In this document: one piece after another, positions 1 through 24,000 of the stretch
Numbering within the stretch: position 1 is the stretch's first letter
How the letters are laid out: every line of letters starts with the position of its first letter
Assembly (NCBI GenBank): GCA_031380515.1
Contig: JANNGD010000156.1
Coordinates: 24,677-48,676 of the forward strand
DNA from: Ferruginibacter sp.
GTDB taxonomy: Bacteria > Bacteroidota > Bacteroidia > Chitinophagales > Chitinophagaceae
Direction of reading: 5' to 3'
Length of the DNA stretch: 24,000 nucleotides
Position numbers and translations under genes: made by a program
Notes under the pieces: model-generated
What the model was told of the DNA's origin: nothing
Database searches by the model: none
The model's input: only the letters and a program-made list of their open reading frames with translations

Positions 1-853
1 ATTCAGTTTAAATCGATAGCTGGATGAATCAGTAAATGCAACTACACTATCGGTTTTGGAAGTAATGAAAATTCGTTTTTCTTTATCGATAATATCTACA
101 ATAGGTTCTTGCCATTTTCCATTTTCTAAAACTTTAACTGAAAAGTTGGTATGTGGATTTTGAATGTTTTTATCAAAAGCACTTAATGAAACAGATTTTG
201 AATATTGTACAATTTTAAGCGTTTCGTAACCATCTTTTGTCCAATACCAATAACCAACTTTTTGCGTGGTATCCCCATCTCTAATCAATCCTTTTGAAAA
301 CAATCCCCCTCGTTCGTTTATAAAAACCACAAGACTATATCTGTGGTCTTTTTTTTTTAGAAATGGCGTAGTTGATATTTACCCCATCATCTTTGTAAAC
401 AGCAACCATGTTATTGCTAATGGTGGGTATAACTATATTGAAAAAAAGTTTAGCATTGTTAGATAAAGTTATTGTAGCGTAATAAGGATTAGTGGTGAAA
501 TCATATTCGTTGTTTTGTAATCTAGCTTTAAAAACTAATGGAATCTTTTGCTTTGGTAAAAGCTTATTAGTAATCTGAAAATATGCTGAATATATGCTTT
601 CAATATTAGTAATCAACATCGTATCATCACTATCATTGAATAACCAAAAAGTATCTTGAATTTCTTTTGATACTCCAATGCCAATGAGGTTTATGACAGG
701 CAAATTGTGAGAAATTACTCGAGGTGGAGTTGGTTTTTGAGGTGAGTATTTGTAGCTAAACTCGCTTACAAGAATTAAATTGTTTTCACTTTTGATCTGC
801 CCAAAAGTAGATAGGCTAATCATTAATGCAAGTAGGATACCTGTACTTTTCAT
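1..853 (-). pseudogene. Secreted protein of unknown function, short paralog of the 857..3355 product; frame broken at an A10 run; 3' end runs off the window
   Basis: ORF 335..853 (signal-peptide-like MKSTGILLALMISLSTFG) aligns with aa ~370-515 of the 832-aa neighbour (DTFWLFNDSDDTMLITN/DTFWLYNACDDTVFITK; LPKQKIPLVF/APKQKVPLIF; PTISNN/PTVSNN). After the TAG at 335..337 the homology continues without stops in another frame down to base 1 (LIRDGDTTQKVGYWYWTKDG..VKVLENGKWQEPIVD..VVAFTDSSSY vs YIQDGDTSLKVGKWQFYKEG..IKVLENGNWKQPIID..IIAFTDTTSY). Deleting one A of the run gives KKKDHRYSLVVF, matching QQQNKRFSNALF in the paralog. Confidence 0.75.
349..358. repeat. T10 homopolymer (A10 on the coding strand) at the frameshift site
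   Basis: Ten consecutive T at 349..358. The frame switch of the 1..853 gene maps to this run. Confidence 0.9.
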
Positions 854-856
854 TGG

Positions 857-3355
857 TTAATGTTTTATTCTATCATCATCCAACTCGGGTTCGTGATAAC
901 TATTAAAATGTGCACTTAGAACCAAAGGATGCTGAGTAAGTTTTTCGAAAGCTTCAAAGAAGCCATTATCAATTAATTTGCCACTTACGTGTGTAAGCCC
1001 AAATCTATTGCTACCTATATCTGCCCTAATATCTTTAAAGCCCAAAGCCAATGCTGCTTGTTTAAATTCTTCTGGCTTGTTAATATTAATTTCAGCATAT
1101 ACTTGGTTATTACAAAAAGCAATTCTGTTTTTATTCATCACGGTAAAAAAATTGCAAACAAAAGCGATGTTACTATCGTTCGTTAATTTCATTATTACTT
1201 TATATTGATCATCGTAACTCAAATATTGTAAGTTGACACCACTTTGATGTTTACTTACCATAACAGTTGCTATTTTAGGAAATTGCTTTTGTAAAGCTGT
1301 AATTATTGAATCTGTAATTTGATAGGTTGTTTGGTTTTTATTTTTAAATTTGGAATAGTCTGGAATAATTGTATACTGATTTTTTAAAACGGAGAAAGGC
1401 ATTCGATAATATCCAATTTTCATTGTTCTTTCATTGGGTTTCAGTAAAAAAAACTGCATTGCAATATTTGCAGGAATTTTGTTGTATGGTAAAGCAAAGC
1501 CATAGCTAGTGGTATCTGTAAATGCAATAATGCTATCTGTTTCTTTGGTAATGTAAAAACTTTTTTGATTGTTATGTTCATCAATAATAGGTTGTTTCCA
1601 ATTACCATTTTCTAATACTTTAATCTTAAAATTTATGTGCTGACTTGCATTTTCAGTATCAAAAGCCGTTAAAGAAATTTCTTTAGAATACACTACTTCA
1701 TCCATACCCCAAACACCCTCTTTATAAAATTGCCATTTGCCAACTTTTAAACTTGTATCCCCATCTTGTATGTATCCTTGGGCTCTTAATTTGCCATTTT
1801 GGTAAGTAAATAAGGCATTGCTAAATCTTTTGTTTTGCTGTTGGGCAATGGCATAGTTTACACTGCTATCTTTATTGTAAAACACCGTTGCGTTATTGCT
1901 TACTGTGGGTACAGTTATACCAAATTCAAGTATTGCATTATCGTTTAAAGTTAATCTACAAGTAAAAGAATTGTTGTTGTTAAAATCAAAACTACTGTTT
2001 TGCAATAAGCCATTAAATATTAAAGGGACTTTTTGTTTAGGTGCAAGTGTTTGATTGATGCTAAAAAAATCTCTGGTAGAGCTTTGCACTTTTGTAATAA
2101 AAACAGTATCGTCACAAGCATTGTATAGCCAAAATGTATCTTTAATTAGCTTGGTAGCATTTGTACCAATAACAGCTTGCAAAGGCAATGTGTGAAATTT
2201 ATCTCCAAACAATATACAGTTCTTAGGTGCATATTTTATTTTGGGTGGATCTGGTTTAAATAATGTTTCATTTTTATCAATCAATACCCAAATTTTATTT
2301 TCGAATTGATAGGTGTTGACTATTCGTGATGTTTCTGTAATTGCATATTCATAACGCCTCATTGTCTTTAATGGTAAATAATAAAACACATCGTCATAAT
2401 TACTTAAAGCAGTATCTAATTCATACAATTTTTTAGAAGGGTTGAAAATGTAGAAATTAGTTTTTTCTCTAGCAACCATATTTTTCAAGTCTCTCCAATT
2501 GTCTATTTGTACAGAAAAATCTTTTGCTTCCTCAATGCCTCGGTTATAAAAGTCTGTAAACTCAATTATTCTTTTACTTTCTTTAATTACTGATTTTGAT
2601 TGGCTAAGAATATTTAGTACTTGCTGTACTTTCCCAGTTTGTATATTAAATATTTTAGCTCCTGTAACAGTGTATGCTTTTGCTCCTTCTTCGGCAGATT
2701 CTTTCAATTCGTAATAATCAAACCGAACAGCATATTGCAAACTTTTTTTTTCTTCTGCCACTTCAGCTTGTTGTTCTTGATTTAGTACAATATCTATTGG
2801 TTCAAACGCTTTATCATCAAGGGTTTTAACAGGAGTATACCCATCAGAATCGGAGTACAAATGCTCAGAGCAAATGCTTACTGTTTTTTTTACTGGCAAA
2901 TAAAAATATTGCTCTCTTATCCTTACGTTGTTTATGGTTTGTTCTTCTACCTTTAGCTTATACATAGGGTATTCTAAAGGTTCTTTTAAAAGCTGGGTTT
3001 TCAAATGAATAGCTACTAAGTAATTACCCCCTACCCTATAAAAATTTCTTCTTATAAAAGGTTTGGTGTAATCTCCTATAACCATTTTGCTATTATCCCA
3101 AAAGTAAAAACTGTCTCTAATTTGTTGCCAGCTTTTATTTACCAGCACATCTTTTGTATTGGTAATGGCCTGGTTGTTTTCATCTACCAAATACATCTTT
3201 AGTCCTTCAATTTTTTTATTGCTGTTGTACAAATGAGGGTTTACAGCAAATACATAAAAAGGATAGTAACCACATTGTTGTGCATTTGTGCCTAATGTAC
3301 CTAAAATAAAAAATATCAATACAGCTGTTTTTGGTGTCATTTTTTGCATTTTCAA
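857..3355 (-). CDS. Large secreted protein of unknown function (832 aa), long paralog of the 1..853 gene
   Basis: 2.5-kb ORF with ATG start and TAA stop. N-terminal signal peptide (MKMQKMTPKTAVLIFFILGTLGTNAQQ). The central segment (about aa 385-500) has a DUF1573/ASH-like beta-sandwich pattern (weak, from memory), followed by one MORN-variant-like motif GKWQFYKEG. No catalytic motif recognised. 3-nt gap to the downstream paralog. Confidence 0.85.
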   Translation of the reverse strand: MKMQKMTPKTAVLIFFILGTLGTNAQQCGYYPFYVFAVNPHLYNSNKKIEGLKMYLVDENNQAITNTKDVLVNKSWQQIRDSFYFWDNSKMVIGDYTKPFIRRNFYRVGGNYLVAIHLKTQLLKEPLEYPMYKLKVEEQTINNVRIREQYFYLPVKKTVSICSEHLYSDSDGYTPVKTLDDKAFEPIDIVLNQEQQAEVAEEKKSLQYAVRFDYYELKESAEEGAKAYTVTGAKIFNIQTGKVQQVLNILSQSKSVIKESKRIIEFTDFYNRGIEEAKDFSVQIDNWRDLKNMVAREKTNFYIFNPSKKLYELDTALSNYDDVFYYLPLKTMRRYEYAITETSRIVNTYQFENKIWVLIDKNETLFKPDPPKIKYAPKNCILFGDKFHTLPLQAVIGTNATKLIKDTFWLYNACDDTVFITKVQSSTRDFFSINQTLAPKQKVPLIFNGLLQNSSFDFNNNNSFTCRLTLNDNAILEFGITVPTVSNNATVFYNKDSSVNYAIAQQQNKRFSNALFTYQNGKLRAQGYIQDGDTSLKVGKWQFYKEGVWGMDEVVYSKEISLTAFDTENASQHINFKIKVLENGNWKQPIIDEHNNQKSFYITKETDSIIAFTDTTSYGFALPYNKIPANIAMQFFLLKPNERTMKIGYYRMPFSVLKNQYTIIPDYSKFKNKNQTTYQITDSIITALQKQFPKIATVMVSKHQSGVNLQYLSYDDQYKVIMKLTNDSNIAFVCNFFTVMNKNRIAFCNNQVYAEININKPEEFKQAALALGFKDIRADIGSNRFGLTHVSGKLIDNGFFEAFEKLTQHPLVLSAHFNSYHEPELDDDRIKH

Positions 3356-4141
3356 TAATTAGATGCTAAGAATAAAGATTGTACATAATTTTTTTACTTT
3401 TTTTTAAACTAAAGTTGTTTGTTGATTCTTATGTGAAAAGTCTTTTACCTCTAAACTTTAAGGCTTAAAAAACTGGTTTGGCATTTTTAACTATTTCTAA
3501 AAATAACTACAAACTGAGAAATACTAATCATTAATTACTTTTTTTTCAAGTACTGAGGTGTTGAAGATGCTGCATGCCTTCCAGGTTATTTTAAGTAAAA
3601 TCTTACTAACAGAAAAGTTAACTCTTTACCAATCTCTTTATCAAAACAAGGCAAGACGGTTTTGCTATCAAATTTTGCATTGGTACTGAATGAGTCTTTG
3701 TCACAAATGGCAGAGGTGTAATTACATTCTTTATCGCTGTATCAACTTTCCCATAAAGGGCCTTTCTGTTACCTTAATTATTATTGCATCGTATTGCTAC
3801 CGTGTGATTGTATGATGCCTAATTTCAATTGACTTACACAGTTCAAAAAGCATCAGCATTTTTCTTTCTTTGAATAGGTGCCGGTAACTTATGATTTTGG
3901 CTGGTCGCAAGAGCTTACAGCAAATACCAATAGACTTAATAAGTGTATGGCAAAAATGTTTCTGAATGTTTAAATTATTATTTATAGGCAAATACATCTG
4001 TACGAAAGAAGCCTTACACATATTTGTAAGGCGTTAGAAGACTTTAACGATTTTTAGCTGCATCAATATTTACATGCAGTATGAATAAAAGTAGCAAAGA
4101 TGATGTAATAACTACTCAATCTCAGGTTCGTATTCTTTTAC

Positions 4142-4966
4142 TTAAATGATGGTTATTTTTTTAGCATTGGTTATTTCAAACGATTGGTTGTTTTGAACAA
4201 AAGCAACGACCAAATAATTTTCTTTTTCAAAATTTGCCGGCAGGTTAAAAGTAGCAGTGCCCTTACTTTCATTTTTCTGAACAATATCCTGAACGATATT
4301 GATATGGCTTAATGTAGCCCCGCCGTTTTCGCCACGCTTTACCTGTGTAGTGGCATTTTTCAATACCAATTCAAACAGCAGCGTTTCATTTGGCTCCAAA
4401 ACAGCGTAATTGTATTTCACAGACAACTGCTGATTTTTTATCATTGGCATTTCTGTTTCAATAAAAATATTGCTTGTACTTTTATAATTATTGAGTGCAT
4501 TCCACAGGGCTGATTTATTGGAGCCTACAAATTCTGTTTTGCCATTTACAATTGCCTGCGGTGTATATACTGATTCGAGGTTCAAATGTTGAGCATACTG
4601 CCTTTGTCTTTCCGAAAAAGCAGCTCTACTGAAAGGGTCTTTCCAACCTAACCTGTCCCAATAATCAACATGGTAACTCAGTATAATAGTTTTATCATTA
4701 AATTCATTTTGTGCCATTGCAACCAACTTATCTGCTGAAGGGCAGCTTGAACAACCTTCTGAAGTAAATAATTCAACAACAGATGGAGTGCTGTTTTTAG
4801 ACTGTTCAAAAGACGACATCGAAATTTGCAACGGTATTGTAAACTTATTTTTTGGCAACATATCTACAACCTTTACAGTTGAATATATAAGCAAAGCCCC
4901 AAAGAACAATATATAAATAGCGGAAGCAAAATGTACAGTAAATGTATTAGCTTTTGATAAATTCAT
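4142..4966 (-). CDS. DUF1223 family thioredoxin-fold protein with N-terminal membrane anchor or signal
   Basis: Hallmark blocks VELFTSEGCSSCPSADKL, SYHVDYWDRLGWKDPFS, RQRQYA and VYTPQAIVNG. ATG start, TAA stop. 28 nt downstream of the YHS gene. Confidence 0.88.
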   Translation of the reverse strand: MNLSKANTFTVHFASAIYILFFGALLIYSTVKVVDMLPKNKFTIPLQISMSSFEQSKNSTPSVVELFTSEGCSSCPSADKLVAMAQNEFNDKTIILSYHVDYWDRLGWKDPFSRAAFSERQRQYAQHLNLESVYTPQAIVNGKTEFVGSNKSALWNALNNYKSTSNIFIETEMPMIKNQQLSVKYNYAVLEPNETLLFELVLKNATTQVKRGENGGATLSHINIVQDIVQKNESKGTATFNLPANFEKENYLVVAFVQNNQSFEITNAKKITII

Positions 4967-4994
4967 GATGGTTAAATTTAAAGGTTAAAAAACA

Positions 4995-5465
4995 TTATTT
5001 AAAAAATTTAGTCCAGGAAACATCTGCCTTTGCTTTCAAATTGGCTTCATTTTTATTCCATTTGTTTAACGTATTGTTTGTCCATGAATGATAAAACAAG
5101 TATAGCTTACCAGCAACTATTTTAAAAGTTTCAGGGTCAATATCTACTTTTTCTTCTGTTGCTCCCATTGCATAAGCACACCAACCGCCGTATTGGGGCT
5201 CGTACTTTTTGAAATCTTTTTTAAACAGTTCTTTGTCTTCTGCTGTGGCAAAATAATAAGTAACACCTTCTGCAGCTACTGCCAATTCTTTCTTTCCTTT
5301 AATGGCTTTGTTTTGTGTAAAGTAAGCAACTGGGTCGTAGCCCTGCAATGCAACTCCTTTTTCAATATTAAACTGAGCGGTACGGGTGGCTTGTTGTGCA
5401 AATGCAGTGCTGTTTAATAAAAGGACTGCGAAAACTGTTGTTAAAATTGTTGCGAACTTTTTCAT
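4995..5465 (-). CDS. Secreted YHS-domain protein (paralog of 16014..16454)
   Basis: Signal peptide (..LLLNSTAFAQQ). Blocks GYDPVAYF, YYFATAEDKELF, PQYGGWCAYAMG and GKLYLFY are shared with the second copy. Confidence 0.85.
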   Translation of the reverse strand: MKKFATILTTVFAVLLLNSTAFAQQATRTAQFNIEKGVALQGYDPVAYFTQNKAIKGKKELAVAAEGVTYYFATAEDKELFKKDFKKYEPQYGGWCAYAMGATEEKVDIDPETFKIVAGKLYLFYHSWTNNTLNKWNKNEANLKAKADVSWTKFFK

Positions 5466-5595
5466 TTTTTTCTTTTGATTTTCTTTTGATTTTATAAATG
5501 TTATTGATTTTTTAAACGGTTATTAAAAACTATATATTGATAATAATCCAGCCGACTGATTTGCTTTTTTTGTGCTGCATCCTTCTCGCTTAAAT

Positions 5596-5622
5596 AGTCG
5601 GGACAACATGGTTATCCTTACA
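5596..5622 (-). promoter_or_regulatory. Candidate ECF-type promoter, TGTAAGG-N13-CCCGACT (read on minus strand)
   Basis: Minus-strand reading of 5622..5596 is TGTAAGG ataaccatgttgt CCCGACT. Both 7-mers and the spacing are identical to the site at 15961..15987. It lies 131 nt upstream of the YHS ATG in sense orientation. The AAG-16 nt-CGAC geometry resembles ECF -35/-10 promoters. Confidence 0.5.
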
Positions 5623-6104
5623 GAAAGAAAAAAGAATTTGGGTTTTATTTTTAAGTTGCAGAAAGTAGCCGTTTCTTGGAGAATGAGTTGGGAGTAATAC
5701 CAAATTTATTTATTATTTAGTCCAATTATTTTCACGCAAGGCTCGCAAAGGAGCAATGGCGCAAAGAAAGACATTGGATTAACTAACAAGTCCTAAAGGT
5801 ATAAATCCTTCAAAAGCCAATGATGAAAACTGTTGCAGCTATTTCGCTAATGACTCCGCAGATTTTGGAATTGGGGAATACTAACGGATAATAAAAACAA
5901 TGGTTAGTAGCTACAAATTTAATAGAGGTATTTCTTACCTTGGACGGATCGTGCCTTATACTGTTGTAGTATTGTAAGTAAAATTTACGGGTATAAATTT
6001 TTTATTTTTTGTGCTGCGGATAACATGGAGAATATGATTGTATCAAACAGCAATCGGCATTTTAAACAAATAACAGCTTGCCTTTTTCGTTCGCTTCTAA
6101 AAAT

Positions 6105-6365
6105 TTATTGGATCTGTTCTTTCATACGGGCTTTAAAATCATCTGATGCTTTTAAGGCTGGCTTATTATCAAAATCTTTAAAATAAGCTTTTAAAGATTC
6201 ATCAATCATGGGAGACTGCTTTGTAAAATTTTTGCAACACTTACAAAATAAGATATGAAACTTCATCTCAAATTTTTGCTTAAACGTAATTTTCTCTTCT
6301 TCATTTTTCAGAGAAAGCAGCGAAGCCTCCACGCAATTGTTTAATATCCTATTGAAATATCCCAT
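6105..6365 (-). CDS. Small soluble zinc-binding (ZAS-type) anti-sigma factor
   Basis: 86 aa with no TM segment; starts 2 nt after the ECF sigma stop. Full C-x25-H-x3-C-x2-C motif: C11 (NNCVEAS), H37, C41, C44 (FHILFCKCC). Confidence 0.7.
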   Translation of the reverse strand: MGYFNRILNNCVEASLLSLKNEEEKITFKQKFEMKFHILFCKCCKNFTKQSPMIDESLKAYFKDFDNKPALKASDDFKARMKEQIQ

Positions 6366-6367
6366 TT

Positions 6368-6949
6368 TTAATTCATTACACCTTTTTTTTCAAGGCAGGT
6401 ACGCAATATTGTTTTTGATCTGAAAATGATCACCCAATAGTTAGACGGGGTAATATCATGTTCCTTACAAATATTTTCAGTTTTTTCATCTTCAATGTAT
6501 TTTGACACAAAAACAGCTTTCAATTTGGCAGGCATTTTTTCTAGACAAATACCCAAAAACTTTTGAAATTCTTTACTAATAAGGTAACTATCAGCAGCCT
6601 TTGAAAAATAATTTTCTCCTATATCTTCTTTCCATCTGCCATAATTATCCTTGTCAAAAAAAGAATTTTCAAATGAATCTTCCGTTTGATCAAGGTAAGT
6701 TGAAAAACTATCTGTAATTTTTGGCTTACGGTAATAGTCTATAATTTTATTCTTCAAAATAGCCATTAGCCAGGTTTTTTCAGAAGCTGTGCCATTGTAA
6801 TTTTCCCGCCCTTTAAATGCAGATAAGAAAGTTTCCTGCACTACATCTTCAGCTTCCTCTCTTTTTCCTATTTTAAAATATGCAAAGTTGAAAAGATAAT
6901 CGGTATAATTATCAACCCAGCCATCAACATTTAAAGTATGTATTTGCAT
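6368..6949 (-). CDS. ECF-type RNA polymerase sigma-70 family factor
   Basis: Region 2 pattern (EDVVQETFLSAF .. TWLMAILKNKIIDYYRK) and a C-terminal region 4 HTH (ENICKEHDITPSNYWVIIFRSKTILR). 193 aa, typical ECF size. Confidence 0.88.
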   Translation of the reverse strand: MQIHTLNVDGWVDNYTDYLFNFAYFKIGKREEAEDVVQETFLSAFKGRENYNGTASEKTWLMAILKNKIIDYYRKPKITDSFSTYLDQTEDSFENSFFDKDNYGRWKEDIGENYFSKAADSYLISKEFQKFLGICLEKMPAKLKAVFVSKYIEDEKTENICKEHDITPSNYWVIIFRSKTILRTCLEKKGVMN

Positions 6950-7095
6950 AGTATAAAAATACTTTTAGTTTCTTTAAAGCAGAACAAATATATATGAAAA
7001 CATTTGATAGCGGAAAGCCTATTTAAAACTTAACCAAATCAATATAAAATTATGAAAAAGGAATAAAAAATGCCTGTCAATCAAATTCCAAATAA

Positions 7096-8751
7096 TTAAA
7101 AACTTGCATTTAAACTAAGCGTAAGGCCTGCGCTTTGTGGTACGAACCTACAAATACCTCCAACACAAACTAACCCCCCTCGCTGCCTGCCGTAGCTAGC
7201 TTGAGCCCTATAAGCAGCTTTGTTGTATGAAGCGCCAAAGTTATAATAATGTAATCTAGCATCTTTATTGCTATTGCCGTAGTTGTATAAATCTTGCGCA
7301 AATACTGACCATACTGAGCTAAAATTATATTCAATTAAAGAAGCTGCCCAATTTTTAAAGCCGCCTTGTGCCCACTGGTGTTGCAGCTCCCACCTAATTG
7401 ATTTTGATTTTTTTAACTTCAGTGTATTTTCAATTACTGCTGTATTGGCATTTACTTCTCCAGTAGATTCTTCTACATACCTCGCATTGTAATACTGGTT
7501 AAGATAAGTAAATACGGAGGTCCATTTTTTATCCCATTTTTTCCGAATTTCCAGGCTTATATCCCTATAATATTTCTGGCCAAAACCAAATTTAATAGCT
7601 CGGTACTTCCTTTGAAAAGCATCGTACCTTCCTTTAAGACCATGCCATTGAGCATAATTTAAAGAAATATTTGTTCCATATTTTCCACCCAATGGGGTTT
7701 CTTTTTTAAACTTATAAAATAAGTCTACTTGCCCACCAATCTCACCTGCTTTATTACGATCTGGTTCAAAACTAAGATTTGGTTGGGCGGGATACACATA
7801 TATGTTTGTGAGGCTATAATCGAATTGCTTTGTTAATGCAGGCACATAATTTAAAGAACCTTCATTGTACACATTGCCCGATTTATTTCTTTCGGCATAA
7901 AAGCTAAAGTTTTCTAGTCTACGAAGGTTGGTTGTTATTCCAAATCCATTTTTTGTATACCCAAGATTAAGTAAATAAGCATCACCATCAAACTGCAAAG
8001 CTGGCCTAATGGTATTAAATTCTACCAATGCATCTTTTGATTTAAAAGCGTATTCAAAGTCGGCTTTAAACCCATCAACTGAAAAATCGCTTCTCACAGA
8101 TGTGAGTAAGGTATTACTTTTAAGATCGGTAAATACTTTATCGTTTTCATTTCTATTAACAATACTACCCCCAATTCCAAATTTAATTTTTTTTACTTTC
8201 AAAAGATCGGAAAGTTTTGCATCTACATTTAAACCTCCAATTGTGCCATCGCTAAAATTAAAACCCAAGCCACTACGCTGTTTCCCGTACAATGCAGTAA
8301 TTTGTACAGATTCCACTGGAGCATATTTAACCATGCCTCCCACAATGGAATTAACAATGCCCAACTGCCTGTCCTCCCAACTTCGAAACACTAATCCGCT
8401 ACCGAACTGTCCGTAAAAGTGACCAGCAGTAGCATCCAACCCTATTTTATCGTTTCTGTAATTGATATAGTAATTTGCAAGATTTGTTTTTTTCAACAAA
8501 GGCGAATAATTAAGCAAGGCTTTGGGTTCGTAAGATTCAAACTGAACACCTGTTGTAAATTTCTTCAATTTATAATCTAACCTCAAATAATTATTAGAGC
8601 GGATTCTATTTTCAGCATCTATTTGTTCTAATTTTATTTTTGCATCATCAATATATAAAGCAGAATTGGATTCTAAGCTTCCGCTTAGCTGTGCTTTTGA
8701 ATAAATAGAAAAAAGTGTAAAACTTATAATAAGCAATATTTTTTGTTGCAT
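7096..8751 (-). CDS. Outer-membrane beta-barrel protein, DUF6029-like
   Basis: Signal peptide (MQQKILLIISFTLFSIYSKAQ), alternating beta-strand composition rich in G/Y/N, and a C-terminal ..SLNASF with terminal Phe typical of OM barrels. As I recall, DUF6029 proteins sit next to TlpA-like and Omp28-related genes; not verified. Confidence 0.7.
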   Translation of the reverse strand: MQQKILLIISFTLFSIYSKAQLSGSLESNSALYIDDAKIKLEQIDAENRIRSNNYLRLDYKLKKFTTGVQFESYEPKALLNYSPLLKKTNLANYYINYRNDKIGLDATAGHFYGQFGSGLVFRSWEDRQLGIVNSIVGGMVKYAPVESVQITALYGKQRSGLGFNFSDGTIGGLNVDAKLSDLLKVKKIKFGIGGSIVNRNENDKVFTDLKSNTLLTSVRSDFSVDGFKADFEYAFKSKDALVEFNTIRPALQFDGDAYLLNLGYTKNGFGITTNLRRLENFSFYAERNKSGNVYNEGSLNYVPALTKQFDYSLTNIYVYPAQPNLSFEPDRNKAGEIGGQVDLFYKFKKETPLGGKYGTNISLNYAQWHGLKGRYDAFQRKYRAIKFGFGQKYYRDISLEIRKKWDKKWTSVFTYLNQYYNARYVEESTGEVNANTAVIENTLKLKKSKSIRWELQHQWAQGGFKNWAASLIEYNFSSVWSVFAQDLYNYGNSNKDARLHYYNFGASYNKAAYRAQASYGRQRGGLVCVGGICRFVPQSAGLTLSLNASF

Positions 8752-8754
8752 GGT

Positions 8755-9246
8755 CTATTGATTTTCCTTAATAATTTTATAGATTATATTCTCATCGCCT
8801 GCTACATACCCTTGATGCCGGTAGATTATTTCTCCATTTTTAATAATTATACTATAAGGTACATTGGCAATATTTAATTCTCTTTTAAGGTCTTGGTTTT
8901 TATCAAGCAATACATTGAATTCCCAACCTTTTCCTTTTACAAGTGGGTTTACTCTTCCAGCGGTTCTGCTGTCATCTTCTGATATGGCATACAAATCAAA
9001 TTTTGTGCTTTTATTCCAGTCTTCTAAATTGTCATCAGTTGCAGTTAATTCGTTTATGCAAGGAATGCACCAAGTAGCCCAAAATAATAAAACGATAAGC
9101 TTACCTCCTTTTTCATTAAATTTTTCTGTTTGAAAGTTTACCCCATCCAATGTTGCCAGTTTGACATTAGGTATTTTTTGTGCCATAACACCTGATTGAA
9201 AAGCACAGAACAATAAAAGGATACTAAACGATTTGTACATAGCCAT
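8755..9246 (-). CDS. TlpA/ResA-like periplasmic thiol:disulfide oxidoreductase (thioredoxin fold)
   Basis: Signal peptide and active-site block LLFWATWCIPCINEL (CxxC). 163 aa. TAG stop 3 nt before the next ATG. Confidence 0.88.
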   Translation of the reverse strand: MAMYKSFSILLLFCAFQSGVMAQKIPNVKLATLDGVNFQTEKFNEKGGKLIVLLFWATWCIPCINELTATDDNLEDWNKSTKFDLYAISEDDSRTAGRVNPLVKGKGWEFNVLLDKNQDLKRELNIANVPYSIIIKNGEIIYRHQGYVAGDENIIYKIIKENQ

Positions 9247-9263
9247 GACTTATTTTTAATAAT

Positions 9264-9290
9264 AGACTTTGTTTTTTTTCAATCCTTACA
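9264..9290 (-). promoter_or_regulatory. Candidate ECF-type promoter for the TlpA-like operon (TGTAAGG-N13-AAAGTCT, minus strand)
   Basis: Minus-strand reading is TGTAAGG attgaaaaaaaac AAAGTCT, ending 17 nt before the TlpA-like ATG (9246). The -35-like half is one arm of the 9280..9309 palindrome. The -10-like half matches the CCCGACT sites only at G, C and T. Confidence 0.35.
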
Positions 9291-9309
9291 AAAAAATTTG
9301 TAAGGATTG
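9280..9309. promoter_or_regulatory. Perfect 13-bp-arm palindrome in the divergent TlpA-like/Omp28-like promoter region
   Basis: caatccttacaaa-aaaa-tttgtaaggattg: 13/13 complementary arms with a 4-nt loop. It is centred between two diverging start codons (9246 and 9344), so it cannot be a terminator. It carries TGTAAGG on both strands. Confidence 0.8.
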
Positions 9310-9325
9310 AAAATTTGCACCGTCC
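9299..9325 (+). promoter_or_regulatory. Candidate ECF-type promoter for the Omp28-related gene (TGTAAGG-N13-ACCGTCC)
   Basis: Plus-strand TGTAAGG attgaaaatttgc ACCGTCC, ending 18 nt before the ATG at 9344. CGTC is the classical ECF -10 core. Spacing is the same as at the other three sites. Confidence 0.4.
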
Positions 9326-9343
9326 ATAAATAAAAACTCAATT

Positions 9344-10384
9344 ATGAAAAAATTTATGATCTTGGCCTTTCTTATTGGAAGTGCCATCCTTTTTAATTCC
9401 TGCACAAAGACAGAATCGGAGTTTACTGATACTCCACAAGAGGCTATTACTGTAAAAGCTAGTACCTTAAGTATCATTTCTGGTAATACAGTAACTTTTT
9501 TGGTACAGTCATCTGTAAACAACCACAATGTAACTGCTAGTAGTAAAATTTATGTAAATGGTTCTTTAATCACTGGCAATAGTTATACTTTTAGTGTGGA
9601 AGGTAATTTTGCTGTATATGCTACATATGGCCAATTAACATCTGCCGTAATTACTGTAAATGTTGCGCCATTACCTGCCACAACAATGTATAAACACAAT
9701 GTGTTGGTAGAAGAATATTCTGGCACATGGTGTGGAAACTGCCCAAGAATATTATATGGTGTAGATTTATTGGAACAACAAACAACAAAGGCAATAATAG
9801 TAAGTACACATTTATTTGGTAGTGACCCATTTATTTCAACAGATGGAAATAGTTTGGCTGCACAACAGGGAGTAGGAGGGGTACCAAATGGTTTTATAAA
9901 TAGAACCTTAAGTTGGATTGCGCCTCAGTATCAAAATGTAAACCAAGTAATCAATACAATCCAGGCTTCTGCTTCAGTTGGCTTGGCAATAAATTCAGCA
10001 GTAAGTGGCAACAACTTATCGGTAAATATAAAAGCTAATTATTCCCAACCTTTATCGGGTTCTGCAAAACTTACTGTGTATTTGGTAGAAGATAAATTGT
10101 ACCATACGCAAAGTAATTATTCATCTAATCTTTATGGAGGACTTTCCAGTATTCCAAACTTTGAATACAATGGCGTTCTTCGAAAAATAATTAGCCCAAT
10201 AAGTGGTGATAATATTTCAATATCAGGAAACAACAATAACAAAGATTATTCATTGGTATTGCCTAGTAATATATCTAATATTTCAAATGCAAGAATAGTT
10301 GCTTTTGTTACCAATGCTGCTGGAATGGTAGTGAATGCATTAGAAGCAAAAGTGGGAGTTGCAAAAACTTTCGAAACAATATAA
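9344..10384 (+). CDS. Omp28-related outer-membrane lipoprotein with thioredoxin-like CxxC motif
   Basis: Lipoprotein signal (..AILFNSC), an N-terminal Ig-like segment, then the family block VLVEEYSGTWCGNCPR. This is the only convincing plus-strand gene in the window. Confidence 0.8.
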   Translation: MKKFMILAFLIGSAILFNSCTKTESEFTDTPQEAITVKASTLSIISGNTVTFLVQSSVNNHNVTASSKIYVNGSLITGNSYTFSVEGNFAVYATYGQLTSAVITVNVAPLPATTMYKHNVLVEEYSGTWCGNCPRILYGVDLLEQQTTKAIIVSTHLFGSDPFISTDGNSLAAQQGVGGVPNGFINRTLSWIAPQYQNVNQVINTIQASASVGLAINSAVSGNNLSVNIKANYSQPLSGSAKLTVYLVEDKLYHTQSNYSSNLYGGLSSIPNFEYNGVLRKIISPISGDNISISGNNNNKDYSLVLPSNISNISNARIVAFVTNAAGMVVNALEAKVGVAKTFETI

Positions 10385-10537
10385 TTGTTTAATATCCTTT
10401 ATTTAGGGCTTGCTCAAAAACTATAAATTGCTACCTGTGTTTTATTTCGGTTAATTGTTTTGCTAACTGATGCGCTGGTTTTTTATTAAATAGTTCAAAA
10501 AACTTGCAGACATTTTTTCGATTGTCGTTTTTGCCTC

Positions 10538-10668
10538 ATGCCGGCGGGCATCTCTAAGCCTCACCCCCAGCCCCTCTCCACAGGAGAGGGTAGCGATGCA
10601 ACGCTGCTGTTTTTTCTTCTTTTGAAAAAATATGCTAACGCATTTTTTCAATCCCGATTTCATCGGGA
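10538..10668. repeat. GC-rich cluster of short hairpins (REP-like intergenic element)
   Basis: atgcc-ggcg-ggcat (10538..10551), ccctctcc-aca-ggagaggg (10572..10590) and tcccgat-ttc-atcggga (10652..10668), in a locally GC-rich island within an AT-rich convergent intergenic region. I recall similar strings as dispersed intergenic repeats in Bacteroidota genomes (unverified). Confidence 0.5.
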
Positions 10669-10799
10669 CCGAACAAAAAAAGGCAGCTTATGCAGTAGCT
10701 GGTAGATTTTTGCGAAGATTTTATCGAATAAAGTTTCTAATGATTAGTACCTAAATTCCAAATATTGTTGCTTAAGTTTTTAAGCAAGTCCTATTTAAA

Positions 10800-10838
10800 C
10801 TGCTCATTTTTTCAAAGTTGAAAAATTGAGCAGTTTTT
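10800..10838 (+). terminator. Rho-independent terminator-like hairpin in the convergent intergenic region
   Basis: ctgctcatttttt / aaaaattgagcag arms (13 bp, 1 mismatch), 8-nt loop, followed by TTTTT on the plus strand. It lies between the Omp28-related gene (+) and the ATP-grasp gene (-). On the minus strand only TTT follows it. Confidence 0.5.
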
Positions 10839-10901
10839 AGTTTAATTAAATTGGTGAAGTGAATTGCCAATTTGAAATACTTTGAAAGAATAATTGAACC
10901 A

Positions 10902-11963
10902 TTAATAAATATTTGTATTTTGTCTGTATTGCTTTCCTAATCTAATTGTAGACCAAAAAGTATGGAAAGATATATATAGAGAACCTCTTTTTTTATTTTC
11001 AATAGCGGCCTCATACATCATCTTAAAATGTTTAACAATTTGCATTTGCCCTTTAAAAAAAGAATACCCAGGCTCGTAAATATGAGCAGGTTCTGATGCA
11101 GCTCCGTTCAATTCAAGTATTACATAATCTTTACCTTTTTTTAAACCCTCTATACTCATACAACGCAAATCGTATCGTCCATAAAAAAAACCATTTATTC
11201 TTTTACTAATGTAATCTATTGTATCTGTCAATTGTTCATCAATAATATGATTGTAATTTATAAAGGTAGCGCCTAAAACATGGTTGCCGTAAGGAACCAA
11301 CACTTGCTGCTCTCCATTGGAAAGCACTTTTGTAAAATCAATTTTATTCTGCATTTTTAGTTTATCATATTGCAAGAAACACCTGTCATTGTCCAATATC
11401 AGTTTTTCAACAGTTGATGAGCCATCACCAGTAATGGTGAGTAATTTTTTAAGCGTTACAGAAGTCACCATACCTTTTGTTTGCAAAGGATGCCTGTAAT
11501 AAAAAATACTAATTTCTATTGGATAATCAATATAAGTCTGGATTAGAAAACTGATACGCATATCCTTTCTATAAAGCTCCAATTCTGCTATATCATTAAT
11601 TTTTTTTACTCCCCACCCTCTTTCGCCTCTATCGGGCTTAGCTATCACGGGAAACGAAATGCCGGCTTCTTGCATTCGATGATTTATAGAAGATCCTTCT
11701 TCATTGTAATCTACAATAATAGTTGTCGGGTAATACTCTTTTGGTATCAGTTGAAATATCTTCCATTTACTCGAAAAAAACATTCCGCCATTTTCTATTG
11801 TAGGATTGGTAACAGAAAAGAAAAAGAATGATCTGGCTTTTATTGAAAGGTATAGAAAATAAAAACCAGCTGGGAAATATATCAACCACACAGGCCAGTA
11901 CTCCCAACTAAATGTTTTTATATAAAGCCTTCTTATGTTAAAATATATTTTATTAATGTTCAT
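10902..11963 (-). CDS. Membrane-anchored ATP-grasp fold carboxylate-amine ligase, specificity unknown
   Basis: N-terminal hydrophobic helices (WPVWLIYFPAGFYFLYLSI). ATP-grasp blocks FPVIAKPDRGERGWGVKKI, FLIQTYIDYPIEISIFYY and YVILELNGAASEPAHIY. Starts 3 nt after the upstream membrane-protein stop. Confidence 0.7.
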   Translation of the reverse strand: MNINKIYFNIRRLYIKTFSWEYWPVWLIYFPAGFYFLYLSIKARSFFFFSVTNPTIENGGMFFSSKWKIFQLIPKEYYPTTIIVDYNEEGSSINHRMQEAGISFPVIAKPDRGERGWGVKKINDIAELELYRKDMRISFLIQTYIDYPIEISIFYYRHPLQTKGMVTSVTLKKLLTITGDGSSTVEKLILDNDRCFLQYDKLKMQNKIDFTKVLSNGEQQVLVPYGNHVLGATFINYNHIIDEQLTDTIDYISKRINGFFYGRYDLRCMSIEGLKKGKDYVILELNGAASEPAHIYEPGYSFFKGQMQIVKHFKMMYEAAIENKKRGSLYISFHTFWSTIRLGKQYRQNTNIY

Positions 11964-11966
11964 TAT

Positions 11967-12551
11967 TTATTTAATAACCCAAACACTTTTTTCTAGTATT
12001 ATAGATAACACAGATGCAATACCTATTAAAACAGCTATACATTTATGCAATAAAGTACTTCCAACTTTCTTTACAGATATGTATATTAATAAAGCACAAA
12101 ATACAAATAATAATATTTGCTGTAACCATGTTTTTTCTAGCAGATAAACATTGAATAGTATAGATATTAAAACGGCAATGCCTACAATAAGAAATATTAT
12201 TGGATAGTGGCTGTGGTAATATATTTTCATATCTGAGCCTTTATCGCTTTCATTTGTAGGCAACAGCATTTTTACTGCTATAAAAAGAGTAATAGGATAA
12301 AGCAATATAAACAATAGTGCTGGTAGTGTCCACACAGTTTTATCTTTTAACTGGTAGGTTATAAACCAATCCTGCACATGCAGAAAGAGTATAAACAGTA
12401 CCCATAAAGTATGTGGCCAGTAAAATTTTATTTCTTTATAATGGTATAGTAAATCAGAGAACGAAGAAAGTATTTGTGTAATACCCAATCCTAAAATAAT
12501 GGAAACTAATATGGACACATATTCGAAGGCGCTTATCTGGTTACTAAACAT
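11967..12551 (-). CDS. Polytopic membrane protein (about 5-6 TM), unknown function
   Basis: 194 aa, almost entirely hydrophobic helices. The ATG overlaps the CoaB stop by 8 nt (ATGTTTAG), so translational coupling is likely. Confidence 0.7.
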   Translation of the reverse strand: MFSNQISAFEYVSILVSIILGLGITQILSSFSDLLYHYKEIKFYWPHTLWVLFILFLHVQDWFITYQLKDKTVWTLPALLFILLYPITLFIAVKMLLPTNESDKGSDMKIYYHSHYPIIFLIVGIAVLISILFNVYLLEKTWLQQILLFVFCALLIYISVKKVGSTLLHKCIAVLIGIASVLSIILEKSVWVIK

Positions 12552-13260
12552 AATTCAAACGCTTTTTATTTGTTGCTATAGGCAAAGTAGGCTGCAACTT
12601 AGTTATGAGATGATGTACAATATCAACAGCTACCAGTGACTTTAATTTCAGTTCATAATCAGTAATACCAAGTTGGCTATCAATTAATTTTATCCTGTTC
12701 GTATCAAAGCCAAATCCACTTCCATTGCTGTCTTGTATATTTAATACTACAAAATCAAATTTTTTGCGTTGCATTTTACTAATAGCATTGGGCAACCCAT
12801 TTTCGGTTTCCAAAGCAAATCCTACAAATATTTGTCCCGATTTTTTTGTTTTAGACAATTCAAAAGCAATATCAGGATTGGGCACAAGGCTGATATGTAT
12901 TTCGCCTTCCTGTTTTTTTATTTTTTGATTGGCAACAACCGCACATTTATAATCGGCCACTGCTGCTGAAAAAATTATTACGTCAGCATCAGTTGCCATA
13001 TATTGGGCTACTTCCAGCATTTCATCTGCAGTAACCACATTGGTAATTTGCTCAGCAACCAGCGTTGTTTTAATGTTTACAGGGCCAGAAACAACATGCA
13101 CATCTGCACCAAGGCTATGCAAATATTCGGCAATGGCATAGCCCATTTTTCCGGTGGAATGATTGGAAATAAAACGCACAGGGTCTATTGCCTCACGGGT
13201 AGGTCCTGCAGTAATGATAACCCTTTTTGATTTTAACTCGGTGTTGGAAAATTGTTCCAT
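12544..13260 (-). CDS. coaB: Stand-alone phosphopantothenate-cysteine ligase domain protein (CoaB; no CoaC half)
   Basis: KRVIITAGPTREAIDPVRFISNHSTGKMGYAIAE, SAAVADYK, QKIKKQ and VGFALET are collinear with the C-terminal (CoaB) half of E. coli Dfp/CoaBC as I recall it. The ORF starts only ~12 aa before the ITAGPT block. Stop is TAG followed by TAA. Confidence 0.88.
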   Translation of the reverse strand: MEQFSNTELKSKRVIITAGPTREAIDPVRFISNHSTGKMGYAIAEYLHSLGADVHVVSGPVNIKTTLVAEQITNVVTADEMLEVAQYMATDADVIIFSAAVADYKCAVVANQKIKKQEGEIHISLVPNPDIAFELSKTKKSGQIFVGFALETENGLPNAISKMQRKKFDFVVLNIQDSNGSGFGFDTNRIKLIDSQLGITDYELKLKSLVAVDIVHHLITKLQPTLPIATNKKRLNYV

Positions 13261-13268
13261 TAATTTGC

Positions 13269-13508
13269 TTATTGATATTGATTGAATAATTTAATTTTAA
13301 ATTTCTCCTGTACTATATCAAAGTATTTAGCTTTGTTAGTTGTCTTCTCTTTTACAGACAGATACATTGATATAAAAAATGTTGCCAATAAAGTAGATAC
13401 AATCTTTATTAAAATTGAGGTAGTCAACCTTTTTTTCAAGAAAGCATTCCACTTGGCAAACACAGCAAAAAAGCTACTTTTCGCAATCGGTGCTACAAAT
13501 ACTTTCAC
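13269..13508 (-). CDS. Possible small single-TM protein (79 aa), hypothetical
   Basis: ATG-initiated ORF filling the NRDE-CoaB gap almost exactly (13 nt and 8 nt spacers). One hydrophobic helix (ILIKIVSTLLATFFISMYL). The sequence is AT-rich and a plus-strand ORF overlaps it, so coding status is uncertain. Confidence 0.35.
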   Translation of the reverse strand: MKVFVAPIAKSSFFAVFAKWNAFLKKRLTTSILIKIVSTLLATFFISMYLSVKEKTTNKAKYFDIVQEKFKIKLFNQYQ

Positions 13509-13521
13509 AACATTTTTTTGT

Positions 13522-14286
13522 TTAATTATTTTGCATCGGGTTTATTTTTAAATGACCAGGTATTAAACAATCATTCAATTTGCTTTGTAAATCAATTTTT
13601 GTACTGCTGTAGCTGTAATTTGAAAAATCATAATAGCTCATGGCTGCATTGTGATGGCTTATTTCAATGAATGAAAAACTGAGTGTCTTTGTTATTTCGT
13701 TTCTGTTTATCATAAATCCATTTTCATTATCAACATGTGATTTAAAAAAATTGAGTAATGATAGTTTTGAAACGGGAGGGTTCATTGCCATCCAATTTTG
13801 AAACAAATCTTCCCTTTTTGTCTTTGCATCAGCATCATATAAAGTAGATGATGACCATATATGTGGCAATGTTTCATCTAACCGTATTCTGTGTCGTTCC
13901 ATGCCATCCCACACCAGTTGAAACAAATTATTATCACTCCATACTATTAAGGTAAATGGTTCAATGTCTTCCAAATCAATCAAATTCCATTCTACCACCG
14001 GCATTTCCGAGACGAGCAATTCCGACACAATAATGCCCCTGCTTTTTCTGTAATAATTTTTACGCTGGTGATTTTCAAAACCACCGTTCAATAAAACGAT
14101 AACGTTGCCGGTATTGTTTACACCAACCCAAGTTCCACCCGCCATTGGGTCTTTGGGAGATAAATAGGATATTCCATTTAATTCACTTATTGCTGGCTTT
14201 ACAGCTCTTGGTCTTTTAGGACTTTCATCCCTCAATGAACTAATAAAAACGCCATCATTACTGGGTATAAAAATTACGGTACACAT
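13522..14286 (-). CDS. NRDE / TANGO2 family protein (N-terminal Cys, Ntn-hydrolase-like)
   Basis: Starts MCTVIFIP, followed by SSLRDESPKRP (NRDE-motif position) and GGTWVGV. These are collinear with human TANGO2 MCIIFFKF..AANRDEFYSRP..GGTWLGI as I recall it. Confidence 0.85.
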   Translation of the reverse strand: MCTVIFIPSNDGVFISSLRDESPKRPRAVKPAISELNGISYLSPKDPMAGGTWVGVNNTGNVIVLLNGGFENHQRKNYYRKSRGIIVSELLVSEMPVVEWNLIDLEDIEPFTLIVWSDNNLFQLVWDGMERHRIRLDETLPHIWSSSTLYDADAKTKREDLFQNWMAMNPPVSKLSLLNFFKSHVDNENGFMINRNEITKTLSFSFIEISHHNAAMSYYDFSNYSYSSTKIDLQSKLNDCLIPGHLKINPMQNN

Positions 14287-14306
14287 AATTTATTTTTTAA
14301 AAATCA

Positions 14307-14930
14307 TTAAAACCCAATCCTGGTTCCTATCAAAAAAGAAAATGCTTTTGGTCTGCTATCCTGCACCTTAATATTGGCAGACCAGTAAGATGCATCTACA
14401 TATATTGTTTGCAATATTTTTGATGTAGTACTATAGGCAAGTCTTGAACCTGCTCTTCCAAATATTCCCTGCATTCTGGTTACCTGCTGGTTAATGATAC
14501 CATTTACATTATCTACCATAAGCCGTGGCTCTCCAATATTTGCATAGCCTGCGCCAAAATATGGTGATACAAATAATCTTCTGGAGTTGCTTAAGGCGAT
14601 ATTTCTGCCAATATTTATGCCTGCTAAAAAAACAGAACTGCTGGTTCTTTGAAAAAGATAAGCAGAACTTGCATCTTTTACCTGCTGGCTGTACTTTACA
14701 GCATTAAAGTCCAAAACAAATTGTGCAAAATAATGCTTGCTGAACTTATATTCGATGCCTGAATTTAATGCCAGCGAATTTTTATAAGCATTTGCGAACG
14801 AAGACACCGGGTTGAGCAACCCCACCGCAGTAGTAAAAAATATTTTTGATGTATCCTGTGCTTTTACAGATGTACAAAAACAAATAAAGAGCAGTGGCAA
14901 TAATAACCTGTAATCGATTAATTTTTTCAT
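14307..14930 (-). CDS. Small outer-membrane beta-barrel (porin-family) protein
   Basis: Signal peptide (..FCTSVKAQD), alternating beta-strand pattern and a C-terminal ..IGTRIGF with terminal Phe. Confidence 0.75.
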   Translation of the reverse strand: MKKLIDYRLLLPLLFICFCTSVKAQDTSKIFFTTAVGLLNPVSSFANAYKNSLALNSGIEYKFSKHYFAQFVLDFNAVKYSQQVKDASSAYLFQRTSSSVFLAGINIGRNIALSNSRRLFVSPYFGAGYANIGEPRLMVDNVNGIINQQVTRMQGIFGRAGSRLAYSTTSKILQTIYVDASYWSANIKVQDSRPKAFSFLIGTRIGF

Positions 14931-14931
14931 T

Positions 14932-15432
14932 TTAAGATTTAGCTAATGAAGCCTGATATTTGATGGTGGAATAAGCCATGCCAAAATCGTTATCAACAAT
15001 ATCGAGTTTCATTTCAATAATGGCTACTTTTATTAAGGCAAGGTGATGTATCGTATGTTCGGTATTATAAACCATTTCCCTGTAATAGGTAGTAGTTACG
15101 TTTGTTAATTCAATGGAGCCTTCTATCTGCTCCACAGTAAGTTTTAATTGCCTATCGGGAACTATTATAAGCCCATCCATTTGCTGCAGTACAACCTCTG
15201 CAAACACACGGTCGGTTTCTAGCAGCAGGTTTCTTTTTCGATTTACATAATCTACCTCTCCGGTGCTATATCCATCAATGGCGCATTGCAACAGTTCAAT
15301 CACATGCCTTGTGTGCCCTCCAATGCTTGAATTGCCAAGGTGTGCTACTTTTTGATTGTATTGCTCATCGGTAAGGCGCTGTAAAAGTTTACTAAGTGAT
15401 TGTAATTGCTGAGATAATTGCAGAAATATCAT
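14932..15432 (-). CDS. DinB-fold (DinB_2-like) metal-binding protein
   Basis: 166 aa helical protein with a His-triad-type pattern (GGHTRHVIELL .. NTEHTIHHLALIK). Its stop lies 1 nt before the next start. Confidence 0.75.
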   Translation of the reverse strand: MIFLQLSQQLQSLSKLLQRLTDEQYNQKVAHLGNSSIGGHTRHVIELLQCAIDGYSTGEVDYVNRKRNLLLETDRVFAEVVLQQMDGLIIVPDRQLKLTVEQIEGSIELTNVTTTYYREMVYNTEHTIHHLALIKVAIIEMKLDIVDNDFGMAYSTIKYQASLAKS

Positions 15433-15453
15433 GTACTTTTTTTTACCTTTTGT

Positions 15454-15879
15454 TTAATTAAGTGAGTGCGTAATTTTGTTTTTTCTAACCCTGTTTAGAA
15501 ATAGAATTGCTTGATGCTTATACAGTAGCATTATTACTGCACAACAAATCCAAACAACAATTGCCAGCATAAATAATTGCCCACCATCGCCCTTAGATTC
15601 TATGCCAATAACGGTAAAATGGGAAAGTATAGCGCCAGACATTAGGCCAAACCCCAAAAAGGCACCAATAAATACGGTGGATGGAATGAGGAGTAGAACA
15701 CTGGCAATTAATTCTATAACCCCTGTTCCAATTCTACCCCAGGGTTCCACCCCCAATTTGGTGAATAGTTCTACGGATTCTGGATGGCCAGTAAATTTAA
15801 AATACAGTGTTTGTAGAAGAATGATGGCAGCTACTATTCTAAGTACCAAACCGACGATAGTTTTTAAGTTGAATGACAT
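15454..15879 (-). CDS. DoxX family membrane protein
   Basis: 141 aa, 4 TM. Typical LRIVAAIILLQTLYFKFTGHPESVELFTKLGVEPWGRIGTGVIELIASVLLLIP pattern. Confidence 0.85.
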   Translation of the reverse strand: MSFNLKTIVGLVLRIVAAIILLQTLYFKFTGHPESVELFTKLGVEPWGRIGTGVIELIASVLLLIPSTVFIGAFLGFGLMSGAILSHFTVIGIESKGDGGQLFMLAIVVWICCAVIMLLYKHQAILFLNRVRKNKITHSLN

Positions 15880-15960
15880 GATGTTTTAGTATTATTGATT
15901 TAATTAAAAAAAACTGTTTGCACCTGCTTAGTTTTTCTATTACTTAGCAGATGTAGTAAC

Positions 15961-15987
15961 AGTCGGGAAAAAAACAAAACCCTTACA
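15961..15987 (-). promoter_or_regulatory. Candidate ECF-type promoter, TGTAAGG-N13-CCCGACT (minus strand), heading the DoxX..ATP-grasp array
   Basis: Minus-strand reading of 15987..15961 is TGTAAGG gttttgttttttt CCCGACT. Both 7-mers and the spacing are identical to 5596..5622 while the spacer is unrelated. It lies 82 nt upstream of the DoxX ATG. Confidence 0.5.
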
Positions 15988-16013
15988 AAGCCAGCAGTTT
16001 TTTTTCACACCTG

Positions 16014-16454
16014 TCATTTATTAAGTTTCGGCCAGTAACCATCTGCTGCTTTAATACGGCTGACGGTATCTTTTATCCAAAGCTGTTTTACATCCAAGTT
16101 ATAATTCAAATAAAGTTTACCACCTGCAATTGTCCAGGCTTTTGGGTCGGTGGGAGACAAGTGGTTTTCGCTGGCGCCATAAGCACAAAAACCTCCATAC
16201 TGTGGTACATATTTTTCTGGGGCTGTTTTAAAGCTGTCTAAATTATTTTGACTTACAAATTTCCATTTGCTCCCACTCCACTCAGTAGTGTATTTGTCAG
16301 TTCCTTCTACAGCATTTTGCTGATTGAAATATGCTACCGGGTCGTAGCCTTTAATAGCCACTCCATTTTTACCGCTGTACTTTATTGACTGTGCAAACAA
16401 GCCTGCGGAAAGTAGTACTGCAAAGCATGTAATAACTGCTGTTTTCATCTTCAT
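16014..16454 (-). CDS. Secreted YHS-domain protein (paralog of 4995..5465)
   Basis: Signal peptide. Blocks GYDPVAYF, PQYGGFCAYGAS and GKLYLNY. TGA stop. Confidence 0.85.
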   Translation of the reverse strand: MKMKTAVITCFAVLLSAGLFAQSIKYSGKNGVAIKGYDPVAYFNQQNAVEGTDKYTTEWSGSKWKFVSQNNLDSFKTAPEKYVPQYGGFCAYGASENHLSPTDPKAWTIAGGKLYLNYNLDVKQLWIKDTVSRIKAADGYWPKLNK

Positions 16455-16489
16455 TTTTTTATTTTTTTTGAATGTTTTTTTAACAGCGC

Positions 16490-16514
16490 AAAAATGCCAT
16501 CAATTACGATGGCA
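16490..16514 (-). terminator. Rho-independent terminator downstream of the AraC-family gene
   Basis: Minus-strand tgccatc-gtaatt-gatggca followed by TTTTT, 40 nt after the stop at 16554. Confidence 0.6.
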
Positions 16515-16553
16515 AGTAATACATATAGTTCCCGAATAATTGTATAATTATCC

Positions 16554-17408
16554 TTATTTATCGGGCCTCACTATTTTTTTAAGTTCAGAAGGATTTTGAG
16601 ATGTGCAGTTTTTGAAGAACTTACTGAAATGCGCCACTTCATCAAAGCCCAGTATATCTGCTATTTCTTTTACTGATTTATCGGTGTAATAGAATAGCCG
16701 TTTGGCTTCTGCAACAATTCTTTCCTGTATTACCAGTGTGGGCGTTTTTTTGCTGTATAAAGAAAATATATTGGAAATTGTTTTGGGGGATTTATTGAGC
16801 AGCCCTGCATAAAACTGAACCTGGTGCTCTTTTCTGTAATGGATTTCTACCAGTAAATTGAATTGCCTAATGAGATTGAATTTTTCGCTATAAGCAGCCT
16901 CAGTACCCAGGTATTGTTTTTTGGCAAGCCGGGTAATTTGTATAATGAGGCGTACCAATAACATGCGGAGCATTTCAGCTTTTATATCTTCATCAGACAA
17001 AAATTCTTCAACAAAAACATCCAGCAAACGGTTCATTACTTCAATATGTTCTTCTTGCAATTTTATAAACAAAGTGGGTGAAGGCCCATAAAATACAAAA
17101 CCTACACAGCCTACTTCTACATCATGATTAACAATGCAGTAAAACTCCCGGTTAAACTGCCACAAAACTATATCTGCAGGATTTTGAAACCTGAAAGACT
17201 GGCTCACCATAACAGGTAATACATGGTTTGCACCAAAAACATATTCCACTTCATCAATAGTTACCACTTGTTGAGCGCCCCTGTTCCATGCAATGGTATA
17301 CAGCTTGCTGTCAATATTTGGTTCACTAAAATATCGCTGAAGATTTTCTTCTTCCGTTTTTAAAATAAGTTGCCCAGCATCTTGTTTATTCTTAAATATG
17401 TATTCCAT
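16554..17408 (-). CDS. AraC family transcriptional regulator
   Basis: C-terminal double HTH (..YAGLLNKSPKTISNIFS .. VKEIADILGFDEVAHFSKFFKNCTSQNPSE). The N-terminal sensor domain has YTIAWNRG and a C-x9-C pair (CIVNHDVEVGC). Confidence 0.9.
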   Translation of the reverse strand: MEYIFKNKQDAGQLILKTEEENLQRYFSEPNIDSKLYTIAWNRGAQQVVTIDEVEYVFGANHVLPVMVSQSFRFQNPADIVLWQFNREFYCIVNHDVEVGCVGFVFYGPSPTLFIKLQEEHIEVMNRLLDVFVEEFLSDEDIKAEMLRMLLVRLIIQITRLAKKQYLGTEAAYSEKFNLIRQFNLLVEIHYRKEHQVQFYAGLLNKSPKTISNIFSLYSKKTPTLVIQERIVAEAKRLFYYTDKSVKEIADILGFDEVAHFSKFFKNCTSQNPSELKKIVRPDK

Positions 17409-17548
17409 TTTTGTATCCTTATTTATCCTTCACCAATTACAGATAAAGTGGTCTTAACGATTTATAAGAATAAATAAAAGATAAATTGCTCATGGTTTTA
17501 ACAACCCATAAACAAATAAAAAATGGTATTAAAAGCAGGAAGAAAATG

Positions 17549-18430
17549 TTAAGCCGATCCTCTACCAAAACCAACCGTTTCTCGGTACAACTGCGGCGAT
17601 ACATCTGAATTTACTTTAAAAAAACGGCTGAAATAATATTCATCTTCATAACCTAACTCATAAGCAATTTCTTTCACCGTTTTGTCTGTCAGATACAATT
17701 CTCTTTTTGCTTCAATGATGATGCGTTCGTTTATGAGACTACTAAGTGTTTTATTAAAATGTGTTTTTGTGATTTTTGCCAAAGCCTTTGTAGAAATATT
17801 TAATGTGCTGGCATAGTCACTTGCAGAATGTTTTGTTTTAAAATCTTTTTCAATAGCATCTTTAAGGTTTTGCAAAATGAAGGGCTGCTTTACGTTTTTT
17901 TGTGCCAATATTAATTCCGGCTGCTGTTCTGATTTTAACCTAGATGCGGATATTAAAAATATTTTGAGGTAAGATACCAGCAGCTCGTACTGTGCCAATG
18001 CTGGGTTTTGCATTTCAATTTTCATCTGCTCCAGCAGAATATTTAATGTGGCAGACGAAGCATCGTCAATGCTGATGAACGGTGGTTGATAAATATTATT
18101 AAACAATACGCCATTGCAAGCCACTTCTGCTTGGTGCTTGTGTATGCAAAAAAAATCGGGATGAAATTGCAATGCTAATCCTTCCATATTTTCATCGGGC
18201 AAAAACATAAAGGGCTGATAAGGCGAAAATGCAAACAACGTATTTTGTATAAAATCATATTCTAAAAAATCTGCTTTTACTTTTCCCTTTCCTTCTTTTA
18301 TCTAAATAAGAGAGTAATAATTGTTGCGTTGTAAATGGTCAAAATAAGCATTGTTATCAAATGAGAATAGTTTGAAAGCAAGGTTGCCATTTTGAGGATT
18401 GATGAGTGTGAAAGTATTTTGCTGCTTCAT
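17549..18430 (-). pseudogene. AraC family regulator interrupted by one in-frame TAG (codon 43) at a conserved Trp position
   Basis: The ATG at 18430 opens MKQQNTFTLINPQNGNLAFKLFSFDNNAYFDHLQRNNYYSLI-TAG-IKEGKGKVKADFLEYDFIQNTLFAFSPYQ.., in frame with ORF 17549..18238. TAG is at 18302..18304. The tandem paralog has YTIAWNRG where this gene has YSLI*IKEG, which points to TGG>TAG. The C-terminal AraC HTH is intact. Confidence 0.8.
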
Positions 18431-18441
18431 TCTAAATTATA

Positions 18442-18855
18442 TTATTTCAATGTACGTTCATTTTCTTCAATGGCTACATCATTAATACTGGCAAACCTTT
18501 TCTGCATATATCCATCTTCATCAAATTCCCATAATTCATTTCCATAACTGCGATACCACTGTCCCGTATGGTCATGCCATTCATATTCAAACCGCACTGC
18601 CATCCTGTTTTCTCTAAAGCCCCACAGCTCTTTTTTTAATTTGTAATTTAATTCCTTTTCCCACTTTCTTTTCAGGAATTGTTTTACTTCTTCCCTGCCG
18701 TTGATAAAGTCGGTGCGGTTTCTCCACTCCGTATCAATGGTATAAGCCAGGCAAACTTTCTCAGGGTCTTTGGTATTCCAGGCATCTTCTGCCATTTGAA
18801 CTTTTTGTAAAGCCGTTTCCATTGTAAACGGAGGAAGCGGGTGTCGCTGTTCCAT
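18442..18855 (-). CDS. DUF1348 / NTF2-like (SnoaL-fold) protein
   Basis: 137 aa: [27 protein letters not shown] .. [22 protein letters not shown] .. WEFDEDGYM. This is the pattern I recall for DUF1348. Confidence 0.8.
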
Positions 18856-18927
18856 ACTGTGTTTTTTTTAGTTTTACTAAAGCAGCAAAGCCAGACGATT
18901 AGCCTGGCTATACTGAAAGTTTTTATT

Positions 18928-19479
18928 TTAATTTGCTAATGAAGCATTTTCCAACGCAGGAGCAAGTGGAAAATCAACCGGCACCTGTGTAAGATTGTGC
19001 AGGTAGTTCATCGCTGTTTTATCACTTACCTGCAGCACCACATCTACCAGGCTTTCGTTGGTATAACCCTGTGCAAAAAAAGCATCTACCAAATCAGCAT
19101 TTGCATTGCCACGGTTTTTCGTAATGGCTTCTGCCAATTGCACCAGTGCATTTAACTTGATGTCGTTGGCTTTCCCGCTGCGTATATCCAGTATTTCATC
19201 ATCGCTAAAACCATTCATTTTGCCAATTACGGTGTGGGCACTTTGGCAATATACACATTTGTTTACCTGGCTCACAATTAGGTTAACGGCTTCTTTTTCT
19301 TTATTGCTCAACGTTGTTTTTGCATTTTGATAAGCCAAATAACGACCTAAGCCATTTTCAGAATAAGCAATGGTTGCATAAAGGTTTGGCACAAAACCCA
19401 ATGCTTTGTTTAATGTGTCGAAAATAGCTTGGTTGGCTGGTGCAACTTCTTCTCTTGTTGGAACGGTGAAACTTTTCAT
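18928..19479 (-). CDS. Carboxymuconolactone decarboxylase / AhpD-like alkylhydroperoxidase family protein
   Basis: AhpD-type CxxC..H block (NKCVYCQSAH). I place the start at the ATG at 19479 (MKSFTVPTREEV), preceded by an A-rich leader. The longer track ORF begins at a TTG and adds non-homologous sequence. Confidence 0.8.
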   Translation of the reverse strand: MKSFTVPTREEVAPANQAIFDTLNKALGFVPNLYATIAYSENGLGRYLAYQNAKTTLSNKEKEAVNLIVSQVNKCVYCQSAHTVIGKMNGFSDDEILDIRSGKANDIKLNALVQLAEAITKNRGNANADLVDAFFAQGYTNESLVDVVLQVSDKTAMNYLHNLTQVPVDFPLAPALENASLAN

Positions 19480-19639
19480 TTTTTTATTTTTTAGATGATT
19501 TAATTTTTTGTCGTTTTGACTATGCAAAGATGAACCAATATTAAATCCTATAAAATGGAGAATCAACGCTATGTGATGGATAATTTTCCCCTGGTGGAAA
19601 ATGTTGCTTTTACTGCGAGTTGGTATCAAATAATATTTT

Positions 19640-20188
19640 CTAAACCCTTACCAATCTTATATCAATTTCCCGATCCACATACTTCCATTCTTCGGTGCTA
19701 CGAAGGGCCGCTACCAGTTCTTCAAAAGCATCGCCGTGTTCAGGAGCGTACTCAAACCAGGTAAGAAAATCGAATGGCTCAGCAATATCACGGCAGTGAT
19801 AGAGTTTACGGGCTATTGCCGGTAAGTATTTTAAACCCGTTTGTTTATGATGCGATTTGTTTTCAAATATTTTTCTTCTTTCATCCTGTGCAAGGTTCCA
19901 CCAGGTTTCATTTTTTCTTATTGGTATAAGTGCTGCACAAGTAGCCGCTGACCTGCCAAGCCCAGCCTGTATTGCAAGCAACTTTTCTTTTTCTTCTTTT
20001 TCTGCATAGCGTACATTGCTTACCAATCCTTTGATTGTCCAAAGGTCTTCATTGTTTTTTTGGAAGTTACTGTTTGTAATTTTTAAATAAGGGGCTGCTT
20101 CAATGGGTTCGCCAATAACGGTTTCCATTTTTACTATTCTCCATTCTCCTGCATTGCAGCCAATAAAATCAAAAATATGGTCTGTCAT
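19640..20188 (-). CDS. cld: Chlorite dismutase family protein, short (about 180 aa) clade
   Basis: Collinear over its full length with the short Nitrobacter-type Cld as I recall it (AALIPIRK..WW..QDERR.IFE.KSHH..LKYLPAIAR.LYHCRDI.EPFDFLTWFEYAPEH..EEW.YV.RE.DIRL). Proximal His (KSHH) and distal Arg (PAIAR) are present. The TAG stop falls at the homologous C-terminus. Confidence 0.85.
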   Translation of the reverse strand: MTDHIFDFIGCNAGEWRIVKMETVIGEPIEAAPYLKITNSNFQKNNEDLWTIKGLVSNVRYAEKEEKEKLLAIQAGLGRSAATCAALIPIRKNETWWNLAQDERRKIFENKSHHKQTGLKYLPAIARKLYHCRDIAEPFDFLTWFEYAPEHGDAFEELVAALRSTEEWKYVDREIDIRLVRV

Positions 20189-20226
20189 ATATTTCTCTTT
20201 GAAAATTATTAAAGGAGATTTTTATA

Positions 20227-20589
20227 TTAGCTAAAGAACTTTTTCGGCACTGTATAATCGCTGATAACCCAAGTAGCAAATACCGCCACTGCAAACACCA
20301 AATAAAATATTTTTGATACACTGCCATCTATGCTGCCTAGATAAAATGCAAGTGGAACCAATACAATGGAGACCAGCAATTCAATACGGCCATGAATATT
20401 TAACGGAACAATTTTTATTATCCCATACTTAAAATTGGTAAACATGGTTAATAGAAAATGTACGCCGCCAATAGCGTAAGTAAACCAGCTTGTATAAGCC
20501 GGCAAATTAAATAGGTACGGCGATAGCCACTAAAAAGCCACCACGATATAATCTATAATTCCATGCTGTTTTGAGTTTAAAATTTTCAT
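20227..20589 (-). pseudogene. Small multi-TM membrane protein (SPW-repeat-like?) interrupted by one in-frame TAG at codon 20
   Basis: ATG at 20589: MKILNSKQHGIIDYIVVAF-TAG-WLSPYLFNLPAYTSWFTYAIGG.., in frame with ORF 20227..20505, which the track starts at a TTG. TAG is at 20530..20532. The hydrophobic helix continues across the stop. Confidence 0.65.
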
Positions 20590-20729
20590 GTCAAAATAAT
20601 CTAATTGTAAATAAAGAAAAATAAAGTTGTCTTTAAACGAGATTGTGTATCGTCAGTTTAATACAGCAGCATTATTCATTCCTGTTTATTTACTTATACA
20701 TGGATAAAGTAAAATCCTTACAATTTCCC

Positions 20730-21683
20730 TTAACTATTTTTAAACTTCACTACAGACTGTCGTTCCCGATTAATAGTAAGCTGTGTAATATCTGGTCGGG
20801 AGTAGTGGCCGGAAACATCAAGGTTTTGTCTTTCTTCATACACCCGGTTAATATCAAGAGTTTCAATTATTAACCCTTCTGTGTGTACAACAGGTGCTAC
20901 AATCCATTGGCCATCTGGTCCGGCAATGCAGGAGCCGCCATCGGCCAGAACTGCCGGGGCATTTTGCAAAATTTCTTTTAAATGTGCTGTATCAGCAGGA
21001 AAATCTTCCATAAGCATTAAGCTGGAAACAGACAATACAAACGACCTTGATTCCTTTGCAATAAAACGGGTAATATCTTCAGTGTTATGTTTTGAGCCAG
21101 GCCACACCGCCACATGCAGATTTTCTCCCATGCCATACAAAGCCATACGTGGCAGTGGCATCCAGTTTTCCCAACAATTTAATCCTCCCACGGTAAATTC
21201 TTTTAAAGGATGTACCTGCAAACCATTACCGTCTCCCGGCGACCATGTTAGTCGCTCTTCATAAGTTGGTTGCAGCTTTCGGTGAACAGATTTTATTTCA
21301 CCCTCCTGATTGATATAAACCAAGGAACAATACAGGCTGTGGCCGCCACGGTCTTGCGCCCTTTCAATCAACCCAAGGTAAATAGCAATATCATTTTCTT
21401 TTGCCAACAAACAGATACTGTTTAAATCACCTGCTTCTATCTGTATCGCATTCCTGATATAGTGTGCATGAATTTCTTTCTGCATGCTATTATTAAATGA
21501 GGCACCATTGGTAAGCGATAACCAGAACGGATAGCCCGGCAGCAAGCCTTCTCCAAAAACAATCAAATTACATTGCTGTTTGCCTGCATCTTCAATATAA
21601 GATTTTACTTTTTCAATGGTTTTAGCTTTATCTAACCATACCGGTGCGATTTGGGCAAGGGCGACTTTTAGTAAATTATTCAT
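20730..21683 (-). CDS. Nitrilase (carbon-nitrogen hydrolase superfamily, branch 1-like)
   Basis: Glu-Lys-Cys triad blocks VFGEGLLPGYPFW, VHRKLQPTYEERL and GGLNCWENWMPL. 317 aa. Confidence 0.9.
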   Translation of the reverse strand: MNNLLKVALAQIAPVWLDKAKTIEKVKSYIEDAGKQQCNLIVFGEGLLPGYPFWLSLTNGASFNNSMQKEIHAHYIRNAIQIEAGDLNSICLLAKENDIAIYLGLIERAQDRGGHSLYCSLVYINQEGEIKSVHRKLQPTYEERLTWSPGDGNGLQVHPLKEFTVGGLNCWENWMPLPRMALYGMGENLHVAVWPGSKHNTEDITRFIAKESRSFVLSVSSLMLMEDFPADTAHLKEILQNAPAVLADGGSCIAGPDGQWIVAPVVHTEGLIIETLDINRVYEERQNLDVSGHYSRPDITQLTINRERQSVVKFKNS

Positions 21684-21746
21684 ACTTAAAAGTAATTTAT
21701 TTGTTACAGTTTTGGAATTCCCAATTATTTTTCTGCTACCCTTTAT

Positions 21747-22823
21747 TTACATATATGCCCTTTTATACTGAAAAGGAACGGGCAATTCTGCCCCCAACTC
21801 TTTGGCAGCTTGTGTTGCAAAATATGGGTTTCGCAAAAATTCCCTTGCAATAACTATCAAGTCTGCCTGATTATTAGCAATAATATCATTGGCTTGCTTA
21901 GCTGTTGTAATTGCGCCAACAGTGGCAGTAACTATATCAGTTTCATTTTTTATTGTTTCAGCAAAAGGAACCTGGAAGGCAGGATATACTTTTGATTTAT
22001 CTAAAAACACAAAGCCACCTGCGGAAGCTGTAATTACATCCACACCTGCCTGCTTCAACAGCGTTGTTAATTTTATACTGTCGTCCAAAGTCCAGGCCTT
22101 TTCCTCTTCTAGATAATCAACTGCAGAAATACGAATCATTATTGGCATGTTGGCTGGAATATGTTGCCTAACCAATGCTACTGTTTCCAATAAAAACCTT
22201 ATTCTGTTTTCAAAACTTCCACCATATTCATCTGTGCGGTAGTTAATGATAGATGAATAAAACTGGTGAAACAAATAACCATGTGCTGCATGAATTTCAA
22301 TGGCATCAAAACCTGCTTCAACTGCTCTTTTTGCTGCAGCAATATATTGTTGCTGAATTATTTTTATTTCTTCAATGGTAAGTGCTACAGGCACACTCAT
22401 GCCGGGGAATGGTGCAATAGCAGAAGAACTTTTTGTTTGCCAGCCACCTTCTTCAGGCGATAAATATTTCAACCCTTCATTTGGATGTGAGCGGCTCCCC
22501 TTGCTACCAAAATGCCCTAATTGAACGGCAATTTTTGAACCCTGTTGTTGCACAAATTTTATGATGGGTTTCCAGGCATCTCTTTGCTCATCGTTGTACA
22601 ACCCTGAGTCAAACAGTGTGCTCCTGCCCTCGGGAGATACGGCTGTGCTTTCTGTGATGATTAAAGCGGCACCGCCCACTGCACGGCTGCCGAGATGCAC
22701 CAAATGCCAGTCGGTTACTTTGCCGTCTATCGAGCTGTATTGTTGCATAGGCGAAACCACAATGCGGTTTCTCAATGGCATTTCTTTTATTGTAATTGCT
22801 GAAAATAAATTTGCGTTGTTCAT
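21747..22823 (-). CDS. NADH:flavin oxidoreductase, Old Yellow Enzyme family (YqjM/NamA-like)
   Basis: NRIVVSPMQQYSS..DGKVTDWHLVHLGSRAVGGAALIITESTAVSPEGR, IEIHAAHGYLFHQFYSS and YGGSFENRIRF. Confidence 0.9.
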   Translation of the reverse strand: MNNANLFSAITIKEMPLRNRIVVSPMQQYSSIDGKVTDWHLVHLGSRAVGGAALIITESTAVSPEGRSTLFDSGLYNDEQRDAWKPIIKFVQQQGSKIAVQLGHFGSKGSRSHPNEGLKYLSPEEGGWQTKSSSAIAPFPGMSVPVALTIEEIKIIQQQYIAAAKRAVEAGFDAIEIHAAHGYLFHQFYSSIINYRTDEYGGSFENRIRFLLETVALVRQHIPANMPIMIRISAVDYLEEEKAWTLDDSIKLTTLLKQAGVDVITASAGGFVFLDKSKVYPAFQVPFAETIKNETDIVTATVGAITTAKQANDIIANNQADLIVIAREFLRNPYFATQAAKELGAELPVPFQYKRAYM

Positions 22824-22827
22824 ATAA

Positions 22828-22993
22828 TTATTTTTTAGTTTGATTCCATTTTATAAAACCCCTTGTATTGGTAATAAGGAATATGCAGTTACCAATAACG
22901 ATAGCATAACTATGAAGCAACGCAACACCTAATGCTATCCATGCTATATTGGCTATCATAAATGATACAAAGCCACATTTTACTTTATTGCCC
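22828..22993. repeat. Direct repeat copy A (partner 23608..23773, offset exactly 780 bp)
   Basis: Manual alignment of 22821.. with 23601.. shows column-by-column correspondence without indels over ~166 bp. Confidence 0.85.
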
Positions 22994-23034
22994 GGCAATA
23001 GCATAACCACTACACTTAACGCATAGCTATTCAA
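22828..23034 (-). pseudogene. 5'-decayed duplicate of the 23608..23847 mini-membrane-protein gene
   Basis: The 3' ~166 bp are ~94% identical to 23608..23773 (about 10 mismatches by my manual alignment). Further 5', in the frame of the intact copy, it reads KYDGLY-TGA-IAMR with a 1-nt deletion, versus KYYGLDWMAMIM. The first codons are replaced by the 3' end of the DUF417 gene. A TTG-initiated 68-aa product cannot be excluded. Confidence 0.55.
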
Positions 23035-23049
23035 TAGAGTCCATCATAT

Positions 23050-23523
23050 TTAAATAGACCGGTCATAATTGGATAAGGCTTTACCGTTTAAACGATTCAA
23101 CTGTTTCGCTGAGAAGGCTACTGTGTAAATACTGATGCCCAGTGCCATCAAATCTTTTAATAAGAACTGGTCTGGTATCCATACTCCATCAATTTTACTA
23201 AAGGCGCCGGGGGTAGTGAAAATGAAAGAGAGCGTTGCTAAAAAGGTTAAGGCAGAGAGAATACCACCCGCTAAACCTGCCTTTGGAGAAACCGGTTGCA
23301 ACATCAGCAAGACGGCGGTAATAATTTCAATTGATCCTATCAATTTGCTAACTGTTAATGGCGTCCAAATTGAATAAATCCAACGCATTAGAGGACTGTT
23401 CTCAACAAGCGATTGGATGCCTTTTGCTTCGGTAGGTGTGAACTTGAAAATCCCTATCCAAATTAATACAATGGCAAGTCCGTAAAGGGCTGTATAAAAC
23501 CCTGTTTTTTCTAAATTATTCAT
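23050..23523 (-). CDS. DUF417 (YkgB/RclC-like) inner-membrane protein
   Basis: LIWIGIFKFTPTEAKGIQSLVENSPLMRW .. LATLSFIFTTPGAF .. FLLKDLMALG is collinear with E. coli YkgB (RclC) as I recall it (WIGLLKFVPYEADSITPFVANSPLMSF .. LVTLSFLITTPEAW .. LVLKDTLMLAG). Confidence 0.85.
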   Translation of the reverse strand: MNNLEKTGFYTALYGLAIVLIWIGIFKFTPTEAKGIQSLVENSPLMRWIYSIWTPLTVSKLIGSIEIITAVLLMLQPVSPKAGLAGGILSALTFLATLSFIFTTPGAFSKIDGVWIPDQFLLKDLMALGISIYTVAFSAKQLNRLNGKALSNYDRSI

Positions 23524-23607
23524 TTTACTTAATTTATATTTTTAAAAAATTAAAATGCCTTTACCGTAATAACAGCATGCAAGGCCATATTTTGCCAGTG
23601 CATGTTG

Positions 23608-23773
23608 TTATTTTTTAGTTTGATTCCATTTTATAAAGCCTCTTGTATTGGTAATAAGGAATATGCAGTTACCAATAACGATAGCATAACTATGCAGCAA
23701 CGCAACCCCTAATGCTATCCAGGCTATATTGGCAAACATAAATGACACAAAACCCCATTTTACTTTATTGCCC
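23608..23773. repeat. Direct repeat copy B (partner 22828..22993)
   Basis: See copy A. Confidence 0.85.
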
Positions 23774-23847
23774 AATAACAACATTGCAATTACACTCATT
23801 ATCATTGCCATCCAGTCGAGCCCATAATATTTGAATAATTCTGTCAT
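23608..23847 (-). CDS. 79-aa three-TM protein resembling a single repeat of PnuC-type (NMN_transporter family) vitamin transporters
   Basis: SVIAMLLLGNKVKWGFVSFMFANIAWIALGVALLHSYAIVIGNCIFLITNTRGFIKW compared with E. coli PnuC repeat 2 as I recall it (SIVAMILMTRKYVENWLLWVIINVISVVIFALQGVYAMSLEYIILTFIALNGSRMW). ATG start, TAA stop, 10 nt after the upstream gene's stop. Confidence 0.6.
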   Translation of the reverse strand: MTELFKYYGLDWMAMIMSVIAMLLLGNKVKWGFVSFMFANIAWIALGVALLHSYAIVIGNCIFLITNTRGFIKWNQTKK

Positions 23848-23857
23848 TTTGTAAGTA

Positions 23858-24000
23858 TTATAATTTGCTTAATGCTTTTATTATTTCTTCCGGCACTGCC
23901 CTTTTGCGATAGTCTGGCTCTACGTACCCATAGCGGATGGTAAAATCCTGGTCTATGATATACGTTGCTGGAATAGGAAGTTCATTTGTGGGTACGCCAT
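23858..24000 (-). CDS. Peroxiredoxin-like / AhpC-TSA (redoxin) family protein, C-terminal 46 aa only (5' part outside window)
   Basis: Open minus-strand frame from the window edge: GVPTNELPIPATYIIDQDFTIRYGYVEPDYRKRAVPEEIIKALSKL, TAA at 23858..23860. The PATYIID.D.TIRY..V..DY..R pattern is typical of the C-terminus of peroxiredoxin-like proteins. Confidence 0.6.
   Translation of the reverse strand, partial: GVPTNELPIPATYIIDQDFTIRYGYVEPDYRKRAVPEEIIKALSKL

Follow-up and report, generated by a model that had tools for sequence, protein, structure and literature searches.

The 24,000-nucleotide window analysed here, a term used for the whole stretch of DNA, carries the 7-mers TGTAAGG and CCCGACT at identical spacing in front of two groups of genes, and the question that it raises is which factor, if any, reads this signal. 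According to the preliminary description, the signal is an ECF promoter read by an adjacent pair of an ECF sigma factor and a ZAS anti-sigma factor, a proposal with which the enrichment of the motif at homologous loci, its footprints, and a published Neisseria consensus all agree. With high confidence, TGTAAGG(W)TT-N10-CCG(A/T)CTAA can be assigned to the ECF sigma factor of 6368..6949 as its cognate promoter; within ECF13, now merged in ECF293, this Bacteroidota (Chitinophagaceae-like) sigma factor is related to N. meningitidis sigmaE/MseR and H. influenzae RpoE2/HrsE. The repeated signal is very probably a promoter that this neighbouring stress sigma factor reads, of a type known from Neisseria and Haemophilus, and it would switch on thiol-redox genes in a soil-type bacterium of the Bacteroidota.

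Predicted promoter sites in the window and at homologous loci

Both 27-mers reported earlier are exact, and their distances to the following start codons had been given correctly. On the minus strand, 5622..5596 reads TGTAAGG-ataaccatgttgt-CCCGACT, with 130 nt between it and the ATG at 5465, while 15987..15961 reads TGTAAGG-gttttgttttttt-CCCGACT, with 81 nt between it and the ATG at 15879; the 7-mers are shared and the spacers are unrelated. The first of these predicted ECF promoters (5596..5622, minus strand; 26.1 bits) precedes a YHS-DUF1223 gene pair and consists of a -35 element GTAAGGATA, a 12-nt spacer and a -10 element CGACTATT, with a predicted transcription start near 5586. The second (15961..15987, minus strand; 22.2 bits) precedes the DoxX operon, with transcription predicted to start near 15951. 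Two further predicted promoters are found upstream of an Omp28-like gene (9299..9325, plus strand; 21.5 bits) and inside the sigma ORF (6443..6469, minus strand; 25.7 bits). These scores come from a position matrix trained on other genomes only, with the window left out and a listing threshold of 6 bits, and the four sites reach 21.5-26.1 bits versus shuffle maxima of at most 16.6 bits. A weak candidate in front of the TlpA-DUF6029 genes (9264..9290, minus strand; 12.4 bits) falls within the shuffle range, as does a marginal site, TGTAAGG-N13-CATGTAT (20696..20722, minus strand; 13.1 bits), whose standing is uncertain.

Allowing up to two mismatches, the full pattern has three matches in the window versus 0.09 expected, a count that none of 100 shuffles reached. 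TGTAAGG alone occurs eight times, again a number reached by 0 of 100 shuffles, and the computed expectation of 2.86 agrees with the earlier rough estimate of about three copies per window. The orphan copies reported at 4012..4031 and 20716..20722 were found in those places.

The same signal accompanies relatives of the sigma factor elsewhere. Around sigma homologues (88 loci, 1.52 Mb), the strict motif occurs 73 times versus 0.5 in dinucleotide shuffles, an enrichment of approximately 150-fold; the 88 loci span many phyla, and the sites cluster tightly near the family members. When 7-mers 3' of the sigma/anti-sigma genes were counted without bias at the other loci, the window being left out, TGTAAGG ranked first (17 versus 2.1 expected). 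The 48 sites that are not internal to sigma genes give the consensus ttTGTAAGG.tt...CGaCtAa, and most sites across loci are single and directional. The sense-oriented, intergenic placement noticed in the window extends to the homologous loci, where a same-strand ORF starts within 150 nt downstream of 59 of 70 non-internal sites (36% of random positions), and only 26 of the 70 lie within a long ORF (90% of random positions). Footprinting of orthologous intergenic regions, which the preliminary description had called for, revealed boxes kept at YHS, DoxX, TlpA and Omp28 while the flanks have diverged. Five orthologous loci have both boxes unchanged in front of YHS, and in front of DoxX they are kept in three of the four loci compared; L081, L085 and L086 each have both of them there.

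Genes behind the sites across loci (52 downstream ORFs examined) include DoxX (5), YHS (5), Pyr_redox_2 (4), AhpC/Redoxin (4), MsrAB (SelR 4, PMSR 3), DUF1223 (3) and DUF2282 (2). Disulphide-reductase genes are also found among those preceded by the motif.

The sigma/anti-sigma pair and the site inside the sigma gene

The gene at 6368..6949 (minus strand) encodes an ECF sigma factor of 193 aa with the Pfam domains Sigma70_r2 and r4_2, which shares 35% identity (E = 2e-26, tblastn) with the RpoE2-type sigma factor of H. haemolyticus. The start of the anti-sigma gene (6105..6365, minus strand) lies 2 nt past the sigma stop codon, and its product is a small soluble protein of 86 aa that lacks a hydrophobic segment and holds the motif C11...H37ILFC41KCC44, that is, H37-x3-C41-x2-C44 plus C11. 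The sigma domains and this Cys/His motif uphold the assignment of an ECF sigma factor with a ZAS anti-sigma factor to 6105..6949. Among 32 anti-sigma homologues, C11 and C41 never vary, and conservation of H37 and C44 is at least 90%. The match to NCBIfam NF052368 (E = 1.9e-9, 37.2 bits) remains under the curated cut-off of 50, and a profile of the protein had no match among PDB chains at E <= 1. By its residue pattern, the protein appears to be an RsrA-like ZAS anti-sigma factor, with zinc binding and redox release predicted. Because the motif matches the Neisseria promoter and the anti-sigma factor has an RsrA-type zinc motif, the system appears to be a further member, from Bacteroidota, of an ECF group already known (ECF13, now merged in ECF293) rather than a new kind of element. 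This placement draws on homology, the promoter match and the anti-sigma factor, the best NCBIfam match of the sigma factor (TIGR02943, 138.7 bits) being under its cut-off of 162.2.

A third full site, overlooked in the preliminary description, lies within the sigma ORF, where minus 6469..6443 reads TGTAAGG-aacatgatattac-CCCGTCT. It spans codons C161-S169 in region 4.2 and ends 77 nt short of the anti-sigma ATG at 6365, and a start producing the anti-sigma message only is predicted near 6434. Of 68 homologous loci, 36, from several phyla, have an equivalent internal site, which has been seen in Bacteroidota as well as in loci titled Balneolales, Chitinispirillaceae, Latescibacteria, Deltaproteobacteria and Ferrovaceae; its distance to the anti-sigma start in other loci falls mainly between 71 and 102 nt, outlying values ranging over 5-340 nt. 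Only six loci, all of them Sphingobacteriaceae (Mucilaginibacter, Pedobacter) by record title, have a cognate site immediately in front of the sigma gene, and all six are without the internal site and have a residue other than Lys at position 162. There is perhaps an even chance that these sigma factors encode their own promoter in the codons of their helix-turn-helix (-35 in Cys161-Lys162-Glu163, -10 in residues 168-170), as an old cross-phylum feedback trait of ECF13/293 that alternates with upstream autoregulation, and with Lys162 held by promoter function and not by the needs of the protein. In the literature searched, no description of such an internal promoter was found for this group.

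The internal site could instead be a by-product of a conserved protein sequence (Cys-Lys-Glu ... Pro-Ser-Asn in the helix-turn-helix of region 4.2) with no promoter activity. C161 and N170 are indeed invariant in close relatives, and K162 nearly so; moreover, in L083, a close orthologue (79% identity), the internal -35 box is replaced by TGCATCC and the anti-sigma gene is retained, so that the site is dispensable. However, synonymous codon choice is strongly biased toward the motif: in a test that ignores shared ancestry, Lys162 is encoded by AAG in 33 of 37 cases (11 expected, z = 8.4), and residue 168 by an NCG codon in 40 of 52 (11.2 expected, z = 10.1). Residues 163 (E/V/D) and 168-169 (P/S/A/T, then S/T) vary, whereas G and CG[AT]C are retained at the nucleotide level, and the six loci with an upstream site all lack both the internal one and Lys162. 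The same layout has also been shown by experiment for sigH-rshA of C. glutamicum (PMC3489674). A mere by-product of the protein is hence unlikely.

Another possibility is that the sites are read by a paralogous ECF sigma factor from outside the window, the local pair being just a target. In line with this, the local sigma gene lacks a cognate site immediately in front of it (best matrix score 6.1 bits), and an 8-kb stretch of L084 contains two sigma/anti-sigma pairs of the family, each with an internal motif. Nevertheless, the tight clustering of sites at family members in 88 loci of many phyla, together with the DoxX-operon promoters of L085 and L086, which head an operon with this sigma factor as its last gene, makes a foreign reader quite improbable. 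The local sigma gene itself likely has a sigma-independent promoter, a housekeeping-type -7 box, TATATTTG, being located at 6985..6992 (minus strand), 35 nt before the sigma ATG. This box is a match to the pattern TAnnTTTG, the Bacteroidota housekeeping -7 consensus (PMC9723704), and it recurs in the corresponding region of L082 and L084.

The divergent region, the predicted regulon and its control

The palindrome caatCCTTACAaaaaaatTTGTAAGGattg at 9280..9309, reported to carry TGTAAGG on both strands, is real as a sequence, but it is a by-product of two back-to-back -35 boxes, because the inverted boxes are 8 nt apart in the window, whereas L081 and L084 have 22-24 nt between them, and L011 and L014 have 15-19 nt. 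Each arm had also been assigned a CGTC/GTCT-type partner after 13 nt; the resulting site is strong on the Omp28 side (21.5 bits), while that on the TlpA side is not significant by itself in this genome (12.4 bits). On the former, the ATG at 9344 comes 18 nt after ACCGTCC (9319..9325), and with transcription predicted to start near 9334 the Omp28-like leader would be only ~10 nt; L081 and L084 have TGTAAGG-N13-ACCGTAT at this position. The gene (9344..10384, plus strand) encodes an Omp28-family lipoprotein (Pfam Omp28, E = 1.6e-32) with a WCGNCP motif in its translation. On the latter, a perfect -35 is combined with a degenerate -10 (AAAGTCT, 9270..9264), and the ATG at 9246 comes 17 nt further on. 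The orthologous sites read TGTAATG-N13-TACGTCT or TCCGTCT, and the one in L084 reaches 19.6 bits. The genes on this side encode a TlpA-like thiol:disulphide oxidoreductase (8755..9246, minus strand; Pfam AhpC-TSA/Redoxin) and a likely outer-membrane protein (7096..8751, minus strand; Pfam DUF6029).

Two palindromes from one 7-mer (9280..9309 and 4011..4032) and two AraC-family genes at 16554..18238 would suit a model in which the boxes are sites for a dimeric transcription factor, such as one of the nearby AraC type, the palindromes being true operators and the bipartite sites half-sites whose partners are there by accident. This is highly improbable, given the inconstant gap between inverted boxes, the CG(A/T)C partner that every box has at a fixed 13-nt offset outward to its gene, the majority of single, directional sites, and the fact that the motif equals a sigma promoter with a mapped start (PMC2893595). 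That the shared 7-mers are chance matches or remnants of a short dispersed repeat is hardly conceivable. Around three copies of TGTAAGG are expected per window, but no shuffle reached the observed counts, the spacers are unrelated, and the boxes are kept at orthologous positions elsewhere.

The targets of the sigma promoter are predicted as follows. The YHS-DUF1223 pair encodes a secreted protein of the YHS domain (seleno)protein type (4995..5465, minus strand; NCBIfam NF041384, 128.5 bits) and a DUF1223 protein with a CxxC motif (4142..4966, minus strand; E = 2.3e-54 to the Pfam family). At 4011..4032 (minus strand), 110 nt past the DUF1223 stop, a hairpin GCCTTACA-N6-TGTAAGGC of eight pairs, four of them G-C, is followed by the T-rich tail TTCTTTCG. 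It is flagged by a terminator scan, whose total of hits does not exceed that of shuffles (10 versus 8.1), and remains under the 6-bit threshold of the promoter matrix on either strand. A terminator is more probable here than a promoter. The DoxX operon (10902..15879, minus strand; Pfam and NCBIfam families) starts with DoxX, DinB_2, a 207-aa signal-peptide protein and TANGO2, and continues after a gap of 261 nt, over which co-transcription is assumed, with a CoaB-like DFP protein, a membrane protein and an ATP-grasp protein. The 207-aa protein matches no Pfam or NCBIfam family; its counterpart in L081 has a weak Autotransporter match. The core genes of the operon are linked to the sigma factor in L081, L082, L085 and L086, and the products of DoxX-DinB_2-TANGO2-CoaB-like-ATP-grasp might serve to synthesise or recycle a small thiol that is so far undescribed.

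From the sequence we infer the sigma dependence, start sites, oxidative signal and operon extents, and the label 'redox-responsive' is based on the genes present and on the ZAS motif. In the unstressed cell, the zinc-binding 86-aa anti-sigma factor would hold the sigma factor, which would be freed upon oxidation or modification of C11, C41 and C44. The sigma factor and RNA polymerase would then initiate ~6 nt past the -10 at the four strong sites, those of the YHS-DUF1223 pair, the DoxX operon, the Omp28-like lipoprotein gene and the anti-sigma gene alone. The fifth, weak site may add TlpA-DUF6029 transcription with read-through to sigma and anti-sigma, the sigma gene otherwise depending on its housekeeping-type TAnnTTTG box. 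The internal promoter would thereby provide negative feedback, restoring an excess of anti-sigma factor after the stress.

No studied ECF13/ECF293 member from Bacteroidota was found in the literature searched. The analysis supplies a promoter model (consensus, spacing and predicted starts) and a predicted envelope thiol-redox regulon, comprising the YHS (seleno)protein-type protein, DUF1223, TlpA, the Omp28-like protein with CxxC, DoxX and DinB_2, in which several domains of unknown function gain a testable context in oxidative or thiol stress. A conserved internal promoter would mean that many members are wired for negative feedback through the anti-sigma factor only, instead of the textbook positive autoregulation, affecting both the response of the circuit and its reuse as an orthogonal switch.

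Comparison with known systems

The promoter consensus that matches the window sites is that of sigmaE (Ecf, NMB2144)/MseR (NMB2145) from N. meningitidis and N. gonorrhoeae (ECF13, now ECF293), composed of a -35 GTMAGBWTT (GTAAGGTT), a spacer of 12-13 nt and a -10 CGTCTAAH, with a conserved A six nt past the -10 that is the mapped start of gonococcal msrA/msrB (PMC2893595). The four window sites agree with it at 7-9 of 9 positions of the -35 and 5-8 of 8 of the -10, all with a 12-nt spacer, and the internal one reads GTAAGGAAC-12 nt-CGTCTAAC; the likeness to NMB2144 itself is drawn from this published consensus. MseR resembles the window anti-sigma factor in being small and soluble, with the Cys/His/Cys/Cys spacing of RsrA, and the Neisseria regulon is likewise small and devoted to oxidative repair. 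However, the Neisseria sigma gene lies within an operon headed by its cognate promoter and controls msrAB, whereas the window sigma gene has no such upstream site, msrAB is absent from the 24-kb window, and the targets, in another phylum, are YHS, DUF1223, DoxX-DinB_2-TANGO2, the Omp28-like gene and, weakly, TlpA.

In the relatives L087 and L062, SelR/PMSR (MsrAB) genes stand directly behind a site. L062, from H. haemolyticus, has the order sigma, zf-HC2 anti-sigma, dmt, msrAB, the same as the published rpoE2-hrsE-dmt-msrAB of H. influenzae, and its 22.1-bit site, 41 nt before msrAB, agrees with the RpoE2-dependent msrAB promoter fragment of that species (PMC7907618). RpoE2 is homologous to the window sigma factor and is likewise paired with a mini anti-sigma factor, HrsE, of the zf-HC2 type, and the rpoE2 promoter region is barely RpoE2-dependent (PMC7907618), as is predicted for the window sigma gene. 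Haemophilus differs in its -35 (TGTAAGA), its regulon (msrAB and dmt) and its weak internal site (11.8 bits), and the response to hypochlorite is experimental in H. influenzae (PMC7907618) but presumed for the window system.

With RsrA from S. coelicolor, the window anti-sigma factor shares C11, H37, C41 and C44 at identical positions, along with the thiol-oxidative logic, although SigR belongs to an unrelated sigma group and reads an unrelated promoter, GGGAAT-N16-GTTG (PMC3489674). The layout of the sigma gene is closest to SigH/RshA from C. glutamicum (ECF12), where a SigH-dependent promoter inside sigH starts transcription 62-66 nt before the start codon of the ZAS anti-sigma gene, giving a monocistronic anti-sigma mRNA proposed to allow a fast shut-off of the response, and sigH itself is transcribed from other, upstream promoters (PMC3489674). 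In the window, too, a match to the cognate promoter lies inside the sigma gene, 77 nt before the anti-sigma start codon, but SigH belongs to another ECF group and reads another motif (GGAA...GTT). Reports of its layout concern one actinobacterial species, while that of ECF13/293 is found in 36 of 68 loci from several phyla.

Motif copies and gene content of the window

The preliminary description had reported two copies of a bipartite motif resembling an ECF sigma promoter, TGTAAGG-ataaccatgttgt-CCCGACT at 5622..5596 (-) and TGTAAGG-gttttgttttttt-CCCGACT at 15987..15961 (-), together with a palindrome at 9280..9309 bearing TGTAAGG on both strands, followed 13 nt on by ACCGTCC (+) and AAAGTCT (-). 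Both sites and the palindrome are present as reported, and every coordinate proved correct on re-reading the window sequence; the observation is confirmed. A third full match, overlooked at that stage, is found at 6469..6443 (-), TGTAAGG-aacatgatattac-CCCGTCT, within the ORF of the ECF sigma factor (6368..6949, -). With up to two mismatches, the full pattern has three matches in the window versus 0.09 expected, a number reached by none of 100 shuffles, and TGTAAGG alone occurs eight times versus 2.86 expected.

The window was scored with a position matrix trained without its own sites, using 30 shuffles as a control. The sites at 5622 (-), 6469 (-), 15987 (-), and 9299 (+) obtain 26.1, 25.7, 22.2, and 21.5 bits, respectively, and those at 20722 (-) and 9290 (-) obtain 13.1 and 12.4 bits. 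Since the shuffle maxima span 4.1–16.6 bits, the first four are individually significant and the last two are not. The TlpA-side copy (9290, -) is a weak candidate promoter in the window. No additional sites appeared in the window when one mismatch was allowed in the -35 box and the spacer could be 12–14 nt, and a sigma-70 type scan, the wrong promoter type for Bacteroidota, was uninformative, with 61 matches in the window versus 56 in shuffles.

The site at 5622 lies ahead of a gene for a secreted protein of the YHS (seleno)protein type (4995..5465, -; NCBIfam 'YHS domain-containing (seleno)protein') and one for a DUF1223 protein with a CxxC motif (4142..4966, -). The palindrome separates a TlpA-like redoxin gene (8755..9246, -), next to a DUF6029 gene (7096..8751, -), from that of an Omp28-family lipoprotein with a WCGNCP motif (9344..10384, +). 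The site at 15987 heads seven genes (10902..15879, -) encoding DoxX, DinB_2, a 207-residue signal-peptide protein without a family match, TANGO2, a CoaB-like protein, a membrane protein, and an ATP-grasp protein. The CoaB-like product is a cysteine-ligase homologue (DFP C-terminal domain). Core genes of this DoxX operon accompany the sigma gene at four of the loci around sigma homologues in other genomes (L081, L082, L085, and L086), and a literature search for its families in combination found no paper. Speculatively, the operon might serve the synthesis or recycling of a small thiol compound.

A second YHS gene (16014-16454, -) is located directly upstream of the DoxX promoter, after one of two AraC-type regulator genes (-). 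Both paralogous secreted YHS proteins hold the Cys of GG(W/F)CAY, and the predicted ECF promoter is present only at the first gene. The region 17549-23523 comprises redox-type genes, among them two AraC regulators, DUF1348, a CMD/AhpD-like protein with CxxC, and a chlorite-dismutase-like protein, as well as a nitrilase, an Old-Yellow-Enzyme-type flavin oxidoreductase, and DUF417. Families of this region also adjoin sigma homologues in L082, L083, and L084, and the matrix scan of the window found no significant site among its redox-type genes. The stretch from the anti-sigma stop codon to the YHS promoter (5623-6104; ~480–640 nt) is not conserved and holds no convincing small ORF; a long gap is also seen in relatives. 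The window has no Rfam match, and an 832-residue ORF with a TTG start (857-3355, -) matches no Pfam family at E <= 0.01.

The motif around sigma homologues in other genomes

About 20 kb per genome was scanned around sigma homologues at 87 loci, 80 of them representing one genome per species and seven being contigs with close homologues. The strict pattern TGTAAGG-N13-NNCG[AT]C has 73 matches in 1.52 Mb, versus 0.5 on average in dinucleotide shuffles and one in the reversed sequence. Relative to the sigma gene, matches recur in three positions: within the gene (+444 to +498), shortly after the anti-sigma gene (+840 to +1450), and a short way upstream, on either strand. In an unbiased 7-mer count after the sigma/anti-sigma genes, leaving out the window, TGTAAGG ranks first (17 loci versus 2.1 expected). 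The consensus from 48 non-internal sites, ttTGTAAGG(A/T)tt...CG(A/t)CtAa, reaches past the search pattern.

The intergenic placement and sense orientation noticed in the window hold in this larger set. Of the non-internal sites, 70 score at least 17 bits; in 59 of these an ORF starts on the same strand no more than 150 nt downstream (36% for random positions), and only 26 fall within a long ORF (90% for random positions). The first gene after a site encodes DoxX (5), YHS (5), pyridine-nucleotide disulphide oxidoreductases (4), AhpC/Redoxin (4), MsrAB (SelR 4, PMSR 3), DUF1223 (3), or DUF2282 (2) proteins; these downstream genes are a set for the repair of thiol and methionine oxidation. By footprinting, the two boxes are the sole invariant blocks upstream of YHS (five loci, mean identity 53%), and both are retained upstream of DoxX in the window, L081, L085, and L086. 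These sequence comparisons support the earlier reading of the motif as a predicted ECF promoter shared by a regulon, from which we infer promoter activity.

At the TlpA/Omp28 pair, L081 and L084 hold TGTAATG-N13-TACGTCT or TCCGTCT on the TlpA side, with a better -10 box than that of the window, and TGTAAGG-N13-ACCGTAT on the Omp28 side. The divergent -35 boxes are 8 nt apart in the window and 22–24 nt apart in L081/L084, and back-to-back -35 pairs elsewhere are separated by 19 nt (L011) and 15 nt (L014). Due to this variation, the 9280..9309 palindrome is rejected as a conserved hairpin or operator, and is instead a by-product of two divergent -35 boxes, its arms lengthened by the extended -35 consensus TTGTAAGGATT.

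The other palindrome (4011..4032) lies 110 nt past the DUF1223 stop codon and was flagged as terminator-like by a scan; its TGTAAGG pair forms an 8-bp terminator-like hairpin. By the matrix, neither of its strands qualifies as a promoter. As a relic divergent promoter, the palindrome (4012..4031) is dismissed, since both strands lack a -10 box as well as a sense downstream gene. The orphan heptamer copies have ATGTAT in common, as GATGTAT 13 nt after the minus copy at 4018 and as CATGTAT after 20722. In L084, a second, paralogous sigma/anti-sigma pair (2740-3571) lies 7 kb from the first; it is preceded by a YHS gene and likewise contains an internal match to the promoter (26.9 bits at 3211).

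The site within the sigma gene

The internal site (6469..6443, -) corresponds to sigma codons Cys161 to Ser169, with the anti-sigma ATG (6365) 77 nt downstream. Across 68 loci with at least 33% sigma identity, and counting sites of at least 17 bits, 36 have only an internal site, six only an upstream one, none both, and 26 neither. The distance from site to anti-sigma ORF is 71–102 nt in most loci; outlying values run from 5 to 340 nt.

Although it overlaps conserved residues, the internal site is held at the DNA level, as judged by a codon test that takes its expectation from local codon usage and ignores the shared ancestry of the loci: Lys162 is AAG in 33 of 37 cases (11 expected, z 8.4), codon 168 is NCG in 40 of 52 (11.2 expected, z 10.1), Cys161 is TGT in 46 of 64 (32.6 expected, z 3.6), and Ser169 is TCN in 40 of 46 (28.8 expected, z 3.4). 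Residue 163 is variable (Glu, Val, Asp), yet its first codon base is always G, and CG[AT]C is retained while residues 168-169 change (Pro/Ser/Ala/Thr, then Ser/Thr).

The six upstream-only loci (L007, L011, L012, L013, L014, and L020) lack both the internal site and Lys162, and carry a cognate site 66–130 nt before the sigma gene, often with a divergent partner site. Because all six are labelled as Sphingobacteriaceae (Mucilaginibacter, Pedobacter) in their records, this architecture may have arisen in a single evolutionary event. A caveat to the internal promoter comes from L083, which encodes a close, 79%-identical sigma orthologue in another gene neighbourhood. There, TGCATCC replaces TGTAAGG (10481-10506), Ile and Gln stand in for Lys162 and Glu163, and CCCGTCTAAT is retained; TGCATCC has no second copy in that locus. 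A joint loss of the internal -35 box and the anti-sigma factor was discarded for L083, where the anti-sigma ORF is present and merely uncalled in the source annotation.

Proposed regulation and relation to known ECF systems

No cognate site was found within 320 nt upstream of the sigma gene (best score 6.1 bits), and TATATTTG, a Bacteroidota housekeeping-type -7 box (consensus from PMC9723704), lies 35 nt before its ATG. Expression of the sigma and anti-sigma genes, whose ORFs are 2 nt apart, is therefore probably constitutive. For the activity of the promoters and the regulon as a whole, we infer the following scheme. Once its ZAS cysteines are oxidised, the anti-sigma factor would release the sigma factor, which would activate the promoters of YHS-DUF1223, the DoxX operon, and the Omp28-like gene and, to a low level, that of TlpA, with possible read-through via DUF6029 into the sigma gene. 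The freed sigma factor would also act on the internal promoter, raising the anti-sigma factor alone. The DoxX operon of L085 and L086 has a cognate promoter at its head and contains sigma as its penultimate gene, which points to positive feedback in some relatives.

Three cysteines of sigma domain 4 (C135, C161, and C185) are invariant across 24 homologues (45–84% identity), and C161 is also retained where the internal promoter is absent. The sigma factor may itself respond to redox state or to metal. Its best NCBIfam model scores under the cut-off, and a PDB sequence search returned only generic ECF sigmas and no match for the anti-sigma factor. The latter (6105..6365, -; 86 residues) holds C11, H37, C41, and C44 at the C/H/C/C positions of RsrA, as given in the study of MseR (PMC2893595).

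MseR is the ZAS anti-sigma factor of N. meningitidis sigmaE (NMB2144), whose promoter consists of a -35 GTMAGBWTT, a 12–13 nt spacer, and a -10 CGTCTAAH; a conserved adenosine six nt past this -10 corresponds to the mapped gonococcal msrA/msrB start (PMC2893595). In the Neisseria register, the window sites read GTAAGGATA-12-CGACTATT, GTAAGGAAC-12-CGTCTAAC, GTAAGGGTT-12-CGACTGTT, and GTAAGGATT-12-CGTCCATA. H. influenzae RpoE2/HrsE, called 'ECF group 13', controls msrAB and responds to hypochlorite, and the rpoE2 promoter region itself hardly depends on RpoE2 (PMC7907618). Group ECF13 has become part of ECF293 (PMC7826278), where meningococcal RpoE is listed (PMC8999054). ECF13 is not mentioned in the orthogonal-switch paper, and a full-text literature search for TGTAAGG with sigma gave only unrelated primer sequences. 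In H. haemolyticus (L062), the gene order is sigma (35% identical to that of the window), a 57-residue zf-HC2 protein, dmt, msrAB, and a ccdA-like gene (DsbD_TM family), with a 22.1-bit site, TGTAAGA-N13-GCCGTCTAAC, 41 nt before msrAB. All 120 matches listed for a Haemophilus-type sigma are from Pasteurellaceae, with no Neisseria locus among them.

A direct experimental precedent for a promoter within a sigma ORF comes from another ECF group, the sigH-rshA pair of C. glutamicum, where a SigH-dependent promoter in the sigH coding region starts transcription 62–66 nt before rshA, yielding a monocistronic transcript with a proposed role in faster shut-off of the response (PMC3489674). Owing to the likenesses in promoter, anti-sigma factor, and L062 locus, the window system would add a new, phylogenetically remote member to a known sigma/promoter family. 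Thus, as an ECF promoter with its regulon, in a group whose consensus has been published, the element appears to be of an ordinary type; what is new is the host phylum and the target set. The internal promoter, recurring across the family, adds a point of moderate interest.

What the first reader, a model, noticed from the sequence alone, without database searches (positions are those of the whole stretch)
10902..15879. Near-contiguous eight-gene array DoxX-DinB-OM barrel-NRDE/TANGO2-small TM-CoaB-membrane protein-ATP-grasp: candidate undescribed thiol or pantetheine-type pathway
Minus-strand intergenic distances are 21, 1, 20, 13, 8, -8 (overlap ATGTTTAG) and 3 nt, so a single transcription unit is very likely. 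It is headed by the TGTAAGG-N13-CCCGACT element at 15961..15987. I do not recognise this combination as a described system. It has two carboxylate-amine ligases of different folds: a CoaB-type cysteine ligase and a membrane-anchored ATP-grasp. It has an N-terminal-Cys NRDE/TANGO2 protein. Its DinB-fold protein shares a fold with bacillithiol/mycothiol S-transferases and the EgtB N-domain. Its DoxX protein belongs to a family linked to thiol-oxidative stress handling in mycobacteria. Two uncharacterised membrane proteins and an OM barrel complete it. One speculation is synthesis or use of a cysteine-containing small molecule (a low-molecular-weight thiol or pantetheine-like compound) at the membrane under redox stress. 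This is inference only.
Basis: inference. Interest (0 to 1): 0.7.

Follow-up and report, generated by a model that had tools for sequence, protein, structure and literature searches.

The report
Undescribed stress operon: TANGO2-like amidase, ATP-grasp, CoaB
This is a real operon, the local version of a widespread but undescribed Bacteroidota gene cluster. It pairs a TANGO2-like cysteine hydrolase with a new membrane-bound ATP-grasp ligase and, in some genomes, an extra copy of the cysteine-adding enzyme of coenzyme A synthesis, so it probably makes and recycles an unknown cysteine-containing small molecule under redox stress.

Summary
The coordinates, spacing and family assignments hold, with three corrections.

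- **Gene count.** There are seven genes, not eight. The 79-codon "small TM" ORF is a fast-diverging 261-nt spacer.
- **Upstream boundary.** In relatives the conserved unit starts one gene earlier, at the periplasmic YHS protein.
- **Missing exporter.** The LysE exporter that usually ends the unit is absent from this window.

**Synteny.** Across 76 related genome loci (Chitinophagales, Cytophagales, Saprospiraceae, some Flavobacteriales) the recurrent core is YHS, DoxX, DinB, NRDE/TANGO2, ATP-grasp and LysE. CoaB, the 194-aa membrane protein and the barrel are accessory. The coupling is nevertheless real:
- Four separate protein clusters are NRDE–ATP-grasp fusions, and others are LysE–ATP-grasp fusions.
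- Six of seven sampled members of the stand-alone CoaB clade sit with DinB, NRDE, ATP-grasp or the membrane protein, in shuffled order. None of 80 ordinary CoaB(C) loci does.

**CoaB.** It keeps the catalytic motifs of phosphopantothenate–cysteine ligase, lacks CoaC, and belongs to its own clade.

**Regulation.** The TGTAAGG-N13-CCCGACT element is enriched in the window. It also precedes YHS2–DUF1223 and the anti-sigma gene of a neighbouring ECF sigma/RsrA-like pair.

**Best reading (inference).** A thiol-stress regulon built around a ligase/amidase couple acting on a cysteine-bearing amide fed from 4'-phosphopantothenoylcysteine. I found no published description. The chemistry is untested.

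The parts
16554..17408 (-). AraC-family regulator, conserved upstream of the cluster in 15 of 76 relatives
   Evidence: Pfam HTH_18 E 2.4e-16; synteny. A terminator-like hairpin at 16514-16495 separates it from YHS.
16014..16454 (-). Periplasmic YHS-domain (seleno)protein family member (Cys form); conserved first gene of the unit in relatives
   Evidence: NCBIfam NF041384 151 bits against cutoff 70. Present in 46 of 76 loci, and usually 3-70 nt upstream of DoxX.
15961..15987 (-). ECF-type bipartite promoter motif TGTAAGG-N13-CCCGACT, 81 nt upstream of the DoxX start
   Evidence: 4 matches in the window against 0.6 expected; 0 of 100 shuffles reach 4. The same motif lies upstream of DoxX, YHS and anti-sigma genes in L002, L003, L004, L006, L007, L008, L018, L023 and L039. 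Function as a promoter is inferred.
15454..15879 (-). DoxX-family integral membrane protein
   Evidence: Pfam DoxX_2 35.8 bits, DoxX 24.7 bits. In 38 of 76 loci; 42 positions at least 95% conserved.
14932..15432 (-). DinB_2-fold protein with conserved His cluster (H40, H43, H126, H129, H130)
   Evidence: Pfam DinB_2 25.1 bits against cutoff 24.8. In 57 of 76 loci. His residues at least 95% conserved in 68 sequences.
14307..14930 (-). Candidate small outer-membrane beta-barrel (accessory)
   Evidence: Signal peptide ...VKA|QD, C-terminal ...TRIGF, amphipathic segments. A homologue in L082 has a weak Autotransporter hit. No Pfam or PDB match. In 13 of 76 loci.
13522..14286 (-). NRDE/TANGO2-family protein, putative N-terminal-Cys (Ntn) amidohydrolase
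   Evidence: Pfam TANGO2 46 bits against cutoff 22.6. M1-C2-T3-V4 and R19-D20-E21 at least 95% conserved in 56 sequences. Immediately upstream of the ATP-grasp in 45 of 76 loci. Fused to it in P0368, P0370, P0373 and P0386.
13261..13521 (.). 261-nt spacer; the 79-codon ORF 13269-13508 is not a conserved gene
   Evidence: 84% nucleotide identity with 3 frame-breaking indels against L002, where flanking genes are 94-97% identical and ungapped. Absent from all other loci.
12544..13260 (-). Stand-alone CoaB (phosphopantothenate--cysteine ligase paralogue, no CoaC domain)
   Evidence: Pfam DFP E 3.6e-64. PDB 5int E 2.8e-40 and E. coli CoaB 1u7u E 4.8e-36, with the ...ISNHSTGKMG... and ...AAVADY...QKIKKQ motifs kept. 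Its own clade in an NJ tree. Clade-specific association with the module.
11967..12551 (-). 194-aa six-helix membrane protein of unknown family, start overlapping the CoaB stop
   Evidence: 367 homologues, nearly all 190-194 aa, no Pfam. AF2 pLDDT 80 with six long helices. Only a non-significant TMEM175-like match, E 0.4. The 8-nt overlap with CoaB also occurs in L082 and L084; it is 20 nt in L087.
10902..11963 (-). Membrane-anchored ATP-grasp ligase of a family without a Pfam model
   Evidence: No Pfam hit. Weak RimK/CPS-like NCBIfam hits. Foldseek: CphA2 7ta5 E 3e-10, CphA1, GshF 3ln6 E 1.4e-9, then Ddl. Invariant K109/R112/G113/G116, R263/D265, E284/N286. 3032 representatives at E<=1e-3. Conserved hydrophobic N-terminus WEYWPxW.
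10684..10701 (.). Terminator-like hairpin readable on both strands, about 200 nt after the ATP-grasp stop; likely 3' end of the unit
   Evidence: Terminator scan found it on both strands. The next gene, Omp28 at 9344-10384, is convergent.
6368..6949 (-). ECF sigma factor, candidate regulator of the motif-bearing promoters
   Evidence: Pfam Sigma70_r2 and r4_2. The sigma/anti-sigma pair lies directly beside the module in L012, L014, L018, L020, L084, L089 and L090.
6105..6365 (-). 86-aa soluble anti-sigma with a zinc-binding (ZAS) signature C11, H37, C41, C44
   Evidence: HxxxCxxC plus the upstream Cys present in all 11 homologues. A motif copy at 6443-6469 lies 77 nt upstream of it.
4142..5622 (-). 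Second motif-driven unit: perfect motif copy (5596-5622), YHS paralogue (4995-5465), DUF1223 (4142-4966)

Best explanation
Shown:
- The region is a seven-gene operon. It is one variant of a modular gene cluster widespread in Bacteroidota.
- The conserved core of that cluster is: periplasmic YHS protein(s), DoxX membrane protein, DinB-fold metalloenzyme, NRDE/TANGO2-type N-terminal-cysteine hydrolase, a membrane-anchored ATP-grasp carboxylate-amine ligase of the cyanophycin-synthetase/GshF structural type, and usually a LysE-type exporter.
- A stand-alone phosphopantothenate-cysteine ligase (CoaB) and an overlapping six-helix membrane protein form an accessory module found with this cluster.

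Inferred, regulation:
- The operon is transcribed from an ECF-type promoter. The same motif precedes the neighbouring YHS2-DUF1223 genes and the anti-sigma gene of an ECF sigma/RsrA-like zinc anti-sigma pair.
- It is therefore probably switched on by thiol-oxidative or electrophile stress, with an AraC regulator as a second input.

Inferred, mechanism:
- The ATP-grasp and the NRDE enzyme act as a ligase/amidase couple. They build and cleave one amide bond of a cysteine-bearing small molecule at the inner face of the membrane. This resembles glutathionylspermidine synthetase/amidase, or MshC/Mca in the mycothiol cycle.
- CoaB without CoaC supplies 4'-phosphopantothenoylcysteine. Its free cysteine carboxylate is the natural kind of substrate for an ATP-grasp ligase, just as gamma-Glu-Cys is for glutathione synthetase.
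- DinB uses the thiol as an S-transferase.
- Where present, LysE exports the product or its conjugates towards the periplasmic redox proteins (YHS, DM13, thioredoxin-like).

The confidence given is for the whole statement including the inferred mechanism. That this is a real, conserved, functionally coupled cluster I would put at about 0.85.
For: Operon: gaps of 21/1/20/-8/3 nt and a terminator-like hairpin after the last gene.

Conserved core in 76 loci from other species: DinB 57, NRDE 53, YHS 46, LysE 45, DoxX 38. NRDE is immediately upstream of the ligase in 45.

Fusions: NRDE-ligase in four clusters that are under 50% identical to one another, all starting MCTV...NRDE. LysE-ligase in three clusters. 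One fusion sits in the same DM13-YHS-YHS-DoxX-DinB context.

Ligase: ATP-grasp fold closest to CphA1/CphA2 and the GshF glutathione-synthetase domain. ATP and Mg motifs are invariant.

NRDE: Cys2 and RDE are invariant. Human TANGO2 has a Cys-Ntn hydrolase fold (PMC13044924).

CoaB:
- Catalytic Asn and Lys motifs are kept.
- It forms a separate stand-alone clade.
- Six of seven sampled clade members lie with DinB, NRDE, ligase or the membrane protein in five different orders, against 0 of 80 control CoaB(C) loci; Fisher p = 1.4e-8.
- A fused CoaBC sits directly after the ligase in four further loci, and an independently derived stand-alone CoaB follows LysE in Dyadobacter.

Regulation: motif enrichment, conservation upstream of DoxX, YHS and anti-sigma genes, and the ZAS signature C11/H37/C41/C44.
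Against: - No metabolite, activity or transcript has been observed. Every mechanistic step is inferred from families and context.
- Most ligase loci (about 89%) have no CoaB nearby, so the core function does not need a dedicated CoaB.
- Each of NRDE, CoaB, the membrane protein and even the ligase can be missing from an otherwise similar operon (L007, L082, L084). That is unusual for a strict linear pathway.
- DinB-fold proteins are not all thiol transferases, and the Pfam hit is at threshold.
- Many ZAS anti-sigmas are not redox sensors.
- Bacteroidota are already predicted to make bacillithiol or N-methyl-bacillithiol (PMC6282198), so a further thiol is not required to explain a DinB protein.
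- The ligase's strongly conserved hydrophobic N-terminus and its fusions to DedA/VTT proteins fit a lipid substrate as well.
- The relation of this NRDE subfamily to human TANGO2 is remote (phmmer E 0.5).
Confidence: 0.4

Rival explanations
1. Co-regulated but functionally independent stress genes. The operon is a convenient transcription unit for unrelated envelope and redox proteins. The extra CoaB simply raises flux into coenzyme A, itself a protective thiol, during stress. There is no shared novel metabolite.
For: Gene content is modular, and every accessory gene is dispensable in some relative. The window is a redox island: OYE, CMD, thioredoxin-like and DUF1223 genes. CoaB keeps canonical PPCS motifs. 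A fused housekeeping-type CoaBC lies next to the ligase in four loci.
Against: NRDE-ligase and LysE-ligase fusion proteins exist. Clustering persists with shuffled order at 33-40% identity. A stand-alone CoaB without CoaC does not on its own raise CoA output. Control CoaBC loci show 0 of 80 association.
Confidence: 0.25
2. Membrane-lipid head-group chemistry. The ligase adds an amino acid to the carboxylate of an amino-acid lipid or another membrane-bound acid. NRDE, like the fatty-amide Ntn hydrolases, removes it or deacylates it. LysE or DedA-type partners flip the product.
For: The hydrophobic N-terminus (WEYWPxW) is invariant across the family. The ligase is fused to LysE and to VTT/DedA membrane domains. 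Structural work proposes fatty-acid derivatives as TANGO2 substrates, and TANGO2 binds acyl-CoA (PMC13044924, PMC11867700). YceI lipid-binding genes sit beside the module in L087-L089. From general knowledge, Bacteroidota are rich in amino-acid lipids.
Against: No acyltransferase or lipid-synthesis gene is in the conserved core. This reading does not explain the specific CoaB association, DinB, or the thiol-type regulation.
Confidence: 0.15
3. Heme handling. The NRDE protein is a heme-trafficking factor like Shewanella HtpA, serving periplasmic electron-transfer proteins of the cluster.
For: A bacterial TANGO2 homologue was reported to aid cytochrome c maturation (PMC10470608). DM13 electron-transfer domains and a cytochrome P460-like gene occur in relatives. 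A chlorite-dismutase-like gene is in the window.
Against: Invariant Cys2/RDE catalytic-type residues and covalent fusion to an ATP-dependent ligase point to enzymology, not chaperoning. Heme binding by human TANGO2 was found to be nonspecific (PMC13044924), and the heme role is disputed (PMC12782551). No cytochrome maturation genes are nearby.
Confidence: 0.05
4. The CoaB is the organism's only housekeeping PPCS, and its position in the array is incidental.
For: I could not inspect the rest of this genome. Annotation pipelines name such proteins CoaBC.
Against: - It lacks CoaC.
- It is present or absent among close relatives carrying the same operon, which an essential single-copy gene could not be.
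- It belongs to a separate stand-alone clade.
- Chitinophagales relatives carry a fused CoaBC, and the usual housekeeping context is rpoZ-coaBC-DUF4835-recN.
- Its clade recurs with the module.
Confidence: 0.03

Closest known systems
Glutathionylspermidine synthetase/amidase (E. coli Gss)
   Same: An ATP-dependent carboxylate-amine ligase is paired with a cysteine-nucleophile amidase acting on the same amide. In some relatives both are on one polypeptide (NRDE-ATP-grasp fusions). From general knowledge, the Gss couple is redox-switched through the amidase cysteine.
   Different: The amidase here is an Ntn-type NRDE/TANGO2 domain, not a CHAP domain. The ligase is membrane-anchored and structurally nearest to CphA and GshF. 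The substrate is unknown. It may work like Gss but is not a member.
Mycothiol/bacillithiol detoxification cycle (DinB-type S-transferase, conjugate amidase Mca/Bca, cysteine ligase MshC/BshC, mercapturate export)
   Same: It has the same cast of roles: a DinB-fold protein, an amidase, one or two ATP/CTP-dependent ligases including a cysteine ligase, and an amino-acid-type exporter. Regulation is by an ECF sigma with an RsrA-like anti-sigma, as for SigR in actinomycetes.
   Different: None of the enzymes is homologous to Mca, MshC or BshC. No glycosyltransferase or sugar moiety is implied. The cysteine ligase is a CoaB paralogue.
Bifunctional CoaBC (Dfp) of coenzyme A biosynthesis
   Same: The DFP/CoaB domain keeps the conserved Asn and Lys catalytic motifs and is 42-55% identical to CoaB domains of fused proteins.
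   Different: There is no CoaC decarboxylase domain. It forms its own clade of 219-243-aa proteins. It is located in a stress operon and translationally coupled to a six-helix membrane protein, rather than in the rpoZ-coaBC-recN context.
Cyanophycin synthetase G domain / GshF C-terminal ATP-grasp domain
   Same: These are the best structural and profile matches. Both add an amino acid to a peptide-like carboxylate via an acyl phosphate.
   Different: Sequence identity is only 15-18%. The M and N domains of CphA and the GshA domain of GshF are absent. A conserved membrane-embedded N-terminus is unique to this family.
Eukaryotic TANGO2 and Shewanella HtpA (PF05742)
   Same: Same Pfam family, with N-terminal Cys2 and the (N)RDE motif.
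   Different: The sequence relation is remote (E 0.5 to human TANGO2). Here the protein sits next to, or is fused with, an ATP-grasp ligase, a context I did not find in the papers read.

Membership tests
ATP-grasp superfamily | ATP-grasp fold | tested here: met
   AF2 model pLDDT 80, pTM 0.80. Foldseek probability 1.00 to CphA1/CphA2, GshF, Ddl and LysX.
ATP-grasp superfamily | Conserved ATP-binding Lys/Gly-rich loop and Mg-binding E-x-N | tested here: met
   AKPDRGERGWG (K109, R112, G113, G116), GRYDLR (R263, D265) and ELNG (E284, N286) are invariant in 20 sequences.
Cyanophycin synthetase | Mur-ligase-like M domain and N domain in addition to the G domain | tested here: not met
   The protein is 353 aa. 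Only the ATP-grasp part aligns. NCBIfam cya_phycin_syn scores 17 bits against a cutoff of 850.
Phosphopantothenate--cysteine ligase (CoaB, PF04127) | Full-length DFP domain above the Pfam threshold | tested here: met
   216.4 bits against cutoff 22, profile positions 1-186 of 186.
Phosphopantothenate--cysteine ligase (CoaB, PF04127) | Catalytic Asn (E. coli N210) and Lys (K289) motifs | tested here: met
   ISNHSTGKMG and QKIKKQ align with the E. coli CoaB structure 1u7u. Assignment of these residues as catalytic rests on general knowledge of E. coli Dfp.
Phosphopantothenate--cysteine ligase (CoaB, PF04127) | Uses 4'-phosphopantothenate, CTP and L-cysteine | not testable with these tools
   Needs an enzyme assay.
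Bifunctional CoaBC (TIGR00521 equivalog) | CoaC flavoprotein domain and score above the curated cutoff | tested here: not met
   197.3 bits against cutoff 219.7, matching only profile positions 177-391. No PF02441 hit.
NRDE/TANGO2 (PF05742) | Pfam match above the gathering score | tested here: met
   46 bits against cutoff 22.6, though only profile positions 17-158 of 257.
NRDE/TANGO2 (PF05742) | N-terminal Cys2 and NRDE motif | tested here: met
   MCTV and R19-D20-E21 are at least 95% conserved in 56 homologues. The window has LRDE; the fusion proteins have NRDE.
Cys-Ntn amidohydrolases | Amide hydrolysis by the N-terminal cysteine | not testable with these tools
   Proposed for human TANGO2 from its structure only (PMC13044924).
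DinB/DinB_2 thiol S-transferases | DinB_2 domain with a metal-binding His set | tested here: inconclusive
   25.1 bits against cutoff 24.8. H40, H43, H126, H129 and H130 are conserved. No PDB relative by sequence. Transferase activity not testable.
DoxX family | DoxX/DoxX_2 domain | tested here: met
   35.8 bits against cutoff 26.3.
Outer-membrane beta-barrel | Signal peptide, amphipathic strands, C-terminal aromatic residue, recognised barrel family | tested here: inconclusive
   The sequence features are present, but there are no Pfam, PHROG or PDB matches. I did not predict its structure.
ZAS anti-sigma factors (RsrA type) | HxxxCxxC plus an upstream Cys, adjacent to an ECF sigma gene | tested here: met
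   C11, H37, C41 and C44 are present in all 11 homologues. The sigma gene is directly upstream. Redox sensing not testable.
ECF-sigma-dependent promoter | Conserved bipartite motif upstream of regulon genes, including the sigma/anti-sigma locus | tested here: inconclusive
   The motif is enriched and conserved. However, the copy at the regulator locus lies inside the sigma gene, upstream of the anti-sigma gene. No transcript data.
Low-molecular-weight thiol biosynthesis/detoxification systems | A demonstrated thiol product | not testable with these tools
   Needs monobromobimane HPLC-MS of wild type against mutants.

The most novel reading that the evidence does not exclude
Bacterial TANGO2-family proteins are amidases of a pantothenoyl-cysteine-type (CoA-branch) thiol or of its conjugates. 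They work in a cycle with a dedicated ATP-grasp ligase and a dedicated phosphopantothenate-cysteine ligase. This would be the first enzymatic context for the TANGO2 family, and a mechanistic lead for why pantothenate (vitamin B5) and acyl-CoA are tied to human TANGO2 deficiency. It would also define a previously unknown glutathione-like thiol in Bacteroidota, in which 4'-phosphopantothenoyl replaces gamma-glutamyl.
Probability: 0.12. Interest if true: 0.92.

Novelty: new variant of a known kind. Interest (0 to 1): 0.7.

Why it matters
**TANGO2.** The molecular function of the TANGO2 family is unresolved. Heme trafficking, acyl-CoA binding and Ntn-hydrolase activity are all currently argued, and its loss causes a severe human disease that responds to vitamin B5. 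This work gives bacterial TANGO2 homologues a firm genomic partnership:
- adjacency or fusion with a new ATP-grasp ligase;
- recurrent linkage to the cysteine-adding step of the CoA pathway;
- a redox-stress regulatory setting.

That turns a vague question into concrete assays on small bacterial proteins.

**Bacteroidota biology.** It also defines three things:
- a large ATP-grasp family with no Pfam model (about 3,000 representative clusters);
- a distinct clade of stand-alone CoaB paralogues;
- a candidate ECF sigma/zinc anti-sigma regulon, in soil and freshwater Bacteroidota whose thiol biochemistry is barely explored.

Tried and rejected
**Rejected**
- The 79-aa ORF as a gene.
- The 194-aa membrane protein as a LysE or DoxX relative: hhalign probability 0.4-1.4%.
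- The same protein as a confident TMEM175 homologue: Foldseek E 0.4.
- The ATP-grasp as a cyanophycin synthetase or GshF member, because the extra domains are missing.
- A riboswitch or known RNA in the leader or spacer. The only Rfam hit is a chance-level rli40 match.
- Phage-family relations for the unknown proteins.

**Led nowhere**
- The exact-sequence look-up of the window's proteins gave only a 4.7-kb contig, so I could not inspect the rest of the genome.
- PDB sequence searches for DinB and the barrel returned nothing, and the YHS search nothing informative.
- The contexts of a VTT-ligase and a LysE-ligase fusion were short or uninformative.
It did not enlarge the stand-alone sample, so I used it as a negative control instead.
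- Literature searches for this gene combination found no description.

Full report
**1. Observation**

The window (GC about 33%) carries eight co-oriented minus-strand ORFs at 15879-10902. Their gaps are 21, 1, 20, 13, 8, -8 and 3 nt, and the overlap reads ATGTTTAG.

Pfam supports four of the family calls:
- DoxX_2, E 9e-9.
- DinB_2, E 2.5e-5, just above threshold.
- TANGO2, E 1e-11.
- DFP/CoaB, E 3.6e-64.

The barrel candidate, the 79-aa ORF, the 194-aa membrane protein and the last gene have no Pfam family.

The last gene gives weak RimK/CPS-like NCBIfam hits. A profile of 20 homologues weakly matches cyanophycin synthetase 2 and GshAB in the PDB. An AlphaFold model (pLDDT 80) matches cyanophycin synthetases 1 and 2, the GshF ATP-grasp domain, and then D-Ala-D-Ala ligases (E 3e-10 and weaker, probability 1.0). 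The Lys/Gly-rich loop, GRYDLR and ELNG motifs are invariant. It is a genuine ATP-grasp ligase with a conserved hydrophobic N-terminus.

The 79-aa "small TM" ORF is not a gene. Against the 95%-identical relative L002, its stretch is 84% identical with three frame-breaking indels. All seven flanking genes are 94-97% identical without gaps. No other relative has this ORF.

**2. Source and relatives**

The closest genome locus is a Ferruginibacter MAG (L002, 96% protein identity). The ligase has 837 homologues in the word-indexed protein search. It has 3032 representative clusters at E<=1e-3 among 1.84 billion proteins. None carried a functional name.

**3. Synteny from the ligase side**

I called and clustered ORFs in 80 genome loci and annotated cluster representatives. 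Excluding the window's own species leaves 76 loci. The number carrying each family on the same strand near the ligase is:

| Family | Loci (of 76) |
|---|---|
| DinB | 57 |
| NRDE | 53 |
| YHS | 46 |
| LysE-type exporter | 45 |
| DoxX | 38 |
| 308-aa OM-barrel-like protein | 19 |
| AraC | 15 |
| DM13 lipoprotein | 15 |
| Small barrel | 13 |
| 194-aa membrane protein | 7 |
| Stand-alone CoaB | 4 |
| Fused CoaBC | 4 |

- NRDE is the gene immediately upstream of the ligase in 45 loci, and DinB in 15.
- The taxa span Chitinophagales, Saprospiraceae, many Cytophagales (Dyadobacter, Spirosoma, Larkinella, Reichenbachiella, Chryseotalea) and a few Flavobacteriales.
- In most loci YHS ends 3-70 nt before DoxX.

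It lacks LysE, has the optional barrel and CoaB-membrane pair, and its conserved upstream member, YHS, lies just outside the stated range.

**4. Fusions**

Thirteen of the best 150 representatives are 520-600 aa.
- Four mutually distant clusters are NRDE-ligase fusions, each starting MCTV...SNRDE (P0368, P0370, P0373, P0386).
- Three are LysE-ligase fusions (P0372, P0415, P0483).
- At least two are VTT/DedA-ligase fusions (P0490, P0496).
- One is ligase-YqcI/YcgG (P0459).
- One is ligase-MORN (P0393).

The P0370 fusion sits in a locus with a divergent ECF sigma/anti-sigma pair followed by DM13-YHS-YHS-DoxX-DinB-fusion. This is the strongest evidence that NRDE, the ligase and an exporter act on one substrate stream.

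**5. CoaB**

The window protein aligns end to end with solved PPCS structures (5int E 2.8e-40; E. coli CoaB 1u7u E 4.8e-36). It keeps the ISNHSxGKMG Asn and the KIKK Lys. It has no CoaC domain, so it falls below the CoaBC equivalog cutoff.

Its roughly 70 nearest database relatives are all 219-243 aa. Fused 400-aa CoaBC proteins appear only at 55% identity or less. In an NJ tree most stand-alone proteins form one clade apart from the fused ones. The Dyadobacter stand-alone copies and two split genes group with the fused proteins.

| Locus | Gene order |
|---|---|
| L082 | YHS-YHS-DinB-barrel-CoaB-membrane |
| L084 | AraC-YHS-DoxX-DinB-NRDE-CoaB-membrane-ECF sigma-anti-sigma-YHS |
| L087 | AraC-YHS-DoxX/DM13-DinB-NRDE-CoaB-membrane-ligase-LysE |
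| L088 | YceI-DinB-NRDE-ligase-CoaB, with the ligase only 39% identical |
| L089 | ECF sigma-anti-sigma-LysE-ligase ... YceI-CoaB-x-DinB-NRDE-thioredoxins-CMD |
| L085 | Unrelated context |
| L086 | A split housekeeping gene in rpoZ-coaC/coaB-DUF4835-recN, so not a clade member |

A metagenome scan with a CoaB alignment returned 80 loci, 76 of them fused CoaBC. None has any module gene nearby. Six of seven against 0 of 80 gives Fisher p = 1.4e-8. The sampled loci are not phylogenetically independent, but they show five different gene orders.

The CoaB-membrane start/stop overlap is conserved: 8 nt in the window, L082 and L084, and 20 nt in L087. The stand-alone CoaB is therefore an accessory paralogue dedicated to this cluster.

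That the window's genome also holds a normal CoaBC is inferred, not shown. The grounds are:
- the missing CoaC domain;
- presence or absence of the gene among close relatives;
- the separate clade;
- fused CoaBC in related Chitinophagales.

**6. The 194-aa protein**

It has 367 homologues, nearly all 190-194 aa and unnamed. Polar residues are conserved: E10, D33, H47, H58, Q60, D61, K71, K94, H169. The model has six long helices (pLDDT 80). The only fold match is a non-significant resemblance to bacterial TMEM175 channels (E 0.4). It is unrelated to LysE or DoxX. Its role is unknown.

**7. Regulation**

TGTAAGG-N13-CCCGACT occurs four times in the window against 0.6 expected:
- 81 nt before DoxX.
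- 130 nt before a second YHS gene, which is followed by DUF1223.
- Inside the 3' end of an ECF sigma gene, 77 nt before its anti-sigma gene.
- More weakly, before the Omp28 gene.

The same motif, with variable spacer sequence, precedes DoxX, YHS and anti-sigma genes in nine other loci. At the anti-sigma copy, the outer blocks TGTAAGG and CGTCT are unchanged in all five loci, while bases between them vary and one substitution (CCG to TCG) changes the encoded residue. That argues for selection on the DNA as well as on the protein.

The anti-sigma is small and soluble. It has Cys11, His37, Cys41 and Cys44 in all 11 homologues. From general knowledge, these are the positions of the zinc ligands of Streptomyces RsrA, the thiol-oxidation sensor of SigR. 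The sigma/anti-sigma pair lies directly beside the module in several relatives. An AraC regulator is the other recurrent neighbour.

The window around the operon is a redox island: OYE, nitrilase-like, chlorite-dismutase-like, CMD, DUF1348, thioredoxin-like and DUF1223 genes. Promoter activity and the inducing signal are inferred.

**8. Mechanism**

Shown: membership of the enzyme superfamilies, invariant catalytic-type residues, adjacency, fusions and a shared motif.

Inferred: a ligase/amidase couple acting on one amide of a cysteine-bearing small molecule.
- CoaB provides 4'-phosphopantothenoylcysteine. Its free carboxylate is the type of substrate that the nearest structural relatives of the ligase (GshF, CphA) extend.
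- DinB acts as a thiol transferase.
- LysE acts as exporter towards periplasmic redox proteins.

The closest working analogues are glutathionylspermidine synthetase/amidase and the mycothiol MST-Mca-MshC cycle (general knowledge; PMC6336425 for conjugate amidases). None of the proteins is homologous to those enzymes.

Points against:
- The accessory status of CoaB in about 89% of ligase loci.
- The dispensability of each component in some relative.
- The predicted presence of bacillithiol-type thiols in Bacteroidota (PMC6282198).
- The ligase's conserved membrane segment and DedA fusions, which fit a lipid substrate.

One topological puzzle remains. In NRDE-ligase fusions the hydrophobic segment lies between two domains that should both be cytoplasmic. 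It is therefore probably a re-entrant or hairpin anchor, not a single-pass helix.

**9. Comparison with the literature**

Papers on TANGO2 describe heme trafficking in Shewanella (PMC10470608). They also describe acyl-CoA binding dependent on the NRDE motif (PMC11867700), a Cys-Ntn hydrolase fold with unknown substrate and nonspecific heme binding (PMC13044924), and doubts about the heme role (PMC12782551). In the passages I searched, none mentions an ATP-grasp or CoaB neighbourhood. Searches for the gene combination found no description.

**10. Verdict**

But the system is modular rather than a fixed eight-step pathway, and its chemistry is unknown.

I rate it a new variant of a known kind: a stress-induced ligase/amidase thiol-type system built from different families. 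Interest is 0.7, mainly because it gives the TANGO2 family a testable enzymatic context connected to the CoA pathway.

Noticed in passing
window 6105-6949 (-): An ECF sigma gene is followed by an 86-aa soluble anti-sigma with the RsrA-like zinc signature C11/H37/C41/C44. A copy of the promoter motif lies inside the 3' end of the sigma coding sequence (6443-6469), 77 nt before the anti-sigma start. It is conserved in five loci with a variable spacer.
   Followed up: partly
window 4142-5622 (-): A perfect second copy of TGTAAGG-N13-CCCGACT (5596-5622) precedes a YHS paralogue (4995-5465, 37% identical to the first) and a DUF1223 protein (4142-4966). This is probably a second operon of the same regulon.
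   Followed up: partly
window 5466-6104: About 640 nt without an ORF of 100 aa or more lie between the anti-sigma gene and the YHS2 gene. I did not examine the stretch for small genes or RNAs.
   Followed up: no
window 17549-22823 (-): A run of redox and electrophile-type genes lies upstream: Old Yellow Enzyme-type flavin oxidoreductase, CN-hydrolase, a chlorite-dismutase-like protein, a CMD/AhpD-like protein, DUF1348 (SnoaL-like) and a second AraC regulator.
   Followed up: partly
window 7096-10384: Omp28 (+ strand, weak motif copy at 9299-9325), a thioredoxin/AhpC-like lipoprotein and a DUF6029 outer-membrane protein form a trio. It recurs downstream of the ligase in L002 and L006.
   Followed up: partly
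window 857-3355 (-): An 832-aa ORF with a TTG start and the 172-aa ORF after it (335-853) have no Pfam family.
   Followed up: no
P0490, P0496, P0459, P0393 (relatives of the ligase): The ATP-grasp family also occurs fused to VTT/DedA membrane domains, to a YqcI/YcgG domain and to MORN repeats. This hints at substrates or partners beyond the Bacteroidota cluster.
   Followed up: partly
L090 192-1252; L087 2829-3368; L088 4195-4746; L089 6442-6996: YeeE/YedE-type sulfur-transporter genes (L090) and YceI lipid-binding genes (L087-L089) sit next to distant versions of the module.
   Followed up: no
L010, L014, L018-L022, L025, L032, L036, L043-L045 (between DoxX and DinB): Many relatives insert a 308-aa outer-membrane-barrel-like protein plus a DM13 electron-transfer lipoprotein between DoxX and DinB. 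In L087, DoxX and DM13 are fused into one 275-aa protein.
   Followed up: partly
window 15880-15960 (-): The DoxX leader, downstream of the motif, contains an imperfect hairpin (CTGCTAAG...CTAAGCAG) followed by a T-run. It is not conserved in L007, so I did not pursue it.
   Followed up: partly
L057 and L073 (Dyadobacter arcticus DSM 102865): One isolate genome carries two copies of the NRDE-ligase pair on different contigs, each preceded by a sigma-54-type response regulator. Only one copy has a CoaB nearby.
   Followed up: no

Follow-up and report, generated by a model that had tools for sequence, protein, structure and literature searches.

Loss of TANGO2 leads to severe human disease, and the molecular function of the protein is disputed, with heme trafficking, acyl-CoA binding and a hydrolase role all under debate. 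To our knowledge, no protein of the NRDE family has a known enzymatic activity. In thiol metabolism, Gss, the glutathionylspermidine synthetase/amidase of E. coli, is an example of an ATP-dependent amide ligase that is paired with or fused to an amidase having a cysteine nucleophile. It has been reported that purified TANGO2 binds acyl-CoA via the NRDE motif, that no acyltransferase activity was found for the human protein (PMC11867700), that heme or acyl-CoA is bound by other NRDE/TANGO2 members (PMC11867700, PMC10470608), and that TANGO2-deficiency models are rescued by vitamin B5 (bioRxiv 10.1101/2022.11.04.514597).

Gene context in bacteria offers one of few independent ways to form a hypothesis on TANGO2 function. 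The initial annotation of the DNA analyzed here (the window, a stretch of 24,000 nucleotides from a Ferruginibacter sp.) correctly referred to the implication of CoA/acyl-CoA metabolism and to the rescue by vitamin B5 in the TANGO2-deficiency literature, and proposed that an operonic linkage between an NRDE gene and a gene for CoaB, if conserved, would be independent evidence for a connection between TANGO2 and CoA.

Organization of the NRDE locus

The NRDE gene is a member of a tightly spaced, co-directional array of eight genes in the order YHS, DoxX, DinB_2, barrel-like protein, NRDE, CoaB2 (the CoaB-type gene), membrane protein and ATP-grasp ligase (Table 1). The redox-flavored surroundings include genes for an AhpC/TSA protein, a CMD (AhpD-like) protein and an ECF sigma factor.

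Table 1. Features of the NRDE array and its borders (positions of the window)
Feature	Position	Strand	Basis
AraC-type regulator (HTH_18), upstream of the array	16554..17408	-	Pfam PF12833, 60 bits
Terminator-like hairpin between the AraC and YHS genes	16495..16514	-	Consensus scan only
Secreted YHS-domain protein, first gene of the array	16014..16454	-	Pfam PF04945, 30.8 bits
DoxX-family membrane protein	15454..15879	-	Pfam PF13564 and PF07681
DinB_2-superfamily protein	14932..15432	-	Pfam PF12867, 25.1 bits, barely over the cut-off of 24.8
207-aa protein with signal peptide and C-terminal Phe	14307..14930	-	ORF; no family match
NRDE/TANGO2-family protein (254 aa), divergent bacterial subfamily	13522..14286	-	Pfam PF05742; Cys2 and LRDE motif
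Non-coding spacer enclosing an unconserved 79-codon ORF (13269-13508)	13261..13521	-	No family or Rfam match
CoaB2 (238 aa), standalone second phosphopantothenate-cysteine ligase (DFP C-terminal domain)	12544..13260	-	Pfam PF04127, 216 bits
194-aa multi-pass membrane protein, accessory gene	11967..12551	-	ORF; no family match
Membrane-anchored ATP-grasp amide ligase	10902..11963	-	Weak RimK and CPS-like NCBIfam matches
Terminator-like hairpin 3' of the ATP-grasp gene	10684..10701	-	Consensus scan only

The upstream hairpin has a stem of 8 bp with 4 G-C pairs, followed by a T-run, and the gene for the AraC-type regulator, whose upstream position is conserved in L025, L027, L028, L068, L077 and L079, probably belongs to a separate transcript. 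The downstream hairpin is the likely end of the operon. The Rfam scan of the array and the spacer gave nothing credible, the sole match being rli40 (21 bits, gathering score 100), and the sites found by the sigma-70 promoter scan, whose consensus may not suit Bacteroidota, were no more numerous than in shuffled sequence. The 207-aa protein, which is probably an outer-membrane barrel judging from its sequence features, has homologues only in close relatives (L025-L029, L035, L058 and L079) and is a lineage-specific accessory gene, and homologues of the 194-aa membrane protein were found in L025-L029, L035, L068 and L077.

The initial annotation had described the NRDE gene as directly upstream of the CoaB gene, with only a 79-codon ORF and spacers of 13 nt and 8 nt in between. 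The adjacency of the PF05742 and PF04127 genes was confirmed, as were the ORF coordinates, including the GTG start of the 79-codon ORF, and the gaps (13509-13521 and 13261-13268). The 79-codon ORF is indeed present, but it is probably not a gene, judging from the comparison of related sequences, and it was rejected as a candidate: in L025, where the proteins on both sides share 95-96% identity with those of the window, it is reduced to fragments of 21-27 aa, L035 carries no intact counterpart, and in L027 and L028 the whole segment of ~230 nt is gone, leaving an NRDE-CoaB2 spacer of about 54 nt. Therefore, the two genes in the window are better seen as parted by a non-coding spacer of 261 nt.

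The NRDE protein

The NRDE protein begins with MCTVIF and carries L-R-D-E at residues 18-21 and G-G-T-W at residues 50-53, so that the N-terminal Met-Cys and both family motifs are present, with Leu as the first residue of the N-R-D-E motif. This Leu is found in the lineage of the window, and Asn is found at this position in most other NRDE sequences. Among 36 NRDE sequences compared, C2, R19, D20, E21, G51 and W53 are invariant, and the Asn and S-R-G positions are likewise invariant. The Pfam TANGO2 model PF05742, to which the described bacterial NRDE proteins CV2077 of Chromobacterium (3gvz) and HtpA of Shewanella (PMC10470608) also belong, gave 46 bits against a cut-off of 22.6 and spanned only residues 14-149. 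With this model the NRDE sequences separate into a canonical subfamily (180-268 bits) and a divergent one (37-70 bits).

A relationship to TANGO2 was also indicated by the family profile A1, which matched the human TANGO2 structures 9bwa and 8sv7 (E 1.7e-13), and by the AlphaFold model (pLDDT 92.8), whose best Foldseek matches were 8sv7, 9bwa and 3gvz (E 4e-11 to 1e-8, TM 0.65-0.71). [quoted passage not shown] The next matches were Cys-Ntn acyltransferases and amidases, enzymes that split or transfer acyl-amide bonds, including acyl-CoA:isopenicillin-N acyltransferase. Proteins of this type (2x1d, penicillin V acylase, bile salt hydrolase and NAAA) would have the fold and a mature N-terminal cysteine in common with NRDE (PMC12359130), but the NRDE protein has no precursor peptide past Met1, and the identities are 8-14%.

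NRDE neighborhoods and the ATP-grasp ligase

NRDE neighborhoods were compared in 20-kb regions around 76 NRDE matches from other Bacteroidota species, 36 of the divergent and 40 of the canonical type, with about 57 further canonical-type matches lying outside this sample. Next to divergent NRDE genes, DinB_2 was found in 21 of the 36 loci, ATP-grasp in 19, YHS in 15 and DoxX in 14, and among 19 NRDE loci in relatives, ATP-grasp and DinB genes were nearby in 15 and 14, respectively. Across Bacteroidota, the core consists of DinB_2, NRDE and an ATP-grasp ligase with a membrane anchor, to which DoxX and YHS are often added. With the window proteins as queries, approximately 40% of the sampled divergent loci had no detectable ATP-grasp or DinB gene within 10 kb, and thus the DinB/ATP-grasp core is frequent and not universal. 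In contrast, the canonical subfamily was found without this operon context. Our literature search found no paper naming TANGO2 together with ATP-grasp and no paper describing the YHS-to-ATP-grasp operon.

The ATP-grasp protein showed only weak sequence matches to RimK and GshAB. Its structural model (pLDDT 91.9), which has two N-terminal helices, matched cyanophycin synthetase, GshAB and the D-Ala-D-Ala ligase Ddl (Foldseek E 1e-9 to 1e-11), and thus the predicted fold is that of amino-acid carboxylate ligases. In the proteins P0241-P0244, an NRDE domain (residues 1-223) is fused to an ATP-grasp domain (residues 247-583). Because such fusions occur, the context points firmly to a TANGO2-like Cys-Ntn protein that is partnered by an ATP-dependent amide ligase. 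By analogy, the logic of this pair may resemble the ligase and cysteine amidase of Gss, although the Gss amidase has a CHAP and not an Ntn fold and no sequence relationship to NRDE.

The standalone CoaB

CoaB2 matched the DFP C-terminal domain over all 186 profile positions (1-186). The match to TIGR00521 (197 bits) remained under the cut-off of 219.7 and covered only model positions 177-391, as expected because CoaB2 has no CoaC half. CoaB2 differs from CoaBC in this regard, being a standalone protein; it aligned over its full length to the CoaB domain of CoaBC from E. coli (1u7u) and Mycobacterium (4qji, 6tgv) and to that in 5int. CoaB2 retains each of the motifs G-P-T-x-E, D-P-V-R, S-N-x-S-x-G-K-M-G, A-A-V-A-D-Y and K-I-K-K. 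It also retains 60 of the 77 columns conserved in CoaBC, with all motif invariants among them, and the columns invariant in 42 CoaBC sequences were without exception preserved in 83 standalone sequences. In the alignment, N33 and K113-I-K-K116 fall on the equivalent positions of 1u7u and 5int, and we take the Asn and the K-x-K-K lysine (N210 and K289 in E. coli) to be catalytic residues. No clade-specific substitution that might change specificity was found when the CoaB2 columns were compared with CoaBC. Judging from these alignments, CoaB2 is most likely a phosphopantothenate-cysteine ligase with intact catalytic motifs and no sign of changed specificity.

The designation of this gene as a CoA-pathway ligase in the initial annotation thus holds for its catalytic motifs, but CoaB2 is not the genome's own, single-copy pathway enzyme, as a complete bifunctional CoaBC is encoded by a 408-aa open frame elsewhere in the same genome (contig C76), with a C-terminal half 46% identical to CoaB2. 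In all four other genomes checked that have a cluster-linked CoaB2, a second DFP gene is likewise present. In a quick tree built from the best matches to the query, the standalone CoaB clade (87 rows, including the cluster copy of Spirochaetota) received moderate support (SH-aLRT 84), and CoaB2 appears to belong to this clade, apart from the CoaBC sequences compared. In comparison with CoaBC, CoaB2 is therefore an extra copy from a separate clade, set in an accessory operon.

Association of CoaB2 with the operon

The adjacency of NRDE and CoaB2 persists in five related MAGs, with identities as low as 54% for NRDE and 56% for CoaB, and it is conserved only in this small Ferruginibacter-like group. 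All close CoaB2 relatives with a readable context are located in a YHS-to-ATP-grasp operon (L025-L030 and L035). Two of these seven operons (L026 and L029) contain no NRDE gene, the only NRDE gene of the genome being located in a separate, minimal DoxX-DinB-NRDE-ATP-grasp cluster. More distant CoaB2-type genes share a co-directional array with DinB, NRDE and ATP-grasp in two further cases. In a Spirochaetota MAG (L031) the gene lies upstream of DinB, at a remove of four genes, and in one metagenome contig (L133) it comes four genes after ATP-grasp, so that the CoaB2-NRDE pairing recurs in these two contigs at a distance of 3-4 kb. Equal contig sizes indirectly suggest further co-located NRDE/CoaB pairs (for example P0028/P0133 with 1,787 nt and P0036/P0158 with 4,584 nt); the metagenome scan with P0214 yielded four usable loci only. 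For NRDE as a family, the adjacency is thus largely unique to one lineage, which the initial annotation had named as an argument against its proposal, but the adjacency is not a one-off, as the related MAGs and the Spirochaetota and metagenome arrays show.

It is rather unlikely, in our view, that CoaB2 arose by duplication or transfer of a housekeeping isozyme, entered the array of one ancestor by chance and was kept by descent with no functional tie. Such neutral hitch-hiking would agree with the rarity of CoaB2, which was found in 1 of the 134 NRDE-bearing genomes of the phylum sample (among the PF04127 matches listed), with no other close copy found in 400 other genomes of Chitinophagaceae, and with its lack of clade-specific substitutions. 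Standalone CoaB genes also occur in unrelated contexts (L130-L132, G815 and G664, and as split CoaC/CoaB genes in G373), and the L035 copy of CoaB2 looks frameshifted. However, chance is difficult to reconcile with three different arrangements, i.e., adjacent to NRDE in Chitinophagaceae, in the Spirochaetota MAG and in L133, when we estimate that, in a genome of 4 Mb, chance would place a gene no more than 5 kb from a given cluster in ~0.25% of cases. In addition, the gene for the 194-aa membrane protein overlaps CoaB2 by 8 nt, which suggests translational coupling and argues against a mere passenger.

We consider it quite improbable that NRDE/TANGO2 acts directly on a CoA-pathway intermediate or on acyl-CoA, so that the adjacency would reflect enzyme-to-enzyme coupling, valid also for human TANGO2. 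The binding of acyl-CoA by human TANGO2 through the NRDE motif (PMC11867700), the acyl-CoA-dependent acyltransferase among the structural matches, the adjacency in the five MAGs and the recurrence in the Spirochaetota and L133 arrays would all be consistent with it. In contrast, a DFP/CoaB gene was found within 10 kb of NRDE in none of the 36 divergent and none of the 40 canonical loci of other Bacteroidota, so that the neighbor count above chance expected from the initial annotation was not observed. The canonical subfamily, with its far higher scores for the Pfam TANGO2 model, is not involved in the NRDE-CoaB2 link: no CoA gene was among its conserved neighbors, the best neighbor cluster being present in only 13 of the 40 loci. 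No NRDE-DFP fusion was found among longer homologues in a weak search, and CoaB2 persists in operons without NRDE. Given none of 76 NRDE loci with DFP and the presence of CoaB2 even where NRDE is missing, CoaB2 is a recurrent, optional add-on and not a specific partner of NRDE. In other words, CoaB2 is linked to the operon, rather than CoaB to NRDE. As evidence for the TANGO2-CoA connection, the proposed operonic linkage therefore stands for CoaB2 and this operon and fails for NRDE and CoaB in general, and the context supports the connection weakly.

A further reading, to which we give little credence, is that CoaB2 either frees phosphopantothenoylcysteine or joins cysteine to a related carboxylate, for ATP-grasp and NRDE to build and trim a pantothenate- or cysteine-derived amide such as a thiol or lipid conjugate; if true, it would make NRDE/TANGO2 proteins amidases or acyltransferases for amides of the pantetheine or acyl-CoA type and would account for the connection of human TANGO2 deficiency with vitamin B5.

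Proposed role of the operon

The reading that we favor, and hold to be reasonably probable, is that NRDE functions within a stress-type operon for amide ligation, to which CoaB2 was added in a few lineages as a dedicated extra ligase copy. The NRDE and ATP-grasp pair would make and unmake, or transfer, an amide-linked compound at the membrane, and this chemistry may be part of a redox or thiol-stress response, a role suggested by the family names DinB_2, DoxX, YHS and AhpC/TSA. CoaB2 would have joined the operon in a few lineages and stayed even where NRDE is missing, and it probably does not work with NRDE as a direct enzymatic partner. Its most likely role would be to increase the amount of phosphopantothenoylcysteine available, and with it that of CoA or a pantetheine-type thiol, when the operon is on. 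If CoaB2 merely boosted CoA, the three separate operon arrangements would be left with no obvious reason.

For the NRDE/TANGO2 family, the survey guards against over-reading a single NRDE-CoaB adjacency. The gene context found here firmly indicates a partnership of NRDE with an amide ligase, and it points weakly to coenzyme A, by way of an optional spare CoaB.

The NRDE-CoaB gene array

The NRDE (TANGO2-family) gene and the gene for a standalone CoaB, the phosphopantothenate-cysteine ligase (CoaB2), were found by ORF and family searches to be enclosed, with a 79-aa ORF, in a co-directional array. The observation that an NRDE gene lies beside a CoaB-type gene was confirmed by the ORF coordinates, the spacers and the Pfam matches, in which NRDE scored 46 bits for PF05742 (cut-off 22.6, residues 14-149) and CoaB2 216 bits for PF04127 over the whole model length. 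The YHS and DoxX genes are 134 nt apart, and the following gaps are 21 (DoxX-DinB_2), 1 (DinB_2-barrel) and 20 nt (barrel-NRDE); the NRDE-CoaB2 gap is 261 nt, CoaB2 overlaps the 194-aa membrane protein gene by 8 nt, and 3 nt separate the latter from the ATP-grasp gene.

Features of the array and its flanks in the window
Feature	Position	Strand	Remark
AraC-type regulator	16554-17408		upstream of array
Terminator-like hairpins	16495-16514 and 10684-10701		flank YHS-to-ATP-grasp stretch; consensus scan only
YHS	16014-16454	-	array gene 1
DoxX	15454-15879	-	array gene 2
DinB_2	14932-15432	-	array gene 3
Barrel-like protein, 207 aa	14307-14930	-	array gene 4
NRDE, 254 aa	13522-14286	-	Pfam TANGO2 PF05742; N-terminus MCTVIF, LRDE and GGTW motifs
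79-aa ORF	13269-13508	-	GTG start; no Pfam/NCBIfam match
CoaB (CoaB2), 238 aa	12544-13260	-	Pfam PF04127, DFP C-terminal domain
Membrane protein, 194 aa	11967-12551	-	array gene 7
ATP-grasp protein, 353 aa	10902-11963	-	array gene 8

Just downstream of the operon (7096-10384) are genes for DUF6029 (551 aa), AhpC/TSA thioredoxin-like (163 aa) and Omp28-family (346 aa) proteins, which occupy the same position in the related loci L025, L026, L027 and L035. The upstream neighbourhood (17549-21683), with a second AraC-type regulator, DUF1348, CMD (AhpD-like), chlorite-dismutase-family and CN-hydrolase genes, has a redox or detoxification flavour.

The initial annotation had NRDE and CoaB parted only by the 79-codon ORF. 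The ORF is present and its spacers of 13 and 8 nt are exact, but, judged by comparison with related loci, it is probably not a gene. In L025, a Ferruginibacter MAG with 95-96% identity in the flanking proteins, indels disrupt the frame, leaving fragments of 21-27 aa; no intact counterpart was found in L035. In L027 and L028 the entire ~230-nt segment is missing, so that NRDE and CoaB are ~54 nt apart. An Rfam search of the region found no RNA family.

CoaB2 as a second CoaB

The window CoaB is a spare copy. The same genome (5.13 Mb, 249 contigs) encodes on contig C76 a bifunctional CoaBC, a 408-aa open frame whose C-terminal half is 46% identical to CoaB2, and another DFP gene is present in each checked genome that has a cluster CoaB2. 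A Pfam search found DFP in 388 of 401 sampled Bacteroidota species, nearly all of which, among the matches listed, had exactly one copy, an open frame of ~400 aa. An apparent second DFP in five other NRDE-bearing genomes was noise of 20-23 bits on another contig. In one Bacteroidota genome (L128, G373:C1), CoaC (183 aa) and CoaB (217 aa) are not fused but encoded by separate, adjacent genes with ~120 nt between them, and this CoaB is the genome's only DFP match.

Judged from its sequence, CoaB2 looks like a genuine isozyme of phosphopantothenate-cysteine ligase. Its alignment with the solved CoaB structures 5int and 1u7u spans the full length, and it keeps the motifs G-P-T-x-E, D-P-V-R, S-N-x-S-x-G-K-M-G, A-A-V-A-D-Y and K-I-K-K. 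Of the 77 columns that 42 CoaBC C-terminal domains conserve at 90% or more, 60 reach the same conservation across 83 standalone sequences, every invariant CoaBC motif position among them. No column was fixed in the 83 standalone sequences to a residue rare in the 42 CoaBC, so nothing points to a changed substrate.

Distribution of CoaB2 and the NRDE cluster

The presence of CoaB2 is restricted but recurrent. Database relatives at 55-91% identity are all standalone proteins of 194-243 aa, except one 141-aa fragment, and CoaBC proteins start at ~54% identity. Close relatives occur in seven GTDB-species contigs, in all of which CoaB2 lies inside the same operon. NRDE is directly upstream in five (L025, L027, L028, L030 and L035). 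The other two, L026 and L029, lack an NRDE gene within 10 kb, and CoaB2 there comes straight after the barrel-like gene; the sole NRDE of these two genomes is elsewhere, in a minimal DoxX-DinB-NRDE-ATP-grasp cluster. In L035 (10001-10521), from a Flavihumibacter MAG, CoaB2 aligns as two pieces in different frames (longest open frame 171 aa), which could reflect a frameshift, a pseudogene or an assembly error.

More distantly, one co-directional array of a Spirochaetota MAG (L031) comprises CoaB2, a pyridine-nucleotide disulfide oxidoreductase family protein (Pyr_redox_2), a 4Fe-4S membrane protein, GNAT (Acetyltransf_5), DinB, NRDE, a VTT::ATP-grasp fusion, an alpha/beta hydrolase, a cyclase and DoxX. 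In this stretch (10775-19502) the cyclase is of the adenylate/guanylate type and the ligase's N-terminal domain is VTT (DedA-type); the Acetyltransf_5 family includes amino-acid-lipid N-acyltransferases. In a metagenome contig (L133), YHS, DinB, NRDE, ATP-grasp and four further genes precede CoaB2; in its three relatives (L130-L132), cluster genes are absent from the surrounding 8 kb. We estimate that, in a 4-Mb genome, a random gene has a chance of ~0.25% of lying no more than 5 kb from a given cluster; two near-cluster cases in about nine distant standalone CoaB loci, a small and non-random sample, are unlikely to be due to chance. A quick maximum-likelihood tree, with moderate support and sampling biased towards the query, placed 87 standalone sequences, the Spirochaetota copy among them, in one group (SH-aLRT 84) apart from CoaBC.

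Adjacency of NRDE and CoaB as a general feature was not borne out. PF05742 matches, found in 134 of the 401 species, form a canonical class (180-268 bits, full model coverage) and a divergent class (37-70 bits), to which both NRDE copies of the window genome belong. Regions of ~20 kb at 76 of these matches, 36 divergent and 40 canonical, were searched with the window proteins and the genome's own CoaBC; none had a DFP gene within 10 kb of NRDE. Low sensitivity is not the problem, since the DFP query also picks up distant CoaBC genes (49-53% identity in G373, for instance). None of the cluster genes is shared by the canonical loci, whose best shared neighbour occurred in only 13 of 40. A search of the same family, covering 400 further genomes, found no other close CoaB2. 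Two of these Chitinophagaceae genomes (L143, G815; L144, G664) have a standalone CoaB (226-232 aa, 51-52% identity) in another accessory context: it adjoins a ~555-aa protein, a short-chain dehydrogenase and two or three genes for YHS-domain proteins, and neither NRDE nor ATP-grasp is close by.

The recurrent core around divergent NRDE consists of other genes. Of 19 NRDE loci of relatives, the window's excluded, 15 have ATP-grasp and 14 have DinB no further than 1.5 kb away, and within 5 kb of the 36 divergent loci of the phylum sample DinB_2 was found at 21, ATP-grasp at 19, YHS at 15 and DoxX at 14. NRDE and ATP-grasp are fused in four database proteins (558-602 aa); in P0241 the NRDE alignment covers residues 1-223 and that of the ATP-grasp protein 247-583. 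In one Bacteroidota genome (L063:6917-9238), a 773-aa open frame has the ATP-grasp region towards its C-terminus, at residues 432-758. Contig C19 of the window genome (L078:2420-4630) carries a further, minimal DinB_2-NRDE-ATP-grasp cluster, without YHS, DoxX, CoaB2 and the two accessory membrane genes, and two genomes (G441, G442) combine a minimal cluster with NRDE and an expanded cluster with CoaB2 but without NRDE. In the closest sampled relative (L006/L077, G014:C50), the NRDE match has one in-frame TGA and the 194-aa membrane gene comes after it; a 10-kb range showed neither ATP-grasp nor CoaB2, and this cluster may be decaying.

Predicted folds and possible function

Residues M1, C2, R19, D20, E21, R25, G51, W53, N67, S82, R83, G84 and S203 are invariant in a 36-sequence NRDE alignment, whose profile matches the human TANGO2 chains 9bwa and 8sv7 (E 1.7e-13). 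The AlphaFold model of NRDE (pLDDT 92.8) matches best 8sv7 and 9bwa (TM 0.65-0.71), then 3gvz, followed by acyl-CoA:isopenicillin-N acyltransferase, penicillin V acylase, bile salt hydrolases and NAAA. These Cys-Ntn-type matches agree with the published work on the TANGO2 structure, in which Cys2 is proposed to be a nucleophile (PMC12359130). The model of the ATP-grasp protein (pLDDT 91.9), with two N-terminal helices, matches cyanophycin synthetase, the glutathione synthetase half of GshAB and D-Ala-D-Ala ligases.

It had been proposed that a conserved NRDE-CoaB linkage would support a connection of TANGO2 with CoA. The literature bears out the background to this proposal: TANGO2-deficiency models are rescued by vitamin B5 (bioRxiv 10.1101/2022.11.04.514597), and purified TANGO2 uses its NRDE motif to bind acyl-CoA (PMC11867700). 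Work on bacterial TANGO2 homologues has dealt with them as proteins of heme trafficking (PMC10470608). The proposed interpretation is partly supported: CoaB2 recurs with the operon, but the tie is with the operon and not with NRDE as such. The genes are members of known families; in the literature searched, we found no description of the operon or of a dedicated CoaB paralogue used in it, no paper naming TANGO2 and ATP-grasp together, and nothing relevant on DUF833 or CoaB paralogues. The ATP-grasp ligase and the Cys-Ntn NRDE may act on one amide-linked compound at the membrane. The setting could be redox or thiol stress, as suggested by DinB_2, DoxX and YHS in the array and by the nearby AhpC/TSA, AhpD-like and ECF sigma genes. 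CoaB2 would add to the supply of phosphopantothenoylcysteine, and hence of a CoA-type thiol.
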